NCBI GenBank assembly: GCA_025963715.1
Contig: JAOQAG010000024.1
Coordinates: 1,155-65,154, forward strand
Length of the DNA: 64,000 nt
Source of the DNA: Bacteroidota bacterium
GTDB lineage: Bacteria; Bacteroidota; Bacteroidia; 2-12-FULL-35-15
Direction: 5' to 3'
This document shows positions 1 to 64,000 of this stretch, piece after piece (position 1 is the first letter of the stretch; every line of letters begins with the position of its first letter). A model generated the notes under the pieces. The model was not told the origin of the DNA and did not search any database. It saw only the letters and a list, made by a program, of their open reading frames with translations. Both the position numbers and the translations under genes were made by a program.

Positions 1-1244
1 TAAAAAAAGAAAATATTGATTGTGAATTTACCCGGCTGAACGGTTATCTTTTCCTGCATCCGACAGATGAAGATAACTCGCTGCAAAAGGAATTGGAAGC
101 CTGCCTGCGGGTTGGACTGGATGTGGAAATGCAGGAACACACTCCGGGTTTACTGAATAAAAATACGCAGGCACTGGTGTTTAAGAACCAGGGGCAATTT
201 CATCCGCTTAAATATCTGAAAGGCTTATGTGATGCAATTATCCGAAAAGGTGGAAAAATTTTCACAGAAACGCATGTGGAAAAAATCAACAATACCGGGA
301 TAATTACGGACAAGGGGTTTAAGATCTCTGCGGAATATATTGTAGTAGCTACTAATTCGCCGGTCAATAATAAATACGCAATGCATTTAAAACAATTTGC
401 TTACCGGACGTATGCGATCGGCATGCTGGTGAAAAAGAATACCATTCCACAGGCATTATGGTGGGATACGGGCGATTTTAATGCGAATGAGAACATTCCG
501 CCGTATCATTATATCCGTACGCAGCCTTACAATGAATTAATGGACCTGCTGATCTGCGGTGGCGAAGATCATGCAACAGGGCTTGCAAATGCGGACATTA
601 TTCCGGAAGAAAACCGCTATGGATTGCTGGAAGACTGGTTCAACAAACATTTTGCAAAGGGTGAAGTGGTGTTCCGCTGGTCGGGACAGGTAATGGAACC
701 AATGGATTCGCTGGCATTCATCGGGCATAACCCATGGGACAGTGATAATATTTATATCGTAACAGGCGATTCGGGAAATGGGATGACACATTCCACCATC
801 GCAGGAATGCTGATTGCTGATTTAATTACCGGGAAAGAAAATCCATGGGAAAAAATCTACAATCCATCCCGCCTGAAAATAATAAAAGTGGGGAATGTTT
901 TCTTTAAAGAATTTGCAGGCGGTTTTTCAGCTTATATAAAAGATAAGCCGAAACATGCCGATGAAGTAAAACTTTCGGAGATAAAAATCAACGAAGGAAA
1001 GATCATTGAACTGGAGGGAAAAAAGTACGGCGCTTATGCGGACGAGAAAAACAAATTACACCTGGTTGCCGCTGAATGTACACACCTTGGCTGCATTGTA
1101 AAATGGAATAACGATGAAAAAAGTTGGGATTGCCCCTGTCACGGAAGCCGGTTTATGCACACCGGGGAAGTGATCAACGGCCCGGCTAATAAAAATTTAT
1201 TTTATTTCGATGAAAATAACCCGCAACGAAAATTTAACAAATAA
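1..1244 (+). CDS. FAD-dependent oxidoreductase with C-terminal Rieske [2Fe-2S] domain. It is 5'-truncated by the window edge: the frame is open from nt 3 (KKENIDCEFTRLNGYLFLHPTDEDNSLQKELEACL...).
   Basis: The frame runs to the window start with no stop. The C-terminus carries the Rieske motif CTHLGC...CPCHGSRF. The N-terminal part resembles FAD-dependent amino-acid oxidase-like folds (DSGNGMTHSTIAG). Confidence 0.75.
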   Translation, partial: KKENIDCEFTRLNGYLFLHPTDEDNSLQKELEACLRVGLDVEMQEHTPGLLNKNTQALVFKNQGQFHPLKYLKGLCDAIIRKGGKIFTETHVEKINNTGIITDKGFKISAEYIVVATNSPVNNKYAMHLKQFAYRTYAIGMLVKKNTIPQALWWDTGDFNANENIPPYHYIRTQPYNELMDLLICGGEDHATGLANADIIPEENRYGLLEDWFNKHFAKGEVVFRWSGQVMEPMDSLAFIGHNPWDSDNIYIVTGDSGNGMTHSTIAGMLIADLITGKENPWEKIYNPSRLKIIKVGNVFFKEFAGGFSAYIKDKPKHADEVKLSEIKINEGKIIELEGKKYGAYADEKNKLHLVAAECTHLGCIVKWNNDEKSWDCPCHGSRFMHTGEVINGPANKNLFYFDENNPQRKFNK

Positions 1245-1369
1245 TAACCTGGAAATGTGGGAACTGGCATCTATTTTTTATCATTAAAATCTGAATAACA
1301 TTTGACCGCGACAAATAAATTTCAAAAATCAATTAATCAATCATCAACAATTTAAAACCTTTAAATAAA

Positions 1370-1615
1370 ATGGCAACGAATCAAAATAATGGTAACAATC
1401 AGCAAAATACTGGTTCTACCAATCAGAATCAAAAAAATCAGCAATCTACAAATAGAACGGAACAGCCGGAAAGCAATCCTAAAAGAGAAACGAATCCTAA
1501 CAATCCGACAGCTGATAAAACAAAACAGCAACAACCTGTTAACAAGCAAGATCAAAATGAGCCGCCGACAAATTCAAAACAAAACGACAGCAAAACGCCA
1601 AAAGAAAGAATTTAA
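1370..1615 (+). CDS. small Q/N/T-rich intrinsically disordered hydrophilic protein (81 aa)
   Basis: Compositionally extreme ORF (N, Q, T, K, P). It is followed 15 bp later by a clean intrinsic terminator and sits upstream of a ferritin-like stress protein. There is no homology-based support. Confidence 0.4.
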   Translation: MATNQNNGNNQQNTGSTNQNQKNQQSTNRTEQPESNPKRETNPNNPTADKTKQQQPVNKQDQNEPPTNSKQNDSKTPKERI

Positions 1616-1631
1616 TTATTCTTACAGTAAG

Positions 1632-1662
1632 CCTCCTGCTGTTGCGGGAGGTTTATTTTTTT
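1632..1662 (+). terminator. rho-independent terminator (cctcctgc-tgtt-gcgggagg followed by a T-run)
   Basis: GC hairpin followed by tttattttttt, read directly from the sequence. Confidence 0.7.
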
Positions 1663-1689
1663 GCTGAATTTTAAAAATTAAAAAAACAG

Positions 1690-2274
1690 ATGAACATCAT
1701 GCAAAAGAAAACAAGCACCAGGAAAAGTTCCGGAAAAATCGCTGATACAGGAAGTACCGGACTGGAATCATCACAATTAATGAAATTATTTGAAGATGAA
1801 TTGAAAGATATTTACTGGGCGGAAAAGGCCCTGACAAAAGCAATCCCTAAAATGATCAAAAATGCAACATCGCAGGAATTGATCGAAGCATTGGAAAATC
1901 ATTTATCGGAAACCGAAGAACACGTGAGTCGTGTGGAACAGGTTTTTGAAAGCATTGGTAAAAAAGCTGTTGCAAAAAAATGCGAAGCTACCGCCGGACT
2001 GATCAAAGAAGCGCAGGAAATTATGGAAGAATGTGAGGAAGGCGCCATGCGCGATGCGGGAATTATTTCCGCAGGGCAAAAAATCGAACATTATGAAATT
2101 GCATCGTACGGCACTTTACGTGCATTTGCGGATCTTTTGGGATTAGACGAAGCTGTAGAATTACTGGAAGATACATTGAAAGAAGAAAAAGCTGCAGACG
2201 AACGGTTAACAGAGGTGGCAACTTCTGTGATCAACCTGCAAGCCGCACAGCTAGAGGAAGCAGAAGAGGAATAA
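1690..2274 (+). CDS. ferritin-like DUF892 / YciE-YciF family stress protein
   Basis: DIYWAEKALTKAIPKM...ELIEALENHLSETEEHVSRVEQVF is the characteristic YciE/DUF892 ferritin-like helix pattern. An acidic C-terminus follows. Confidence 0.75.
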   Translation: MNIMQKKTSTRKSSGKIADTGSTGLESSQLMKLFEDELKDIYWAEKALTKAIPKMIKNATSQELIEALENHLSETEEHVSRVEQVFESIGKKAVAKKCEATAGLIKEAQEIMEECEEGAMRDAGIISAGQKIEHYEIASYGTLRAFADLLGLDEAVELLEDTLKEEKAADERLTEVATSVINLQAAQLEEAEEE

Positions 2275-2292
2275 AAAACATTTTTTATTTAA

Positions 2293-2330
2293 GCCAGTTT
2301 TCCGGTAAGCGGGGAACTGGCTTTTTATTT
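2293..2330 (+). terminator. rho-independent terminator (gccagtt...aactggc + tttttatttt)
   Basis: Hairpin plus T-run immediately after the stop of the YciE-like gene. Confidence 0.7.
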
Positions 2331-2507
2331 TATCTACTAAGATGATTACTTACCCGACACTTGTTGCGGGGATGACAAATTTCGAAGAGAAGATCAGTGA
2401 TAATCGTTTAAAACACTTTATAAAATTTTAGCTTATGAATGAGGAAACAGAAAATAAAAAAACCGAAGAAGAAGATTCCACGCCACTTTGCCTGGCACTT
2501 AAAACAT

Positions 2508-3248
2508 TTATTTATATAGTTGCTGACAATGCGGACAGTAAAACGTTCTGCGGTTTGTTTTTCCCATGTACGTTCTGATGATCTTGCCTTTGCAGACAGA
2601 GCAGGTTGATTTAGTATTCACGAGCCACTGTTTTTTAAGAATAAATTCTTTTTTCCATCTTAAAAAATCGAAGCTATAATTCACGGATTCTTTGATGAGC
2701 TCATTCATTTTTTTTGCAGGAAGAGCTCCCACTTTTGTTTGTGGTTGAATTTTCACACGAAACAATACTTCATTTTTAATGATGTTTCCCACACCTGCAA
2801 ATATGTTCTGATCCAGCAACACATCGCATACCAGCCGATCGGGGTCTTCTTTTATTTTTTTCTTCGCGGCAGCGGCATCCCAATCCGGGTTCATTACATC
2901 GGCGCTCCAGTCATATACTTCATTGAGATCTTCTGTAATTATTTTAACGGAGCAGGTGTACAAATTCAATTCACCGTTCGGAAATTTAAGACTTAAACGC
3001 GGATCCCTGTCCTTGCGTTCGTTTATGGCATAACTGCCAAACATCAGGAAATGCACACGGATCGTAAAGTCATCAAAACAAATGAGGAAATGTTTGCCAA
3101 AGCTTTTGAAATCAAGCACCACCTTCGATTTAAGCATTTCCAGATCAAACGCTTTGGTATTGCCGGAAGCATCAAGCACTTTTTTGCCTTTAAAACCGGC
3201 AGCGTCAATTGCTTCTCTTAAAATAATAATGGATGGTCCTTCGGGCAT
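2508..3248 (-). CDS. Fpg/Nei family DNA glycosylase (formamidopyrimidine-DNA glycosylase / endonuclease VIII-like)
   Basis: The true start is MPEGPSIIIL (catalytic Pro2/Glu3). A C-terminal zinc finger CSVCKGKI...CPHCQ is present. The ORF-track start at 3287 is 13 codons too far upstream. Confidence 0.8.
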   Translation of the reverse strand: MPEGPSIIILREAIDAAGFKGKKVLDASGNTKAFDLEMLKSKVVLDFKSFGKHFLICFDDFTIRVHFLMFGSYAINERKDRDPRLSLKFPNGELNLYTCSVKIITEDLNEVYDWSADVMNPDWDAAAAKKKIKEDPDRLVCDVLLDQNIFAGVGNIIKNEVLFRVKIQPQTKVGALPAKKMNELIKESVNYSFDFLRWKKEFILKKQWLVNTKSTCSVCKGKIIRTYMGKTNRRTFYCPHCQQLYK

Positions 3249-3296
3249 GTTGTTTTCCGGATAAAAAACATGCCCATACAGGCGCAAAAAAAATCA

Positions 3297-4058
3297 ATGA
3301 AAAAATTCCACACCGGCACTTCCGGATTTAGTTATGCTTACTGGAAAAACAGGTTTTACCCGGAAAAGCTGGCGGCTTCCAAATGGTTCGAATATTACTG
3401 CACACGGTTCAATACGCTGGAGCTCAATAATACGTTTTACCGTTTCCCGGAAGTAAAAAATCTGAAGAAATTTTATGAGCGCGCTCCGGAAGATTTTTTA
3501 TTTTCCATTAAAGCACACAAGGTCATCACGCATACACTGCGGATGAAAAATGCGCGGGAAAAAGTAAATGAATTTATGTCGGTGGTGCAGGAAAGCATCC
3601 GGGAAAAATTAGGCTGTGTACTTTTTCAGCTGCCACCCTCTTTTGTTTATACGGAGGAAAATATGGAGCATATTCTAAACAGCATTCCACATCATCCTTC
3701 CAACGTAATCGAATTTCGCAACAGCAGCTGGTGGGATCCGGCAGTGATCAAAACGCTGCATGCGCAGCAGCTTACATTTTGCAATGTGAGCTATCCCGGT
3801 TTGCCCGAAACATTTCATAAAACAACGGATCTTTTTTATTTGCGGATGCACGGTGTACCCGAACTTTTTAAATCGGCTTATTCCGATGCACAATTGAAAA
3901 AAGTAAAGGAAAATATTCCGGCAGGAATAAAAGAGGTGTATGTATTTTTTAATAATACAATGTATGAAGCGGGATATTCAAATGCCTTGATGCTGCAGGC
4001 GTTGGTGGAAAAAAATAAGGAAGCCACAGATTCACAGATTAATTATTCAAACGATTAA
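3297..4058 (+). CDS. DUF72 (YecE-like) family protein
   Basis: MKKFHTGTSGFSYAYWKNRFYP...LELNNTFYR matches the DUF72 N-terminal signature. The start is chosen at the second Met. Confidence 0.75.
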   Translation: MKKFHTGTSGFSYAYWKNRFYPEKLAASKWFEYYCTRFNTLELNNTFYRFPEVKNLKKFYERAPEDFLFSIKAHKVITHTLRMKNAREKVNEFMSVVQESIREKLGCVLFQLPPSFVYTEENMEHILNSIPHHPSNVIEFRNSSWWDPAVIKTLHAQQLTFCNVSYPGLPETFHKTTDLFYLRMHGVPELFKSAYSDAQLKKVKENIPAGIKEVYVFFNNTMYEAGYSNALMLQALVEKNKEATDSQINYSND

Positions 4059-4232
4059 TTACACAGATGAGTAAATCGCAACGCGATTTTTAAGTAATGA
4101 ATAATTTTTATTTATTTTTAATCGGTGAATCTGTGGCAAAATTCCTACAGCGCTCTGGCATAAAAAATCGCGGTTCAGAAATTCCAATTTAGCAGGCGCG
4201 AGTGTCTCACTCGTGCCTGCATAAGATTATAA

Positions 4233-6680
4233 TTACCGGATCTCTGCTCCTGCTTTTTCCTGGTACGTTTTCATCAATTTTTCCATGATCTTTTCGATCT
4301 GCTTATCAGTAAGCGTGGCGTTTTCATCCTGAATGATAAAGCTGAGCGCATACGATTTTTTTCCGGCCGGTAATTTATCACCTTCATACACATCAAACAA
4401 ATTCACGCTTTTCAGCAATGCTTTTTCCGATTGATATGCCAGTTGTTCCAATTGCTCAAACTTCACCGCTTTATCGATCAGCAAAGCCAGATCGCGTTTT
4501 ACTTCCGGGAATTTAGGAACTTCGGTATACATCAGCGCTTTCCCTTTTTTCACAGCTTCCAAAATCAAATCCCAGTTAAAATCGGCATAAAAAACCTCAT
4601 TTTTAATATCCATTGATTTTAACACTGTTTTTGAAACCGCACCAAATTCCACGATTGTTTTTTTATTCCAGGCATAGGACAATCCTGCCGAAAACAGATC
4701 GGAGCTGATCTCATTCATTTTCACATCAATTCCTAATCGTTCCAACACGGCATTTACAGCGCCTTTCAGCGAATAAAAACTAACCGCATCATTTTTCGCA
4801 TTCCAGCTTTCTTCGGTTTTCCGTCCGCTTACAAACAACGATAAATGTTTTGTTTCCACATATTTTACCGGCTCGCCTTTCACCGCCATGTACGTTTTCC
4901 CAAATTCATACAATTTCAGATCGGCACTTTTGCGGTTTTGGTTGTACGCAATAATTTCCAGTCCACTGAACAATAGCGATTGTCTCAACACATTCAAATC
5001 GCTACTCAATGGATTCAGCATTTTTACATTGTGCTCCGGGTTGATGCTTTTTACTTTCAAGGAATATTCTTCTTTCGTCAGCGATAAATTCATCATCTCC
5101 GAAAAGCCATTATTACTGAGTAGATCTGCGATCGCATTCTGAATTTTTTCTTTGTCCGGTTTTTCTGAAAACGACAGCGATGAATTTAATGCCGTTGGGA
5201 TTTCAATATTATTATAACCGTAAATGCGCAATACTTCTTCGATCACATCCTGTTCGCGCGTTACATCCACTTTAAACGGCGGAATGGAAAGCAGCAATGC
5301 ATCATGTCCTTCATGTTCAATATCGATCCCGAGCGATAGAATTATTTTTTTGATGATCTCCAGATCAATGTGTTTTCCGATCAGGCGATCACATTTTTCA
5401 AATGAAAAAGGCACTTTGAAATTCTCCACTTTTTTCGGATACAGATCAATGATCTCCGACGAAATTTCGCCACCTGCAATTTCTTTGATCAGCAATGCCG
5501 CACGTTTTAATGCATACACCGTCATGTTCGGATCCGTTCCGCGCTCAAAACGAAAAGATGCATCTGTTTTTAAACCGTGTCGTTTTGCAGATTTACGAAC
5601 CGAAGTGGAATTAAAATATGCACTTTCCAGGAAAATATTCGTTGTATTTTCCGATACACCTGATTCCATTCCGCCAAATACACCGGCAATACACATCCCG
5701 CCTTCTGCATCGCAGATCATCAGATCTTCGGAAGATAATTCGCGTTCGGTTTCGTCCAGCGTTTTAAATTTGGTTTTATCTGCGAGCTTTTTCACGATTA
5801 CTTTACCGCCTTTGATTTTATCTGCATCAAATGCATGCATCGGTTGCCCCAGCTCGTGCAATACATAATTGGTAATGTCCACAATGTTATTGATCGGGCG
5901 GATGCCAATCGTTTTCAGCCTGTTTTTGATCCATTCCGGCGATTCAGCTACTTTTACATTGCTGATACTCAGGCCCGAATAACGCGGACAAGCGATCGGA
6001 TCTTCCACTGTTACTTCAATTTTCGAGGATGTGTTATCAACGCGAAAAGCCTCTACATCCGGCAATTGCAGCATTAAATGTTCTCCACCGGATATTTCAT
6101 GTGTATTTAATACCGCCACCAGGTCGCGCGCCACACCCACATGCGAAGCCGCATCTGCACGGTTGGGCGTTAACCCGATCTCGATCGTATAATCTTCTTC
6201 TATTTTAAAATATTCTTTCGCCGGTGTGCCCGGGATCGCATCTGCATCCAGCACTATAATGCCTGCATGTGAAGTTCCAAGTCCGATCTCATCTTCCGCA
6301 CAGATCATTCCTTCGGAAACTGCACCGCGGATCTTCGATTTTTTAATTTCAAACGGTTCTCCCGTTGCCGGATATAATTTAGCGCCCACCGTAGCGATCA
6401 CCACTTTTTGTCCAGCTTCCACATTGGCCGCACCGCAAACGATGTGCAGCAATTCACCGGTTCCGATATCTACGGTCGTTAAATTCAAACGGTCGGCATC
6501 CGGGTGTTTTTCCTTGGTTTTTACTTCACCCACAACCATACCTTCCAAACCGCCTTTCACCGTTTCTGCTTTTTCAATGCTTTCCACTTCCAGGCCGCAG
6601 CCTGTCAGGAGTTTTCCTGCTTCTTCCGGCGACAAATCGGTTTTAACGTACTCTTTCAGCCAATTATATGAGATTTTCAT
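4233..6680 (-). CDS. pheT: phenylalanine--tRNA ligase beta subunit
   Basis: 815 aa with N-terminus MKISYNWLKEYV. The tRNA-binding, B3/B4 and FDX-ACB-like regions are recognisable. Confidence 0.95.
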   Translation of the reverse strand: MKISYNWLKEYVKTDLSPEEAGKLLTGCGLEVESIEKAETVKGGLEGMVVGEVKTKEKHPDADRLNLTTVDIGTGELLHIVCGAANVEAGQKVVIATVGAKLYPATGEPFEIKKSKIRGAVSEGMICAEDEIGLGTSHAGIIVLDADAIPGTPAKEYFKIEEDYTIEIGLTPNRADAASHVGVARDLVAVLNTHEISGGEHLMLQLPDVEAFRVDNTSSKIEVTVEDPIACPRYSGLSISNVKVAESPEWIKNRLKTIGIRPINNIVDITNYVLHELGQPMHAFDADKIKGGKVIVKKLADKTKFKTLDETERELSSEDLMICDAEGGMCIAGVFGGMESGVSENTTNIFLESAYFNSTSVRKSAKRHGLKTDASFRFERGTDPNMTVYALKRAALLIKEIAGGEISSEIIDLYPKKVENFKVPFSFEKCDRLIGKHIDLEIIKKIILSLGIDIEHEGHDALLLSIPPFKVDVTREQDVIEEVLRIYGYNNIEIPTALNSSLSFSEKPDKEKIQNAIADLLSNNGFSEMMNLSLTKEEYSLKVKSINPEHNVKMLNPLSSDLNVLRQSLLFSGLEIIAYNQNRKSADLKLYEFGKTYMAVKGEPVKYVETKHLSLFVSGRKTEESWNAKNDAVSFYSLKGAVNAVLERLGIDVKMNEISSDLFSAGLSYAWNKKTIVEFGAVSKTVLKSMDIKNEVFYADFNWDLILEAVKKGKALMYTEVPKFPEVKRDLALLIDKAVKFEQLEQLAYQSEKALLKSVNLFDVYEGDKLPAGKKSYALSFIIQDENATLTDKQIEKIMEKLMKTYQEKAGAEIR

Positions 6681-6745
6681 TGTTCTTGTATTATTTAAAG
6701 GAGTACAAAAATAAGAAATTTATTGGTAAAAACCTGCCTTTCCGG

Positions 6746-6792
6746 ACCTCACCCCTTCATCCCCTCTCCACAGGGAGAGGGGGCGATGCCCC
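6746..6792. repeat. REP-like palindromic element, family A (core cccctctccacaGGgagagggg)
   Basis: Near-identical copies at about 11551-11599, 22441-22487 and 35278-35323. Confidence 0.8.
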
Positions 6793-6890
6793 TACTATAC
6801 GTGTTCAATCCTAATAGATCATAAGCAGTTAGCTCTCTTTTTTGATCATAAAAATCCTAACAGATCTGCGTTCCTATTTTGCTTCTGCTC

Positions 6891-6938
6891 AAATTTATGA
6901 GATCCCGGGTCAAGCGCGGGATGACAGCTTCGATCTAT
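6891..6938. repeat. REP-like element, family B (gatcccgggtcaagcgcgggatgacag with a flanking aaatttatgag arm)
   Basis: Related copies at 2348-2377, 11285-11330, 11391-11424 and 22530-22572. Confidence 0.7.
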
Positions 6939-6995
6939 ACCTGTTAGTGATAATATGATCCACAATCTCAACTAATCAAACCAACGCAGGCGCGA

Positions 6996-8852
6996 ATGTC
7001 CCAACCTGCATCTAAATCAAATCCATTTAAAATAAGTAATTTCGCAGCAAAAAGCACAATCATGGAAGCACTCCTATCGGGATATACCGCAAAGATCAAT
7101 GAACTAACAACAGCCATTGCCGCACATCAGAAAAAGATCAATGGGATTTTTTACACGCGCTCCATTTTGTTCATTGTATTTTTTGCAGGTTTTTTCCTGT
7201 TGGTTCATACACATGTAACACTTGCTATTGTACTCATTCCCTTTACGGTGATCTTGTTTTTGATCCTGTTGAACCGCGAATTAAAGATCGGCAGGCAGAT
7301 CACTTTTTTAAAAAATTTAATGAAAGCCAACCAGGTAGAAATCGACTTGCTGCATAACCGTTACGAAAAATTTAATCCGGGTAACGAGTTCATTGATAAA
7401 CAACATCATTTTATTTCCGATCTGGATATTTTCGGCAGAAGATCGATTTTTCAGTTGTTGAACCGTACATCCACCTACAGTGGAAGAATGAAGTTGGCCG
7501 GTTGGTTGACGGTTCCATTCCTGCAAAAGGAAGAAATAAAAAAACGCCAGCAAGCCATCACTGAACTATCTGAAAAAAAAGACTGGAGCCACCATTTTAT
7601 TGCATTGGGATTTACCAGCCAGGAACAGGCAACGGATAAAGATGTGATCGAAAACTGGCTGGAAGAAGAAACGCTTTTCTCTCATCCTGTTTTTAAGATC
7701 ATCGGGATTGTGTTACCAGTTGCGACGGTTGCCGCATTGCTGCTTTTTATTTTTAATGTAATTCCTTCCGTTGCTTTTGACAGTTTGTTTTTCCTTCAAT
7801 TGATGATCACCGGAAAATTCACCAAAAAGATCAACCGCATTCACGATCGCCTGAGCCGGAAATTTGATTCCATTGATAAATATTTGTCGCTGATCACACA
7901 CATTGAAGCGGAAGGTTTTAAAAGCGAATTATTAAACCAGTTGAAACAGGAACTAAGGGACGAAAAAGTAAGCGCTGCTGCCAGTATTTTACAATTAAAA
8001 AAATCAGTGGATAAGCTGGATTTCCGCATGAACATTGTAGTAGCGGTGTTGCTGAACGGGATCTTATTATGGGACATCAACATTGTAAAACGCATTGAAG
8101 ACTGGCGAACAATGAACAAAAAATCGTTCCTGAAATGGATCAACATCATTGGCGAGTTTGATGCTTTTATCAGCGTTGGTTTGTATGCCGCTAACAATCC
8201 AGCTTTTGTAATGCCGGAAATAGAAACGGGCACATTTATAATTCATGCACAACAGATCGGGCATCCGCTGATCAATGAAAAAAAGCTGGTGCGGAATGAT
8301 TATCACATTGAAGGATTACCCAAAATTGATTTGCTTACCGGCGCTAACATGGCAGGAAAAAGCACCTTCCTGCGTACCATTGGCGTTAATTTAATTCTTG
8401 CCATGATCGGGGCACCGGTATGCGCAGAAAAATTCCGGTTCAGCCCGATCTTGCTATTTACCAGCTTGCGAACGAATGATTCGCTGCAGGAAAACGAATC
8501 ATTTTTTTATGCTGAATTAAAACGGTTGGGAATGCTTGTGAAAGATTACGAAAATGGACAACGTGTATTTTTCCTGCTCGATGAAATTTTGAAAGGCACC
8601 AATTCCAAAGATCAGCACATTGGCTCCGAAGAGTTAATTAAAAAGATCGTGCAGCTGAACGGCGCCGGTATTGTAGCAACACACGATGTGGAGCTTTCGG
8701 TATTAAGCAGCCAATTCCCGCAAAACGTACGCAATTTATGTTTTGAAATTACCATCAGCAACGACAAGCTGCATTTTGATTATAAAGTAAAAGAAGGCGT
8801 TTGCGCCACGATGAACGCATCTTTCCTGATGAAAAAAATGGGAATTATTTAA
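6996..8852 (+). CDS. MutS-related protein: N-terminal transmembrane region plus MutS domain V ABC-ATPase
   Basis: Walker A GANMAGKSTFLRTIG, then LLDEILKGTNSKDQ and GIVATHDVEL. The N-terminal half carries hydrophobic helices. The alternative start MEALLSG at 7062 is also possible. Confidence 0.75.
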   Translation: MSQPASKSNPFKISNFAAKSTIMEALLSGYTAKINELTTAIAAHQKKINGIFYTRSILFIVFFAGFFLLVHTHVTLAIVLIPFTVILFLILLNRELKIGRQITFLKNLMKANQVEIDLLHNRYEKFNPGNEFIDKQHHFISDLDIFGRRSIFQLLNRTSTYSGRMKLAGWLTVPFLQKEEIKKRQQAITELSEKKDWSHHFIALGFTSQEQATDKDVIENWLEEETLFSHPVFKIIGIVLPVATVAALLLFIFNVIPSVAFDSLFFLQLMITGKFTKKINRIHDRLSRKFDSIDKYLSLITHIEAEGFKSELLNQLKQELRDEKVSAAASILQLKKSVDKLDFRMNIVVAVLLNGILLWDINIVKRIEDWRTMNKKSFLKWINIIGEFDAFISVGLYAANNPAFVMPEIETGTFIIHAQQIGHPLINEKKLVRNDYHIEGLPKIDLLTGANMAGKSTFLRTIGVNLILAMIGAPVCAEKFRFSPILLFTSLRTNDSLQENESFFYAELKRLGMLVKDYENGQRVFFLLDEILKGTNSKDQHIGSEELIKKIVQLNGAGIVATHDVELSVLSSQFPQNVRNLCFEITISNDKLHFDYKVKEGVCATMNASFLMKKMGII

Positions 8853-8864
8853 GGGAAGGAATTA

Positions 8865-9075
8865 TAAATGTTAAATTATAAATGTTAAATTATAAATTAT
8901 GAATGTTAAATTATAAATGCTGTAGATTATAAAACGTTCTCCACGCACAATTTCGTTCCTTTCGTACCGTTTCGTTTTTCGTTGATTTACTCAGTTTCGT
9001 TTTTTTCGTAAAATTTCGTTTTTCGTTGATTTACTCAGTTTCGTTCCTTTCGTAAAATTTCGTTTTTCGTTGATT
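8865..9075. repeat. tandem satellites: about 14-bp unit x4 (ttaaattataaatg) followed by a 44-bp unit x3 (tttcgttcctttcgtaaaa + tttcgtttttcgttgatttactcag)
   Basis: Direct reading shows alternating 19/25-bp sub-units. The spacers are near-identical to each other, so this is not CRISPR-like. Confidence 0.8.
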
Positions 9076-11240
9076 TAAGCTACAGTAGATCTCAAAATCA
9101 GCTTATTAATGTCCAGTGCAATTTTTTGAATGTAAATAAACTGATCAGATACTTTTGTTAAGAACGAGCGTTCTTCTTCCGTATGCGATTCGGCAATCGC
9201 CAGTTCCGAACGCTTGATCAGCTCCGGCATTACCGGTTTTCCATCCGAAGTTATTTCCACATGTTCGTTTTTTAAATGCGCCAGAATATTTTTGATCACC
9301 GGTAAAAATTGGGTGGTTTTATCTTTCAGCTGATAGGAATTATACGAAGACAAAGTGGAAACATGCGACAATAATAAGTGATTGAACACGACCAGGCTGT
9401 ATGTTTGAACGCTGTTTTCCTGTTGGCTCTGCGGTTCCGAAAGCATTCGCTGAAAAGCATCCGATAAATTTGCCATCGCCACATAGGCTTCCTTACGCAA
9501 TAATTTATATTGCATTTCATCAATGGCCCCGCCTGCGATTTTCTTTGAAACCAGCTCAAAATAATTGGCATTGGCACGTGTTGCATTTTGCACAAGTGTA
9601 TCCATTTGCTCGCGTTCCCAGCGCGGCGGGATCAGCAGTGTAGCCACAAACGCCAAAGCAGAACCGATGAGTGTATCGATGATGCGATCGCTGATAAGCT
9701 TATTGAAATTATCCACCTGCAATAAATAAAACGAGATCAGTAAATAGATCGTCATCAGGATCACTGCCGGAAAATAATTGATGCGGATAAAACTATACGC
9801 ACCCGCCATTACCACCACCATGATCACCAATAATACAAGCGGTGATTTTATAAAATACAGCAGCAAGGCACCCACCCCAACACCGATCACTGTTCCGAAA
9901 AGCCGGTTCATGTTGCGCTTCTTCGTAAGGCTGTATGCAGGTTTCAGGATCACAAGAATTGTTAGCAAAATCCAGTAATCGTGCCCGATCGGTAATAATT
10001 TAAGGGAAATGTAACCGATAAAAAGTGTAAGGCTTACGCGGATAGAATGCCTGAAAATATTGGAATGCACATTCAGGTTCTCAAAAAATAAACGTGGGTT
10101 GATCTGTGTGTTTGAAACAAATTTATTATAATCCAGCTCCGACTCCACACTTGCTGTAAAGTTGGGATCGTAGGCCGTATAGCGATGCATGATCAAAACA
10201 CTGCTGTAGATGTCCTGGATATTCTCCAGCACATGGCGCAGGCTGGTGATCTCTTCAATGTTGGAAGCGTCCGCCGATTCTTTGCGGTAATAATCAAAAT
10301 AAATTTCCAGCTCTTTGATCGTTTGTTCCGTCAGTGCATCCGGATACGATTTTTTTCCTTCCTGCATCGCTACGCCAATATTTTCGAGCTCAAACGCGAT
10401 CGCTAAAATTGTTTTTTCAAATTCAGCCAGCACTTCATCGTCGATCTTTGCATGCAGCATTTTATAATCCTGCTGCGAGGTCATTACCTGCTCGAATAAA
10501 TCAACGGAATCATTAAAAATAGCGAGCAGCGTACGGCCTTTATGCGTCGAATCTTTTACAATGCTGCGGGTTTTAAATAAAATTTCGCGTACCAGGTCCT
10601 GCTTCGTGTGCAGCTTCACCTGTCGCTCTATCAGGGCGGTGTAGCTTTCGTCATAATTTACATTTTTGCTATATAATGATGCTTTGACCTGCATGTATTT
10701 CGCGATCGATAAAATGGAATCACCGATGGCTTGCTGCGCCAATTTATAAGGCCGCAAACGGTTGAGCAATACGCTCCATAAAAAATACCAGCAGCCACCG
10801 ATCAGGATAAAAAGCGAATGCAGTACTAATTTTTTTGTATCGTAATTATCGTCAATGTTCAGGATCATGATCAATAATGCAGCAATACCAATGGAAGTAG
10901 CACGCGCACCGTAAATGCCCGCCATCGAAAAAATAAAACTAAAGATCAGTAATTCAATTGCCAGCAGCCAATGATGATTGGCGCTAAAACCGGTGATCAG
11001 CGAAATGGCAAATACCAGCGCGATCGAGATCAGCATTCCGTTTACACGATGATGCAATGGACCCGGACTATCGCACACATTGATGCACAGCGCCCCAAGC
11101 GCAATCACAACGCCCATGGGGATATTGCCAATGTACGCCGAAATAATGATCGGGATCATGATGGCGGCGGTAATCCGCAACCCATCGGTTACATAATAAC
11201 TGGTGGTGAATTGTTTGTATGATTTAAGGAAGTCCGGCAT
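9075..11240 (-). CDS. YccS/YhfK (FUSC-like) family integral membrane protein
   Basis: 721 aa with two blocks of hydrophobic helices separated by a large soluble region, the YccS/FUSC architecture. Confidence 0.65.
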   Translation of the reverse strand: MPDFLKSYKQFTTSYYVTDGLRITAAIMIPIIISAYIGNIPMGVVIALGALCINVCDSPGPLHHRVNGMLISIALVFAISLITGFSANHHWLLAIELLIFSFIFSMAGIYGARATSIGIAALLIMILNIDDNYDTKKLVLHSLFILIGGCWYFLWSVLLNRLRPYKLAQQAIGDSILSIAKYMQVKASLYSKNVNYDESYTALIERQVKLHTKQDLVREILFKTRSIVKDSTHKGRTLLAIFNDSVDLFEQVMTSQQDYKMLHAKIDDEVLAEFEKTILAIAFELENIGVAMQEGKKSYPDALTEQTIKELEIYFDYYRKESADASNIEEITSLRHVLENIQDIYSSVLIMHRYTAYDPNFTASVESELDYNKFVSNTQINPRLFFENLNVHSNIFRHSIRVSLTLFIGYISLKLLPIGHDYWILLTILVILKPAYSLTKKRNMNRLFGTVIGVGVGALLLYFIKSPLVLLVIMVVVMAGAYSFIRINYFPAVILMTIYLLISFYLLQVDNFNKLISDRIIDTLIGSALAFVATLLIPPRWEREQMDTLVQNATRANANYFELVSKKIAGGAIDEMQYKLLRKEAYVAMANLSDAFQRMLSEPQSQQENSVQTYSLVVFNHLLLSHVSTLSSYNSYQLKDKTTQFLPVIKNILAHLKNEHVEITSDGKPVMPELIKRSELAIAESHTEEERSFLTKVSDQFIYIQKIALDINKLILRSTVA

Positions 11241-11284
11241 CTTATAAAACCATCGTGGTTTACTTTAATAGTATTCTTTTTCAA

Positions 11285-11424
11285 GACTGTCATCCCGCAC
11301 TTGTTGCGGGATCGCATAAATGTTTGCAGTAACAATCTAATACTAATATATTTAATATCAATATTAAAACACTTTAGGTTTCATAATTAACCGATCCCGC
11401 AACAAGTGCGGGATGACAGTCGGT
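11285..11424. repeat. MITE-like unit: family-B inverted repeats (gtcatcccgcacttgttgcgggat / atcccgcaacaagtgcgggatgac) flanking a ~70-bp AT-rich core
   Basis: The two terminal copies are inverted and flank the AT-rich core. The unit lies in the yccS-tex intergenic gap. Confidence 0.65.
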
Positions 11425-11550
11425 TTGGTGCTATTCTCTCCGCAACAATATAATTTTTTAATCCGTGAATCTGTGGCTTCTCTTCAATTTAAGTACAAAT
11501 AAAAAATCAGTGCCAACCGCTCATCATAATCTGTTTTCACACACAATACT

Positions 11551-11599
11551 CGCCTCGCCCCCTCTCTTGTGGAGAGGGGATGAAGGGGTGAGGTCTGCC
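11551..11599. repeat. REP-like element, family A (inverted orientation)
   Basis: cgcctcgccccctctcttgtggagaggggatgaaggggtgaggtctgcc. It abuts the tex stop codon. Confidence 0.8.
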
Positions 11600-13863
11600 T
11601 ATTTAAACTTATCCTTCAGCGCCGCCAGCTGCGAAGCAAAATCATTTGCAGGAGGTTCCTGCTTGCCTTTTTTGTTTGGATTGCTATTATTTATTATCGG
11701 TTTTGCTGCTGGTGCTGCCGGTGCCGAAACATTGTCTTTCATGGTGAGAGCAATGCGCTTGCGTTGCTCATCCACTTCCGTAACCGTTACTGTTACTTGT
11801 TGCTGCACTTTCACCACCGTGTTCGGATCGGAAACAAACGTATTTGACAATTGCGAAATATGCACCAGTCCATCCTGGTGAACGCCAATATCCACAAACG
11901 CGCCAAAATTGGTAACATTCGTTACAATTCCCGGCAGCTTCATTCCCACACGCAGGTCTTTTATTTCATGCACCGTATCATCAAATTTAAATACTTCAAA
12001 TGATTTGCGCGGATCGCGGCCGGGTTTGTCCAGCTCATGAATAATATCTGTCAGGGTTGGTAATCCAACTGTTTCCGTTACATATTTCGGCAATGTAATT
12101 TGTTTGCGCAGTTCTTTTTCTGCCATTAGTTGTTCGATCGTGCAATTAAGATCGGTTGCCATTTTTTCCACAATGTGGTAGCTTTCCGGATGCACCGCGC
12201 TTTTATCCAGTGGATGTTTTCCGTTGGAAATGCGCATAAAACCGGCAGCCTGCTCGTATGCTTTTTCGCCCATGCGCGGCACTTTCAATAATTCTTTCCG
12301 TGATTTGAACGGCCCGTTCTCATTTCGGTATTCCACAATATTTCGCGCCAGCTGCGGGCCTAAACCCGATACATACGTCAGTAATTGTTTGCTGGCCGTA
12401 TTCACCTCCACACCTACTTTATTTACAGAACTTTCTACTACTTCATCCAGTTTTTTCTTTAGTAAATACTGATCCACATCGTGCTGGTATTGTCCCACAC
12501 CAATTGATTTTGCATCGATCTTTACCAGCTCCGCCAGTGGATCAGCCAATCTGCGGCCAATGGAAACCGCACCACGTACGGTAAGATCTTTGTCAGGAAA
12601 TTCTTCCCGCGCCACATCCGAAGCCGAATAAATAGAAGCGCCGCTTTCATTCACCATAATGATGTTGATGTCTTTCGGCAATTCTTCAATGCTGCGGATA
12701 AATGTTTCGGTTTCTCTTCCGGCGGTTCCGTTTCCAATCGCAATTGCTTCCAGGTTATATTTTGCGCAGAAAGCGATCACCGTTTGTTTGGTATGGAAAA
12801 TTTTATTCTGCTCGTGCGGATAGATCACCGTATCTTCCAGTAATTTTCCTTGTTTGTCGAGCGCCACAACTTTACATCCGGTACGGAATCCCGGATCAAT
12901 TGCCAGGATCGCTTTTTGGCCGAGTGGCGATGCCAATAATAATTCACGCAAATTATCTGCAAATACCTGGATCGCTTTTTCATCCGCCAGTTCTTTTGTC
13001 AGCATGCGCATCTCACTTTCAATCGAACTTTGCATCATGCGGTTGTACGAATCATCCACTGCTAATTTCACTTGTTCGGCAGCGGAATTATTCGCCGTTA
13101 CAAATTGTTTTCTTAAAAGATCCAATGCGTTTTCTTCCGGCGGTGCAATAAAAATGCTCAGCACTTCTTCGCTCTCTCCCCTGCGGATCGCGAGTAATCG
13201 ATGCGATGGACAATTCATCAGCAATTCTTCCCATTCAAAATAATCTTTGAATTTTTCTCCGCTTTCTTCTTTCCCTTTCAGCACTTTGCTTTTGATCGTT
13301 GCTTCCCGCTTGAATAAATTACGGATCTTATCGCGTGCTTCCGCATTTTCATTTACCCATTCGGCGATGATGTCGCGTGCGCCAGCCAATGCCTCATCCG
13401 AAGTTTTTACTTCTTTTTCTTCCGAGATGAATTTATCCGCTTCCGCATTCACATTGATCTTTCCCTGCTCGAATATAATTTGTGCCAAGGGCTCCAGTCC
13501 TTTTTCACGCGCAATGGTAGCGCGCGTCCTGCGTTTTGGTTTGTAAGGCAGGTAAATATCTTCCAGCGTCGACAGTGTTTCCGCCGCACGCAATTGTTCT
13601 ATTAATTCGGGTGTTAATTTTCCCTGTCCTTCAATGGAATCAATGATGAACTCGCGGCGTTTTTCCAATGCGCGCAAACGCTCTATCTCATCCCGTACAT
13701 TTGCTACCTGCACCTCATCCAAGCTGCCCGTCATTTCTTTCCGGTAACGGGAAATAAAAGGGATCGTGGCACCTTCATCCAACAGATCAACCGTGGCGCT
13801 TACCTGCTGCTCACGGATATTTAATTGTAATGCAATCTTTTTATAAAAACGTATTTCCGACAT
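11599..13863 (-). CDS. tex: transcription accessory protein Tex (S1 RNA-binding domain protein)
   Basis: MSEIRFYKKIALQLNIREQQVSATVDLLDEGATIPFISRYRKE is the canonical Tex N-terminus. YqgF/HhH and C-terminal S1 regions follow. The start is trimmed to MSEIRF. Confidence 0.9.
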   Translation of the reverse strand: MSEIRFYKKIALQLNIREQQVSATVDLLDEGATIPFISRYRKEMTGSLDEVQVANVRDEIERLRALEKRREFIIDSIEGQGKLTPELIEQLRAAETLSTLEDIYLPYKPKRRTRATIAREKGLEPLAQIIFEQGKINVNAEADKFISEEKEVKTSDEALAGARDIIAEWVNENAEARDKIRNLFKREATIKSKVLKGKEESGEKFKDYFEWEELLMNCPSHRLLAIRRGESEEVLSIFIAPPEENALDLLRKQFVTANNSAAEQVKLAVDDSYNRMMQSSIESEMRMLTKELADEKAIQVFADNLRELLLASPLGQKAILAIDPGFRTGCKVVALDKQGKLLEDTVIYPHEQNKIFHTKQTVIAFCAKYNLEAIAIGNGTAGRETETFIRSIEELPKDINIIMVNESGASIYSASDVAREEFPDKDLTVRGAVSIGRRLADPLAELVKIDAKSIGVGQYQHDVDQYLLKKKLDEVVESSVNKVGVEVNTASKQLLTYVSGLGPQLARNIVEYRNENGPFKSRKELLKVPRMGEKAYEQAAGFMRISNGKHPLDKSAVHPESYHIVEKMATDLNCTIEQLMAEKELRKQITLPKYVTETVGLPTLTDIIHELDKPGRDPRKSFEVFKFDDTVHEIKDLRVGMKLPGIVTNVTNFGAFVDIGVHQDGLVHISQLSNTFVSDPNTVVKVQQQVTVTVTEVDEQRKRIALTMKDNVSAPAAPAAKPIINNSNPNKKGKQEPPANDFASQLAALKDKFK

Positions 13864-14021
13864 GTATTTTAATTTTTTTAATATCACAAATATAGCCAAT
13901 AGAGAATGGTAGAACTATTAATATTTTCAACACTTTTAACACAGAGGGCACAGAGGTTTTAGAGCTTCACGGAGAAGAGTTTTTATATAAAAAAATATTA
14001 ATAAAAACTACACTAAGATTA

Positions 14022-14170
14022 ACACACCCCTAACCCCTCTCAAGAGGGGAATGCATCCTGCAAGCATTTGGAATATATTATTATTTTGTAATTTTCTTAA
14101 AAACTATATTTTACAATTTCAGAAGAATGATTCAGTTCCCCTCTTGAGAGGGGTTAGGGGTGTGTTCTGC
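14022..14170. repeat. MITE-like unit: inverted copies of cccctcttgagaggggttaggggtgtg (family A') flanking an ~85-bp AT-rich core
   Basis: Arms at 14022-14058 and 14144-14170. A single further copy sits at 30977-31012. Confidence 0.65.
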
Positions 14171-14202
14171 ATATAGCATAAGCACTGCATCTGCGCACAG
14201 CA

Positions 14203-14240
14203 AAACTTTGAACTTTTGAACTTTAAACTTTGAACTTTTT
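14203..14240. repeat. short tandem aactttgaactttaaactttgaac element (family E)
   Basis: Copies at 30819-30853, 57757-57800 and 57937-57980. Confidence 0.7.
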
Positions 14241-16351
14241 TATGAAATCCTGCTCCAGTTTGTCATCGCTCTTCCCATCATCGAAAAATGATACGCGATG
14301 TTTGCATTTTCGGGATTTTGCAATTCGGGATCTTCGGAAAGTAATTCAATCACCATATTGCGCGCCGCATGCAGGATGGGTGCATCTTTAGAAAGATCGG
14401 CGATATTAAGATCCAGCTCACCGCTTTGCATAGTGCCTGCCATATCACCGGGGCCGCGTAATTTCAGATCCACATCCGCGATCTCAAAACCATCGTTGGT
14501 ACGGCACATTGTTTCCATACGCAATTTACTATCGGGGCCTAATTTATTTCCTGTCATTAAAATACAATACGATTGATCGGCACCGCGGCCAACCCTTCCG
14601 CGCAGCTGGTGCAACTGCGATAAGCCAAAACGTTCGGCACTTTCAATCACCATCACGCTGGCATTCGGAACGTTCACTCCCACTTCAATCACTGTAGTGG
14701 CCACCATAATTTGCGTTTCTCTTTTTACAAAACGCTGCATCTCGTATTCTTTTGCATCCGCTTTCATTTGTCCGTGTACAATGCTCACCTGGTAAGTTGG
14801 CTGCGGAAATGCGCGCACCACACTTTCATAGCCATCCATCAGATCCTTGTAATCCATCTTCTCCGATTCCTTGATCAGCGGATACACAATATAGATCTGC
14901 CTTCCCAATTCGATCTGTTCTTTCATAAAACCAAACACGCGCATACGGTTGCTGTCAAAGCGATGTACGGTTTGGATCGGTTTTCGTCCCGGTGGCATTT
15001 CATCGATCACGCTCACATCCAGATCGCCGTAAAGCGTCATTGCCAGTGTACGTGGAATGGGTGTGGCGCTCATGATCAGCACATGCGGCGCGATGATATT
15101 TTTCGCCCACATTTTTGCACGCTGTGCCACACCAAAACGGTGCTGCTCATCGATCACCACCAAACCAATATTTTTAAACTGCACTACATCTTCCAGCAAG
15201 GCATGTGTACCGATCAGGATCTGCATGTTGCCATTCTGCAATTGTTCGTGCAGGATCCTGCGTGCTTTTGTGCGTGTGGATCCGGTGAGTAAACCCACCG
15301 TAATATTTAAAGGTTTTAATAATTCCGAGATCGTTTCATAATGCTGGTTTGCCAATATTTCCGTTGGCGCCATCAGGCAGGTTTGAAAACCATTGTCAAG
15401 CGCGATCAGCATGTTCATCAATGCCACCAGTGTTTTTCCGCTTCCCACATCGCCCTGTACCAGGCGGTTCATTTGCCTGCCGCTGCCCATATCCAGGCGA
15501 ATTTCCTTGATCACGCGTTTTTGTGCGCCCGTTAATTCAAAAGGCAAATGATGATTAAAAAAATTATTGAAATAATCCCCCACTTTCGAAAATACATTTC
15601 CCCGCACATTTTTTTCGCGTAGACCTTTTTGCCGCAGCAGCTTTAACTGGATGAAAAACAATTCATCAAATTTTAACCGGAACTGCGCATATTTTAATGC
15701 TTCCGGATTTTTCGGAAGATGGATTTGTCTGATCGCTTCTTCTCTCGAAATTAATTGAAAGCGTTCTTTGATTGAATTAGAAAGTGTTTCAGGAATGTTA
15801 TTTTTCAGCTGCGCCACCAGCAATTTTTGCAAACGGGCAATTCCCTTCGTATCCAGGCCCCGCACTTTTAATCGTTCGGTACTATTGTAAACCGCCTGCA
15901 AGGCACTTGCCAGCAAGGTGTTTTCTTCGCTCACCGGATCGATCTCCGGATGCGCAATGTTAAATTTTCCGTTAAATGCCGTCGGTTTCCCGAAGATTAC
16001 ATACTCGTTGCTCATGTGCGGCTTGATCCGTTCGGAAACCCATTTGGCACCCTGGAACCATACCAGTTCCAACACACCTGTGCCATCAGAGAACATCGCA
16101 ACGAAGCGTTTTGTACGTTTGGTTCCCACAAATTCCGTACTCACAATTTTTCCGCGCAGCTGCACATACGGCAGATCGGCATTGATCTCTTTTATTTTAT
16201 AAAATTTGGTACGATCAACATACCGGAAGGGATAAAACGTAAGCAGGTCGTTGTAATTAAAAATGCGCAGCTCTTTTTTAAGCAGATCGGCTTTTTGAGG
16301 GCCAACGCCTTTGAGGTATTCGATAGGAGTATTTAAAAAGTTGCCCGACAT
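14240..16351 (-). CDS. recG: ATP-dependent DNA helicase RecG
   Basis: 703 aa with wedge domain plus DEAD/DEAH helicase motifs (GDVGSGKT, DEQHRFG). Confidence 0.95.
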   Translation of the reverse strand: MSGNFLNTPIEYLKGVGPQKADLLKKELRIFNYNDLLTFYPFRYVDRTKFYKIKEINADLPYVQLRGKIVSTEFVGTKRTKRFVAMFSDGTGVLELVWFQGAKWVSERIKPHMSNEYVIFGKPTAFNGKFNIAHPEIDPVSEENTLLASALQAVYNSTERLKVRGLDTKGIARLQKLLVAQLKNNIPETLSNSIKERFQLISREEAIRQIHLPKNPEALKYAQFRLKFDELFFIQLKLLRQKGLREKNVRGNVFSKVGDYFNNFFNHHLPFELTGAQKRVIKEIRLDMGSGRQMNRLVQGDVGSGKTLVALMNMLIALDNGFQTCLMAPTEILANQHYETISELLKPLNITVGLLTGSTRTKARRILHEQLQNGNMQILIGTHALLEDVVQFKNIGLVVIDEQHRFGVAQRAKMWAKNIIAPHVLIMSATPIPRTLAMTLYGDLDVSVIDEMPPGRKPIQTVHRFDSNRMRVFGFMKEQIELGRQIYIVYPLIKESEKMDYKDLMDGYESVVRAFPQPTYQVSIVHGQMKADAKEYEMQRFVKRETQIMVATTVIEVGVNVPNASVMVIESAERFGLSQLHQLRGRVGRGADQSYCILMTGNKLGPDSKLRMETMCRTNDGFEIADVDLKLRGPGDMAGTMQSGELDLNIADLSKDAPILHAARNMVIELLSEDPELQNPENANIAYHFSMMGRAMTNWSRIS

Positions 16352-16412
16352 ATTTTACAATGCGAATTTACTCAAAAAAAAGAACCGGATTTACGAATAA
16401 TCGTGTAAAAGG

Positions 16413-16446
16413 AACGCCCCGGTATCTCTCTCATACCGGGGCGTTA
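16413..16446 (-). terminator. perfect 14-bp-stem hairpin (aacgccccggtat...ataccggggcgtt) just downstream of the LTXXQ gene
   Basis: Read directly. The T-richness on the minus strand is moderate. Confidence 0.55.
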
Positions 16447-16467
16447 AACTAAACTAAACAACTACTT

Positions 16468-16866
16468 TTATTTTTGCACAGGAAGTGCGGGGGGAGGGTT
16501 ATCGTTGGCCGGTGGTGCCGGAGTCATTCTCTTTTGAGTGCGTTTTTGCTTCATTTCTTCTTTTTTCTGTTCAAACTTTTGGTATTGATCAGGTGTAAGG
16601 ATCGTTTTAAATTCGGCATCTACTTTTTCCATCTCCGCTTTGCGTTTTGCTTCTCCGTCTTCCCTGTCTCTCTCGCGTTTCAGGATCACATCTTTTACTT
16701 TTGCCTGTTGATCTGCTGTCAGCGCCAGCTCTTTTGCCATGCGTTTCGACATATTATCAGCGCGTTCTTCCGGCGTTTTTTTCGGTGGCGGCTGTTTCTC
16801 ATTCTGCGCGTTCATATTTACAGCTGCTATCGAAACTATAAATAAAATCATCATTAATTTTCTCAT
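16468..16866 (-). CDS. periplasmic LTXXQ-motif protein (Spy/CpxP-like) with signal peptide
   Basis: Signal peptide MRKLMMILFIVSIAAVNMNAQ. Two LTxxQ motifs (LTADQQ, LTPDQY) in a K/E-rich helical protein. Confidence 0.65.
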   Translation of the reverse strand: MRKLMMILFIVSIAAVNMNAQNEKQPPPKKTPEERADNMSKRMAKELALTADQQAKVKDVILKRERDREDGEAKRKAEMEKVDAEFKTILTPDQYQKFEQKKEEMKQKRTQKRMTPAPPANDNPPPALPVQK

Positions 16867-16994
16867 TTGCGGGATGTATTTTAAATGTTACTTGTGGGTA
16901 TGACCGGAGAAAATAACGAAGGTTTAACCGGGGAGTAATTTTTTTTATTTTAGCTTTGTTTTGTCTCCCCGAAAGGGAATAAACCGGCAATCCA

Positions 16995-17471
16995 ATGAAA
17001 AAACTAATTCCTTTTCTTTCCCTGATCTTCCTTGCGGGATGTAGCAATAATTCCACAACACTGCAGGTAGAATTTGCGGATGTTTCGGGCCTGCAAACCG
17101 GCTCGCCGCTGCTGTTAAATGGTTTAAAAGTGGGGGAAGTCAAAAAATTCAGCGTGCTGCCTTCCGCTCATATTCTTACGGAGGTGGAACTGAATCCGCT
17201 TGCAAAGCTGCATCAGAATGATACGTTCATGATCGCTTCCCTTGATCTGCTGGGAAGTAAAGGGATCATCGTAAAAGTAAGTAATTCAACAATGGTTCTG
17301 GATCTTGGCCAGGTTCAAAAAGGAATACTTGAACCAACTATCTTGGATACTTCTTTTGTGACCGCCGCCGGAAAAATATTTGGCAAAATTACCACGGAAG
17401 CGCAACTCGACAGCCTGGAAAAGGAAGTGAAGAAGCTGAATAAAAATGTGGAGGAATTGAGGAAGAAGTAG
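16995..17471 (+). CDS. MCE/MlaD-domain lipoprotein
   Basis: Lipobox LAGCS. VSGLQTGSPLLLNGLKVGEVKKF matches the MCE-domain core. Confidence 0.6.
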   Translation: MKKLIPFLSLIFLAGCSNNSTTLQVEFADVSGLQTGSPLLLNGLKVGEVKKFSVLPSAHILTEVELNPLAKLHQNDTFMIASLDLLGSKGIIVKVSNSTMVLDLGQVQKGILEPTILDTSFVTAAGKIFGKITTEAQLDSLEKEVKKLNKNVEELRKK

Positions 17472-17474
17472 TGG

Positions 17475-17760
17475 CTCGCGTGCCCGCGTTTTTTTCTCGC
17501 AGAGACGCAGAGCTGGGTGATCCTGTGTGTTTTGTCTCGCAAAGTTCGCAAAGGCTGTGTGTAATGTATTTCTTATTCTCTAAACTTATTTATTTTTTTC
17601 TCTGCGATCTCTGCGTCTCCGCGAGCAACCTTTTAGAGCCTGCGAGTTTTTCTTTGCGTGCTTTGCGCCTTTGCGAGAAAAAAATGCGGGCCTGCGAGCA
17701 AACACAGTTTACACACAGTCTAACATCCAAGATCTAAAAATCCCCGTCCGAACGGATTCA
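17475..17760. repeat. cluster of short direct and inverted repeats built on CTCGCA(A)AG / CTTTGCGAG / CTCTGCG words
   Basis: ctcgcagagacgcagag ... ctctgcgatctctgcgtctccgcgag ... cctttgcgag ... cctgcgagc. The listed ORF 17471..17737 lies entirely in this repeat material. Confidence 0.6.
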
Positions 17761-17780
17761 TCCGGGCGGGCAACATCCGT

Positions 17781-18806
17781 TTAAATCGTCCAGGTATTTT
17801 TTCCCCGTATCAATGCATCCAGGTCACCTTTGCCTTTTTGTGCAATGGCTTCTTCGATCTGTGCATTAAATGCTTTTTCGTAAGAGAAACGCTCTTCCTG
17901 GTAAAATACACCAAACGGACGCGGCAATGCATCTTCGGAACCGCCTGCATCAAAAAAGCGCACGAGGATACTTGCTTTTACCTGGTCTTTTTCATCGTGG
18001 ATCCATAAGTCGTTTGCCGAAACATCCGCCACGTTTACGATCGTTGGTTTAAAGCCATCCAACTTAATTCCTTTTTCGTTGTTTAAACCAAACGTTAAGG
18101 GTTTGCCTTGCTCAACAAAAAGTGTATTTAATTTTTTGGTTGCTTTTTCGGTAAACACTTCAAAAGCACCGTCGTTGAACACATTACAATTCTGGTAAAT
18201 TTCCACCATCGATGTTCCGGTGTGCGCATTGGCGCGTTTCAGGATCTCCCGCAGGTGAACAGGATCGCGGTCCATGCTGCGTGCAATAAATGTAGAATCC
18301 GCACCGAGGCACAATGCCAGTGGATTGAACGGATGATCCACAGAACCCATCGGGGTTGATTTTGCTACTTTTCCTAAAGGAGAAGTCGGAGAATATTGTC
18401 CTTTTGTTAAACCGTAAATTTCGTTGTTGAACATCAACACATTCACATCAAAATTACGGCGTAATAAATGGATCAGGTGATTGCCGCCAATTGATAAGGC
18501 ATCACCATCACCGGTAACGATCCATACGCTCAGATCGGGGCGTGTTGCTTTTAAGCCGCTGGCTATTGCCGTAGCGCGGCCGTGAATACTGTGCATCCCA
18601 AATGTTTCCATGTAATACGGAAAGCGCGATGAGCAGCCGATCCCGGAAATAAAAACAATATTTTCGCGCGGGATCCCCAACTCCGGCATTACCGTTTGCA
18701 CTTGTTTTAATATCGAATAATCGCCGCAACCCGGGCACCAGCGTACTTCCTGATCGGTTGTAAAATCTTTAGCGGTCAATTTTATGTCTTCGGTTTGTGT
18801 GTCCAT
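17781..18806 (-). CDS. korB: 2-oxoglutarate/2-oxoacid:ferredoxin oxidoreductase, beta (TPP-binding) subunit
   Basis: [20 protein letters not shown] and [14 protein letters not shown]-binding motifs. Confidence 0.9.
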
Positions 18807-18814
18807 CTTACTTT

Positions 18815-18999
18815 TATTTTGTACAACGAATAGCGAATTTTTTCGAATAACGAATCTGTGTACCTACTAAATACCAATTTGTACTAATGTACCAATCTGT
18901 GTTTTTCAAAGTTTACCATTCGTTCTATTCATTAAGTATATAAGTTTGTTACTTTATTATTACAAGCTTTTTTAAGCGTATTGATTCGTAATTCGTTTT
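18815..18999. repeat. intergenic repeat block inside the korA-korB pair: family F (cgaataacgaat) at both ends, family G (ctactaaataccaatctgtactaatataccaatctgtgt) centrally
   Basis: Family G recurs at 59561-59610 and partly at 38066-38090. Family F recurs at 22403-22432 and 52651-52740. Confidence 0.7.
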
Positions 19000-20859
19000 T
19001 TATTCGTTATTCGATGATAACATTTCCACGATCTTATTCTTAATCTCTACTGAAGAAAACGGCAGTCCCTGCACCTTATTCAAGCCTTTAGCATCCACTA
19101 AATATTTATCACGGATGATTTTAATTAATTGTCCGCTGTTGATTTCCGGCATCAATACTTTATCAAAGCCTTTGATTAATTCACCTAAATTTTTCGGCAG
19201 CGGGTTCAGGTATTTCACATGCGCATGCGATACATCGTACCCTTCCGCGATGGCATCCTTCACAGCTGTTTTGATAGATCCGTATGTTCCGCCCCAGCCG
19301 ATCACCAATAACTTTCCTTTTGCATTTCCATTATCAATGGTTTGTAACGGCACGTACTCTGCAATCCTATCCACTTTTGCCTGGCGTAATTTTACCATCA
19401 GCTCGTGGTTTTCCGGATCGTAGGAAATATTCCCGGTCTCATTTTCTTTTTCAATCCCTCCTACTCTGTGCTCCAATCCTTTTGTTCCCGGGATGGCCCA
19501 TTCGCGCGCCAGTTTTTCGTTGCGTTTATACGGAAGGAATTTTTCTCCTTCTTTCAGATTATTTTTTGCAAAAGCCACTTTTATTTCAGGAAGATCTGCA
19601 GCAGCCGGGAATTTCCAGGGCTCAGCTCCGTTGGCAATGTATCCGTCACTTAAAAAGAAAACCGGCGTCATAAATTCAATTGCCAAACGGCAGGCTTCAA
19701 ACGCGGTATCAAAACAATCGCTGGGCGAATATGCTGCAATCACCGGCACAGGCGCTTCTCCGTTTCTTCCGTAGATCGCCTGCATCAGATCCGCTTGTTC
19801 TGTTTTTGTTGGCAAACCGGTACTTGGCCCGCCACGCTGCACATTCACGATTACCAGCGGCAATTCCAGCATCAGCGCCAAACCGATGGCTTCGCCTTTG
19901 AGCGCAATACCGGGGCCGGACGATGCCGTAATTCCCAATGATCCGCCAAAAGACGCACCTATAGCGGAAGTAACAGCTGCGATCTCATCTTCGGCCTGGA
20001 ATGTTTTTACGCCGAAATTTTTATGTTTTGATAATTCATGTAAAATATCCGAAGCCGGTGTGATCGGGTATGTCCCGTAAAATAAGGTTAAACCGGCTTT
20101 TTGCGTTGCCGCGATCAATCCCAGTGCTGCTGCCTGGTTACCCATGATGCTGCGGTAGGTTCCTTTGGAAACCGGCGCGGGTTTTACTTCGTAGCGGTTC
20201 ATCGGTGTTTCCACCGTATCGCCGTAGTTGTAACCGGCTTTTAATACTTTAATATTGGCATCGATCAGGTCCGGACGCTTTTTAAACTGTTCTTTCAAAA
20301 ACTCGATCGAGTTATCGAGGGAACGGTTGTACATCCAGTAAATGTAACCGAGCACAAACATATTTTTGGAACGGTCCATTTCCTTTGTTCCCAGGCCGGA
20401 ACCTTCCAGTGCCGTGCGCGTGATCCTGGTCACATCGATCTCGTATACCTTGTATTTATCAAGTGAGCTGTCCTTTAAGGGATTTACGCCCTCGGGATAT
20501 TTTGCCAGCTTTAGATTTTTTGCATCAAATCCATCGGTATTGGCGATGATGATGCCGCCCGGTTTTAATTGTTTTAAATTCGCTTTCAAAGCAGCGCCGT
20601 TCATTACCACCAGCACATCGGCTGCATCACCGGCAGTAAAGATCTCTTCACTTCCAAAATGCAGCTGAAACCCGGATACACCGGCAATGGTGCCTTGCGG
20701 AGCGCGGATCTCGGCCGGAAAGTTAGGGAATGTGCTGATATCGTTTCCATACAATGCCGCCGTAGTGGTAAACTGCGAACCGGTTAACTGGATCCCGTCG
20801 CCGGAATCACCGGCAAAAAGTATGACCACATTGTTTTTAATTTCTGTTGTTGAGCTCAT
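19000..20859 (-). CDS. korA: 2-oxoglutarate/2-oxoacid:ferredoxin oxidoreductase, alpha subunit
   Basis: 619 aa alpha/gamma fusion typical of KorA ([13 protein letters not shown]...). Confidence 0.9.
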
Positions 20860-21164
20860 CGTTTTTCAGAACCAAAAAAATCAGGGTCGTAGCCCGATTC
20901 AGATGGATTATTTTTATTCAAAGTTAGCGGATAACAAAAAAGGTTTTTCCTGTATGGGAAAAACCTTTTAAATACTGTTTGTTAATATAATTAAAAGCAA
21001 TCCCCGCAAGTACAAAACTTACAACACATGCATGCCATTTTTGTTGTATTTAAAGCGGATTGGTTCATAAATGTCTTTAAAATCGGGTACAAATGTACGT
21101 AATTATAATGTGATTCGGATAATAAAATTTGATTTGTGTACATAAAAATGTTTAATTTGTTGTT

Positions 21165-22400
21165 ATGAAGAAACTAACCCTTTTTGTAGTTGCCATTATC
21201 TTAAGTACAGCAATTGGTGTTGCAGGCGGATTCCAGATCAACCTGCAGGGCCAGAAACAAACAGGCATGGGCCATACCGGTACAGGGCTGCTGCTGGATA
21301 ACGCCAGTATTTTGTTTAACCCGGGTGCAGTTTCTTTTCTTGATTCCCTGCGCGGGGTTTCAGCAGGCGGAAGCTTCATTTTTCCGCGTACCACTTACCT
21401 GGAGCCTTATCCGGGCGTGTACACGGCTAACATCGAAAAGCACATCGGGACACCGGTAACGTTATACGCGGTTTTTAAGTTCAAAAAAACAGCAAAATGG
21501 AACCTTGGATTGGGCATTTATACACCTTTCGGGAGTAAATTGCAGTGGGCCGACGACTGGAAAGGCCAGTTCCTGATCCGCGAGATCAACCTCGAAACAT
21601 TTTTTATTCAGCCCACAGCTTCTTTTAAATTAAACGATAAATGGGGGCTTGGCGTAGGATTTATTTATGCAACAGGCAATTTCAGCCTTCGCAAAGGCAT
21701 TCCGATCCAGGATTCGACCGGCAAATACGGCGAAGGGAATCTGGAAGGAAAAGCCAGCGGCTATGGCTACAATGCGGGGATCTATTTTAAGCCAAATGCA
21801 AAATTTTCCTTCGGACTGGATTACCGCTCGCAGGTAAATGTAAAAGTAACCGGGGGAAGCGCAGAGTTTACTGTTCCGGCTTCCGTTGCTCAATATTTTC
21901 CAACCACCACTTTTTCCACGCATTTAAATTTGCCGCAAACCATTTCCTTTGGAATGGGCTATGTGGTAAATCCTAAAATGACGCTGGCGCTGGATGTGAA
22001 TTTTGTAGGCTGGAAATCTTACGATTCGCTGATCATTGATTTTAAAGATAATACCGACAATCTTAAAGATATTCACTCGGCACGCATGTACCAGAACACG
22101 TTTATTTACCGTTTGGGAATGCAGTATAAATTAAGCTCCAAATGGACCGGCAGATTAGGTGCTTACTTTGATGCAACACCTGTAAAAGCAGGCTATTTTA
22201 CGCCGGAAACACCCGACGAGAACAAGATCGGGGTAACCGCAGGAGCAACATTTAACATCACCAAACTGATCCATTTTGATATGTCGCTGCTGTACATTGA
22301 AGGATTAACACGCACGGATACCAACATTGAAACCGGTTTTGGCGGAACGTACAAATCAAAAGCGGTAATACCGGGCGTTGGTTTGGAGTGGATGTTTTGA
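21165..22400 (+). CDS. outer-membrane transport protein, OMPP1/FadL/TodX family
   Basis: Signal peptide, N-terminal hatch with NPG/NPA-type motif (ILFNPGAVSFLD), alternating beta-strand pattern and an aromatic C-terminus (LEWMF). Confidence 0.65.
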   Translation: MKKLTLFVVAIILSTAIGVAGGFQINLQGQKQTGMGHTGTGLLLDNASILFNPGAVSFLDSLRGVSAGGSFIFPRTTYLEPYPGVYTANIEKHIGTPVTLYAVFKFKKTAKWNLGLGIYTPFGSKLQWADDWKGQFLIREINLETFFIQPTASFKLNDKWGLGVGFIYATGNFSLRKGIPIQDSTGKYGEGNLEGKASGYGYNAGIYFKPNAKFSFGLDYRSQVNVKVTGGSAEFTVPASVAQYFPTTTFSTHLNLPQTISFGMGYVVNPKMTLALDVNFVGWKSYDSLIIDFKDNTDNLKDIHSARMYQNTFIYRLGMQYKLSSKWTGRLGAYFDATPVKAGYFTPETPDENKIGVTAGATFNITKLIHFDMSLLYIEGLTRTDTNIETGFGGTYKSKAVIPGVGLEWMF

Positions 22401-22440
22401 TACGAATAACGAATAAATAACGAAAAACGAATCTGTGTGT

Positions 22441-22487
22441 AGACCTCTCCCCTTCATCCCCTCTCCACAAGAGAGGGGGCAACACCC
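22441..22487. repeat. REP-like element, family A
   Basis: agacctctccccttcatcccctctccacaagagagggggcaacaccc. Confidence 0.8.
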
Positions 22488-22529
22488 GAACTGTGTGTGC
22501 TAAAACCGAAGTGAAATCATAAATTTTTA

Positions 22530-22572
22530 CTGTCATCCCGGGCTTGACCCGGGATCTCATAAATGTTCGCAG
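22530..22572. repeat. REP-like element, family B
   Basis: ctgtcatcccgggcttgacccgggatctcataaatgttcgcag. Confidence 0.7.
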
Positions 22573-22841
22573 AAATGAATTTTACGAATCTGTGTTTGTT
22601 AAGAGATTGGTTTTGTCTGTTTCTCGACTCCACTCGAAATTAGAATTATACCCCGCACCATTTATAATTCAACATTTATAATTTATAATTTTACCCCCTG
22701 TACCATTTATAATCCATAATTTATAATTCCCTAAAAAATTTCTTTAAATGATTTTTAAATAAGTGCCGGTAATTTTTAATCTCCCTATAATTGTGTACTT
22801 TTAGCATACCCCTTAACTAATTTAATTTTATAAAATAAAAG

Positions 22842-24149
22842 ATGAAGAAAATTTACAAATCCCTTTTTGCAGGTGTTCTGGTGCTGGGTTCGGCAGCCGC
22901 AACAAATGCACAGTGCTTTGGCGGACGCTATCACAACTTTGTGTTTGCAGGCAGCACTGTTACTTCCAACGTACAATACGGAAGTAATTTAAAATACAAC
23001 AACACCAATCAAAACCTGATGATGGATGTCTATCAGCCTACAGGCGATGTATCCACCAGCCGTCCGCTGATCATTGTGGCACACGGCGGAAGTTTTGTGG
23101 GTGGCAGCAAAACAGGGACCGATGTGGTTCCTTTGTGCCAGGATTTTGCAAAGCTTGGTTATGTAGCGGTTTCCATCGAGTACCGTGTGGGAATGACGCA
23201 CTTTCCGGTGGGCGGGCCTCCTGACTCTGCTGATGCAGGTGCTGCGGTAATGCGTGCTGTGCATGATGGCCGCGCGGCTGTTCGTTATTTCAGACAAAAT
23301 GCTGCTACCGGTGGTAACACCTACAAAATTGACACAAACAATATTTACTTTGCAGGTGTTTCTGCAGGTGGTTTTATTGCGCTGCACATGGCATACATGG
23401 ATCAGTTGTCGGAATTCCCTAGTTATGTAGATACTACCGGGCAATATGGTTTGCATGGCGGTATTGAAGGATTGAGCGGAAATCCGGGTTATTCTTCAAA
23501 GATCAAATCGATCGTGAATATTTGCGGCGCTTTGGGCGATACGGCCTGGATGCACCACGGCGATATTCCTGTATTGAGCCTGCACGGAAATATGGACAAT
23601 ACTGTTCCTTACGGATCAAACACTATTTATTTATTAGGAGCATATCCGATCCTTGTAGTGGATGGCAGTTCCTCTGTTGCAGCAAGAGCTGACCAGGTAG
23701 GAATTGAAAATTGCTTTAAAACATATTACGGCCAGGATCACGTTCCGGAAGTAGGTACATCTGCAAACAACATTGCATGTTATGATACAACCATTGTTTT
23801 TGCGCGTAACTTCCTGGAGCATCAAACCTGTGGCGTGCCGCTGGTATGTACTTACAACGGGCCGGTTGCCTCTATTGCACTGGGCGTGGATGAAGCCAGC
23901 ATGAGCAGCGATCAGCTGGTAATCTATCCAAACCCGGCAAGCACTTCACTTACTGTTGACCTTTCTGCATTTACAACATCGGTAAAAATTGATGTGTATG
24001 ATGCACTTGGTAAAAAAGTGATGAATTTTACAAGTGTGAAAAATGATAAGTTTGTGGTAAACCGCGGAGGCCTTAAAAATGGCATTTACCTGGTAACGGT
24101 TACTGCTGCCGACGGACAGCGTTACAGTAAACGTGTGATATTGGAATAA
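22842..24149 (+). CDS. alpha/beta-hydrolase-fold esterase/lipase with T9SS type-A C-terminal sorting domain
   Basis: Oxyanion HGGSF, nucleophile elbow GVSAGG, signal peptide. The C-terminal ~80 aa (VIYPNPASTSLTV...GIYLVTV) are a Por/T9SS CTD. Confidence 0.75.
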   Translation: MKKIYKSLFAGVLVLGSAAATNAQCFGGRYHNFVFAGSTVTSNVQYGSNLKYNNTNQNLMMDVYQPTGDVSTSRPLIIVAHGGSFVGGSKTGTDVVPLCQDFAKLGYVAVSIEYRVGMTHFPVGGPPDSADAGAAVMRAVHDGRAAVRYFRQNAATGGNTYKIDTNNIYFAGVSAGGFIALHMAYMDQLSEFPSYVDTTGQYGLHGGIEGLSGNPGYSSKIKSIVNICGALGDTAWMHHGDIPVLSLHGNMDNTVPYGSNTIYLLGAYPILVVDGSSSVAARADQVGIENCFKTYYGQDHVPEVGTSANNIACYDTTIVFARNFLEHQTCGVPLVCTYNGPVASIALGVDEASMSSDQLVIYPNPASTSLTVDLSAFTTSVKIDVYDALGKKVMNFTSVKNDKFVVNRGGLKNGIYLVTVTAADGQRYSKRVILE

Positions 24150-24173
24150 GCATTTAAGCATGATTATAAATTA

Positions 24174-24211
24174 AAACGCTCCGGGGATTATTTTCCGGAG
24201 CGTTTTTTTTG
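24174..24211 (+). terminator. rho-independent terminator (aaaacgctccgg...ccggagcgtttttttt)
   Basis: Perfect hairpin plus T8, 25 bp after the esterase stop. Confidence 0.85.
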
Positions 24212-24336
24212 TTGGTGTTTAACCGCAGAGAACGCTAAGGAGGCGCAGAGTTCGCGGAGGCTGGAATTAAAAATTAATTGAAATCGGAAAGTTTATACCA
24301 GGCTTATAACTATTTAATTGAAAAAACCTTAATTTG

Positions 24337-24431
24337 TGCGTCATTGCGAGGGCTTTTCGCCCGAAGCAATCTCATACCAGAATATAAACTAGAGTGAGAT
24401 TGCTTCGGGCGAAAAGCCCTCGCAATGACGT
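24337..24431. repeat. long near-perfect inverted repeat, family C (gcgtcattgcgagggcttttcgcccgaagcaatctca ... tgagattgcttcgggcgaaaagccctcgcaatgacg)
   Basis: ~37-bp arms with a ~20-bp loop. A second, near-identical copy lies at 36299-36393. A related element (ctccgctcgaaatgacag) lies at 54819-54907. Confidence 0.85.
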
Positions 24432-24487
24432 TCTTAAAATAATTTATTTTCATGGTGCAAAGTTTCGGATACTCACTAAAAATTAAA

Positions 24488-24582
24488 CCACATAAGGCAC
24501 AAAGAACACATAGGTTCTACATGTTAAGTACTACATTTTTACGCCTCGCCTTATGTGCTCTTTGTGCCTTATGTGGTAGAAA
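24488..24582. repeat. inverted repeat, family D (ccacataaggcacaaagaacacataagg ... ccttatgtgctctttgtgccttatgtgg)
   Basis: Single-arm copies at 35802-35835 and 57662-57695. Word-variants cactaag/cactgag at 57527-57640 and 57890-57912. Confidence 0.8.
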
Positions 24583-24639
24583 AAAATGCCGGATAATTAA
24601 AGATGTTGTTAGTACTCAAGGGTGGGGATCCCTATAAAT

Positions 24640-24935
24640 AAATGACAGGAGTCGGACACTGGCGCCGGTGATAATTTCACCTTGGTGCTACAGCCGCCTT
24701 CACTACTTCGTCTTTGTGATAGGAGAGTGATAAGATCACAATTTCCGCACGCACATTCATCTTTTTTTCTTTAATTGCCTGAGGGTCTTGAATGATGGGT
24801 TTTGAAACACCATAACCTTTTGTTTTGAGCCTGCCCGGATCAATTCCTTTTTTAATAAGATACTTTGCAATTGCAGCTGCGCGCCTTTGCGAAAGCTACA
24901 CCAGGGTAATCCACCCGTTCCGGCTCAACTCTTTT
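24640..24935 (-). pseudogene. remnant of an OmpA-family C-terminal (peptidoglycan-binding) domain, interrupted by stop(s)
   Basis: Minus-strand translation gives ...LSQRRAAAIAKYLIKKGIDPGRLKTKGYGVSKPIIQDPQAIKEKKMNVRAEIVILS..., an OmpA_C signature. It has an in-frame stop just upstream (...NGWITLV*) and no intact N-terminal part. Confidence 0.4.
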
Positions 24936-25084
24936 AAATGATATGTTTCCTGGTCTTTTTTCTCCACAAATTTCAAATGCTGAATGCGCGTTCAGATAGT
25001 ATAACACGGATTGGTAACAAAATGGGCGGAAAGCCCGGTGGATATGGACAAACAGGCTATAACAGGCTGTATTCGGACAGCCAG

Positions 25085-25795
25085 CTAGCCTTTATCAAAA
25101 TTATAATAGCTATAATCCTGCAGCACTGTATATAAAAACTGGGAAGGCGGCACATTGGTGGTAATCCCCATCGTATCTTTTGTTTTCATAAAAAGCTTAT
25201 CGATGGCTTCTGTGTTGTTGGTTTGTACGCTGATGCGCATTACCTCCTTAATAATAGCAACATCATTATCCGAAAGGCGCGACACTTCCGGGAATACAAC
25301 AGTATATTCGGGTTTTACTTTATTTAAGATCGTATCGCTCAGCTGCACCCGTTGTTTCATTTTTATAACAGTTGTACCGGCAGCAAGGTCGCCGAGGCGC
25401 TGCCCCTTGCCATTTACAACAATGGTAATGAGCGCTACTGATCCGGAAACGAGGCTGATATCAACGATCCGGAAAAGCCAGCGTAGCAGGTACCCGCCAA
25501 AGCCGGTGCGGGAACCGTCTATTTTTACTACTTTAATTTTAAGGATCATTTTGCCAAATGATCTTCCGTTAAAAAAGGTTTCGCAAAGCAGGTGATAAAA
25601 AGCGAGGGGCAAAAATAAAAGGAGGCCAAGCGGACCCCAGTGGCGTCCTATTACTCCAATTATAAACAAAGCGATAAGAGCGTAAGCAAAAAAGAATGAA
25701 TAATCTATTAAGGAAGCCAGGAGGCGATCTCCAACACTTGCAACTTCATATTCTATATCAACGTTTTGGGTAGTTTGTATGCGAATGTTATCCAT
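25085..25795 (-). CDS. RDD family membrane protein
   Basis: RLLASLIDYSFFFAYALIALFII...FNGRSFGKMILKIKVVKIDGS is the RDD-domain signature. Confidence 0.8.
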   Translation of the reverse strand: MDNIRIQTTQNVDIEYEVASVGDRLLASLIDYSFFFAYALIALFIIGVIGRHWGPLGLLLFLPLAFYHLLCETFFNGRSFGKMILKIKVVKIDGSRTGFGGYLLRWLFRIVDISLVSGSVALITIVVNGKGQRLGDLAAGTTVIKMKQRVQLSDTILNKVKPEYTVVFPEVSRLSDNDVAIIKEVMRISVQTNNTEAIDKLFMKTKDTMGITTNVPPSQFLYTVLQDYSYYNFDKG

Positions 25796-25941
25796 CTGAA
25801 AAAATGCTTCTGAAATTTTTAATCGTTCATAAAAATAACCATTTCAGGGAATTATCATGAATTATTTTTTGATGATTATTTTACTTAAATTTACAACGCT
25901 ATTTTTGGCTACTCATCAGGAAACTTACCGGGACAACAAAA

Positions 25942-26919
25942 TTGAAGGAAATTACATTTTTAAATCAAAATGTCAGCAAATGGCAACAGTTTGAAACACT
26001 GATCACCCGGAAAGGAGCTACGGATCCTGATCTGATGGCGGATCTGTTCATACAGCTTACCGACGATCTTTCCTACTCCAAAACACATTATCCGAAATCA
26101 AAAACCACGCAGTACTTAAATGCTATTGCGGCCAAAGTGCACCAGGAGATCTATAAAAACAAAAAGGAGAAAAAAAGCCGCATTGTTACCTTCTGGAAAT
26201 ACGAACTGCCTTTTATTTTCAAAAATTCACACAAACAACTGGGATATGCTGCGCTTATCTTTTTTATTGCGTTACTGATCGGCATTGTTTCCGCAGCTTA
26301 TGATGATACGTTTATACGGCTGATCCTGGGCGACGGTTATGTAAATCAAACCATTGAGAACATTAACAAAGGTGATCCGATGGCCATTTATAAAAGCGCC
26401 GGACAGGTAAATATGTTTTTTGGAATTACGATCAACAATATTTATGTTGCTTTTTTATGTTTTATTTTCGGGATCATCTTTTCGCTGGGAACGGGATATA
26501 TGTTATTTACGAATGGTGTAATGCTGGGCGCTTTTCAATATTTTTTCTATTCAAAAGGTTTATTAGCGCAATCCATGCTGGTGATCTGGATCCATGGCAC
26601 ACTGGAAATTTCGGCGATCATTATTGCGGGTTGTGCCGGGCTAACCATGGGAAACAGCTTTTTATTCCCGGGAACATATTCGCGCGGGGTATCGTTTATT
26701 AAAGGCGCCAAACAAGGGTTAAAAATTGCGATAGGCCTGGTTCCTGTATTTATTACTGCCGGATTTTTAGAGAGCTTTGTAACACGTTATACGCAAATGC
26801 CTGTCTGGCTAAGCTTATCGATCATCTTTACATCCTTATTTTTTATTATCTGGTACTTTATTATTTACCCGATCCGGTTAAATAAAAAGGCGCTTCCATC
26901 TGCAGACTTACACAATTAA
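25942..26919 (+). CDS. SpoIIM-like (DUF95) stage-II-sporulation-protein-M family membrane protein
   Basis: N-terminal soluble part plus 6 TM helices with the DUF95 pattern (FFIALLIGIVSAAYDD..., GTLEISAIIIAG). Confidence 0.7.
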   Translation: MKEITFLNQNVSKWQQFETLITRKGATDPDLMADLFIQLTDDLSYSKTHYPKSKTTQYLNAIAAKVHQEIYKNKKEKKSRIVTFWKYELPFIFKNSHKQLGYAALIFFIALLIGIVSAAYDDTFIRLILGDGYVNQTIENINKGDPMAIYKSAGQVNMFFGITINNIYVAFLCFIFGIIFSLGTGYMLFTNGVMLGAFQYFFYSKGLLAQSMLVIWIHGTLEISAIIIAGCAGLTMGNSFLFPGTYSRGVSFIKGAKQGLKIAIGLVPVFITAGFLESFVTRYTQMPVWLSLSIIFTSLFFIIWYFIIYPIRLNKKALPSADLHN

Positions 26920-26939
26920 AAAGTAAAATAACTAACCAC

Positions 26940-27893
26940 ATGAACCAGGAAAAGATCAATTATAGAGTAGCACGGGATTTTGGAGAAACATTTAATATTT
27001 CTATAAAATTCTTACGGCAGAATTTTAAATTATTTTTCCAATCGGTTGTTTTTATAGCCGGTCCGTTCTTATTATTAAGCGCTATTGCCAGCGCCTTTTA
27101 CCAGGCGGATGCACTAGCCCAGTTATCAACCGGCCGTGCAAATATATTTGCACAGTTCGGGACGATGTATTTTGTTTATTTAATTGCTGCATCTTTTTCC
27201 AATCTTGCACTTACAGGAACTGTTTTTGCATACATGCTGGTTTATTCGGAAAAAGGTCCGGGCAATTTTTCGGTAAACGATGTTGCCCGAAGATTATGGG
27301 CGAGTGCCGGTGGACTGATCATTGTATTTTTATTATTTACTTTTTTAATAGGACTTGCTGTGGGGTTCCTGGTGATTGTTTTTGCGGGTGTTATACAAAG
27401 CTCCCCGGTTTTGGCTGTTCTTTTAGGACTTTGTTTGTTTGTGGGAATGCTTCTGTTGATGCCACCTCTGATCTGGCAGTTAAGCGTTGTTTATCTTGTT
27501 AAAATGCAGGACAATGACATTCCTTTTGATGCATACGGCAAAACACGCCAGGTGATGAAAGGTAATTACTGGCGCACCTGGCTTCTTACCGTTTGTACAT
27601 TTCTTACCATAGGAATTGCATCTTTTGCATTTGCGATCCCACAGGCCGTTTACAGGTGGATCGTTATGTATACTGCCGCCAGGCAAGGCGGCAGCATGGG
27701 AGAAACGTCTGTCACTTTCCTGATCATTGTAACCCTTTGCACATTTGGCACTACACTTATTTATTCGGTGCTGTATGTTATTTCCGGTTTTCATTATTAC
27801 AGCCTTGCGGAGAAAAAAGACGGAGCGGGCTTGATGGAACGCATTAATGAGATCGGACAAAAGCCTGTAAACAATGTGGAACAGCAGTATTAA
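26940..27893 (+). CDS. polytopic membrane protein, unknown function
   Basis: About 6-7 hydrophobic helices. It is conserved in position between the SpoIIM-like and DUF4129 genes. No motif recognised. Confidence 0.55.
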   Translation: MNQEKINYRVARDFGETFNISIKFLRQNFKLFFQSVVFIAGPFLLLSAIASAFYQADALAQLSTGRANIFAQFGTMYFVYLIAASFSNLALTGTVFAYMLVYSEKGPGNFSVNDVARRLWASAGGLIIVFLLFTFLIGLAVGFLVIVFAGVIQSSPVLAVLLGLCLFVGMLLLMPPLIWQLSVVYLVKMQDNDIPFDAYGKTRQVMKGNYWRTWLLTVCTFLTIGIASFAFAIPQAVYRWIVMYTAARQGGSMGETSVTFLIIVTLCTFGTTLIYSVLYVISGFHYYSLAEKKDGAGLMERINEIGQKPVNNVEQQY

Positions 27894-28605
27894 AACTTTT
27901 TATTTTTTCATTTCCATCCTGTTATACATGTTTTTGTACAGCACAAGATCCTATTGTGCAACTGATCCTGTAAAAAAGATCGTGTATGATTCTTCCAAAG
28001 TGGAAGCCCGTTTTATTCCTGCGGAAAAGCAAAAGGAACTCCTGGATGACAGCGATTATAAATACGACCGGAACGGGCCGCAACCTGTTACTTTCTGGGA
28101 TCGTTTCTGGTCGTCGGTGCGAAAGCTTATCCGAAAAATGTTCAGGAGTAAAGGCGGTGTTGCTGGCGTTCACATCTTTGAATATGTGCTGATGGCAGCC
28201 GCTGTTGTATTGGTGGTGGTATTGTTATTAAAAAACAATGTGCGTGCATTGTTTTATGGAAAAAGCGCTCCCATTGCCATTGACTTTACGGAGCTTAAGG
28301 AAGACATTCACCAGATCAATTTTGATGAATTGATTGCCGAAGCCATTTCGAGAAAGGATTTTAGAAAAGCGATCCGCCTGCATTTTTTAAAATTACTGAA
28401 ACAACTCTCCGATAAAAATTTAATTGCCTGGCAGCTGGATAAAACCAACATCGATTATTCCGTCGAATTATCGAAAAGCCAATACAGCAGTAAGTTTAAA
28501 GAAATAACATTTTTGTACGAATACATCTGGTACGGCGATTTTCAGATAAATGAAACGAGCTACGGATCAATGGTATTAAAATTTAAAGAATTTAAAATTT
28601 CGTGA
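27874..28605 (+). CDS. DUF4129 domain protein (transglutaminase-like, membrane-anchored)
   Basis: TM helix VLMAAAVVLVVVLLL, then DFRKAIRLHFLKLLKQLSDKNLIAWQLDKTN...EYIWYGDF, which is DUF4129-like. It overlaps the previous gene by 20 nt, and the true start may be a downstream Met. Its stop overlaps the next gene's GTG start (GTGA). Confidence 0.65.
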   Translation: MWNSSIKTFYFFISILLYMFLYSTRSYCATDPVKKIVYDSSKVEARFIPAEKQKELLDDSDYKYDRNGPQPVTFWDRFWSSVRKLIRKMFRSKGGVAGVHIFEYVLMAAAVVLVVVLLLKNNVRALFYGKSAPIAIDFTELKEDIHQINFDELIAEAISRKDFRKAIRLHFLKLLKQLSDKNLIAWQLDKTNIDYSVELSKSQYSSKFKEITFLYEYIWYGDFQINETSYGSMVLKFKEFKIS

Positions 28606-29822
28606 CCAAAGGAAACAGAAAATATATTATTGTGCTGGCACTCTGTTTCATCGGATTGATCACCATTCAGTTATTGGCTCCAAAACCAATCAACTGGAAC
28701 CTTTCGTATTCTAAAAAAGACAAGATCCCATACGGCACTTCTGCTTTGTACAATGTGCTTCCGGATCTGTTTCCGGGGCAGCAGATCACAGATGCATCCA
28801 TGCCGGTTTATAATACGCTGACCGAGAACAACACTGCTGCCGCTAATTATATTGTTATCAATGCGCTGTTCCAGGTTGATTCACTCGACATGCGCAACCT
28901 TTTTAATTTTGTAGAAAAAGGAAACAGCGCATTTATTGCAGCCAATGATTTTGAAGGTGTTTTTGCTGATTCATTAAAATTAGGTACCACTGATTTTAAT
29001 GATCTTAATTTAAAAAAGAAAAAAGATAACTCTGCAGTTAGCGCTATTTACAATTACCCCGGTATTAATTTTATCAATCCCGCTTTAAAGAACAATGACG
29101 GATACCAGTATACAAAATGTTTTGACAATGTTTGTTTCAGTTCTTTCGATACATCAAAAGCAACTGTTTTAGGAAATAATACAAGTGGCCGGATAAATTT
29201 TATTTCCATGAAGATCGGAAAAGGCACGATCTACATCAGCACTGTTCCCGAAGCATTTTGCAATTACAATGTGGTGCATGAAAAAAACCAGGATTATGCA
29301 AGTAAAGCGCTTTCGTATTTACCCTTACAGCCCATTATCTGGGATGAATATTACAAAGCAAATAACAAAGTCCGGGAAAGTATTTTAAGGGTGATCTTTA
29401 ATAATCCTGCATTATCCATGGCGTATTATATTTTGCTGTTTGCCCTGATTTGTTTTATGGTTTTTGCTGCAAAACGCAAGCAACGCATCATTCCGGTGAT
29501 AGAGCCATTGCAAAATACAACGCTGCAGTTTGTGGATATTGTAGGCTCTTTATATTATCAAACCAGGGATCATAAAAACATTGCGGATAAAAAAATAATT
29601 TACTTTTTAGAATATATCCGTACCGCATTCCAGGTAAAAACAAATGTATACGATGATGTTTTTATCAGGCGGATCTCTGATCTGTCGGGGATAGACGACC
29701 AGCAGGTAAAAGAATTATTCTATTATTTTTCGGAGATCGGCATTAAACAAACAATCACGCAACAGGAACTGATCAGGCTCAACAAAATGATCGGGGCGTT
29801 TCACAAACTAAACAAACGATAA
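28602..29822 (+). CDS. DUF4350 domain protein
   Basis: N-terminal TM anchor plus a large extracytoplasmic domain and a C-terminal TM. The architecture and position match DUF4350 in MoxR/DUF58 clusters. GTG start is coupled to the upstream stop. Confidence 0.65.
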   Translation: MTKGNRKYIIVLALCFIGLITIQLLAPKPINWNLSYSKKDKIPYGTSALYNVLPDLFPGQQITDASMPVYNTLTENNTAAANYIVINALFQVDSLDMRNLFNFVEKGNSAFIAANDFEGVFADSLKLGTTDFNDLNLKKKKDNSAVSAIYNYPGINFINPALKNNDGYQYTKCFDNVCFSSFDTSKATVLGNNTSGRINFISMKIGKGTIYISTVPEAFCNYNVVHEKNQDYASKALSYLPLQPIIWDEYYKANNKVRESILRVIFNNPALSMAYYILLFALICFMVFAAKRKQRIIPVIEPLQNTTLQFVDIVGSLYYQTRDHKNIADKKIIYFLEYIRTAFQVKTNVYDDVFIRRISDLSGIDDQQVKELFYYFSEIGIKQTITQQELIRLNKMIGAFHKLNKR

Positions 29823-29837
29823 TCAATTTATAAACAC

Positions 29838-30815
29838 ATGGAAGAAAATATTTTTCAAAACAGGGTTGATCTAAGCCGTTTACAGCAAGCCGTAAGCAGC
29901 ATTAAAAACGAAGTAAGCAAAATAATTGTCGGGCAGGATCAAATGATCGACTTATTAATTGCCGCTATTTTAGCCGATGGACATGTGCTGATAGAAGGTG
30001 TTCCGGGAGTTGCAAAAACGCTGACAGCAAAATTACTTTCCAAAACATTGTCTGTTGATTTTTCGCGGATCCAGTTCACACCCGACCTGATGCCTTCGGA
30101 TATTATCGGAACAAATGTGTACAATCTTAAAATATCGGATTTTGAATTTAAGCAAGGTCCTTTATTCTCCAATGTAATTCTGATCGATGAAATTAACCGT
30201 GCTCCTGCAAAAACACAATCCGCTTTGTTTGAAGCAATGGAGGAACGCCAGATCACCGTGGAAGGAAAAACCCACATACTTGCCGCTCCGTTTATTGTGC
30301 TTGCCACTCAAAATCCTATTGAGCAGGAAGGCACGTACCGTTTGCCGGAAGCGCAGCTCGACCGTTTTTTGTTTAAAATAGAAGTGGGTTATCCTTCACT
30401 GGAAGATGAAACAAAGATCATTTCGGATTTTCATCTCCGCAAGGATAAAAACGATATTACCATCATTAATGGTGTAATGAATACCGAAGATATAAAAAGC
30501 TACCGGGCGACTGTGAGCGAGATCCATGTGGAGGATCACCTGATCGGATACATTGCAAAAATAGTGAATCAAACACGTAACAATTCCTCTTTATACTTAG
30601 GCGCTTCGCCGCGTGCATCACTGGCAATACTTACCAGTGCAAAAGCAATTGCTGCTATGCGCGGACGCGATTTTGTAACACCGGATGATATTAAATTTGT
30701 TGCGACCGCCGTTTTAAAACACCGGATCATACTTACTCCTGAAAAAGAAATGGAAGGGATTACAACGAGTGAAGTGGTAAAACAGATCATCGAAAAGATA
30801 GAAGTGCCGAGATAA
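29838..30815 (+). CDS. MoxR-family AAA+ ATPase
   Basis: IVGQDQMIDLLIAAILADGHVLIEGVPGVAKT (Walker A) and LIDEINRAPAKTQSALFEAMEERQITV. Confidence 0.9.
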   Translation: MEENIFQNRVDLSRLQQAVSSIKNEVSKIIVGQDQMIDLLIAAILADGHVLIEGVPGVAKTLTAKLLSKTLSVDFSRIQFTPDLMPSDIIGTNVYNLKISDFEFKQGPLFSNVILIDEINRAPAKTQSALFEAMEERQITVEGKTHILAAPFIVLATQNPIEQEGTYRLPEAQLDRFLFKIEVGYPSLEDETKIISDFHLRKDKNDITIINGVMNTEDIKSYRATVSEIHVEDHLIGYIAKIVNQTRNNSSLYLGASPRASLAILTSAKAIAAMRGRDFVTPDDIKFVATAVLKHRIILTPEKEMEGITTSEVVKQIIEKIEVPR

Positions 30816-30818
30816 GGA

Positions 30819-31012
30819 AGTTCAAAGTTTAAAGTTCAAAAGTTCAAAGTTTGCTGTACGGATAACAAACAGGAACGAAACTGCGAATCTGTGCGTGAGG
30901 GAACCCGGATCAGACGGATGCTGCAGATCTTAACGGATTAAAAAACAGGATTACTGTTATAAAATTTGCAGGATCAAATTCCCCTCTTGAGAGGGGTTAG
31001 GGGTGTGTAATA
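30819..31012. repeat. repeat insertion block between MoxR and DUF58: family E (agttcaaagtttaaagttcaaa), family I (gataacaaacaggaacgaaac...cgaatctgtg), family A' (cccctcttgagaggggttaggggtgtg)
   Basis: Three different interspersed repeat families packed into an otherwise tight operon gap. Confidence 0.7.
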
Positions 31013-31088
31013 ACATACTTGTAAATTCATTTCTGCAGAGATAACAAAAAATAAAATTATTTAAATTACTATTATAAAACCATAAAGC

Positions 31089-32423
31089 GTGAAATCACTT
31101 TTTAAATCCCTTTACATTGCCAACCGCCTGTACTTTTTCCTCACGGCGGAAGTGGTATTGTTTGTACTCGGGTTTTTCTTTCCGCTGCTTTATAGCATTG
31201 CTCTTTACCTGACGGTGATCACTGCTGCTTTAATTGTGGTTGACTTTATTATTTTATTTTCAAACAAGAATGGATTTTTTGCCCGTCGCGATACGTACGA
31301 CAAACTTTCCAATGGCGATAAAAATTCGATCCAGCTTTTTGTAGAAAACAAATACATGTTCGCTGTAAAGATCAACGTGATCGATGAGCTGCCGTTTCAG
31401 TTCCAGTCGCGCAACATTTCATTTACACTGGCAGTTGAACCGGGCAAAAGCAAAACGCTTGAATATACTGTTATACCGGTAAAGCGTGGCGAGTATCATT
31501 TTGGCGCTATCAATATTTATGTAAAAAGTCCGGTTGGATTTATTGAAAAAAGGTACCGCTTTTCGCAGGACATGATGGTTCCGGTCTATCCTTCTTTTAT
31601 GCAAATGCGCAAGTACGAATTGCTTGCGATCTCCAACAGGCTAACCGATTCGGGATTAAAAAAAATCAGGAAAATAGGACGTAACAGTGAGTTTGATCAA
31701 ATAAAGGAATATGTTGCCGGTGATGATTACCGCACCATTAACTGGAAAGCCACTGCGCGTAAAAATAAATTAATGATCAACCAGTACCAGGATGAAAAAT
31801 CGCAGCAGGTGTATTCGGTTATTGATATGGGCCGCATCATGCGAATGCCGTTCGAAGGTTTAAGCTTGTTGGATTATGCCATCAACTCCAGCCTGGTGAT
31901 CTCCAACATTGCCATGCTTAAAAGCGATAAGGCGGGCATTGTAACGTTTTCAAACAAAGTGCAGTCGGTGCTGGTAGCTGATCGTAAAGGCGGACATTTA
32001 AACAAGATCCTTCAATTATTATACAATCAAAAAACGGGTTACCTGGAAAGTGATTACGAAAATTTATACCTCCATATCAAAACCCGCATCAATCAGCGAA
32101 GCTTGTTATTACTGTATACTAATTTTGAAAGCTTAGCGGGTTTACAACGCCAGATAAAATATTTGCGGCGGCTGGCAAAAGATCATTTACTGGTAGTGAT
32201 CTTTTTTGAAAATACAGAACTGCGCACGTATGTGGATAAACCTGCCGAAAGCACCGAAGAGATCTATGACAAGGTGATTGCGGAAAAATTTATTTATGAA
32301 AAAAAATTAATTACCCGTGAACTGGAAAAATATGGAATCCATACTATCTTAACCAGTCCGCAAAAACTCTCGGTAAATACCATTAATAAGTATTTGGAAT
32401 TAAAGATGCGTGGATTAATTTAG
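31089..32423 (+). CDS. DUF58 domain protein (MoxR partner, vWA-like)
   Basis: Two N-terminal TM helices. DDYRTINWKATARKNKLMINQYQDE is the DUF58 hallmark. Confidence 0.85.
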   Translation: MKSLFKSLYIANRLYFFLTAEVVLFVLGFFFPLLYSIALYLTVITAALIVVDFIILFSNKNGFFARRDTYDKLSNGDKNSIQLFVENKYMFAVKINVIDELPFQFQSRNISFTLAVEPGKSKTLEYTVIPVKRGEYHFGAINIYVKSPVGFIEKRYRFSQDMMVPVYPSFMQMRKYELLAISNRLTDSGLKKIRKIGRNSEFDQIKEYVAGDDYRTINWKATARKNKLMINQYQDEKSQQVYSVIDMGRIMRMPFEGLSLLDYAINSSLVISNIAMLKSDKAGIVTFSNKVQSVLVADRKGGHLNKILQLLYNQKTGYLESDYENLYLHIKTRINQRSLLLLYTNFESLAGLQRQIKYLRRLAKDHLLVVIFFENTELRTYVDKPAESTEEIYDKVIAEKFIYEKKLITRELEKYGIHTILTSPQKLSVNTINKYLELKMRGLI

Positions 32424-32431
32424 CCAGGAAC

Positions 32432-32929
32432 ATGGATTTCGAAGAAAAAAAGCCGAAGAAAAAACTCACACCTCAACAGGCGCTTATTAAAGGACAGGCG
32501 ACTTGTGCCTACCAGGAGCGCAGCCAGCAGGAAATGCGCGATAAGTTATATGAATGGGGCTTGTACAGTGAGGATGTGGAAAATATCATCGCAAGGCTGA
32601 TCACCGATAATTTTTTAAATGAGGAGCGTTTCGCGAAAGCATTTGCCGGCGGGAAATTCCGGATCAAAAAATGGGGAAGGGTAAAAATAAAGATCGAATT
32701 AAAAAAGCGGAAGATCTCGGATTACTGCATCCGCAAGGCAATGGAGGAAATTCCTGACAAGGAATATACAAAAACGATGAAAGAGGTGATCGCTAAAAAA
32801 TTAAGGGAAAACCCAAAAGGCAAGCAGCAGGTGCGCAATTACAAAGCGGCGCAATATGCTATTTCACGCGGTTTTGAAGGAGATCTGGTGTGGGATGTGC
32901 TGAGGGATCCGGACAATGAACAGGAATAA
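32432..32929 (+). CDS. recX: RecX-family regulatory protein
   Basis: Three-helix-repeat pattern (LTPQQALIKGQATCAYQERSQQEMRDKL...EDVENIIARL...EERFAKAF). It starts 9 bp after the DUF58 stop. No recA is adjacent. Confidence 0.65.
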   Translation: MDFEEKKPKKKLTPQQALIKGQATCAYQERSQQEMRDKLYEWGLYSEDVENIIARLITDNFLNEERFAKAFAGGKFRIKKWGRVKIKIELKKRKISDYCIRKAMEEIPDKEYTKTMKEVIAKKLRENPKGKQQVRNYKAAQYAISRGFEGDLVWDVLRDPDNEQE

Positions 32930-33068
32930 TTCTTTTGGTACAGATAACAAACAGGAACCAATCTACGAATCCGGGTGTAAACCGGGTACAAACAACTGAT
33001 CAGGAAAAAAGTTCAGAATGCTGCGATAGCCGGAATAAGCAGCAGGACGCTGCAAATTTACGGAAAGT

Positions 33069-33563
33069 CTACTTAATTTTTCCGGATCTCATCAACGAAT
33101 CAAGGCGCATGGATTGCGCTTTTTTATAGTTTGATACGCTTTTTGAATCGCTCCAGAAACCATCCGTTTTTTTTAGGTCTTCTTTATTAAGAACATAAAA
33201 TGAATAAACGAGAAGGCTTGTATTGCTTGCTGTTATTGTAGCATCAGGTGGGCTGATCCATGTAGCCGAAGAAAACTTCGCTTCATTATCCGTAATATCT
33301 TTCCCGTTCTTCAGTATTTTTAAACTTATGATTTTATGAAAGGAAGCTGTATCCAGGTAGAGGATCCCTTCTTTATTCATAACGTTTTTTCCTGCATTGT
33401 TGATGAGCGCGGGGTTGGTTGAGCCTACTACATAACACCAGCCCGAATAATCAGACGGTATTTCAATTTCTAATGGTGTGCTTTCTGATGCTTTTTTTTC
33501 CTTGCAAAAGGAAAAAAGCCCCAGTACAAAAAAGCCCAGGATAATGAATGTTGTTTTTTTCAT
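33069..33563 (-). CDS. lipoprotein, unknown function
   Basis: Signal peptide plus cysteine (LFSFCKEK). Confidence 0.5.
   Translation of the reverse strand: MKKTTFIILGFFVLGLFSFCKEKKASESTPLEIEIPSDYSGWCYVVGSTNPALINNAGKNVMNKEGILYLDTASFHKIISLKILKNGKDITDNEAKFSSATWISPPDATITASNTSLLVYSFYVLNKEDLKKTDGFWSDSKSVSNYKKAQSMRLDSLMRSGKIK
33103..33127 (+). terminator. candidate recX terminator (gcgcatggattgcgc + ttttttat), embedded in the 3' coding end of the convergent lipoprotein gene
   Basis: The hairpin and T-run are on the plus strand. The same bases encode ...KKAQSMRLDSL... on the minus strand. Confidence 0.45.
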
Positions 33564-33613
33564 GTTTTTATTTAGAGGATCAGGCCTGTCGATTGATTCT
33601 TCTGATGGTCCTG

Positions 33614-34093
33614 TTAATTCAACAAACCTGTTTCTTTCAGCACCGGTACCGCTTCCTGTTTGTATAATACCGAAATGGTGCGGCGCAATACTTTTCCTTC
33701 CGGCCCATCGAAATAAATTACCAAACGCGGATACGAAAAACGGGGTGTTTTAAAATAAACCGATTTTATTTTTTCCCGCGGGATCATTGGTGTTTTACTT
33801 CCGTTAAATCCATCCTGGATCCTTTTCAGGGAAAGCACCAGTAAAAACAAAGCGCCGTAATTAAGAGGCTGCTTAAAAAATCCCATTCCGTAATACGTGA
33901 TCGAAATGGCAACATATCCAAAAAGGAAAAAGAAGAGGATGTAATTTAAAACGCTGAAAATTCCCCAGCCTTCTCCCAGCTCATGTTCCAACGGAATACG
34001 CGTGGGTTGTTTGCTGTTGAAGATAAAAAGATTGGTATCGGAAATATGACAATATTCCCGTTTGCTGGTTCTGAAAAACTTTGTTTGCATCAT
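33614..34093 (-). CDS. small membrane protein, unknown function
   Basis: Two central hydrophobic helices. No motif recognised. Confidence 0.45.
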   Translation of the reverse strand: MMQTKFFRTSKREYCHISDTNLFIFNSKQPTRIPLEHELGEGWGIFSVLNYILFFFLFGYVAISITYYGMGFFKQPLNYGALFLLVLSLKRIQDGFNGSKTPMIPREKIKSVYFKTPRFSYPRLVIYFDGPEGKVLRRTISVLYKQEAVPVLKETGLLN

Positions 34094-34187
34094 GCTTGAT
34101 CCTTGCTATTGGCTATTGTTGATTTTAGCCGCTACAAAAATAGGGTTATTTCCCGTTCCGTTTGCGCATATTTATTAACTTTGGGGC

Positions 34188-35277
34188 ATGATTACTACAG
34201 ACCAACTAAAAGACCTTCGGGAGCGCACGGATGCGTTGAGGGGGCATCTTTGACGTCGACCGCAAATTACGGGAAATAGCCGAAGAAGAGGAAAAAGCAC
34301 TTGCTCCCAATTTCTGGGACAATCCTAAAAAAGCAGAAGAACTGCTGAAACAAACCAAGATCAAAAAAAACTGGACCAAGTCGTATGCTTCTTTAGCGGG
34401 CAGCATGGACGACCTGGAGCTGATGTATACTTTTTTTAAGGAAGGGGAAGCATCGGAAGAGGATGTGATGCAGCAATTTGGCCTTACAAGCACCTTGCTG
34501 GAAGAGATCGAGTTTAAGAACATGCTGAGCGGCAAGGAGGATATCCTGAGCTGCGTGGTGCAGATCAATGCCGGTGCCGGTGGTACCGAAAGCTGCGACT
34601 GGGCCGAAATGCTCATGCGCATGTACCTGATGTGGGGCGAAAAGAATGGATACAAGGTAAAAGAAACCGATCGCTCGGAAGGCGATGTGGCCGGAATTAA
34701 ATCGGTAACGCTGGAGTTTGAAGGCGATTATGCCTTTGGATATTTAAAAGGCGAAAACGGTGTACACCGCCTGGTGCGCATTTCCCCGTTTGATTCCAAT
34801 GCAAAACGGCATACGTCGTTTGCATCGGTGTATGCTTATCCGCTGATCGATGACACGATTGAGATCGATGTAAATCCCGGTGACCTGGAATTTGAAACGT
34901 TTCGCTCCGGCGGTGCGGGCGGACAAAATGTGAACAAGGTGGAAACGGCGGTACGACTGTATCACAAACCATCGGGTATCATCATCAAAAACCAGGAATC
35001 GCGCTCGCAATTGCAAAACAAAGAAAATGCGATCAAGTTATTGAAGTCGCAATTATTTGAAATTGAGCTGCGCAAACAACGCGAAGCGATTGATGCGATC
35101 GAAGGAAATAAAAAGAAAATTGAATGGGGATCTCAGATCCGTAATTATGTTTTTCATCCGTATAAACTGATCAAGGATGTGCGCACGGGTTACGAAACGT
35201 CCAATATACAGGCGGTGATGGATGGCGATCTCAAGGATTTTATAAAAGCGTATTTGATGGAGTATGGGAATAGTTAA
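34188..35277 (+). CDS. prfB: peptide chain release factor 2, expressed through a +1 programmed ribosomal frameshift
   Basis: Frame-0 [24 protein letters not shown] ends at an in-frame TGA inside AGGGGG CAT CTT TGA C (34239-34254). The +1 frame continues [14 protein letters not shown]... into the track ORF 34405..35277, which carries SPF and GGQ motifs. Confidence 0.9.
34239..34254 (+). other. prfB: prfB +1 frameshift site: internal SD-like AGGGGG, 3-nt spacer, slippery CUU, UGA, C
   Basis: Exact match to the canonical RF2 autoregulatory frameshift cassette. Confidence 0.85.
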
Positions 35278-35323
35278 CACCTCTCCCCTTCATCCCCTCT
35301 CCACAGGAGAAGGGGGCGAGGCG
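35278..35323. repeat. REP-like element, family A
   Basis: cacctctccccttcatcccctctccacaggagaagggggcgaggcg, directly after the prfB stop. Confidence 0.8.
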
Positions 35324-35373
35324 TAAAAAACCAGCCACTGTTGGCGCTTACATTATTAATATAACTTATATAG

Positions 35374-35784
35374 ATGGTAAAGAAAAACAAGAACAACAAT
35401 CGTCCTACACAGCCTCTCTCCCTTGAGGGGAGAGCCGGAGAGGGGTATATTGTTTATCACAATACGCGCTGCTCTAAAAGTCGCGAGGCTTGCAGTATTT
35501 TGGAAGAAGAAGGTGTAAAATTTGAGACCATCGAATATTTAAAAACGCCGCCAACACAAACAAAAATAAAAGAGCTAAAAATGCTGGGTATAAAAGCCGC
35601 AGAATTGGTGCGGAAGAGCGAACCTTTGTTCAGGGAAAAATTTGCAAATAAAAAATTAACGGAAACGCAATGGATCAAAATACTGGCAGAAAATCCGGTG
35701 TTGATCGAACGCCCGATTGTAGTAAAAGGCAACAAAGCGATCATCGGAAGGCCGCCGGAAAAGGTGCTGGAGCTGATCGGCTAA
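35374..35784 (+). CDS. ArsC/Spx-family (YffB-like) thioredoxin-fold protein
   Basis: IVYHNTRCSKSREA (CxxS/redox Cys near the N-terminus) and LIERPIVV. A 22-aa N-terminal extension contains a family-A'-like palindrome (ctctcccttgaggggagag), so the real start is uncertain. Confidence 0.7.
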   Translation: MVKKNKNNNRPTQPLSLEGRAGEGYIVYHNTRCSKSREACSILEEEGVKFETIEYLKTPPTQTKIKELKMLGIKAAELVRKSEPLFREKFANKKLTETQWIKILAENPVLIERPIVVKGNKAIIGRPPEKVLELIG

Positions 35785-36298
35785 AAACTATAGATTTTTT
35801 CCACCACATAAGGCACAAAGAAACACATAAGGCGAAGCGTGTTGCTGTGTTTGTAATGCTCCACTTGTTGTGCAGTTGTTGGGCGCTCATTATTTTTGCA
35901 TGGTTGGCCCAATGGGTTTTATCGGGTTTAAAGCTAAACAAATGTTTATATTGTTTTGAGGGGAACAAACAAACGGTTAAAATTATTTGACGAACGGTTA
36001 ACTACATTCCAAAATAGTAACCAATATTTAATCCGGCATTCCACAAATAACCAGTAACAGGCGCATCTATTATTTTTAAAACGCCGTACCTGAATGTCGG
36101 TTCAATTCGCAGATCATTCCTGCTGTTTAATCACTACTTTCCTTTGATCCATTTATTAAGCCTTTCAGCGAGTATGCCGCAATTAGGATGTTCTACCGAG
36201 CGGCAGGGGCACATTTGCAACAAAAAATAGTATCCGCCAGAGCTTAAAATAAAATGAGTATCCGGAACTTTGCACCATAAAAAGAATTTACTTTAAAA

Positions 36299-36393
36299 AC
36301 GTCATTGCGAGGGCTTTTCGCCCGAAGCAATCTCATTGTAGTTTTATACCCTGGTGTGAGATTGCTTCGGGCGAAAAGCCCTCGCAATGACGC
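36299..36393. repeat. long inverted repeat, family C (second copy)
   Basis: Arms near-identical to 24337-24431. The loop differs. Confidence 0.85.
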
Positions 36394-36463
36394 ATTGATT
36401 AAAACTTTTTCCAATAAAATAACTATGGCCTGGTATAAACTTTCCGACTTCATTTAAAATAAA

Positions 36464-37858
36464 TCAGTAATTACTGATGATTACTTTTTTTCTTACCAAA
36501 ACACTGTTTCCCTCAAGCACTTGTACAAAGTACAGCCCCGGCTGTAAAATTTCGCGTTGTATCGTAATAGTTTGCCCGCTTATGTTTTTTGTTTCTTTTA
36601 CAAGCTGCCCCAGGGCGTTAAAAACAGTAAGCGTTGCATTCCTCAACATTGCATCCGGATAGATGGTGGTTTCAGATGTAAAAGGATTGGGATAGATCCT
36701 CCCCTTTTCTGCAGCATTGTTTTCCTCAATACCGCTAAAGGCATTGATCTGGAATTTAAAAATTGTTCCAAGGCTGTCGGTTCCTCCCAACTCTGTCATC
36801 CCATATAAATTGGTACCATCCGAGATCAGGGAACCGCAGGCAAAATTTCCGCTTGTGTGCCCGTCAAAATCCATCATATCAGCAAAACCAGTTCCATCCG
36901 GTTTTATTTTAAACAAAACTCCTTTATCGTTTGCACCACCTACTGCCGTCATTCCATACAAAAATGTTCCATCGTAAAAAAGGGAACCTTCGGCAAAACG
37001 TCCGTTTGAAGCGCCTGCAAAATCAAGTAATTTTGAGTAATTTGTTCCATCCGTTTTTATTTTAAAAATGGTTCCGTCGTTATGCGCTCCTCCAAAGGAA
37101 TTCATTCCATATAAAAATGTTCCGTCATATATCAGCGAGCCGTATGCTCCGGTACCGCTTACAGTGTCATTAAAATCAAACAAATTCAAAGAGCCCGTGC
37201 CGTCCGGTTTTATTTTAAAGATCTCTCCGTTATTGTAAGCGCCACCGCCAAAGGTTAAACCGTAAAAATAAGTTCCGTCGTAAATAAGACTCCCCGGACC
37301 GGCACCGTTTAAAACATCAAAATCAAATACATTTGCATAGCCGGTGCCATCGGTATTGACCTTAAATAATATTCCGGCACTGTTTATTCCTCCGGCAGAG
37401 GTAGTGCCATACAATACGCCCCCAACAAGCACAAGAGGTGCCAGCGGATTATTACCGGTTAAAATGCTATCAAACGTGTGAAGCCTGGTATACCCTGTTC
37501 CATCCGGAAGTATTTTAAAAATTGTTCCATAATTATCAGCGTTACCGATAAAAGAAGTGGTTCCATATAAAAATACACCGTCCGAGATCAAAGGCCCAAA
37601 AGGAGTGGCTCCGGTGGTTGTGCTGTCAAAATCAAATAGCCTGGTAAACAGGCTTCCGTCGGGCTTTATTTTAAAGATAGTTCCAAAATTACCGGTACCG
37701 CCATGCAGCGCTGTTCCGTACAAAAATGTTCCGTCGAAAAAAAGATCTGTTTTAGGATTGCTTCCGGTTGAAATTCCTGTAAAATCGAGCAGTTTGGTAT
37801 ATTGTGCATTGGCAGCTACTGAAACCAGGAAGAAAAAGAAAATAAATTTTGTTTTCAT
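36464..37858 (-). CDS. secreted protein with about 8 GloVer (Gloeo_Verruco, choice-of-anchor) tandem repeats and T9SS type-A C-terminal sorting domain
   Basis: Signal peptide MKTKFIFFFFLVSVAANAQ. ~48-aa repeats of the form LYGTT..GG..N.GTIFKIKPDGTGY..L.DF. C-terminal RIYPNPFTSETTIY...GLYFVQV. Confidence 0.75.
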   Translation of the reverse strand: MKTKFIFFFFLVSVAANAQYTKLLDFTGISTGSNPKTDLFFDGTFLYGTALHGGTGNFGTIFKIKPDGSLFTRLFDFDSTTTGATPFGPLISDGVFLYGTTSFIGNADNYGTIFKILPDGTGYTRLHTFDSILTGNNPLAPLVLVGGVLYGTTSAGGINSAGILFKVNTDGTGYANVFDFDVLNGAGPGSLIYDGTYFYGLTFGGGAYNNGEIFKIKPDGTGSLNLFDFNDTVSGTGAYGSLIYDGTFLYGMNSFGGAHNDGTIFKIKTDGTNYSKLLDFAGASNGRFAEGSLFYDGTFLYGMTAVGGANDKGVLFKIKPDGTGFADMMDFDGHTSGNFACGSLISDGTNLYGMTELGGTDSLGTIFKFQINAFSGIEENNAAEKGRIYPNPFTSETTIYPDAMLRNATLTVFNALGQLVKETKNISGQTITIQREILQPGLYFVQVLEGNSVLVRKKVIISNY

Positions 37859-38089
37859 CGTGCATCGTTGTTTGTGATCGTTGTATTGAAAATACATTCA
37901 CTATAAAAATACACTTTTTAGTAATTGCCAGTGAAGCGGGGGGAATAAAAACCGCCCCGCAGAGATGCGGGGCGGTTAATATAAACGTTTTATTGTATCA
38001 CTATTTTTTTGCTGCCTGTAATGATTACAGGCGGTTTTTGTTTTGTTACTTTTCACACGTATTACCTGATACAAACTACTAAATACTAA

Positions 38090-41000
38090 TTATTGCTGTT
38101 TCACCATTTTTTTAGTTTCAATAATTTTACCATCCACTACCAATGTATAGGTATAAATACCATTGGAAAGATCATCGCCAAACACATTTAATTGTCCCGC
38201 TCCTTTTTGTGTTAATTCCGTTGCCTGGATCAATTTGCCTTGCGCATTGTAAAACAAAATTTGTGCTTTACTTACGTTATCCGGTAAAAAATAAGTAATT
38301 ACCGTTTGTTCAGCCCATGGATTTGGCGTGTTCTGATTCAAAACAATGTTTTGTCCGTCGTTTAAATTAACGTGAATAGGAGTTGCATTGCTGGTGCCGT
38401 TCAATGCCTGGTGGCTTGCACAACATGCATTGATCATATCTGATAATACATTGATCTGATTTTGGAGGTTAGTGTTTTGATTTTGCACGTACGTGTTGAT
38501 CGAATCCTGGTGGTGGTTAATATTGCTTACACTATCCAACTTTGCCTGTTGTTCCTGCATGCCTTTCATTAAAATAGCAATAAAAGCATTATAGTTAAGT
38601 GCTTTGTATGTTACAGCAGGATGTACCAATACACCCGCGGTATCGTAATCAGCAGGTTTCACTGTCGAATAAATTAATTCTGGTAATACTGTTTGAACAT
38701 CCTGAGCAATTAAACCGTATTGTTTTTGCCCCGGGAATTTAAAACCGTTTGTATTTGCAGTATCAAGGTAATATTGCCGGGGTTTTAATTGCTTAATAAT
38801 TCCCATAGCGTTGGTAATGGAATCAATGTTTGTTTTAAACATTATATCGGATGTTAAAATATTATTACTGCCGCTAAGTGTTCCATTAAACAGTACATTG
38901 CCTTCAAACCGTCCTGCATAGTTTGTGGTTGCTCCACTTGCCGACGCATAAATCCCGTAAGCCGTATTGCCGCCTGTAGCGGTAGTAAATATGCCGTAAT
39001 TGGTTGCACCGGAAGCAAATCCGATTGCACTAAATACACCACCCTGATTGGTAACAGTGCCATCCATAGCATCGGCTTCAACCCCTGTATTGTTTGGTGC
39101 AGTACCCGATCCTGTAAATAATCCGCCATCATTACCTGTGGATGAGCCCGAAGCGCTTGCGTCCACAGCAATATTATCTCCGCTCCCGGTTTTTGTGGTT
39201 GTAAATTTTCCAGCCTCAAAATCATCGCTGGTGCTTACTTCCAGTTTTGCTATTGTTGGTGCTACTGTACCTATTCCGATTCTGTTTACACCAGCCGTGC
39301 CCGATCCGGTAAACACAATATTGTTATTGTTCATAGGTACTTCGCGGTTATTAAGCAATGCTGCCGGATTTCCCGGCTGCCCTACATCCTGCCCGAAAGC
39401 TACATAATTGGGGGTTATAAGGCTTAAGGATGTTCCGTTATGTGCGCCAGCAACGCCACCCGATGCACTTGCAGGTACGTAGATCACATCCCCGTTTGCA
39501 TCAATTGTGAGCAAACCTGTTCCCGGATTAGGAACGGTTGCCGATGATGTATTTAAGTTTGTAAAACGTAAACCGCTGCTTCCTGTACCACCCGTTCCGG
39601 CAGTAGGACTTACCAGCTGAGAGCTGATCTCCAGTGTGTTTCCGGGAACCATCGTATTGATTCCCATAAACCGCTGCTTTAAAAGTTGCGTGGCTGTATT
39701 GGTCATTGTATTGTCCTTTATAAAAATAGCAAGGTCGCCTGTTTGTGTTTGCGAAAAATCAGAAAACTTGCCAGTCGTCATAGGATTTGCAGGATCCTGC
39801 TGATAGTTGGTTAAGCGGAACAAAGCATCGCCGTTTGAAGCAGCTGTTGTTTTATCGGATAATATTTCCAGCCTCCTTGCCGGATCTTTAAATGGAAATA
39901 AAGGATTGTTGTAAAAATTACCGATCCCCCAGTTGCCAATCGGGCTTATGCGGGCAGTTTCAAGCCCATCCGTACCTGTTGCCGGTGGCGTGCCTGCGCC
40001 GGATGGCGTGGTGGTGGACGTAAAAATAAAACGGAAATAATCGGGCCCGTTACCCGGAGGCAAACCGCTTACCTGGTTATCGCCCCAGTTCAATACGGCA
40101 TCCTGCCGGTCGAAACCGGTGATGGTTCCCGCTTCCTGTTTTAAACCAATGTATACGTTATCGCTCTGGTTGGATACAAACATCCCGATGTCCATCCAGG
40201 AGCGCCATCCGTCGTTGGTAGCACCTTGCACATCATACCCTAAATGCAATAAGCTTAAAGGCCGTGTGATAGGCGTTGTAGGATCGTGGCTGATAGCAAC
40301 ACGTGTGCGGTTAGCCGCTAAACCACCGGGATTAAATGCAACACCGTTGTTTAACGCACCTATCTGTGTAATGCGGATGCGTTCGCCGTTGTTGGAATAC
40401 AAACTCAAACGGTCGTTCTCCTGCTGGTTAATGCGCGCTTCCAGGTTAGTAGCATTGGTAGGCGCATAGCCCACTTTTAAGCCATCGCCAGCCGTTTGCC
40501 CGGTTCCGTTTTGATTGGTAACCTGCATATACACTTGCCTGTTTTGATCCAGGCTAAGATGTAAGAGGGATTGCGGACGAACATAAATTGCCGAGCTGGC
40601 CGGATTTCCAAAAGTATTTCCCAAACCAAATTCGCCCGTAGGCGCAAAACGGGCAATGTGCCTGCCGTCCAGATCGTCTTCCGAATTTAGATTGGGATCA
40701 ATAGTAGTACCCGCACCAAGCCCCATAAAGCGGAAAGCAAAATCGTCGGGTCCTGTTCCGGTCGGATTGGAATTATCGCTCCATGAAACCACCATCTCCG
40801 TTTGATCCTGCCCCGGTACCAATTGCCTGATCCCGAAATACATTAAATCATTGTTACCGGTAAATGTTATCCCCGTTTTCATCCAGGGGCGGTAACCGTA
40901 TTCTTGTGTAAAACCGCCACCAGTAACAGAATTTTGCGGGCCGTTCAAATGTAAAAGTGAGAAAGCGCCCTTTTGTTGATAGATCGGGCCAAGAAAACCT

Positions 41001-41353
41001 TGTGTTTGAGTATTATCCCCCAATAACAAATAACCGCTGGTGTTTACACCAGTGAGATAACCATTGATAGGATATTGAGGTGTGCCCGGAACGCCAAAAT
41101 CTCCGTTTAGTTTTTCACGGAAAGCGCCATTTGTTTGGGTATAAATTGGGGAGTTAAATAATGTACCAAAAATGTTATTGTTACCACCAAAAGGTGTATT
41201 TCCTGCTCGTGACCAAAAGGCGCCGCTATTGGTACCATTAAGCAATACACTGGCAGGATTATTATTTGTTGGATTTTGCTGTGCAATTACATTCTCATGT
41301 AAGCCCAAACCAAAACCCAATAAGGCAATTGTTTTTAATATTTTATTTTTCAT
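38090..41353 (-). CDS. large secreted tail-fibre-like protein: peptidase-S74 intramolecular-chaperone autoprocessing domain plus T9SS type-A C-terminal domain
   Basis: Signal peptide. An ~800-aa G/N/T-rich region. ILTSDIMFKTNIDSI...LKPRQYY...YGLIAQDVQTVLPELIY matches the S74 / endosialidase-chaperone signature. A coiled-coil stretch follows. C-terminal AQILFYNAQGKLI...GIYTYTLVV is a T9SS CTD. Confidence 0.7.
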   Translation of the reverse strand: MKNKILKTIALLGFGLGLHENVIAQQNPTNNNPASVLLNGTNSGAFWSRAGNTPFGGNNNIFGTLFNSPIYTQTNGAFREKLNGDFGVPGTPQYPINGYLTGVNTSGYLLLGDNTQTQGFLGPIYQQKGAFSLLHLNGPQNSVTGGGFTQEYGYRPWMKTGITFTGNNDLMYFGIRQLVPGQDQTEMVVSWSDNSNPTGTGPDDFAFRFMGLGAGTTIDPNLNSEDDLDGRHIARFAPTGEFGLGNTFGNPASSAIYVRPQSLLHLSLDQNRQVYMQVTNQNGTGQTAGDGLKVGYAPTNATNLEARINQQENDRLSLYSNNGERIRITQIGALNNGVAFNPGGLAANRTRVAISHDPTTPITRPLSLLHLGYDVQGATNDGWRSWMDIGMFVSNQSDNVYIGLKQEAGTITGFDRQDAVLNWGDNQVSGLPPGNGPDYFRFIFTSTTTPSGAGTPPATGTDGLETARISPIGNWGIGNFYNNPLFPFKDPARRLEILSDKTTAASNGDALFRLTNYQQDPANPMTTGKFSDFSQTQTGDLAIFIKDNTMTNTATQLLKQRFMGINTMVPGNTLEISSQLVSPTAGTGGTGSSGLRFTNLNTSSATVPNPGTGLLTIDANGDVIYVPASASGGVAGAHNGTSLSLITPNYVAFGQDVGQPGNPAALLNNREVPMNNNNIVFTGSGTAGVNRIGIGTVAPTIAKLEVSTSDDFEAGKFTTTKTGSGDNIAVDASASGSSTGNDGGLFTGSGTAPNNTGVEADAMDGTVTNQGGVFSAIGFASGATNYGIFTTATGGNTAYGIYASASGATTNYAGRFEGNVLFNGTLSGSNNILTSDIMFKTNIDSITNAMGIIKQLKPRQYYLDTANTNGFKFPGQKQYGLIAQDVQTVLPELIYSTVKPADYDTAGVLVHPAVTYKALNYNAFIAILMKGMQEQQAKLDSVSNINHHQDSINTYVQNQNTNLQNQINVLSDMINACCASHQALNGTSNATPIHVNLNDGQNIVLNQNTPNPWAEQTVITYFLPDNVSKAQILFYNAQGKLIQATELTQKGAGQLNVFGDDLSNGIYTYTLVVDGKIIETKKMVKQQ

Positions 41354-41365
41354 ATTGTTAAGTAT

Positions 41366-42319
41366 TTACCTTAACAACTGAATAAAACCTTTTTTTGTTT
41401 GTTTGCTTTTTTGTTCTGATATATAATAATACACACCATTGTTACAATTTATACCTGCGCTCGTTTTACCATCCCAACCTATATTATAACTTCCTTCAAA
41501 TACTTTTAATCCCCAGCGATCATAGATCGTGTATTTATCGCCTTCTTCGATACCAGTGATAAAAAAAAGATCATTTATACCATCGTTGTTGGGTGTAAAA
41601 ACGTTTGAGATTGGTAAGGCATCTTCCAGATCAATGATACTTACATCCTCAACATAATAATAAGAATTCGGAGTAGACGATGGTTGTATTTCAAGCGTAT
41701 CATTTTCTAATGTTGAATCTGAATAATTGCCAATAGTAATGTACTGCTCGTTTCCATTTGCTTTAAAATCCCCGCTAATCAATACCCATCCCGTTGTATC
41801 TGTTATAAAACTACCTGCTGGGTTTTTAATTTGTGGAGAATAATAGCTAAAAGGATATGTATCTGTACGACTGATCGCAGTATTAGAAAGGTAAGCCCCG
41901 ATATTTGAAACAGCATATTGGCTGTAATCCGATAAAGAAACATAAAACGAAACCTGATAAGTATGACCTGATAACATGGGCTGAGATAATTTACTCTGTA
42001 TGTATTCCATCCATATTCCGGAGGACAAATCCATTGCCAAGAAACCGCAATAGCCGTTCCCTGAACGCGCGTATTCATAGCCAATACCATTGGAAGGAAC
42101 ACCCACCAAACCGGTATTACATACATTCAAATAATCGGATGTTGCACCAGTTGGTGTATCCCATCCCAAACAATGAGTAATCTGGTGATCCCAAGGTACC
42201 GAAGGACCAATAGGACAAGTATCATAAATTTCAAAATCTCCATTGTAAACAAGGTTAGTTTGGGCGTTGCAAAACACCGAAGCAAAAACAAAAAATAATA
42301 TGTAAAAGGGTTTATTCAA
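41366..42319 (-). CDS. secreted protein with T9SS type-B (gliding-motility-associated CHU_C-like) C-terminal sorting domain, paralogue 1
   Basis: TTG start. Signal peptide MNKPFYILFFVFASVFCNAQ. C-terminal NVFTPNNDGINDLFFITG...YTIYDRWGLKVFEG...GWDGK...GVYYYI is the type-B CTD signature. Confidence 0.8.
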   Translation of the reverse strand: MNKPFYILFFVFASVFCNAQTNLVYNGDFEIYDTCPIGPSVPWDHQITHCLGWDTPTGATSDYLNVCNTGLVGVPSNGIGYEYARSGNGYCGFLAMDLSSGIWMEYIQSKLSQPMLSGHTYQVSFYVSLSDYSQYAVSNIGAYLSNTAISRTDTYPFSYYSPQIKNPAGSFITDTTGWVLISGDFKANGNEQYITIGNYSDSTLENDTLEIQPSSTPNSYYYVEDVSIIDLEDALPISNVFTPNNDGINDLFFITGIEEGDKYTIYDRWGLKVFEGSYNIGWDGKTSAGINCNNGVYYYISEQKSKQTKKGFIQLLR

Positions 42320-42570
42320 TTATTAAGATTGATTACGTTTTTATCACAAGCATTTTTTAACAGCCATTGTGACTTGTCTGTATCAAATTTAAGGCTTTTA
42401 TCTCATAAATATTTCTCCTTTCTTCTTTAAATAAAAATCTAATAGAAACTGAAAATTAGAACATCTGCATTACATTTCAATGGACACTTTTGATGCTCTG
42501 GGACATTTTCCGGTTTCCAACATGCTCAACAAAACCTAACACTGTAATTTTACTGCAATTATAAGTGTTG

Positions 42571-42593
42571 CCGCGGACAAAATTTGTCCGCGG
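42571..42593. promoter_or_regulatory. perfect 11-bp inverted repeat ccgcggacaaa-a-tttgtccgcgg in the conserved leader, flanked by two direct repeats aacatgctcaaYaaaac
   Basis: Read directly. An identical copy lies at 44088-44110 in the second unit. Confidence 0.5.
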
Positions 42594-42858
42594 TCAATAT
42601 AATTAGGGTTTTCTTTAGCTCTGTGGTATTTTATTGGAATTTGAACATGCTCAATAAAACAGGGCACATTGTTTTTCAAAGATGAGGAGAGAAAAAGAGG
42701 AAGTCAATCCGTAAAAACACGGTATTTTACCCGTAAAAAAACGGGTATGGGTTTTATTTTAATAATAGAAAAAAAAATGAGAATGTTGTTACCTATCCGT
42801 AAGTATAAGGCGAGCTAAGGACCTACTAGTGCAGGTAATTTTCGAAATACAGGTTGTT

Positions 42859-43836
42859 TTACCTTAACAATTGAATAAAACCTTTTTTTGTTTGTTTACC
42901 TTTTTGTTCTGCAATGTAATAATACACACCGTTGCTACAATCTAACCCTGCATTGGTTTTGCCATCCCAGCCTACATTATAACGACCTTCAAATACTTTG
43001 ACACCCCAACGATCATAAATTATATATTTGTCGATTTCTTCTAAACCTGTGATTAGAAAGAGATCATTTTCCCCATCACTGTTTGGTGTAAAAACATTTG
43101 CAATAGGCTTCTGATCTGTTATATCAAAGGTACTTCCACCATCCACAAAATAATAAGCATTTGGTACATCAGTATTGTGTAAAACAGTAAGCGTATCGGT
43201 CGTTATTGAATCCTTAAAATTACCAATAGTAATATATTCTTCTCCTCCCAATGCGCTATAATCACCCGAAATTAATGTCCATGATGTCGTATCGTTTAAA
43301 AACACGCCGACAGGGCTTGTAATTTGCGGCACATAGTTTAGTGGTGCAGGGCTACAACTATTACCAACAGGAGTATTCGAGATATAAAAACCAAGTTGTC
43401 CAACAGCAATATTTGAATTATTACCTAAGGAAACATAAAATCCAATACGGTAGATATGCCCTGCAACAAGAGGACTGATGAATTTCCCCTGTATGTACTC
43501 CCACCAAAAACTTCCATTATAACATCCGCCACCACTTAAAGTGTAAGCATAAAAACCACAATAGCCGTTTCCGGAATAGGGCATTTGATAACCAAATCCA
43601 TTGGCTGGAATTGCGACGGTTGATGTATTGCAAGTATTCAAATAATCTGATGTTGCATAGGTCGGTGCTTTCCATCCTAAACAATGCTCTATTTCATAAG
43701 GAATAGAAAAGGGGCTGGATGGGCCAACAGGGCAAACGTCATACATCTCAAAATCCCCATTGTAAACAAGGTTCGTTTGAGCCTTGCAGAACACTGAAGC
43801 AAAAACAAAAAATAATATGTAAAAGGTTTTATTCAA
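42859..43836 (-). CDS. secreted protein with T9SS type-B C-terminal sorting domain, paralogue 2
   Basis: N-terminus and C-terminus are near-identical to paralogue 1. The central ~200 aa are about 50-60% identical. Confidence 0.8.
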   Translation of the reverse strand: MNKTFYILFFVFASVFCKAQTNLVYNGDFEMYDVCPVGPSSPFSIPYEIEHCLGWKAPTYATSDYLNTCNTSTVAIPANGFGYQMPYSGNGYCGFYAYTLSGGGCYNGSFWWEYIQGKFISPLVAGHIYRIGFYVSLGNNSNIAVGQLGFYISNTPVGNSCSPAPLNYVPQITSPVGVFLNDTTSWTLISGDYSALGGEEYITIGNFKDSITTDTLTVLHNTDVPNAYYFVDGGSTFDITDQKPIANVFTPNSDGENDLFLITGLEEIDKYIIYDRWGVKVFEGRYNVGWDGKTNAGLDCSNGVYYYIAEQKGKQTKKGFIQLLR

Positions 43837-44087
43837 TTGTTAAGATTGATTACGTTTTTATCACAAGCATTTTTTAACAGCCATTGTGACTTGCCTGTAT
43901 CAAATTTAAGGCTTTTATCTCATAAATATTTCTCCTTTCTTCTTTAAATAAAAATCTAATAGAAATTGAAAATTAGAACATCTGCATTACATTTCAATGG
44001 ACACTTTTTGATCTCTGGGACATTTTCCGGTTTCCAACATGCTCAACAAAACCTAACACTGTAATTTTACTACAATTATAAGTGTTG

Positions 44088-44110
44088 CCGCGGACAAAAT
44101 TTGTCCGCGG
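44088..44110. promoter_or_regulatory. second copy of the 11-bp perfect inverted repeat
   Basis: ccgcggacaaaatttgtccgcgg. Confidence 0.5.
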
Positions 44111-44342
44111 TCAATATAATTAGGGTTTTCTTTAGCTCTATGGTATTTTATTGGAATTTGAACATGCTCAATAAAACAGGGCACATTGTTTTTCAAAGAT
44201 GAGGAGAGAAAAAGAGGATATCAATCCGTAAAAACACGGTATTTTACCAGTAAGAAAACGGGTGTTCTTTTTTTATATCTTTACAAGAAGCATTTATACC
44301 TGTTACCATTACAATACAAAGCATACTAACCACAACCACAAA

Positions 44343-45173
44343 ATGAAAAAACACCGCCTCCTCCTTATCTGTTTTTGCCTTTTTACTTCTTTTATAAAAA
44401 GCCAGGAAAACAATACAGCCCAGGCTACTGCTTTTTATAAAACAGCACAGCACAAAGTGGAGCTGGAACAATATGATTCGGCTACTTATTATTTTGGCCG
44501 TGCAATTGATTTACATTATCCCGATAAAAAGGTATACGGCAATCGTGGTGTAAATGAATCCCGGCAAGAGAAATATGCCGAAGCACTTATTGATTACGAT
44601 ACCGCGTTAAAATACATGCCGGATAATGCACTGCTATTATGTAACAAAGGAATTGCGCTTGCACGCTTAAAAAGAAATGAGGAAGCCATTACGTATTTTA
44701 ACCTTGCACTTAAAATCGACAGTACCGATGCTGAAACATACAGCTGCCGGGGCGTTACTTACCAGGAAATGAATGATAGCATTGCTGCCCTTAAAGATTA
44801 CAACCATGCGATCATCTTGAGTCCCAATTTTGCCGATTATTATTACAACAGAGCGCGCCTGTTTAAAGATTCGAAGCTGGCCATTAAAGATTACGAAAAG
44901 GCAATTAAACTGGAGCCGGGTATGTATGATGCTTATTATAACCTTGGGGTAGTATATCTTAACACAGATAAATTTAAGAATGCCATCAGCATATTTCAAA
45001 AAGCATTACTGCTTACAACCGATCATAAAGCAGAAGTAAATTATGAGCTGGCAGAATGTTATTGGTATTCCAACAAAAATGATAAAGCGTGTGTTTATTT
45101 CAAACTAGCATTATCATTGGGCTATACCGGGGAAATTGCAAAAGACCTGCAGGAATATTGCAATGGTAAATAG
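44343..45173 (+). CDS. TPR-repeat protein with signal peptide
   Basis: MKKHRLLLICFCLFTSFIKSQ, then about 7 TPR units (AxxYxxAL...P). Confidence 0.75.
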   Translation: MKKHRLLLICFCLFTSFIKSQENNTAQATAFYKTAQHKVELEQYDSATYYFGRAIDLHYPDKKVYGNRGVNESRQEKYAEALIDYDTALKYMPDNALLLCNKGIALARLKRNEEAITYFNLALKIDSTDAETYSCRGVTYQEMNDSIAALKDYNHAIILSPNFADYYYNRARLFKDSKLAIKDYEKAIKLEPGMYDAYYNLGVVYLNTDKFKNAISIFQKALLLTTDHKAEVNYELAECYWYSNKNDKACVYFKLALSLGYTGEIAKDLQEYCNGK

Positions 45174-45340
45174 TAAAGCCCCTTCAGACCCAACCAACGC
45201 TTTTGTTTTTTTCCACTGTTTTTAAAAAACAACCCGTCTTAACAAAAAGCTGATCTAATGATTCCTTTATCGTAATTGTTTTTTCTTAAAATTTGTAATA
45301 TATTAGCGTGGATAACCACATAAACAGTTTTTACATTCGA

Positions 45341-48172
45341 ATGAAAATTACTACTCCACGAAGCAAGCTTCTTGCTTTTGTATTTTTATTAGTGTCCGTT
45401 TCATCAGTATTTGCACAGGTAAGTTATAATGCAGCTGCCATTTACAGCATCCGCAAAGTAGCTCCCAACTACGGCGGTAAGCCCATACAAGTGCGCCGCA
45501 CCTGCGATAACGCCGTAAAAGATATTCCATTTACTTCCTGCGGCGACCTCGATACCGTTGCACTCAAAACATTTGTGGTTGCAGCAAATCCTTTAAGCTC
45601 CATCACTGCCGCATCTGCCGCAGCATACAGCCTGCGCAGGTTAAGCTGCAGCTATGCTGGCAATGCTATACAAGTGAGACGCAGCAGCGACAATGCAACA
45701 CAAAACATTGGCTTTAACGCCTGGGGCGATTTGGATACCGCTGCCCTGCGCACCTTTGTAGGAGCCAACAGCGCCTTTGTTACCATCTGGTACGATCAAA
45801 GCGGGAACGCCCGCAATGCCACACAAGCTGTAACCACGCTGCAACCCCGGATCATGAATGCCGGTGTGATAGAGCGGCAGGGCGGAATGCCCGCCATCCG
45901 CTGGCTTGGTATTGGCTACGCATTAGCTACTGCCTCCTTTACAGCTTACGGAAGTGCTGCCTGCTATAACGCGGTGGCAAAAGTAAACGCCAATACTACT
46001 ACCGGTTACAATACCACCGTAAATAAATGTACGGCCAACTTTCCGGCGCCCTTGGATCTTTACAACGCACAGCTGGTAATCGGATCCGGACCCAGCTATA
46101 CTTTTTTTAGCATGTCGCAAACATTTGATGTTACACAAAGCTATGCCATCTGGACCTACCAGGCTTCCTCCGGCGGAAGCGTAAATGCTTATAAAAACAG
46201 CACCAATATATGCACCGGCAGTGTTGTTTATTATGGCGATATCGGAACCCCGCTGGTATTAGGCAGCAGGGCCGATATACTTACCGGGCTGGATGGCTGG
46301 ATGTCGGAAGTGATCACCTTTGCCGTATTACCAAGTGCTACAGAGCGCGCCTTTGTGGAATGGACACAGGGACAATATTACAACCTCAGCGGCGCGCCTG
46401 CATTAGGAACAATCCCTCCGGGCGCACCCAGCGGCTATATTGCCACCTGGTACGATCAAAGCGGAAACTCCGTAAATGCAGTACAGGCTACAATCGCCAA
46501 CCAGCCCAGGATCATCAACGTGGGCGTGATAGAGAAAGACGGAACCAAAACAGCCCTGCACTTTGGCGGTGCATCGCAAAACCTTACCGTTGCCACACCT
46601 GTTACCTCCTACCCTGCTTCCATCAGTGTGTTAGGCAATACCGCAGGCGCATCCACCAACGGTGCATTTGTAAAACTGGGCGCAACCTCCGGAAGCGGCG
46701 GCATTGGCATCGGCATTGGTAACTCTGGCGGAAACTTTGATGCTGCGGGTACATCACTAATCGGCTTAAAGGAATTCCAGGTATGGTGCGCTTCCAGCCC
46801 CAATGTAAATTTTCCTTCCAGCCCGTTTACAGTAACACAGATCCAGCAAACTGCTGTTGCAGGCAGTGGCATGACGGCTTTCCTGAACGGAACAAACGTA
46901 CCTTTGGCTTCGGCAGGCAACGTTACCGATGGCAGCACTCTCAGCGGCAATCTCTTTATTGGCGGGTATAACAACGGCACCAGCCGTTTTCCGGTGATGA
47001 AACAATCGGAAGTGATCGTATACGGAAGCGCGCTTTCCGTTACACGCCGCACTTTACAGGAAACCAACCAGGCAGCGTATTATAGCCTTACCATCAGCAA
47101 TAATAAATACACACCACCGGCTAGCGGCTACCGTTTTTATGTAACCGGTGTGGGCCGCGAAACTGTCAGCGACAGCGTAGCAGCAACCCGCAGCTCTGCC
47201 GGAATGGGCTTTATTGTGGGACAAAGCGGAACCGACTTTTTAAAAGACAACGGCGATTATATTACCGCAGGTATGGATTGCCCGGTACCAAGCAGCTCCA
47301 CCTCCAACCTTCCGGCAACCGTAACTCAGCGCTGGACCAATGATTGGTATATCCATAAAACGGATGTGAGCTCCAACAACGGCACCATCACTATTTATTT
47401 TGATTACAGCGAATACGGCGTATGGGGATTACCGGGCATTGCGGCCAATTATGTATTGCTGGATCGCAGTACACCTTCCGGAACGTTTGCTATTGTGGCC
47501 GGAACAACGCCAAGCGTATCGGGCAACCGGGTTTTGTTTTCGGTAGATGCCGCCAACATTACCACCGACAGGTATTACACTATTGGGACAAAAAACATTG
47601 CATTAAGTCCATTGCCAATAGAGTTGCTGGAGTTTAAAGCAGAAGCCTGCGATAAAGATGTCTGTCTCAACTGGAGCACTGCCACCGAAACCAACAACGA
47701 TTTTTTTACCATAGAAAAAACAGCGAACGGTACTGATTTTGAAACCGTGACCACTGTGGATGGCGCCGGTAACAGCACACAACGCCGCAACTATACTGCA
47801 ATGGATCATGCACCATACGAAGGAAAATCCTATTACCGTTTAAAACAAACGGATTTTAACGGGCATTATACTTACTCCGGTTTGGAAGATGTAGCGTTTA
47901 CCGGAACAACAGATTTTTCGTTTGAAGTATTCCCCAATCCAAATGCAGGTGAAAACATTCAGCTGGCCATTAACACTTCCAAAGGCGAAGAGATCCTGGT
48001 GGTGGTATATGATGCAACAGGCAGGGAATCGTACTCGAAAGTAATTATTACGGATGATAATTCCGACAATGTGTTTGCGATGGATCCTTCCGGAAAATTA
48101 AAACCGGGCATTTACTTTATTACCGCCACTTCCAAACAGGCAATCTACAGCAAGCGGATGATCGTGCAGTAA
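45341..48172 (+). CDS. large secreted repeat protein with T9SS type-A C-terminal sorting domain
   Basis: Signal peptide MKITTPRSKLLAFVFLLVSVSSVFAQ. Internal repeats include YSIRKVAPNYGGKPIQVRR / YSLRRLSCSYAGNAIQVRR and WYDQSGN..NA.QA....QPRI.N.GVIE. C-terminal FEVFPNPNAGENIQL...GIYFITA. Confidence 0.7.
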   Translation: MKITTPRSKLLAFVFLLVSVSSVFAQVSYNAAAIYSIRKVAPNYGGKPIQVRRTCDNAVKDIPFTSCGDLDTVALKTFVVAANPLSSITAASAAAYSLRRLSCSYAGNAIQVRRSSDNATQNIGFNAWGDLDTAALRTFVGANSAFVTIWYDQSGNARNATQAVTTLQPRIMNAGVIERQGGMPAIRWLGIGYALATASFTAYGSAACYNAVAKVNANTTTGYNTTVNKCTANFPAPLDLYNAQLVIGSGPSYTFFSMSQTFDVTQSYAIWTYQASSGGSVNAYKNSTNICTGSVVYYGDIGTPLVLGSRADILTGLDGWMSEVITFAVLPSATERAFVEWTQGQYYNLSGAPALGTIPPGAPSGYIATWYDQSGNSVNAVQATIANQPRIINVGVIEKDGTKTALHFGGASQNLTVATPVTSYPASISVLGNTAGASTNGAFVKLGATSGSGGIGIGIGNSGGNFDAAGTSLIGLKEFQVWCASSPNVNFPSSPFTVTQIQQTAVAGSGMTAFLNGTNVPLASAGNVTDGSTLSGNLFIGGYNNGTSRFPVMKQSEVIVYGSALSVTRRTLQETNQAAYYSLTISNNKYTPPASGYRFYVTGVGRETVSDSVAATRSSAGMGFIVGQSGTDFLKDNGDYITAGMDCPVPSSSTSNLPATVTQRWTNDWYIHKTDVSSNNGTITIYFDYSEYGVWGLPGIAANYVLLDRSTPSGTFAIVAGTTPSVSGNRVLFSVDAANITTDRYYTIGTKNIALSPLPIELLEFKAEACDKDVCLNWSTATETNNDFFTIEKTANGTDFETVTTVDGAGNSTQRRNYTAMDHAPYEGKSYYRLKQTDFNGHYTYSGLEDVAFTGTTDFSFEVFPNPNAGENIQLAINTSKGEEILVVVYDATGRESYSKVIITDDNSDNVFAMDPSGKLKPGIYFITATSKQAIYSKRMIVQ

Positions 48173-48293
48173 AACATAACAGCAATTTTTTTTCATAAAA
48201 ACAATGTTTTTAACGCCTGGATTTTTAACAAAATTCCGGGCAAAAAAAGCACTCTTTCCTAAACAAATAAATCTTAAATTTGGGGTTCAAAAT

Positions 48294-48368
48294 TAACACA
48301 TCTAACATCTAACATCTAACATCTAACATCTAACATCTAACATCTAACATCTAACATCTAACATCTAA
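48294..48368. repeat. heptanucleotide microsatellite (CATCTAA)x~10, ending ~25 bp upstream of the fumC start codon
   Basis: Perfect tandem copies read directly. Confidence 0.9.
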
Positions 48369-48392
48369 TTACTAAATACTCAAGACTAAAAA

Positions 48393-49790
48393 ATGGAATA
48401 CAGAATTGAAACCGACACGATGGGCGAGGTAAAAGTACCTGCTGATAAATACTGGGGAGCACAAACAGAACGCTCACGCAACAACTTTAAAATAGGACCG
48501 GAAGCGTCCATGCCGAAAGAGATCATTTATGCTTTCGGTTACCTGAAAAAAGCGGCCGCAATGGCAAACAATGAATTGGGCGTACTGGATGCAGCAAAAA
48601 AAGATCTGATCGCAAAAGCGTGTGACGAAATTATTGCAGGCAAACTGGATGATCAATTCCCATTGGTGATCTGGCAAACAGGATCGGGAACACAATCCAA
48701 CATGAATGCAAATGAAGTGATCGCCTACCGCGCACACGTAATGAACGGCGGAAAATTAAGCGACGAGAAAAAAGTATTGCACCCGAACGATGATGTAAAT
48801 AAATCACAATCATCCAATGATACCTACCCCACTGCCATGCACATTGCGGCTTACAAACAGGTGGTGGACATTACCATCCCGGGAATGGAAAAATTAAGAG
48901 ATACACTGGTAAAAAAATCAAACGATTTTAAAAGCATCGTAAAAACCGGCCGTACGCATTTTATGGATGCCACACCGCTTACACTGGGGCAGGAATTCAG
49001 CGGTTACGCACAACAGGTTACCAACAGTATCCGCGCCATTAAAAACGCGCTGGAAATGGTAAGCGAGCTGGCACTGGGCGGAACAGCCGTAGGAACCGGA
49101 TTGAATACACCAAAAGGATACGATGTACTGGTTGCTAAAAAAATTGCAGAGCTTACCGGCTTGCCATTTGTAACGGCACCCAATAAATTTGAAGCGCTTG
49201 CTGCGCACGATGCGATGGTGGAATTATCCGGCGCCTTAAAACGCTCGGCAGTGGCCCTGATGAAAGTAGCCAACGATGTGCGCATGTTGAGCTCCGGCCC
49301 ACGCTGCGGGATCGGCGAAATTATTATTCCGGATAACGAACCGGGATCATCCATTATGCCGGGCAAAGTAAACCCTACACAGCCGGAAGCGCTTACCATG
49401 GTATGCGCCCAGGTAATGGGGAATGATGTGGCGGTTTCTATCGGCGGATCAAACGGGCATTTTGAGCTGAACGTGTTCAAGCCATTGATCGCAGCAAACG
49501 TATTGCAATCCGCACGTTTGATCGGTGATGCATGCGTATCGTTCAACGATAATTGCGCAATTGGTATTGAGCCGAACCTTCCGGTATTGAAACAACACCT
49601 CGAAAATTCGCTGATGCTGGTAACTGCATTAAACACACACATCGGTTACGAAAAAGCTGCGAAGATTGCGAAAACGGCACACAAAGGAAATAAAACCCTG
49701 CGTGAAGCGGCAATTGAGCTGGGCTATGTAACCAACGAACAATTTGACGAGTGGGTAAAACCGGAAGATATGACCGGCTCCATGAAATAA
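48393..49790 (+). CDS. fumC: fumarate hydratase, class II
   Basis: [13 protein letters not shown] signature. 465 aa. Confidence 0.95.
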
Positions 49791-49883
49791 TATATTTTGA
49801 GAACATCATTGAGGGAATAACCGGCGATAAAGCAAATGCGGATGCAATAAACAACCGCTGCTCCCGTTGACTAATAACCTTCA

Positions 49884-50579
49884 ATGATGTTCAAAAATAA
49901 TCATCCCCTCCATTTTTTGAAACGCTACACTTTGAAAAAACTTCTTTACATATTATTTACCATTGCCATGAGTTTAATTGCAATGCAGGCGCATTCACAA
50001 AAGGATACGGTGATTAACGGACAGCATTATACGCTGAACCCGGGAGGAAAACGCAAAGGCCCGCCACTCGACAGTACCTTTGTGATCAACAATAAAAAAA
50101 TGAAATTTTACAATACCTGGCTTACAGCCGGTGCCGGTGTACAACAAAACTTAAGCTATAAAAGAGCGCTGGGCTTTGCTGGCGGCCTGGATCTTAATTT
50201 CCACATTCAACGGCAATATTTTCAGTTAGGAACCCTCATTACCGGCGAGCATTTTGGTTTTTACAACAATTATCAATTTCATGCAGGATACGGAAAACGC
50301 TTTGAGGACAAAGATTTCCACACGGCCGTATTTGTCGGGCTTACTTATTCCAGCGGTTACGGAAAAGTGGATTCCACCCAAACCTACGAACGCCCGTACA
50401 AACAACCCGGCATTTATGTACAGGGCGAACTGGTGAAAAAAATTGCCTACGATGTAGGGATCGGTGTAAGTTTATTCGGCGATTTTAATGCGGAACAATC
50501 CATGATCGGTGCACGTTTGGTTGCGTATTTCTCCGGCGCTTATAAGGGGAAATTCAATGATCAGTATAGAGGAAAATAA
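49884..50579 (+). CDS. secreted hypothetical protein (possible small beta-barrel)
   Basis: Signal peptide ...LFTIAMSLIAMQAHSQ. Aromatic/Gly-rich alternating pattern. No motif recognised. Confidence 0.45.
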   Translation: MMFKNNHPLHFLKRYTLKKLLYILFTIAMSLIAMQAHSQKDTVINGQHYTLNPGGKRKGPPLDSTFVINNKKMKFYNTWLTAGAGVQQNLSYKRALGFAGGLDLNFHIQRQYFQLGTLITGEHFGFYNNYQFHAGYGKRFEDKDFHTAVFVGLTYSSGYGKVDSTQTYERPYKQPGIYVQGELVKKIAYDVGIGVSLFGDFNAEQSMIGARLVAYFSGAYKGKFNDQYRGK

Positions 50580-50733
50580 AGAAGTTAAAAGTTTTAATTC
50601 AAAATTCAAAAGGTGCTGTGCGCAGGCAAAAGTTTTACCGCGAAGACACGAAGAAAAAAAGAAATGTTTTGTTTACACCTGATAAGTTTTGGTCACACGC
50701 TTTGAAAATCTGTTTTTATCCGCTACATCAGCG

Positions 50734-51321
50734 TTATCCGCGTTCCATCCCTTTCAGCACCTCATCCACATTCGGCAGGGTTTTCAAATTGGTTTTTATT
50801 TTATCATACAGCCCTTCAAATGTAGATTGGTGATCCAGCGCTTTTAAAGCATATTCAAACGGGTACAGGGATAAAACCACACCATCCCTGTTGTATTTTA
50901 ATACCATCTTCCGCAAAGGAAATTCCGGCTGATTATCCGTATACAATTTAAAACCAAATTGGTTGATCAGAAAATCGCTGAACGAATACGCTAAAAACAA
51001 TGCCGCCTGCGTTTCTTCAAAATTAAATGCCTTGCAGTACAATTGAAAGCCAATGCCCTCATCAATCACCTGGTCTAAATTAGCAGGATGTGTTGACGGG
51101 CTGCTAACTTTTTTTTCAAACTTATATTCCAGAAAATAACTCTCCACCATTTTCATACAACCCTCTACCAGTGTGGATTCCATTTTATCTTCCGTATATC
51201 TTTTATCAAAATATTCGTTCGTATAAACGCCTTTAAAGTCGGCTTGCTGATCATTCTGTTGTTTTTGTTGCTGATCGTTGTTTTCTTTTTTCGATCCGAA
51301 TAGTTTTTTGAAAAAGCTCAT
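50734..51321 (-). CDS. hypothetical cytoplasmic protein
   Basis: ORF with an N-terminal Q-rich linker. No motif recognised. Confidence 0.45.
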   Translation of the reverse strand: MSFFKKLFGSKKENNDQQQKQQNDQQADFKGVYTNEYFDKRYTEDKMESTLVEGCMKMVESYFLEYKFEKKVSSPSTHPANLDQVIDEGIGFQLYCKAFNFEETQAALFLAYSFSDFLINQFGFKLYTDNQPEFPLRKMVLKYNRDGVVLSLYPFEYALKALDHQSTFEGLYDKIKTNLKTLPNVDEVLKGMERG

Positions 51322-51526
51322 GTCTGTAGTAATTTTTCATTTAAAAAAAAGCGCTCTTCCATTCAGAAAAACGCTTTTCATTTATTTTTATTTCTTTTAT
51401 CCGTTTTAAATCTGCTGCATCCGCATCATCCGCGTTCCATCACTCACAGCCCCGATAGCTATCGGGACGCAGTTTCATTCCTGTTCCTGCCCGAATCGTT
51501 CAGGCGGGCGTTATCGTGTACCCGCA

Positions 51527-52615
51527 CTAAACGAATTTCTCGCCTTTCGAAACCTTCACATCATTCACAAACGTGCGGATCTGTTGCTCATCTTCTTTTT
51601 TGCAGATCAGCAAAATCCCATCCGATTCCACCACAATATAACCTTCCAGTCCCTGCATTACCACCAGCTTATCTTTCGGAACATTCACAATGCAATTTTT
51701 TGAATCATACAGGATCACATTTTTACCCACCACTGCATTTTCCTTATCATCCTGCTTGATGTGATCATAGAGCGAACCCCATGTTCCCAGGTCGCTCCAG
51801 CCGATGATAGAAGAGCGCACATATACATTGTCCGCTTTTTCCATCAGTGCATAATCGATCGAAATGTTTTTGCAGGCCGTGTATGCTTTCGCGATAAATT
51901 CCGTTTCCTGCGGCGTATTGTACACCGCATTTCCTTCACTAAAAATAGCATGCATCTCAGGTGCATGTTTTTCAAATGCATTGATCACGCTTTTTACGCT
52001 CCAGATAAAAATCCCCGAATTCCATAAAAAATCGCCACTCTGCAAAAAGAATTTTGCCATGTCGAGGTCCGGTTTTTCGGTAAACGTTTTTACTTTTTTA
52101 ATGCGTTTGTCCTTTTCCTTTTCATCCGATTCTACAAACTGGATGTAACCGTAACCCGTATCCGGTCGGCTTGGGCGGATGCCCAATGTTACCAAACAAT
52201 CTTCCGAAGCAGCTTTGATATAACACGCTCTGATCGCTTTTACAAACGTATCTTCCTTGGTAATTAAATGGTCGGATGGTGCAATCACCGTAAGCGCATC
52301 CGGGTTGGATTGTGCAATTTTATAACATGCATAAGCAACACATGGTGCCGTATTTTTACGTGCAGGCTCACTTAAAATATTGGCGCTGTTAATTCCTTTT
52401 AATTGTTCTTTCACCAGGTCCACATAGGAATCATTGGTAACAATAAAAATATTTTCTTTGGGACATAAACGTAAAAAGCGATTGTACGTTTGTTGCAACA
52501 ACGTATGCCCTGTTCCTAAAATATCCAGAAATTGTTTTGGATGTGCCGTTCTACTCATCGGCCAAAAGCGGCTTCCAACGCCACCCGCCATTATCACACA
52601 ATAATTATTTTTCAC
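51527..52615 (-). CDS. mannose-1-phosphate guanylyltransferase (GDP-mannose pyrophosphorylase)
   Basis: VIMAGGVGSRFWPMSR...PKQF nucleotidyltransferase N-terminus. 362 aa. No C-terminal isomerase domain. Confidence 0.8.
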   Translation of the reverse strand: MKNNYCVIMAGGVGSRFWPMSRTAHPKQFLDILGTGHTLLQQTYNRFLRLCPKENIFIVTNDSYVDLVKEQLKGINSANILSEPARKNTAPCVAYACYKIAQSNPDALTVIAPSDHLITKEDTFVKAIRACYIKAASEDCLVTLGIRPSRPDTGYGYIQFVESDEKEKDKRIKKVKTFTEKPDLDMAKFFLQSGDFLWNSGIFIWSVKSVINAFEKHAPEMHAIFSEGNAVYNTPQETEFIAKAYTACKNISIDYALMEKADNVYVRSSIIGWSDLGTWGSLYDHIKQDDKENAVVGKNVILYDSKNCIVNVPKDKLVVMQGLEGYIVVESDGILLICKKEDEQQIRTFVNDVKVSKGEKFV

Positions 52616-52650
52616 GTATGGTCAGTCTTCTGATTTATACTATATTTTTT

Positions 52651-52740
52651 CTACGAATAACGAATTTAAACGAATAACGAATACTCACATAGTAGCATGT
52701 ACACAGATTCGTTATTCGTTTAAATTCGTTATTCGTTGTA
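52651..52740. repeat. ~30-bp-arm inverted repeat of family F (cgaataacgaatttaaacgaataacgaata ... tattcgttattcgtttaaattcgttattcg)
   Basis: Read directly. It lies between manC-like and the aminotransferase gene. Confidence 0.8.
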
Positions 52741-54039
52741 CTATTTCAATTTTTTTAATGCATCCCGTAAATTACCAATCACACCATCCACATCCTCTAA
52801 TTTACAGGTCCCAACGGATAAGCGGTACCAGCTTGAATCAGTCGAAGCGCCAAATGCGTAAAACGGAACGATCGCTACTTTTCCTTCATCCAGGATGTAT
52901 TTTGTAACATCGGGTGTAGTTTTCAAAACGGTTCCATCTGCAGTTGTTTGTCCGTGCAGCGAAAACTGAACGGTTAAATAAATAGCCGCTTCCGGAGCGA
53001 TGGCATCCACTTTAAATCCTTCTGCTTTTAAGCTTTGGAAACCTTTGTAAAAACCAACCAAACGATCGTTGATCTTCGATTTGATATCCGTTAAAAACGA
53101 ATCATAACTTGCCAGGTCATCCAGATACACGGCGCTTGCCAGCTGTTCAGCTTTTGGCGCCCATGCACCTACGTGCGTTAAAATAGATTTCATTTTATCG
53201 ATGATCTTTTTCGGGCCCATGCTCCAGCCAACGCGAACGCCGGTTGCAGCAAGCGATTTGGAGATCCCATCTACAAACACTGTATAATTTTTCATTTCCG
53301 GACGTAAGGAAACCGGGTTAAAATGTTCGGTATCGCCATGCGTTAGCGCCCAGTAGATCTGATCGTACATCAGGTACAATTGTTTTTTTCCGGTCGCATT
53401 CCGTTTTACATTTTCTTCCAGGATCATGTCGCAGATCTCTTCCAGGTCTTTTTTACGGAAAGTAGTTCCGGTAGGATTCAAGGGCGAGCACAAGGCGATC
53501 AGATTCGCGGAAGCGATGTGCGGCTTCAGATCCGCAGCCGTAGGCATAAATTTATTTTCCGGAGATGTTTCGATCAGCACTTGTTTTGCATTATTCAAAT
53601 ACGTATAGTGATTGTTATTCCAGGATGGAACCGGGAACACAACGGTATCGCCTTCATCTACCAGTGCCCTGAAAATAGCGTAGATCACAGGACGTGCGCC
53701 ACCGGCAATCACGATCTCATCCACTTTATAATCCAGGTTACCGCGCTCTTTCAATAATTTTGAAACGGCAGCACGCAACTCCGGCATCCCATCGGCAGCC
53801 GGGTAATTGGTCTGGTCGTCCTCATACTCCGCGATGATCGCTTTTTTTAATTCAGCAGGGATCGGAAATACTTTCGGGTTAAAATCACCAATGGTAAGAT
53901 TATATACTTTTTCGCCTTTTTTTATTTTCTCATTTACTTCCGCGGCAAGCTTTATAATTTCGGAACCGATGATATTTTCTGCAAGCTTTGAAACTTTCAA
54001 ATCAATGTTTTTGTCAACTGCGGTGGTACTCATTTTCAA
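52741..54039 (-). CDS. class I/II PLP-dependent aminotransferase
   Basis: DGISKSLAATGVRVGW (PLP-lysine region). 432 aa. Confidence 0.8.
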   Translation of the reverse strand: MKMSTTAVDKNIDLKVSKLAENIIGSEIIKLAAEVNEKIKKGEKVYNLTIGDFNPKVFPIPAELKKAIIAEYEDDQTNYPAADGMPELRAAVSKLLKERGNLDYKVDEIVIAGGARPVIYAIFRALVDEGDTVVFPVPSWNNNHYTYLNNAKQVLIETSPENKFMPTAADLKPHIASANLIALCSPLNPTGTTFRKKDLEEICDMILEENVKRNATGKKQLYLMYDQIYWALTHGDTEHFNPVSLRPEMKNYTVFVDGISKSLAATGVRVGWSMGPKKIIDKMKSILTHVGAWAPKAEQLASAVYLDDLASYDSFLTDIKSKINDRLVGFYKGFQSLKAEGFKVDAIAPEAAIYLTVQFSLHGQTTADGTVLKTTPDVTKYILDEGKVAIVPFYAFGASTDSSWYRLSVGTCKLEDVDGVIGNLRDALKKLK

Positions 54040-54128
54040 AAATTTAAATCGTGAATATTCATTCGTTTTTCTACAAGAACAAATTTAAAAAAAACACAAT
54101 AGCAGGGCAGTAAATAATGGTTAAATAT

Positions 54129-54779
54129 TTAACTAATCAGGGGATTTTCGGCAAATAATGGGCTGGAAACCACCAATACTTCGGTTAACGGGTTAAATAA
54201 GTACATCCGGTTGGTTTTTAGCTCCTTGCATTTAAAGCGTTTCCGCACCTGTTCGCCTTTGATAAAATAGCGGTTCTCGTTGTAGGAAAACGTGCTGCCG
54301 TGTTTTACATCTTCCAGCAAAACAGTGGTTTGGCGCACATCGTAGCGTTTGAGCACGCGCAGCAAATTAATGTCGGAACAGCTGGAAGCCGCAGGATTAT
54401 TCATGTATTTGCGCAATGCCGTGATCACATCCACCGGAAAGATCTCCGGGTCCAGGAACTGGTGCATCAGCATTTTGTAATGCAGCTTCCATTCATCGCC
54501 ATGCGGCTTTACGCGATCCTGGTTCTTGTTCCAGTTGGTTAAATGCGCAATCTCATGCACCAGCGTGATCAGGAACGCATACTTGTTCATATCATAATTG
54601 ATGGTGATCAGGTGGTTCTCGCCTTTTACCGGCGGGCGGTAATCGCCGTATTTGGAAGAGCGGCTTTTTTTTATCTTTAATTTGAAATCAAATTTATAGA
54701 TCCATTCGGAGATCACAGGCACCGCCTTTTCCGGAATGTATTTATGTAATATGGATTGATTTCGCTCTAGTTGTGTCAT
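54129..54779 (-). CDS. SprT-like zinc-metallopeptidase-fold protein
   Basis: HExxH in LITLVHEIAHLTNW. SprT-like spacing. Confidence 0.6.
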   Translation of the reverse strand: MTQLERNQSILHKYIPEKAVPVISEWIYKFDFKLKIKKSRSSKYGDYRPPVKGENHLITINYDMNKYAFLITLVHEIAHLTNWNKNQDRVKPHGDEWKLHYKMLMHQFLDPEIFPVDVITALRKYMNNPAASSCSDINLLRVLKRYDVRQTTVLLEDVKHGSTFSYNENRYFIKGEQVRKRFKCKELKTNRMYLFNPLTEVLVVSSPLFAENPLIS

Positions 54780-54818
54780 TGAAAATTACGTTATACACCT
54801 CAACTCTTTCATTTCGTT

Positions 54819-54907
54819 TGTTTCTCAGCTCCGCTCGAAATGACAGGCATTGTACAAGTTTAAAACCGATCGCAATCATTGTCATTTCGAGCGGAGCCGA
54901 GAAACGT
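54819..54907. repeat. inverted repeat related to family C (gtttctcagctccgctcgaaatgacagg ... cattgtcatttcgagcggagccgagaaacg)
   Basis: A single related arm lies at about 22601-22640. Confidence 0.7.
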
Positions 54908-55031
54908 GCAATTTTTTATTACTGTAATAATCAAACAATTTATAAGAACACAAAAATACGCATGAAACGTATGAAGAAATAGCGATCCGGGAAAATTTTA
55001 TTAATTTTTTAATCTGTGAATCTGTGGCAAC

Positions 55032-57179
55032 CTACTTCAACAATTGATAAACAAGCAAACTCGCGAGATACGCCATGGCACCCATATAGAAAAACTGGAG
55101 GAGCGGCCATTTAATGTTTTTTGTTTCGCGGTACACAATCGCAAGCGTACTCATGCACTGCATGGCAAATGCATAAAACAGCAGCAATGAAAACCCAACG
55201 GCGATCGAAAATTTTGGCAAGCCTGTTTTCGGATTTATTTCTGCACGCATTTTATCGCGGATGGATAAGGTGTTGCCCGCATCTCCGGCGCTGTAAATGG
55301 TTGCCATGGTGCCTACAAATACTTCACGCGCTGCAAAAGATGTGATCAGTGAAATCCCTATTTTCCAATCGAAACCCAAAGGCGCAATCGCCGGTTCAAT
55401 AGCCCTTCCCAGCATTCCGGCATACGATGCTTCCAGTTTTTCGGAAGAAGCCATTGCCTTTAACTGTGCCGGTACCATGTACCCTGCCAGCTTCGGATCG
55501 TTGTATTTTTTTTCAATGTCCGCAAATTTATTTCCCGGTGCATGCGATGTTAAAAACCATAAAATAATGGATACCGCCACAATGATCTTTCCGGCATCCA
55601 CCAAAAACATTTTCACTTTATCAACGATCGTTAAACCCACCGTTCGCCATTGTGGCGTGCGATACACCGGCAGCTCCATAATAAAATAACTTTTTTCGCG
55701 TGCTTTCAAGATCCATTTCATTACCAGCGCAGCGCCGATTGCCGCCATGAATCCGATCAGGTAAAGTGCCATCAGGATCAGACCCTGGTAATTAAAAAAG
55801 CCATTGTTCTTATCGTGCGGCACTACCAGCGAGATCAACAGCGTGTACACCGGCAAGCGGGCCGAGCAGCTCATCAGCGGCGTTACCATGATGGTGATCA
55901 TCCGTTCTTTCCAGTTGCTGATCGTGCGGGCGCTCATGATCGCAGGCACTGCACAGGCAACACCGCTGATAAGCGGGATCACCGAGCGTCCGTTAAGTCC
56001 AAACTTGCGCATCATCTTATCCATAATAAAGCTCACGCGCGCCATGTAGCCGGTATCCTCCAGTATGGCAATGAACGTGAACAGCAAAGCGATCTGCGGC
56101 ACAAACACCACCACGCCGCTTAATCCGGCTAAGATCCCGTTCACCAATAAATTGGTAAGCTCGCCCTGCGGCAATGCGTGTGTGGCCCAATCGGAAAGCG
56201 TTACAAACAACGCCTCGATCCAGTCCATGGGATACGCCGCAAGAAAAAAGATGGTTTGGAATATAAAAAAGAGAATGGTTAAAAAAATGACGTAGCCCCA
56301 GACGCGGTGCGTTAAGATCCCATCCAGCTTTTGCGTTACAGATTTTACACGCAGCCCCGGCTTACGGGTAATACATTCTTCCACGATCCGGTTAATCACT
56401 TTGTACCGCTCTACGCTTTCCAGTGCCTGCAGCTTGTTTTTATCGATCACCAGTGTGTTGAGCGCATCCGCGATCTTATTTGCTTCTGTATTTTTTTGTC
56501 CAACCAGCAGGCTTTCATCCAGGTTATTCGCCAGCTGAAAAGCCGCAAAATCGCTTTTCACTTTTTGTACTGATTTGATGCGCTCGATAATCTCCGGCGC
56601 TATTTTTTTAATGTCGATAAAATCATAGGAGGGTACCGGCAATGGTTGTAACAATGCCCTTTTCAGCTCCTCGATACCGTTCTTGTTCCGCGCGCTCAAC
56701 CCTACCACTTTTACACCCAGGCGTTCTGATAAACGCACCAGGTCAATCGCATCGCCTTCCTTTTCCACCATGTCCATCATGTTGAGGGCAAGGATCACAG
56801 GGATTTTTAAATCAATGATCTGCGATACTAAAAATAAATTGCGTTTGAGATTGCTTGCATCGGCAACAATAATGGTCACATCGGGATGTTCTGCATTATT
56901 TTCGTTACACAGCACATCAAATGCAACGCGCTCGTCCAGCGATTTGGGGTACAAGCTATATGTTCCGGGAAGATCAATAAAATCAGCAGTTACCTGGTCG
57001 GTCAGCCGGGCGGTGCCAATTTTTTTATCGACGGTAACACCGGGAAAATTTCCTGTTTTTTGGTTTAAGCCGGTAAGGGCATTAAACAATGTGGATTTGC
57101 CACTGTTCGGATTTCCGACAAGTGCAATTTTAAGTGTATTTTTTTCCGTGAAATTTACGAAGGATTGATTGGGTTCCAC
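55032..57179 (-). CDS. feoB: ferrous iron transporter FeoB
   Basis: G-domain IALVGNPNSGKSTLFNALTG. Polytopic C-terminal permease. Confidence 0.95.
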   Translation of the reverse strand: MEPNQSFVNFTEKNTLKIALVGNPNSGKSTLFNALTGLNQKTGNFPGVTVDKKIGTARLTDQVTADFIDLPGTYSLYPKSLDERVAFDVLCNENNAEHPDVTIIVADASNLKRNLFLVSQIIDLKIPVILALNMMDMVEKEGDAIDLVRLSERLGVKVVGLSARNKNGIEELKRALLQPLPVPSYDFIDIKKIAPEIIERIKSVQKVKSDFAAFQLANNLDESLLVGQKNTEANKIADALNTLVIDKNKLQALESVERYKVINRIVEECITRKPGLRVKSVTQKLDGILTHRVWGYVIFLTILFFIFQTIFFLAAYPMDWIEALFVTLSDWATHALPQGELTNLLVNGILAGLSGVVVFVPQIALLFTFIAILEDTGYMARVSFIMDKMMRKFGLNGRSVIPLISGVACAVPAIMSARTISNWKERMITIMVTPLMSCSARLPVYTLLISLVVPHDKNNGFFNYQGLILMALYLIGFMAAIGAALVMKWILKAREKSYFIMELPVYRTPQWRTVGLTIVDKVKMFLVDAGKIIVAVSIILWFLTSHAPGNKFADIEKKYNDPKLAGYMVPAQLKAMASSEKLEASYAGMLGRAIEPAIAPLGFDWKIGISLITSFAAREVFVGTMATIYSAGDAGNTLSIRDKMRAEINPKTGLPKFSIAVGFSLLLFYAFAMQCMSTLAIVYRETKNIKWPLLQFFYMGAMAYLASLLVYQLLK

Positions 57180-57200
57180 TTCACAAATATAAAATTATTT

Positions 57201-57428
57201 TTACTTTATACTTGTTACCATGATTGTGGATGCTTCTTCTTTGCGAAGGCTCAGCAGGTAACCGGCTACGGAAATTGCGATCGGATCGCCAAGCGGCGCA
57301 ATACGGTCGAGCTTAACGATCTCTCCCGGCGTACAGCCCATTTCCAGTAATTTCAAAGCCATTTTTTTATCGGTAAAGGAATCTATAATGGCGCTCTGCC
57401 CGACTTTCAACTGAGATAAATTTTTCAC
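57201..57428 (-). CDS. feoA: FeoA
   Basis: 75 aa, SH3-like FeoA pattern (LSQLKVGQSAIIDSF...GCTPGEIV). It ends 21 bp upstream of feoB. Confidence 0.8.
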   Translation of the reverse strand: MKNLSQLKVGQSAIIDSFTDKKMALKLLEMGCTPGEIVKLDRIAPLGDPIAISVAGYLLSLRKEEASTIMVTSIK

Positions 57429-57526
57429 CGCGTATTCTTTTATTGTATATACGAAAGTACGGCTTTTTTAGAGGCTTGAAAAATAAAACCAATACCTAAA
57501 AGAAGGTATATTTTCATTGTGTATTT

Positions 57527-57980
57527 TACCACTAAGGCACTAAGAACACTGAGCCCCCGCCCATTAACCACAAAAGAAAACAAAAGAAACAAAAGACGAA
57601 GCTAATATTTTACCACTAAGGCACTGAGGGCACTAAGGTTATTTCCCCCAGCCCCCGTCAACCACATAAGGCACAAAGAAACACATAAGGCGGGGCTTGT
57701 TAACCTGTGGTGTAGTGTATGATGTGTTTTAATAAATAATTAAATCGTCATCCGTACACAGCAAACTTTGAACTTTTTAACTTTAAACTTTGAACTTCTT
57801 TTGCCTTCGTGGCTTCGTGGTAAAAAAACCGCTCCGCAGGAACACACAGCATCCTTTTTATTTTGAATTTCCTCCCTTTTTCTTTCCCTTTCTTAGTGCC
57901 TTAGTGGTAAAAAATGATCGCGCAAGCGATCCACACAGCAAACTTTGAACTTTCCAACTTTAAACTTTGAACTTTTTATT
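57527..57980. repeat. dense repeat field in the feoA / mlaE divergent region: family D word-variants (accactaaggcactaag, accacataaggcacaaag) and family E (aactttgaactttaaactttgaac) x2
   Basis: Read directly. Confidence 0.75.
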
Positions 57981-58024
57981 CGGTATTTATTCTTATTTTT
58001 ATGAAAATTATTTGAAGCGCATAC

Positions 58025-58765
58025 ATGAGGATTTTCTTCCATTTTGGCAGGTATTTTATATTGATGAAGCGGGCTTTCGGGAAACCGGAAAAATTTTCTA
58101 TTTTCATCAATCGCTGTTTTGAAGAAATGAACCTGCTGGGCGTTGGCTCACTGGGGATCGTGGCCATCATTTCGGTTTTTATGGGCGCCGTTATTACCAT
58201 TCAATCAGCTTTTAATTTTGAGAGCCCCCTCATTCCTTTATACGCTGTTGGTGTAGCCGTTCGCGATTCGATGATCCTCGAATTTTCACCCGCCATTGTG
58301 AGCCTTATCCTGGCAGGAAAAGTAGGTTCGAGCATTGCTTCCGAAATAGGCACCATGCGCGTTTCCGAGCAAATCGATGCGCTGGAGATCATGGGGATCA
58401 ATTCTGCCGGTTACCTGGTGCTTCCAAAGATCGTTGCTTCCGTTTTGTTTTTTCCGATACTGGTTATTTTTTCCATGTTTTTAGGGATCCTCGGCGGTTA
58501 TGTATTCGGGCTGATGGCAGGTGTGGTGAGCAATTATGAGTACATCTACGGAATCACCTATGAGTTCCGTCCGTATAACGTTATTTATGCACTCATCAAA
58601 TCGGGTGTATTCGCATTTATCATTGCATCGGTACCGGCTTACCATGGATATTATACCAGCGGCGGCGCATTGGAAGTGGGCCGCTCCAGCACCAAAGGTG
58701 TGGTGTACAGCAGTGTCCTGATCCTTGCATTCGATTTAATTTTAACTCAATTACTCTTAGTTTGA
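58025..58765 (+). CDS. mlaE: MlaE-family ABC transporter permease
   Basis: Conserved MlaE core (SEQIDALEIMGI...). Confidence 0.85.
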   Translation: MRIFFHFGRYFILMKRAFGKPEKFSIFINRCFEEMNLLGVGSLGIVAIISVFMGAVITIQSAFNFESPLIPLYAVGVAVRDSMILEFSPAIVSLILAGKVGSSIASEIGTMRVSEQIDALEIMGINSAGYLVLPKIVASVLFFPILVIFSMFLGILGGYVFGLMAGVVSNYEYIYGITYEFRPYNVIYALIKSGVFAFIIASVPAYHGYYTSGGALEVGRSSTKGVVYSSVLILAFDLILTQLLLV

Positions 58766-59514
58766 TCCAGATCAATAACATATCAAAATCGTTTTCGGGC
58801 CGCAATGTGATCGATGATATTTCGTTCACATTCGAAACCGGAAAAACCAATATGATCATCGGCGAAAGCGGATCCGGAAAAACTACACTGCTGAAATGCA
58901 TGGTGGGATTGAATGATATTGATAGCGGACAGATCCTGTACGATGGCAGAAGCTTTACGGAATTGAATTTTAATGAAAAAAAAGATGTCCGGAAGGAGAT
59001 CGGAATGCTGTTCCAGGGCGGCGCTTTGTTCGACTCTAAAACGGTAGAAGAAAATGTGGTGTTCCCGATCTCGATGTTTACAGACATGAGTGAAAGTGAG
59101 CGGCGCGATCGTGCTAATTTTTGTTTGCAGCGCGTGAATCTTCACAATGCCAATAATTTATATCCGTCGGAGATCAGCGGCGGGATGAAAAAACGCGTAG
59201 CGATTGCACGTGCCATTGCGGTACAACCTAAATATTTATTTTGTGATGAGCCTAACTCCGGGCTGGATCCAAAAACATCCATCGTGATCGATAACCTGAT
59301 CAAAGAGATCACGGATGAATACCACATTACTACGGTGGTGATCACACATGATATGAACTCGGTAATAGAGATCGGCGATCACATCATGTTCATCTACAAA
59401 GGCAACAAACACTGGGAAGGTAGTAAACAGGAGATCCTGAAAACGGATGATCCGGAAGTGTGCGATTTTGTATATGCTACTAAATTCATGCGGGATCTGA
59501 AATCTAAATTCTAA
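58762..59514 (+). CDS. mlaF: MlaF-family ABC transporter ATP-binding protein
   Basis: Walker A GESGSGKTT, ABC signature LSGGMKKRVAIARA. Its start overlaps the mlaE stop. Confidence 0.9.
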   Translation: MIQINNISKSFSGRNVIDDISFTFETGKTNMIIGESGSGKTTLLKCMVGLNDIDSGQILYDGRSFTELNFNEKKDVRKEIGMLFQGGALFDSKTVEENVVFPISMFTDMSESERRDRANFCLQRVNLHNANNLYPSEISGGMKKRVAIARAIAVQPKYLFCDEPNSGLDPKTSIVIDNLIKEITDEYHITTVVITHDMNSVIEIGDHIMFIYKGNKHWEGSKQEILKTDDPEVCDFVYATKFMRDLKSKF

Positions 59515-59622
59515 AGTACAGATAACGCCCGCCTGAACGATTCGGGCAGGAACAGGAACGAAACTACTAAATACCAATCTGTACTAATATACCAATCTGT
59601 GTGGTTGCTTCCGGCAAGCTGT

Positions 59623-59995
59623 GTAATAGAAACGCAGATTTTATAGGATCGGTTAGGATTAAAAAGATAGCTGTGTCTATCAGCAGGCGCGAGTGTCCCA
59701 CTCGTGCTTTTTTATTTTATGGCATCCTGCCATTGTACAAAAGCTTTAAGTTTGTGTAAATTGGAACCCAGATTTTATAGGATCGGTTAGGATTAAAAAA
59801 GATAGCTGTGTCTATCAGCAGGCGCGAGTGTCCCACTCGTGCTTTTTTATTTTATGGCGTCCCGCCATTGTACAAAAGCTTTAAGTTTGTGTGAATTGGA
59901 ACGCAGATTTTATATGATCGGTTAGGATTAAAAAAGATAGCTGTGTGTGCTATTATCAGCTAAGATTAAAAAGATGGCTGTATTTTCTACTTAAT
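59623..59995 (+). repeat. tandem array of ~135-bp units (2 full plus 1 degenerate). Each unit has a TAAGTTTG -7-like box and a terminator hairpin (gcaggcgcgagtg-tccc-actcgtgc + ttttttatttt). Candidate tandem sRNA genes.
   Basis: Units at about 59623-59762, 59763-59897 and 59898-59995. A lone copy of the hairpin core lies at 4195-4225. Confidence 0.6.
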
Positions 59996-60074
59996 GCGAA
60001 TTTACAAATCTATGTGTTGTAGTATGTATTTAGACCCAGCATACTAATTACTAAAGACCAACGACTAATTACTA

Positions 60075-60115
60075 TAAAAAAACGTCCCGAAGATTTTCTT
60101 CGGGACGTTTTTTTA
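60075..60115. terminator. bidirectional rho-independent terminator (aaaaaacgtcccgaag...cttcgggacgttttttt)
   Basis: Perfect hairpin flanked by A-run and T-run. Confidence 0.85.
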
Positions 60116-60137
60116 TGTAATTCTATTGTACTAAAGA

Positions 60138-61223
60138 CTATTTAGAAACAACGAATTTTTTAGTGAACATGTGTCCGTTTGCAGTTAATTGGTAAAAGTA
60201 GTTACCGGAAGCTAAGTTAGAAGCATCGATATCCACTTTGTAAGTACCTGCATCCTGGTGACCGTATGTGTTGTTAGCAATTTTACGTCCAACCTGATCA
60301 TAAACAACTAAAGTTACGTTGTTAGAACCTTTTTCCAAAGTATACTCAACAGTAGCTTTGTCAACAGTTGGGTTAGGGTAAGTTGTTAATTTCATACCGT
60401 TGTAGAATTCAGTAACACCAGTAGCGTCGCTGATTACAGCCCAGATAGCGATATCGTTATCTAATCCGCCTGTTCCGAAAGTTGGAGAAGCAGGATCGCT
60501 GAACAATGCATCAGTTACATACCATTTAGTTCCGTATTTGTGGAAAGCTAAATCGATGTTAGCAGCATCATTTTGGTTATCACTAACGATACCTACAGTA
60601 TCACCGGCAGCTAATGAAGTTGCATCAACTCCGATAGCGAAATCGCCTGTGAAAGTAGCAACAACTGACAAAGGAACGTAGTTCCATTCTCCTGGCATTG
60701 TATCAATGTTAGAGAACAATAAGTCAGCAGTAGAAACTGCAACACCGCTAGGTCCTTCAGCGTTTAATACTGTAGAGTTGAAAGTACCGCTGTTATCAGT
60801 ATTGTAAGCTTTGTTAGCAGCTAAGTTGTAAGTGTTGATTTTCAATTTTGATGTTGCAGAGCTTCCTGCATCGCTTTCCATAGCAGCGAACCAGATCAAA
60901 GCACCAACAATGTGAACAGGAGTTGCATTTAAGTTAGCATAACCCTGAGCACAAACGTTTAATCCGTCAACGTTATTTCCGTAGATGTAACCACCGCCAG
61001 TATAACCGTAGATAGATGCTGCTCCACCTCCAGGTAAAAATTCAGGTAAAAAGTCGATAACGTTAACAATACCTGTTGTATCGTTACCGGCACGTTCAAC
61101 AGAAGAAGCATGTACAAATGGTTTTGTTCCATTAACGTGTGCTTTTCCGGCTTTAGAGCCAGTTTGTGCAAAAGTTGCTACAGATAACAAGGTAGCACCT
61201 GCGATTAAGTAGATTTTTTTCAT
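60138..61223 (-). CDS. secreted protein with T9SS type-A C-terminal sorting domain, unknown function
   Basis: Signal peptide. C-terminal LTTYPNPTVDKATVEY...GNYFYQL. Confidence 0.7.
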   Translation of the reverse strand: MKKIYLIAGATLLSVATFAQTGSKAGKAHVNGTKPFVHASSVERAGNDTTGIVNVIDFLPEFLPGGGAASIYGYTGGGYIYGNNVDGLNVCAQGYANLNATPVHIVGALIWFAAMESDAGSSATSKLKINTYNLAANKAYNTDNSGTFNSTVLNAEGPSGVAVSTADLLFSNIDTMPGEWNYVPLSVVATFTGDFAIGVDATSLAAGDTVGIVSDNQNDAANIDLAFHKYGTKWYVTDALFSDPASPTFGTGGLDNDIAIWAVISDATGVTEFYNGMKLTTYPNPTVDKATVEYTLEKGSNNVTLVVYDQVGRKIANNTYGHQDAGTYKVDIDASNLASGNYFYQLTANGHMFTKKFVVSK

Positions 61224-61323
61224 TGGATTTGTTTTTAAAAAAATTATTTAGGTTAAATTGTAAGCACTAAATTACTACTATTTTGTAAATAAACAAGTGC
61301 TCATCCGTGTTAAAAAATAAGAA

Positions 61324-61354
61324 ATCCCAAAAATTTATGATTTTTTGGGATTTC
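61324..61354 (-). terminator. terminator hairpin (atcccaaaaa...tttttgggat)
   Basis: Read directly. Confidence 0.7.
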
Positions 61355-61381
61355 CTATGTGAATTAAAAAGGTAGTTATTG

Positions 61382-62464
61382 TTATTTAACGATTACCATT
61401 TTCATAGCAGTAGTTGCATTTGCACCAACTGTTAATGAATAATAATAAACACCTGCAGCAAGATTTTCACCATTGAATTTCAATGAATGCTGTCCTGCGC
61501 TTTGTGTTCCTTCATTTTGTTCAGCTACTTTGTTTCCGGTTACATCGTAAACAGTAATGGAAATTGCTGCTGTTTTGTTCAGTTCGTAGTTAATAACAGA
61601 TGTAGAGCTGAATGGGTTTGGCATGTTCTGAGCAACTTTTACTCCGTTTACAAATTCGTTAATGCCTGTTGAAACACCTTCTGTTAAAAGGATCTCATCC
61701 AATCTTATTACGTCCATATCGTTTGCAGTGTGATGGAAAGCGATTGCTACCTGTATTCCATTAAAAGACGCAGGGATAGCCATGGAATGCAATACCCATG
61801 TAGTATCTGTTGCATAGGTTGGCGACGGATATGCTGCATCTGCCAATGAATAAATGCTTGTTGCCGCATCAAAATCGGTAAAGTTCATTGGTGTAGAGAA
61901 GACGTCAGAAACCAATACGGAATAACCATCACGGTAACGGTTAAAACGATCGTACCATGATAATGTAGCACCGGCAGCAGGGATTGTTACAGGCCCGATT
62001 TCCAGCCAGTTGTCAGCTTGTCCTGCAGGATCAAACCAAGATGTTCCTGACCAGAAGAATGCTGTATCAGTACCCAATGGAGCTGGTGTTTCCCATGGAT
62101 GGTAATAGTTAGCACCGTGAGGAACAGTACAAGTAGCACATGATTGTCCATAAATGCTTGAATCTGTTGAATAATAAACGCCGAATGATGTTGCATAACC
62201 GGCATTGTGAGTTGTTAAACCATCGATATCTTCCGTTACAACGTCAAATGTAGGAGCATCGGCAGAATTGATGATAGTGCTTGGCAATGGTTGGTACATT
62301 AAAGTATCACCCGCCATACGCGTAGTGTTTGCAGGCATTGCTACAATGTGTGTTCTTGTGGTTGATTTGTGGTCGGTACCGGTTTGTGACGTACCTTTTA
62401 CCTGCTGAGCATTTGCTGAACAAACAATTGCCGTAGCTGCAATTAATGTGTAGATTTTTTTCAT
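61382..62464 (-). CDS. secreted protein with T9SS type-A C-terminal sorting domain, unknown function
   Basis: Signal peptide. C-terminal QNMPNPFSSTSVINY...GVYYYSL. Confidence 0.7.
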   Translation of the reverse strand: MKKIYTLIAATAIVCSANAQQVKGTSQTGTDHKSTTRTHIVAMPANTTRMAGDTLMYQPLPSTIINSADAPTFDVVTEDIDGLTTHNAGYATSFGVYYSTDSSIYGQSCATCTVPHGANYYHPWETPAPLGTDTAFFWSGTSWFDPAGQADNWLEIGPVTIPAAGATLSWYDRFNRYRDGYSVLVSDVFSTPMNFTDFDAATSIYSLADAAYPSPTYATDTTWVLHSMAIPASFNGIQVAIAFHHTANDMDVIRLDEILLTEGVSTGINEFVNGVKVAQNMPNPFSSTSVINYELNKTAAISITVYDVTGNKVAEQNEGTQSAGQHSLKFNGENLAAGVYYYSLTVGANATTAMKMVIVK

Positions 62465-62547
62465 GAGCTAAGATTTTAAGTTTATTTATAAAGCACTAAA
62501 TTACGGTTTTTCCTTCTAATTTGCAATTTATAGTGGCAGAAGAGCAT

Positions 62548-62582
62548 AAAAAAATCCCAAAATTTCTTTTGGGATTTTTTGT
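62548..62582. terminator. bidirectional terminator (aaaaaaatcccaaaa...ttttgggatttttt)
   Basis: Read directly. Confidence 0.8.
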
Positions 62583-62645
62583 AATCGGCTAAGTATACAT
62601 TTTTACAGCTATTTGCGAGCCAAAAAATCTGTTCCTGACAAATCT

Positions 62646-64000
62646 CTATGCCAATTCTGCTTCTTCCATATAACTTTCGATCGGAGGACAGGCGCAGATC
62701 AGGTTCCTGTCGCCAAATGCATTGTCCACGCGGGCCACACTCGGCCAGAATTTAGCATCTTTTACCCATTTCAGCGGATAAACTGCTTTTTCGCGGGAAT
62801 ACCCATGTTTCCAATCGCTGCTGATCACTGATTTTGCCGTATGCGGGGCATTCTTCATCACATTGTCGTCTTTGTCCGCTTTTCCTTCCGCGATCTCATC
62901 AATTTCTTTTTTAATAGCGATCATAGCCGCACAAAAACGATCCAGCTCTTCTTTGCTTTCACTTTCGGTTGGTTCCACCATTAATGTATCGTGTACCGGG
63001 AAAGAAACGGTTGGCGCATGGAATCCGTAATCCATCAATCGTTTTGCGATATCGCCCACCTCTACTCCTGCATCGCGTTTAAAGGCCACACAATCCAGGA
63101 TCATTTCGTGCGCACAGCGTCCGTTTTTACCGCTGTACAATGTCGGGTAATAACCTGCCAGCGATTCTTTAATATAGTTGGCATTTAAAATGGCCATACG
63201 GGTAGCTTCGGTAACGCCATCGCCACCGAGCATTTTAATGTATCCGTAGGAGATCAGCAAGATCAGGGAACTGCCGAACGGCGCCGCTGATACTGCAGAA
63301 ATACCCTGGTCGCCACCGGTTTTTACCAATGTATGCGATGGCAGGAAGGGCACTAATTGTTTTGCAACACCGATTGGCCCCATGCCGGGACCGCCGCCGC
63401 CGTGAGGGATTGCGAATGTTTTGTGCAAATTTAAGTGGCACACATCCGCGCCAATGTTGCCCGGACTGGTTAATCCAACCTGTGCATTCATGTTTGCACC
63501 GTCCATATATACCTGTCCGCCATTTTCATGAATGATGTCCGTGATCTCGATGATGCTTTCTTCGTATACACCGTGTGTACTTGGGTACGTCACCATCAGG
63601 CAGGATAAATTATCTTTGTGCAATACGGCTTTTTCGCGCATGTCGTTCACGTCAATGTTTCCTTTTTCATCGCATTTTACCAGTACGATCTTCATTCCGC
63701 ACATGGCAGCGCTGGCAGGGTTGGTACCGTGCGCTGATGTTGGGATAAGCGCAATGTTGCGGTGTGCATCGCCGCGCGACTGGTGATAAGCCTGGATCAC
63801 TAATAATCCGGCATATTCGCCCTGTGCGCCGCTGTTTGGCTGAAAGCTCATTTTTGCAAAACCGGTGATCTCGCTCAGGGAACGGTCCAGCTCGTCGATC
63901 ATTTCGATGTAGCCTTCCGCTTGCTCTACCGGAACAAATGGGTGAATGTTTGCAAATTCCGGCCAGGTGATCGGCATCAGCTCCGAAGCTGCATTTAGCT
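62646..64000 (-). CDS. gcvP: glycine dehydrogenase (decarboxylating) P-protein, C-terminal portion. The 5' part lies beyond the window.
   Basis: C-terminal GcvP region ([11 protein letters not shown]..., [24 protein letters not shown]). The frame is open to nt 64000. Confidence 0.9.

Follow-up and report, generated by a model that had tools for sequence, protein, structure and literature searches.

The locus analyzed here raises the question of how two neighboring genes for secreted proteins have kept nearly identical noncoding leaders while their coding sequences have diverged heavily. Positions refer throughout to the 64,000-nucleotide stretch of Bacteroidota DNA that was analyzed, which is called the window. 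The original prediction had proposed that the leaders are held alike by purifying selection or gene conversion, or that diversifying selection acts on the central coding region.

Genes A and B and Their Operon Partner

The two genes and the neighbor of gene A are located as follows.

41366–42319, minus strand: gene A, a T9SS type-B cargo protein of 317 residues (open reading frame, Pfam, NCBIfam)
42859–43836, minus strand: gene B, a paralogue of gene A, 325 residues (open reading frame, Pfam, NCBIfam)
38090–41353, minus strand: S74-type gene, 1087 residues, with a Peptidase_S74 (tail-fiber chaperone) domain and a type-A sorting domain

The product of gene A is identical to P0002 (JWP12_1911) and is 60–62% identical to the product of gene B. 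TTG is the start codon of both genes. By inspection only, each protein begins with a Sec signal peptide of the form MNK(P/T)FYILFFVFASVFC(N/K)A, cleaved before Q, with a basic n-region, a core that is hydrophobic, and a cleavage site resembling A-x-A; the signal peptide is conserved in 40 family members. PF13585 (CHU_C) matches A and B with 66.4 and 67.0 bits, respectively, against a curated cutoff of 27. The type-B sorting domain TIGR04131 matches the pair with 44.5 and 42.2 bits against a curated cutoff of 35. The sorting-domain matches occupy the extreme C-termini (residues 237–317 of A and 245–325 of B). These scores and the signal peptides bear out the prediction of tandem T9SS type-B cargo genes.

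The Pfam family CBM_4_9 was matched by gene A only, with 21.4 bits, below the cutoff of 25.9. A structure model of the gene B product (pLDDT 77.7) was matched by Foldseek to CBM4-2 (2y64 and 4bj0) with a probability of 1.0 and a target TM-score of 0.58–0.59, and also to CBM22, CBM16, Epf adhesin, and gingipain adhesin domains. As modeled, A and B would each consist of a signal peptide, a predicted CBM4-like β-sandwich, and the type-B sorting domain. They are regarded here as putative small surface lectin-like proteins, with sugar binding as a prediction only.

The family is widespread in Bacteroidota as T9SS type-B cargo of ~330 residues with a predicted CBM4-like β-sandwich, and the family gene is normally the first in a two-gene operon with a ~1000-residue S74 tail-fiber-like T9SS protein. 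Gene A is the first gene of such an operon and is separated from the S74-type gene by 12 nt. The synteny of the lectin-like gene with the S74-type gene is kept in loci L001, L006, L088/L089, L090, L112, L115, and L116. Between L001 and L088, the S74-type gene consists of blocks of ~97% identity that alternate with unalignable blocks. A second tandem pair of T9SS genes is found in the window at 60138–62464, where the common part is the sorting domain only and the leader pattern is not repeated.

Identity Profile along the Two Units

42320–42746, minus strand: leader copy 1, positions −1 to −427 of gene A
43837–44263, minus strand: leader copy 2, positions −1 to −427 of gene B
42279–42319, minus strand: high-identity tract in coding DNA, +1 to +41 of gene A (list of mismatches)
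42747–42858, minus strand: spacer 3′ of the gene B stop codon, without a counterpart in the other unit

The two leaders are 97.4% identical over 428 nt, close to the roughly 98% first claimed, and differ at ~10 sites. The 5′ edge of the leader is the exact end of homology between the two units, and from this edge the homology runs unbroken into the coding sequence and to the stop codon. When the units were aligned in 50-nt windows, 46–50 of the 50 positions matched in the leader, 43–47 in the first 100 coding nucleotides, and 22–33 in the coding center, as expected from the heavy central divergence that had been described. Toward the 3′ end, the matches climb from 33 to 43 of 50. The boundary of the high-identity tract disregards the start codon and reaches +41 (43796–43836 in gene B), beyond which identity drops. 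The position of the spacer is occupied in other arrays by a fragment of the S74-type gene.

Leader divergence of ~2.6% was compared with the synonymous differences between genes A and B, which are 0.27 for codons 2–20, 0.60 for codons 21–35, ~0.60 in the center, and 0.55 in the sorting domain. The leader had been claimed to be better conserved than the coding ends, and it surpasses even their synonymous sites. A simple recent duplication, for which the leader should be no more alike than the synonymous sites of the coding ends, was rejected on these values (2.6% vs 27–60%).

No third copy of the leader was detected in the 64-kb window. A search of 1.84 billion representatives gave no homologue of the longest open reading frame in the leader (47 aa), and a hidden small protein gene was therefore rejected.

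Relationships of the Coding Regions

The N-termini of A and B are mutually closest (76% identity), as are their sorting domains (79%, compared with ≤64% for the other 38 aligned family members). The center of gene A is 70% identical to P0011 of another genome, and that of gene B is 60–67% identical to P0003, P0004, and P0005, also of other genomes. Judged by these identities, the two centers represent different old subfamilies with closer relatives elsewhere. Because the best relatives differ by region, the pair is a mosaic and not a recent duplication. No close relative of A or B was found in 5.8 billion proteins, where the best non-self match is ≤60% identical.

The ratio dN/dS for A vs B is ~0.42 with dS saturated, and 70 columns are invariant or almost so in the alignment of 40 family members. 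No sign of fast diversifying selection was found in either comparison. Diversifying selection on the center was rejected in view of this ratio, the near-invariant columns, and the closer relatives of each center among old subfamilies of other genomes.

Predicted Promoter and 5′ Untranslated Region

42384–42391, minus strand: −7 box TAAATTTG of leader copy 1, a consensus match 72 nt before TTG
43901–43908, minus strand: −7 box of leader copy 2, a consensus match 72 nt before TTG

The sequence TAAATTTG is the only exact TAnnTTTG within the leader, though a single match per leader is not rare alone, with 81 matches in the whole window. In most leader lineages, the motif appears, exactly or with one mismatch, 62–94 nt upstream of the start codon. 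Exact boxes are located at −62 to −88 in L087, L126, L090/L106/L130, L093, and L112/L116, and boxes with one mismatch at −77 to −90 in L125, L102, L115, L120, and L006a. Leaders of different lineages could not be aligned with one another, and the −7 box and the start-codon context are the only features that they have in common.

The Bacteroidota −7 box lies at −12 to −5 relative to the transcription start (PMC9723704). Transcription is predicted to start near 42379 in copy 1 and near 43896 in copy 2. Since the position-conserved box stands 72 nt before the start codon, a 5′ UTR of ~60 nt is predicted, which would place most of the leader upstream of the transcription start. The long structured 5′ UTR that had been suggested is thus less likely. 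On the opposite strand of the window leader, the −7 boxes found all have one mismatch, and none is convincing as a promoter.

Palindrome, Direct Repeats, and RNA Signals

42571–42593, unstranded: perfect 11+1+11 palindrome CCGCGGACAAAATTTGTCCGCGG of copy 1, ~260 nt before the start codon
44088–44110, unstranded: palindrome CCGCGGACAAAATTTGTCCGCGG of copy 2
42519–42535, plus strand: direct repeat AACATGCTCAACAAAAC, copy 1
42644–42660, plus strand: second direct repeat AACATGCTCAATAAAAC, 125 bp from the first
44036–44052 and 44161–44177: both direct repeats, copy 2
42718–42747, unstranded: hairpins resembling terminators, on each strand at the distal end of leader copy 1, degenerate in copy 2

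The predicted 11-bp inverted repeat is present and perfect in both leaders, and 0 matches are expected in shuffled sequences. The repeat AACATGCTCAAYAAAAC occurs twice per leader against 0.07 expected, so the two direct repeats are real, but their spacing is 125 bp and not the ~100 bp first given. Similarity around AACATGCTCAACAAAAC extends to 40 nt at 70% identity (42496–42535). Neither the palindrome nor the direct repeats were found in the rest of the window or in 132 fetched loci, and no comparable GC-rich palindrome was detected in other leader lineages. These elements are real and, as far as searched, unique to this locus; they may have the operator-type role that was first suggested. 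A dispersed repeat or MITE was rejected because the window contains no third copy and the 132 loci lack the palindrome and repeats. An invertible promoter was likewise rejected: no inverted repeats flank the promoter, and a scan of 30 window ORFs revealed neither an integrase nor a recombinase domain.

The hairpin cccgtaaaaaaacggg, which had been given as an example of leader structure, is perfect in copy 1 (42730–42745) and degenerate in copy 2. The hairpins at 42718–42747 probably end the gene B transcript. Compared with shuffled sequences, the leader folds better on both strands (z of −3.8 and −3.1), and an RNA role is a possibility on that account. A known RNA family was rejected, as Rfam 15 gave no match with E ≤ 1 in 38000–48000 and none in the L001, L005, L116, L090, and L088 leaders. 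A well-supported candidate small RNA is encoded on the opposite strand of the L001/L005-type leaders. Neither the window nor the other leader lineages contained a match to its covariance model, and a shared small RNA was rejected.

Same Pattern in Other Arrays

The same pattern was found in three independent sets of metagenomic arrays: L005, L112/L116, and L090/L106/L130. The L005 array, which is preceded by a PorP_SprF gene, contains three units with leaders that are 82–93% identical and a coding pS of 0.72–0.77. A 300-nt block that closes each unit is 96–98% identical. For L112/L116, identity is 97.6% over 575 nt of leader and 41% between the proteins. L112 and L116 are 99.8% identical strains that differ by one 2-kb cassette. 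The crossover between them lies within a short patch common to two S74-type 5′ regions, and arrays of this kind thus undergo recombination.

Leader groupings conflict with coding groupings in two of these sets. In L005, units a and b have the most similar leaders, whereas b and c have the most similar coding sequences. The coding sequence of L090 matches that of L130 (84% at the amino acid level), whereas its intergenic leader matches L106 (88.5%) over L130 (75.4%). Comparisons between genomes gave leaders of 95% identity with a pS of 0.58 for L001 vs L088, and of 75% identity with a pS of 0.52 for L090 vs L130. Because some between-genome leaders outdo synonymous sites, part of the leader is under real selection.

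Discussion

We hold with moderate confidence that genes A and B are old paralogues and that their promoter-bearing leader has been homogenized between the copies by gene conversion, with selection on part of it. Gene conversion is inferred as the homogenizing process from several observations. The identity of the tract far exceeds the flanking synonymous identity (97.4% vs pS 0.27–0.60), and relationships depend on the region compared in the window, in L005, and in L090/L106/L130. The indifference of the tract boundary to the start codon, the independent recurrence of the pattern, and the recombination of the arrays point the same way. Of the two processes first proposed for the leader, gene conversion is therefore the better supported, and purifying selection alone is not favored.

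In the proposed mechanism, an ancestral unit of leader, lectin-like gene, and S74-type gene would duplicate in tandem, and each lectin gene would retain its own promoter. The upstream copy in the window would have lost the S74 part. The 428-nt leader would comprise a sigma-A promoter (−7 box at −72), the ~60-nt 5′ UTR, and ~355 nt of upstream DNA, and the copies would be kept alike by nonreciprocal homologous recombination. The latest conversion tract would extend from −427 to about +41, and older or rarer events would explain why the signal-peptide region and sorting domain are intermediate in similarity. The centers may be too diverged and functionally distinct, so that conversion would stop short there or be selected against. 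With two copies in one metagenome-assembled genome, there is no outgroup leader by which the conversion could be dated or polarized.

A recent duplication of the whole unit, which would explain a leader divergence of 2–3%, followed by replacement of one coding body with a divergent allele through homologous recombination, is a rather unlikely alternative. The exchange would be anchored in the leader and signal-peptide region on one side and in the sorting domain on the other. Such an exchange would fit the grouping of the centers with different subfamilies of other genomes, the gain or loss of whole cassettes between the 99.8%-identical L112 and L116, and the reassortment of leader and coding types in L090/L106/L130. 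However, A and B have sorting domains that are each other's closest relatives and yet differ by 0.55 at synonymous sites, which would require a 3′ anchor past the stop codon or a close relative as the donor. The search of 5.8 billion proteins returned no close relative of either copy.

It is distinctly unlikely that the whole 428-nt leader is a functional noncoding element maintained by purifying selection alone, whether as a long structured 5′ UTR, an opposite-strand RNA, or dense regulator sites around the palindrome and repeats. Between-genome leaders of other lineages that outdo synonymous sites, the folding of both strands, the small-RNA candidate of one leader lineage, and the excess of the palindrome and repeats over chance all agree with such an element. 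However, sequence constraint alone cannot hold 428 nt at 97% because the leaders of different lineages are unalignable. Probable orthologues are only 75% identical in the intergenic leader, compared with 97% here, and the high-identity tract enters the coding sequence. The failure of the small-RNA model to match the window, the absence of Rfam matches in the leaders, and the lack of a comparable palindrome in any other lineage, also argue against this explanation.

Insertion of a small mobile or repeated element in front of both genes is very improbable, as is an assembly artifact: the sharp 5′ edge, the internal direct and inverted repeats, and the metagenome-assembled source would be compatible with these readings, but homology is unbroken from the leader to the stop codon, no third copy exists in 64 kb, the copies differ at ~10 sites with both genes intact, and the same architecture recurs in independent assemblies.

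Concerted evolution of tandem paralogues by gene conversion is a general phenomenon. The locus resembles it in the near-identical tract within old paralogues, the region-dependent phylogenies, and tract edges that are blind to functional boundaries. It differs in that the latest tract is almost entirely noncoding, apart from 41 coding nucleotides, and in that this restriction recurs in unrelated arrays of the family.

In the vsp genes of Mycoplasma bovis and the vpma genes of Mycoplasma agalactiae, the 5′ untranslated and signal-peptide regions are conserved and the remaining coding sequence is very different (PMC2268961). Genes A and B are likewise clustered surface-protein paralogues with conserved 5′ and signal-peptide regions and a divergent mature part. 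At the mycoplasma loci, expression is switched by inversion, through the action of a neighboring tyrosine recombinase (Xer1) on sites within the 5′ UTR. In contrast, the genes here are co-oriented with a −7 box for each copy, and the locus has neither a recombinase among the 30 ORFs nor promoter-flanking inverted repeats.

Type-B cargo, for which SprB of Flavobacterium johnsoniae and PG1035 of P. gingivalis are examples, is anchored via PorP/SprF-like proteins (PMC9143113). It has the same C-terminal sorting domain (TIGR04131/PF13585) and N-terminal signal peptide as A and B. A cognate PorP/SprF-like gene next to such cargo is frequent without being obligatory. Unlike these proteins, A and B are small (~320 residues), have a single predicted CBM4-like domain, and have no adjacent PorP/SprF gene in the window, where none was found among the 30 ORFs scanned. 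Their partner is instead an S74-type fiber protein with a type-A sorting domain.

Mosaic genes for phage tail fibers and tail spikes also encode a Peptidase_S74 chaperone domain. The operon partner resembles them in the S74 domain and the mosaic blocks (L001 vs L088). Unlike them, it lies on the chromosome with no phage genes nearby and bears a T9SS sorting signal of type A.

The regulation and diversification of T9SS cargo genes are poorly known. The module of a small type-B lectin-like protein with an S74 tail-fiber-like type-A protein is common, and no description of it was found. Arrays of this module in several unrelated lineages combine a uniform promoter-leader with old, differing coding bodies, and their cassettes vary between near-identical strains. 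We regard as unlikely, but worth stating, the view that arrays of leader, lectin-like gene, and S74-fiber fragment form a system dedicated to varying T9SS surface structures. The homogenized leader, with its palindrome and repeats, would then be a common regulatory switch that chooses the expressed cassette, and also a homology handle for the duplication, loss, and exchange of cassettes between strains. Such a system would be a Bacteroidota counterpart of the vsp and vpma loci without a dedicated recombinase. If only passive gene conversion is at work, the locus is still a clean natural case in which conversion is limited to regulatory DNA. If the leaders are uniform because of co-regulation or because they serve as a recombination handle, environmental Bacteroidota could vary their surface adhesins and fibers in this way, which would bear on attachment, phage resistance, and grazing.

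Genes A and B and Their Protein Family

The genes of the locus are listed below.

38090-41353: S74-type gene, 1087 aa, Peptidase_S74 and type-A sorting domains
41366-42319, minus strand: gene A, 317 aa, TTG start
42859-43836, minus strand: gene B, 325 aa, TTG start
44343-45173: TPR gene, divergent from gene B

The S74-type gene comes 12 nt after gene A. Between gene B and the leader of gene A there are 112 nt of unique spacer. Two in-frame stop codons appear directly 5' of each TTG start, and the N-terminus of both proteins is MNK(P/T)FYILFFVFASVFC(N/K)AQ. At their extreme C-termini, both proteins score above the curated cut-offs for CHU_C (PF13585) and for the T9SS type-B sorting domain (TIGR04131), which establishes them as the tandem type-B cargo proposed in the original prediction. 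Their sequences are those of JWP12_1911 and JWP12_1912 from a "Bacteroidetes bacterium" metagenome-assembled genome (202-kb contig). An AlphaFold model of the gene B product (40-sequence alignment, mean pLDDT of 77.7) contains an N-terminal beta-sandwich, for which the best matches among solved structures are CBM4-2, CBM22, CBM16, and bacterial adhesin domains. A sub-threshold Pfam match to CBM_4_9 is detected in gene A. Type-B cargo proteins bind PorP/SprF proteins (PMC9143113); A and B possess the cargo domains, but an adjoining PorP/SprF gene is absent. The 30 window ORFs scanned with Pfam comprise housekeeping genes, further T9SS cargo, and a few genes with no Pfam match; neither a PorP/SprF gene nor a recombinase gene is among them.

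The family comprises 348 matches at E ≤ 1e-5. The start codon is TTG throughout (window 42319 and 43836 and, for example, L001 6001, L087 1829, and L090 8001, in metagenomic loci fetched for their family members), and the first seven codons are nearly identical in nucleotides across lineages with only 45-55% protein identity.

Leader Identity and Coding Divergence

Nucleotide alignment of the two units gives an identity of 97.4% over 428 nt for 42320-42746 and 43837-44263. This high-identity tract extends past the start codon to +41, and beyond -427 the two units are unrelated. The coding identity is ~87% to +100, 44-66% in the centre, and increases from 66% to 86% approaching the stop codon. 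The alignment thus reproduces the predicted arrangement of a near-identical leader, better kept than the coding ends, and a diverged centre. The Nei-Gojobori counts are as follows.

Synonymous (pS) and pN counts for gene A versus gene B
Codons 2-20: pS 0.27, pN 0.04
Codons 21-35: pS 0.60, pN 0.08
Centre: pS 0.60, pN 0.37
Sorting domain: pS 0.55, pN 0.12

The leader divergence of ~2.6% is far below the synonymous-site divergence anywhere in the two genes (pS 0.27-0.60), and the leader is therefore far better conserved than their synonymous sites. The original prediction had equated the opposite result, a leader no more alike than synonymous sites, with a simple recent duplication, which is ruled out by these values.

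Diversifying selection on the centre had also been suggested. The centre dN/dS for gene A versus gene B is ~0.42, with dS saturated. The 40-member alignment contains 34 invariant and 36 nearly invariant columns, many of them inside the "variable" centre. By region-wise identity, the centre of gene B is nearest to the homologues P0003, P0004, and P0005 from other metagenomes (60-67%) and that of gene A to P0011 (70%), while A and B are mutually nearest in the first 60 residues (76%) and in the sorting domain (79%). Diversifying selection is rejected on the basis of the dN/dS, the invariant columns, and the closer relatives elsewhere. This mosaic shows that the centres are old, separately conserved subtypes, with only the ends kept alike within the source genome.

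The Predicted Promoter

No alignment is possible between leaders of different lineages, or between these and the window leader, and only two elements are shared. The first is the start context CTTAWTAATTGAATAAACC, in which the start codon is always TTG. The second is the Bacteroidota sigma-A -7 box, present in the window as TAAATTTG at 42391-42384 and 43908-43901, 72 nt before the start codon, and the sole exact TAnnTTTG in each leader. An exact box appears 62-88 nt before the start in L087, L126, L090/L106/L130, L093, and L112/L116, and a box with one mismatch 77-90 nt before the start in L125, L102, L115, L120, and L006a. TAnnTTTG occurs 81 times per 128 kb of window (both strands) and roughly once per kb in distal leaders. 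Since only about 0.03-0.05 boxes per lineage are expected in that interval by our estimate, the recurrence of the position is not due to chance. The flavobacterial -7 box spans positions -12 to -5, counted from the transcription start (PMC9723704). With this spacing, transcription is predicted to start near 42379 and 43896 with a 5' UTR of about 60 nt, and ~355 nt of the conserved block would be upstream of the promoter.

In most leader lineages, an SD-like AAGGAG(G) block precedes the -7 box by ~20-45 nt (at 42406-42416 in the window and correspondingly in L093, L112, L090, L001, L005, and L120), which is odd in a phylum largely without Shine-Dalgarno sequences. It is followed by a 2-codon mini-ORF in the window (ATG AGA TAA) and in L090 (ATG AGC TAA). 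In L087, a 68-aa HTH_3 (XRE-type) gene at 1388-1594 is divergent from the family gene nearest the centre of gene A, and the palindrome TTCAAATTT-N4-AAATTTGAA at 1729-1750 overlaps the -7 box. This gene may be a local regulator, and it is without counterpart in the window.

Other Leader Elements

The leader upstream of the promoter contains a palindrome, direct repeats, and a pyrimidine-rich stretch. The palindrome, the two direct repeats, and the cccgtaaaaaaacggg hairpin of the original description are all present and are far beyond chance. The spacing of the repeats is 125 bp rather than the noted 100 or so, and each can be lengthened to 40 nt with 70% identity. The hairpin is intact in leader copy 1 but not in copy 2. 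The palindrome and repeats, found at the window locus alone among everything searched, may serve as operator sites. No inverted repeats flank the promoter in the leader. Terminator-like hairpins for both strands appear at the distal leader edge and probably end the transcript of gene B.

No Rfam match was found in the leaders examined, and the longest leader ORF has no homologue. Both strands fold better than shuffles (z of -3.8 and -3.1); the excess is largely due to the palindromes, and therefore neither strand nor RNA function is settled by these scores.

In one leader lineage, an element is located on the strand opposite to the CHU_C gene (L001 5768-5852, L088 617-700, L091 6996-7078, L120 10542-10629, and L005 5448-5526, 7428-7506, and 9461-9542). 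It is made up of an invariant -7 box, TACnTTTG, a hairpin that shows compensatory changes at 2-4 pairs and numerous G-U pairs present on that strand only, and next a GGGAGG...CCTCC hairpin and a T-run after it. The element is a candidate divergent small RNA of ~80 nt without an Rfam match. A covariance model of it matched neither the window nor other leader lineages.

Leaders in Other Loci

Loci were gathered by exact-protein look-up and from a single metagenome scan that used the conserved start region ATTGAATAAANCNTTTTAYATA as query; 13 of its 42 matches are family genes (one interrupted). The operon of a lectin-like gene and, 11-15 nt on, an S74-type gene is kept in L001, L006, L088/L089, L090, L112, L115, and L116. 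The small ORFs behind upstream copies in arrays are N-terminal pieces of S74-type genes.

Leader identity and coding divergence in other loci
L005, tandem array of three units: leader 82-93%; 300-nt unit-end block 96-98%; pS 0.72-0.77
L112/L116, tandem array: leader 97.6% over 575 nt; protein identity 41%
L001 versus L088, between genomes: leader 95%; pS 0.58
L090 versus L106, between genomes: leader 88.5%; pS 0.65

The nearest leaders in L005 are those of units a and b, yet the nearest coding sequences are those of b and c. Similarly, the coding sequence of L090 pairs with L130 (84% aa) and its intergenic leader with L106 (88.5% vs 75.4%). The contigs L112 (4783-8647) and L116 (1-5860) are 99.8% identical and one 2-kb cassette apart. 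Within this cassette are the remainder of an S74 fragment, one copy of the leader, a second lectin-like gene, and the beginning of an S74-type gene. Two S74-type paralogues have a short patch in common in their 5' parts, and the crossover is located there. An array unit has thus been gained or lost between strains, and such arrays therefore recombine.

The operons at L001 6001-10369 and L088 851-5185 are in unrelated genomic surroundings. Their S74-type genes are mosaic, with a ~700-nt block at roughly 97%, a 3' end at 76-98% (50-nt windows), and unalignable stretches between. A second tandem T9SS cargo pair in the window (60138-61223 and 61382-62464; 361 and 360 aa) has type-A sorting domains, which are all that the two have in common. 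Their upstream regions are unconserved, and thus the leader phenomenon does not extend to the cargo genes of the source genome in general.

Additional Features of the Window

The intergenic region that separates an ABC-transporter ATPase gene from a T9SS cargo gene contains a 134-135-nt unit repeated in tandem about 2.3 times (59625-59934); the two full units are 96% identical, and the first 41 nt occur three times at 93% identity. Two families of short dispersed repeats, REP- or MITE-like in look, are found at 6746-6789, 11538-11596, 22441-22499, and 35279-35322, and also at 14196-14243, 30812-30863, 57756-57801, and 57929-57977. One family is palindromic, CCCCTCTCC...GGAGAGGGG, and the other is built of AAACTTTGAACTTT units. 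The release-factor ORF at 34405-35277 (PCRF and RF-1 domains) lacks the first ~70 profile positions, as expected of prfB with a programmed +1 frameshift; the N-terminal part would be in another frame just upstream.

Origin of the Leader Identity

The most economical account of the leader identity is concerted evolution. An ancestral unit would have been duplicated long ago, providing each lectin gene with its own promoter, and the leader would have been repeatedly overwritten by homologous recombination between the copies. The latest tract would span -427 to about +41, and earlier events would have reached the signal-peptide and sorting-domain regions. The centres, diverged and functionally distinct, would be converted no longer. 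A close variant reverses the order: the duplication would be recent, and one coding body would then have been replaced, with the leader and the sorting domain as anchors. It is rated lower because the sorting domains of A and B are mutually closest, yet 55% of their synonymous sites differ. The between-genome comparisons show real selection on short blocks (promoter, start region, and possibly regulator sites), but leaders of different lineages share almost nothing, and selection alone cannot keep a 428-nt block 97% identical.

Among described architectures, the nearest is that of the mycoplasma vsp/vpma-type loci, where the 5' UTR and signal-peptide region are kept across otherwise dissimilar surface-protein genes (PMC2268961). 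The recombinase and invertible arrangement that define those loci are absent here, and the window locus therefore resembles them in layout only. A full-text literature search that combined Peptidase_S74 with type IX secretion returned no paper. That the arrays form a surface-variation system is the less likely, and more interesting, reading.

The leader observation is thus real and not a trivial recent duplication. The original interpretation is partly right: gene conversion of the leader is the better supported of its options, and diversifying selection on the centre is not supported. Under concerted evolution, the locus represents a promoter-leader that is maintained by recombination and recurs across arrays of a T9SS lectin/fibre module that is apparently undescribed.

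Follow-up and report, generated by a model that had tools for sequence, protein, structure and literature searches.

What is a perfect tandem array of a seven-nucleotide unit doing directly in front of the gene for a TCA-cycle enzyme, and should the gain or loss of units be expected to change the expression of that gene? The array, ten copies of CATCTAA, is located upstream of fumC in a 64,000-nt stretch of a Bacteroidota MAG, hereafter the window (Table 1). Our analysis points to a modest answer: the array is probably a heptanucleotide microsatellite produced by slippage within the fumC 5' leader, where it would be tolerated and would affect expression at most in a graded manner, via leader length. 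The first-pass annotation had marked positions 48294-48392, a span that joins the array to the 24-nt proximal leader, and its observation of ten perfect tandem heptamers shortly before the fumarase start is borne out, the fumC ATG (48393) lying 24 nt past the end of the array.

Table 1. Features of the fumC upstream region (coordinates are positions in the window)
Feature	Coordinates	Strand	Basis
Secreted protein with T9SS C-terminal sorting domain	45341..48172	+	TIGR04183 Por_Secre_tail, residues 874-954
Predicted sigma-A -7 box TAAATTTG	48275-48282	+	match to TAnnTTTG / TAHHTTTG
Predicted fumC 5' untranslated leader, ~106 nt	48287..48392	+	start inferred from -7 box
Perfect (CATCTAA)x10 tandem array	48299-48368	+	direct sequence reading and TRF
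Proximal leader, degenerate heptamer-like units TTACTAA ATACTCAA GACTAAAA A	48369..48392	+	TRF
fumC, class II fumarate hydratase, 465 aa	48393..49790	+	TIGR00979, 766 bits against a cutoff of 664.75

Tandem Repeats Finder (TRF) returned the CATCTAA array as the top-scoring short-period array of the window, called as (ACATCTA)x10.1 at 48298-48368 (period 7, 100% matches, no indels, score 142). A 21-nt probe composed of three CATCTAA units had nine matches at the array versus none in 100 dinucleotide-preserving shuffles. The fumarase encoded downstream is 100% identical to MCW3084549.1 (Bacteroidota MAG, 202,237-bp contig), and searches for the exact protein led just to the source MAG and to a single Logan contig, which ends inside the repeat. 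The latter contig (L001; SRR13312996, other assembler) starts within the array and continues into the same right flank, thereby confirming at least four CATCTAA copies, although it may share reads with the source assembly; the copy count of exactly ten is that given by the source MAG. The contig start also shows that k-mer assemblies break within the array. Among the matches listed for FumC in genome and metagenome collections, none exceeded 89% identity save one partial match at 96%, and neither the exact T9SS protein nor the exact TPR protein of the window had a match in the protein collection searched.

The sigma-A factor of Bacteroidota does not use the sigma-70 consensus (PMC6847099); its promoters are characterised by a -7 box, TAnnTTTG, refined to TAHHTTTG (PMC6847099; PMC9723704). 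We identified a candidate for such a box, TAAATTTG, 16 nt upstream of the array. It is the sole match to TAnnTTTG, with at most one mismatch, in the 220 nt that separate fumC from the T9SS gene (48173-48392), and no similar box was found, at the same tolerance, inside or downstream of the array. The box is embedded in a block, CAAATAAAyCTTAAATTTGGG, which is kept upstream of fumC in eight related loci encoding FumC proteins 96-98% identical to that of the window (L169, L162-L167 and L022). Similar boxes are found 25-50 nt before fumC in Pedobacter loci, and the other window genes that possess a -7 box mostly carry it 25-64 nt ahead of the ATG. In Flavobacterium johnsoniae the G of the -7 box occupies position -5 with respect to the transcription start (PMC6847099), from which we infer that fumC transcription would start at about 48287, so that the array would span about +13 to +82 of a predicted leader of ~106 nt. 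Since the array is located downstream of the conserved -7 box, slippage cannot alter the -33/-7 spacing. The proposal that the repeat is transcribed as part of a repetitive 5' untranslated region is favoured by this position, the start itself being predicted from the box. Alternatively, fumC may be served by transcripts reading through from the upstream T9SS gene or by a promoter that does not depend on sigma-A. A scan of 47900-48700 for sigma-70 promoters and intrinsic terminators yielded nothing above shuffles, its consensus being unsuited to Bacteroidota.

The origin of the array is best approached through a sister species, which was reached via a neighbouring 230-aa hypothetical protein whose 90% cluster contains members from the window and the sister species only. 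The sister is represented by locus L169 of GCA_900291705.1; a Logan copy of this locus, L170, is identical. The two fumC genes share 97.8% amino acid and 89% nucleotide identity. The left flank (CTTTCCTAA to AATTAACACA, the -7 box included) is identical at ~49 of 50 nt and the right flank (TTACTAAATACTCAAGACTA up to the ATG) at 23 of 24 nt; conservation of the flanks hence exceeds that of fumC. In the intervening interval, the sister species possesses 57 nt of degenerate heptamers (AGCTAA CATCTAT AAACTAA TACCTAT AGCATTTAA CACTTAA CATCTAA ATACTAA), whereas the same interval in the window consists of 69-71 nt occupied by the perfect array, giving leaders of 94 and 106 nt, respectively. The presence of a degenerate tract between near-identical flanks argues that the perfect array is a recent expansion of one older unit. 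Similarly, 71 nt of array without a single substitution, despite the 11% nucleotide divergence of fumC between the two species, argues for recent or ongoing slippage and homogenisation. Judging from the two leaders, that of the common ancestor would already have been a ~95-nt tract of NNNCTAA units.

More distant relatives do not possess the tract. Seven of the eight loci mentioned above (L162-L167 and L022, FumC 96% identical) retain the -7 box and have an unrelated 47-nt leader devoid of repeats. Across 167 Bacteroidota fumC upstream regions, a period-7 signal is detected only in the window, in its sister and in one metagenome contig (L096), in which the heptamer array is located upstream of the likely promoter box. 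This restricted distribution argues that the tract is lineage-specific and does not represent a conserved fumC regulator. The sister locus differs from the window also in gene content: an additional minus-strand CarboxypepD_reg-like gene is found between the intact T9SS gene and fumC, which indicates a local rearrangement that left the fumC promoter and leader intact. We also noted, ~190 nt upstream of the sister fumC (L169 8170-8245), a ~50-nt stretch that looks like a leftover 3' end of the gene with the T9SS sorting domain (...KRMIVQ). The T9SS gene of the window, which begins with an ATG followed by a signal-peptide-like N-terminus and is 86% identical to its orthologue in the sister species, is not part of the repeat feature.

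The leader of the window consists of A 47%, C 25%, G 1% and T 27%. Its G content of 1% compares with 3% for the sister leader and 11% for that of the outgroup, and the G-free run at 48286-48383 (98 nt) is the longest of the window. The CATCTAA unit itself is without G; consequently, the RNA made from it is predicted to be unable to fold and contains no start codon. Indeed, neither ATG nor GTG nor TTG is found anywhere in the fumC leader. When the leader was folded together with the first 48 nt of the coding sequence (152 nt), the minimum free energy (MFE) was -4.9 kcal/mol (z = +1.63), and 190 of 200 shuffles folded equally well or better. In models with 0-20 units, neither the MFE (-10.3 kcal/mol throughout) nor the mean pairing probability at -20 to +20 of the AUG (0.22-0.24) responded to the number of units. 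The proximal leader is itself recognised by TRF as a degenerate period-7 repeat (48365-48390, 3.7 copies, 78% matches) and has A at each of the five positions (-5 to -1) preceding the AUG. At ~106 nt, the predicted leader is 3-4 times as long as the median 5' untranslated region in studied Bacteroidota (24-32 nt; PMC9723704). Translation in this phylum is initiated without Shine-Dalgarno pairing, and in Flavobacterium it is favoured by unstructured, A-rich upstream regions (PMC6847099); in such a phylum, a G-free, unfolded tract would be expected to be at least harmless.

Several candidate functions of the repeat were considered and rejected. A small open reading frame or leader peptide within the array is incompatible with the lack of start codons, and on the reverse strand the repeat, read as (TTAGATG)n, runs into a stop within ~6 codons. 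An RNA structure or structural switch formed by the repeat was likewise discarded, the leader being less structured than its shuffles and its folding being independent of copy number. Finally, searches of Rfam revealed no credible family, either in the whole window at the gathering threshold or in 48100-48500 at E-values of up to 10.

Taken together, the history of the tract might be envisaged as follows. An older, degenerate tract of NNNCTAA units would have been present in the ancestral leader, in which a single unit, CATCTAA, would recently have expanded and overwritten its neighbours. With no predicted structure, no start codon and a location outside of both the promoter and the coding frame, the resulting array would act as an inert spacer. 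From first principles, a perfect array of ten units should be prone to slippage in 7-nt steps, with units being added and removed at an elevated rate; a change in leader length would be the only direct consequence. Any effect on fumarase expression would hence be graded and probably small, rather than ON/OFF, and the array nearly neutral.

How unusual is such an array? In 1.56 Mb of Bacteroidota fumC loci searched for perfect repeats of 4-11-nt units, at least five copies were reached at period 7 only; at the other periods, four perfect copies were never exceeded. Four arrays of at least five copies were found, that of the window included, and two of the three others are located just past stop codons. 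In Maribacter sp. R86514 (L052 9808-9940), (AGCTGTT)19 lies between two convergent genes, just past a stop codon and ahead of a terminator hairpin, and in a Gelidibacter MAG (L055 6849-6939), (TTTAACT)13 follows the fumC stop codon and precedes a terminator hairpin. The third is the metagenome contig already mentioned (L096 1389-1451), which carries (GAGGGCA)5 and three further copies upstream of fumC. The CATCTAA unit itself is repeated 4-5 times in five unrelated IMG/VR viral contigs (L172-L176), where it arose independently. In three of these contigs the array is located just before a hairpin and T-run, and in one it lies 10 nt before an ATG; in L174 the array is preceded by (CATCTAG)6.

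An excess of 7-nt repeats has been noted in bacteria (PMC4692102), and heptanucleotides have been described as the most abundant units of long simple sequence repeats (LSSRs) in many prokaryotes (Mrazek 2007, as cited in PMC4679880). The fumC array is a member of this known class, that of prokaryotic heptamer simple repeats and leader-located tandem repeats. It shares with LSSRs of the 5-11-nt class the perfect head-to-tail arrangement of a 7-nt unit, a length beyond that expected by chance, an intergenic and lineage-specific occurrence, and a sequence between the flanks that differs between close relatives, the window and its sister; we see no real difference from the class.

Within the window, however, the CATCTAA unit is solitary. 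A probe of three units detected no match outside the fumC locus at up to three mismatches, no chain of at least three phased CTAA motifs was found on either strand of the 64 kb besides the fumC leader, and the lag-7 autocorrelation of intergenic DNA without the fumC locus (0.295) exceeds that at neighbouring lags (~0.29) only marginally. Families of tandem heptanucleotides known as STRR, dispersed in many copies per genome, occupy intergenic regions of cyanobacteria. The fumC array resembles them in being an intergenic heptamer repeat of an environmental bacterium, yet the same heptamer is not found at many loci within the 64 kb, unlike the units of those dispersed families.

A parallel is provided by the TAACTGA heptamer repeats that MacGregor (2015, PMC4679880) described in front of start codons in Beggiatoaceae, Cyanobacteria and five Bacteroidetes, and for which a regulatory role has been proposed. 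Like the CATCTAA array, these are direct, stop-codon-containing repeats in forward orientation, located a few to tens of nucleotides before the start codon; housekeeping genes are among those preceded by them, some Bacteroidetes contain long arrays, and the spacers of close relatives are shorter and repeat-free. Conversely, the unit is a different one (CATCTAA reads TAACATC in the TAACTGA rotation), and the TAACTGA repeats form tens to hundreds of sets per genome as opposed to one CATCTAA/CTAA tract in 64 kb. In the hmw1A and hmw2A genes of Haemophilus influenzae, 9-28 copies of a 7-bp repeat are found between the promoter and the coding region (PMC2424069, PMC10127715), the same placement as that predicted for the fumC array, and higher numbers of repeats result in less mRNA (PMC2424069), an effect that is graded and not ON/OFF. 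However, the hmw genes encode adhesins of a host-adapted pathogen, for which both the variation and its effect have been demonstrated, whereas the fumC array precedes the gene for a TCA-cycle enzyme in an environmental bacterium, where variation and effect would be putative. In Moraxella catarrhalis, an AGAT repeat is found in the 5' untranslated region of uspA2 (Attia and Hansen 2006, as cited in PMC4679880). According to that account, the uspA2 repeat, like the fumC array in its predicted leader, lies in a transcribed leader whose length is set by the number of copies; it differs in the tetranucleotide unit, in belonging to a surface-protein gene and in having a measured expression optimum at 18 copies.

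Could the array nevertheless be a regulatory device? The first-pass annotation saw in it the architecture of a contingency locus, in which each 7-bp step would alter promoter-element spacing and helical phase. In a wider form of this reading, the spacing or phase that changes could also be that of an activator site relative to the promoter, and fumC would thereby be switched ON or OFF. In favour of such a switch, a perfect ten-unit array lies close to a gene start, and one weak sigma-70-type match (9/12) overlaps the array, at a frequency not above that of shuffles. Against it, the sigma-A factor of Bacteroidota disregards the sigma-70 consensus (PMC6847099), and the array neither separates nor overlaps the core promoter elements, the -7 box being positioned wholly upstream of it and kept in relatives without any repeat. 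Furthermore, the sister species has a degenerate, non-slippable tract at the same site, and fumC, a housekeeping gene, does not belong to the surface, host-interaction or restriction-modification functions of that class; we therefore regard the switch as highly improbable. We give hardly any credence to a mis-assembled low-complexity join or to a 3' tail of the T9SS gene, the latter having been suggested in the form of a degenerate tail of a T9SS island. It is true that the source is a MAG, that short-read assemblers can mis-size tandem repeats and that the Logan contig breaks in the array, and heptamer arrays elsewhere often follow stop codons. Against an artefact, the unique sequence on either side of the array is collinear with the sister genome, in which a homologous tract is in place, and the second assembly of the identical fumC contains the same repeat and right flank. 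As for the tail, the fumC box stands between the array and the T9SS stop, 126 nt upstream, and in the sister species the promoter and heptamer leader remain attached to fumC despite the inserted gene; the array is therefore no tail of the T9SS region.

A selected role of the leader deserves more consideration, although we hold it to be rather unlikely. The NNNCTAA tract would then be a cis-element of the fumC mRNA whose copy number tunes expression across the population; it could offer tandem sites to a protein that binds single-stranded RNA (ribosomal protein S1, cold-shock or RRM-type proteins), or act as a G-less, unstructured enhancer of initiation without Shine-Dalgarno pairing. In both sister species the tract has a CTAA core, very little G (1% and 3%), a similar length (106 and 94 nt) and conserved flanks. 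A heptamer-based, G-poor leader of similar length in two species, between flanks conserved above the level of fumC, could indicate that the tract is selected and not neutral. The excess over the median leader length (PMC9723704), the benefit of unstructured, A-rich upstream regions for initiation in Flavobacterium (PMC6847099) and the demonstrated effects of the hmw repeats (PMC2424069) and, as described in PMC4679880, of the uspA2 AGAT repeats are all consistent with such a role. On the other hand, relatives with 96% identical FumC have a 47-nt leader without the tract, which argues that fumC does not need it. No phased CTAA tract is found at any other of the ~43 genes of the window and there is thus no sign of a regulon; comparable arrays in other Bacteroidota and in phages are mostly located at 3' ends; and the predicted accessibility of the AUG is independent of copy number. 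Bolder still, and in our estimation improbable, is the idea that the G-less NNNCTAA tract is a selected leader module for translation without Shine-Dalgarno pairing, an unstructured platform on which the ribosome, S1 or some other RNA-binding protein could settle, and that its slippage-prone perfect form turns fumC into a 'metabolic contingency locus'; were it true, slippage would tune TCA-cycle flux among the cells of an environmental Bacteroidota population.

The implications depend on which of these accounts holds. If the array is merely a tolerated microsatellite, as we favour, it exemplifies the preference for 7-nt units already known from slippage in bacteria, marks a site where short-read assemblies break and constitutes a potential strain-typing (VNTR) marker for an uncultured lineage. 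If, instead, copy number tuned fumarase, repeat-mediated expression variation would extend beyond pathogen surface antigens to the central metabolism of free-living Bacteroidota, and the locus would provide a natural leader-length series for the study of initiation without Shine-Dalgarno pairing.

Apart from the fumC array, the window contains several degenerate period-7 arrays and dispersed intergenic repeat modules. A ~45-nt element combining degenerate AACTTTG heptamers with a CACAGCA motif is present in four intergenic copies (14196-14240, 30812-30857 as reverse complement, 57756-57800 and 57933-57977), two of them directly past stop codons and two upstream of mlaE, 177 nt apart; one copy is kept in the sister species with point changes (L169 ~19520-19555). 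Between a manC-like and an aminotransferase gene, ACGAATA heptamers form a perfect 30-nt inverted repeat with a 24-nt loop (52653-52682 and 52707-52736), which is absent from the orthologous 76-nt spacer of the sister (L169 14423-14498). Related ACGAATA arrays adjoin stop codons at 22402-22432 and 18984-19013.

Longer modules were also noted. At 59620-59946, there are 2.4 tandem copies of a 135-bp unit (94% matches). Every unit has a GC-rich hairpin core, AGCAGGCGCGAGTGTCCCACTCGTGC, with a T-run behind it, and this core recurs 55 kb away, at 4191-4216. A ~175-nt palindromic element occurs twice, 11.8 kb apart (24313-24486 and 36244-36418), with a perfect 36-nt hairpin in each copy (24339-24430 and 36300-36392); the two copies could be MITE-like or could delimit a mobile segment. 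Further families of short, intergenic GC-rich hairpin repeats (6746-6789, 11558-11596, 22441-22499 and 35279-35322; 14021-14166 and 30978-31008), with cores such as CCCCTCTCCACA...GGGG and CCCCTCTCAAGAGGGG, compose a REP-like mosaic of modular intergenic repeats. Upstream of the T9SS gene, two adjacent minus-strand paralogues of ~317-325 aa (41365-42500 and 42858-44017) are 79-92% identical in the 300-nt blocks compared, which indicates a tandem gene duplication.
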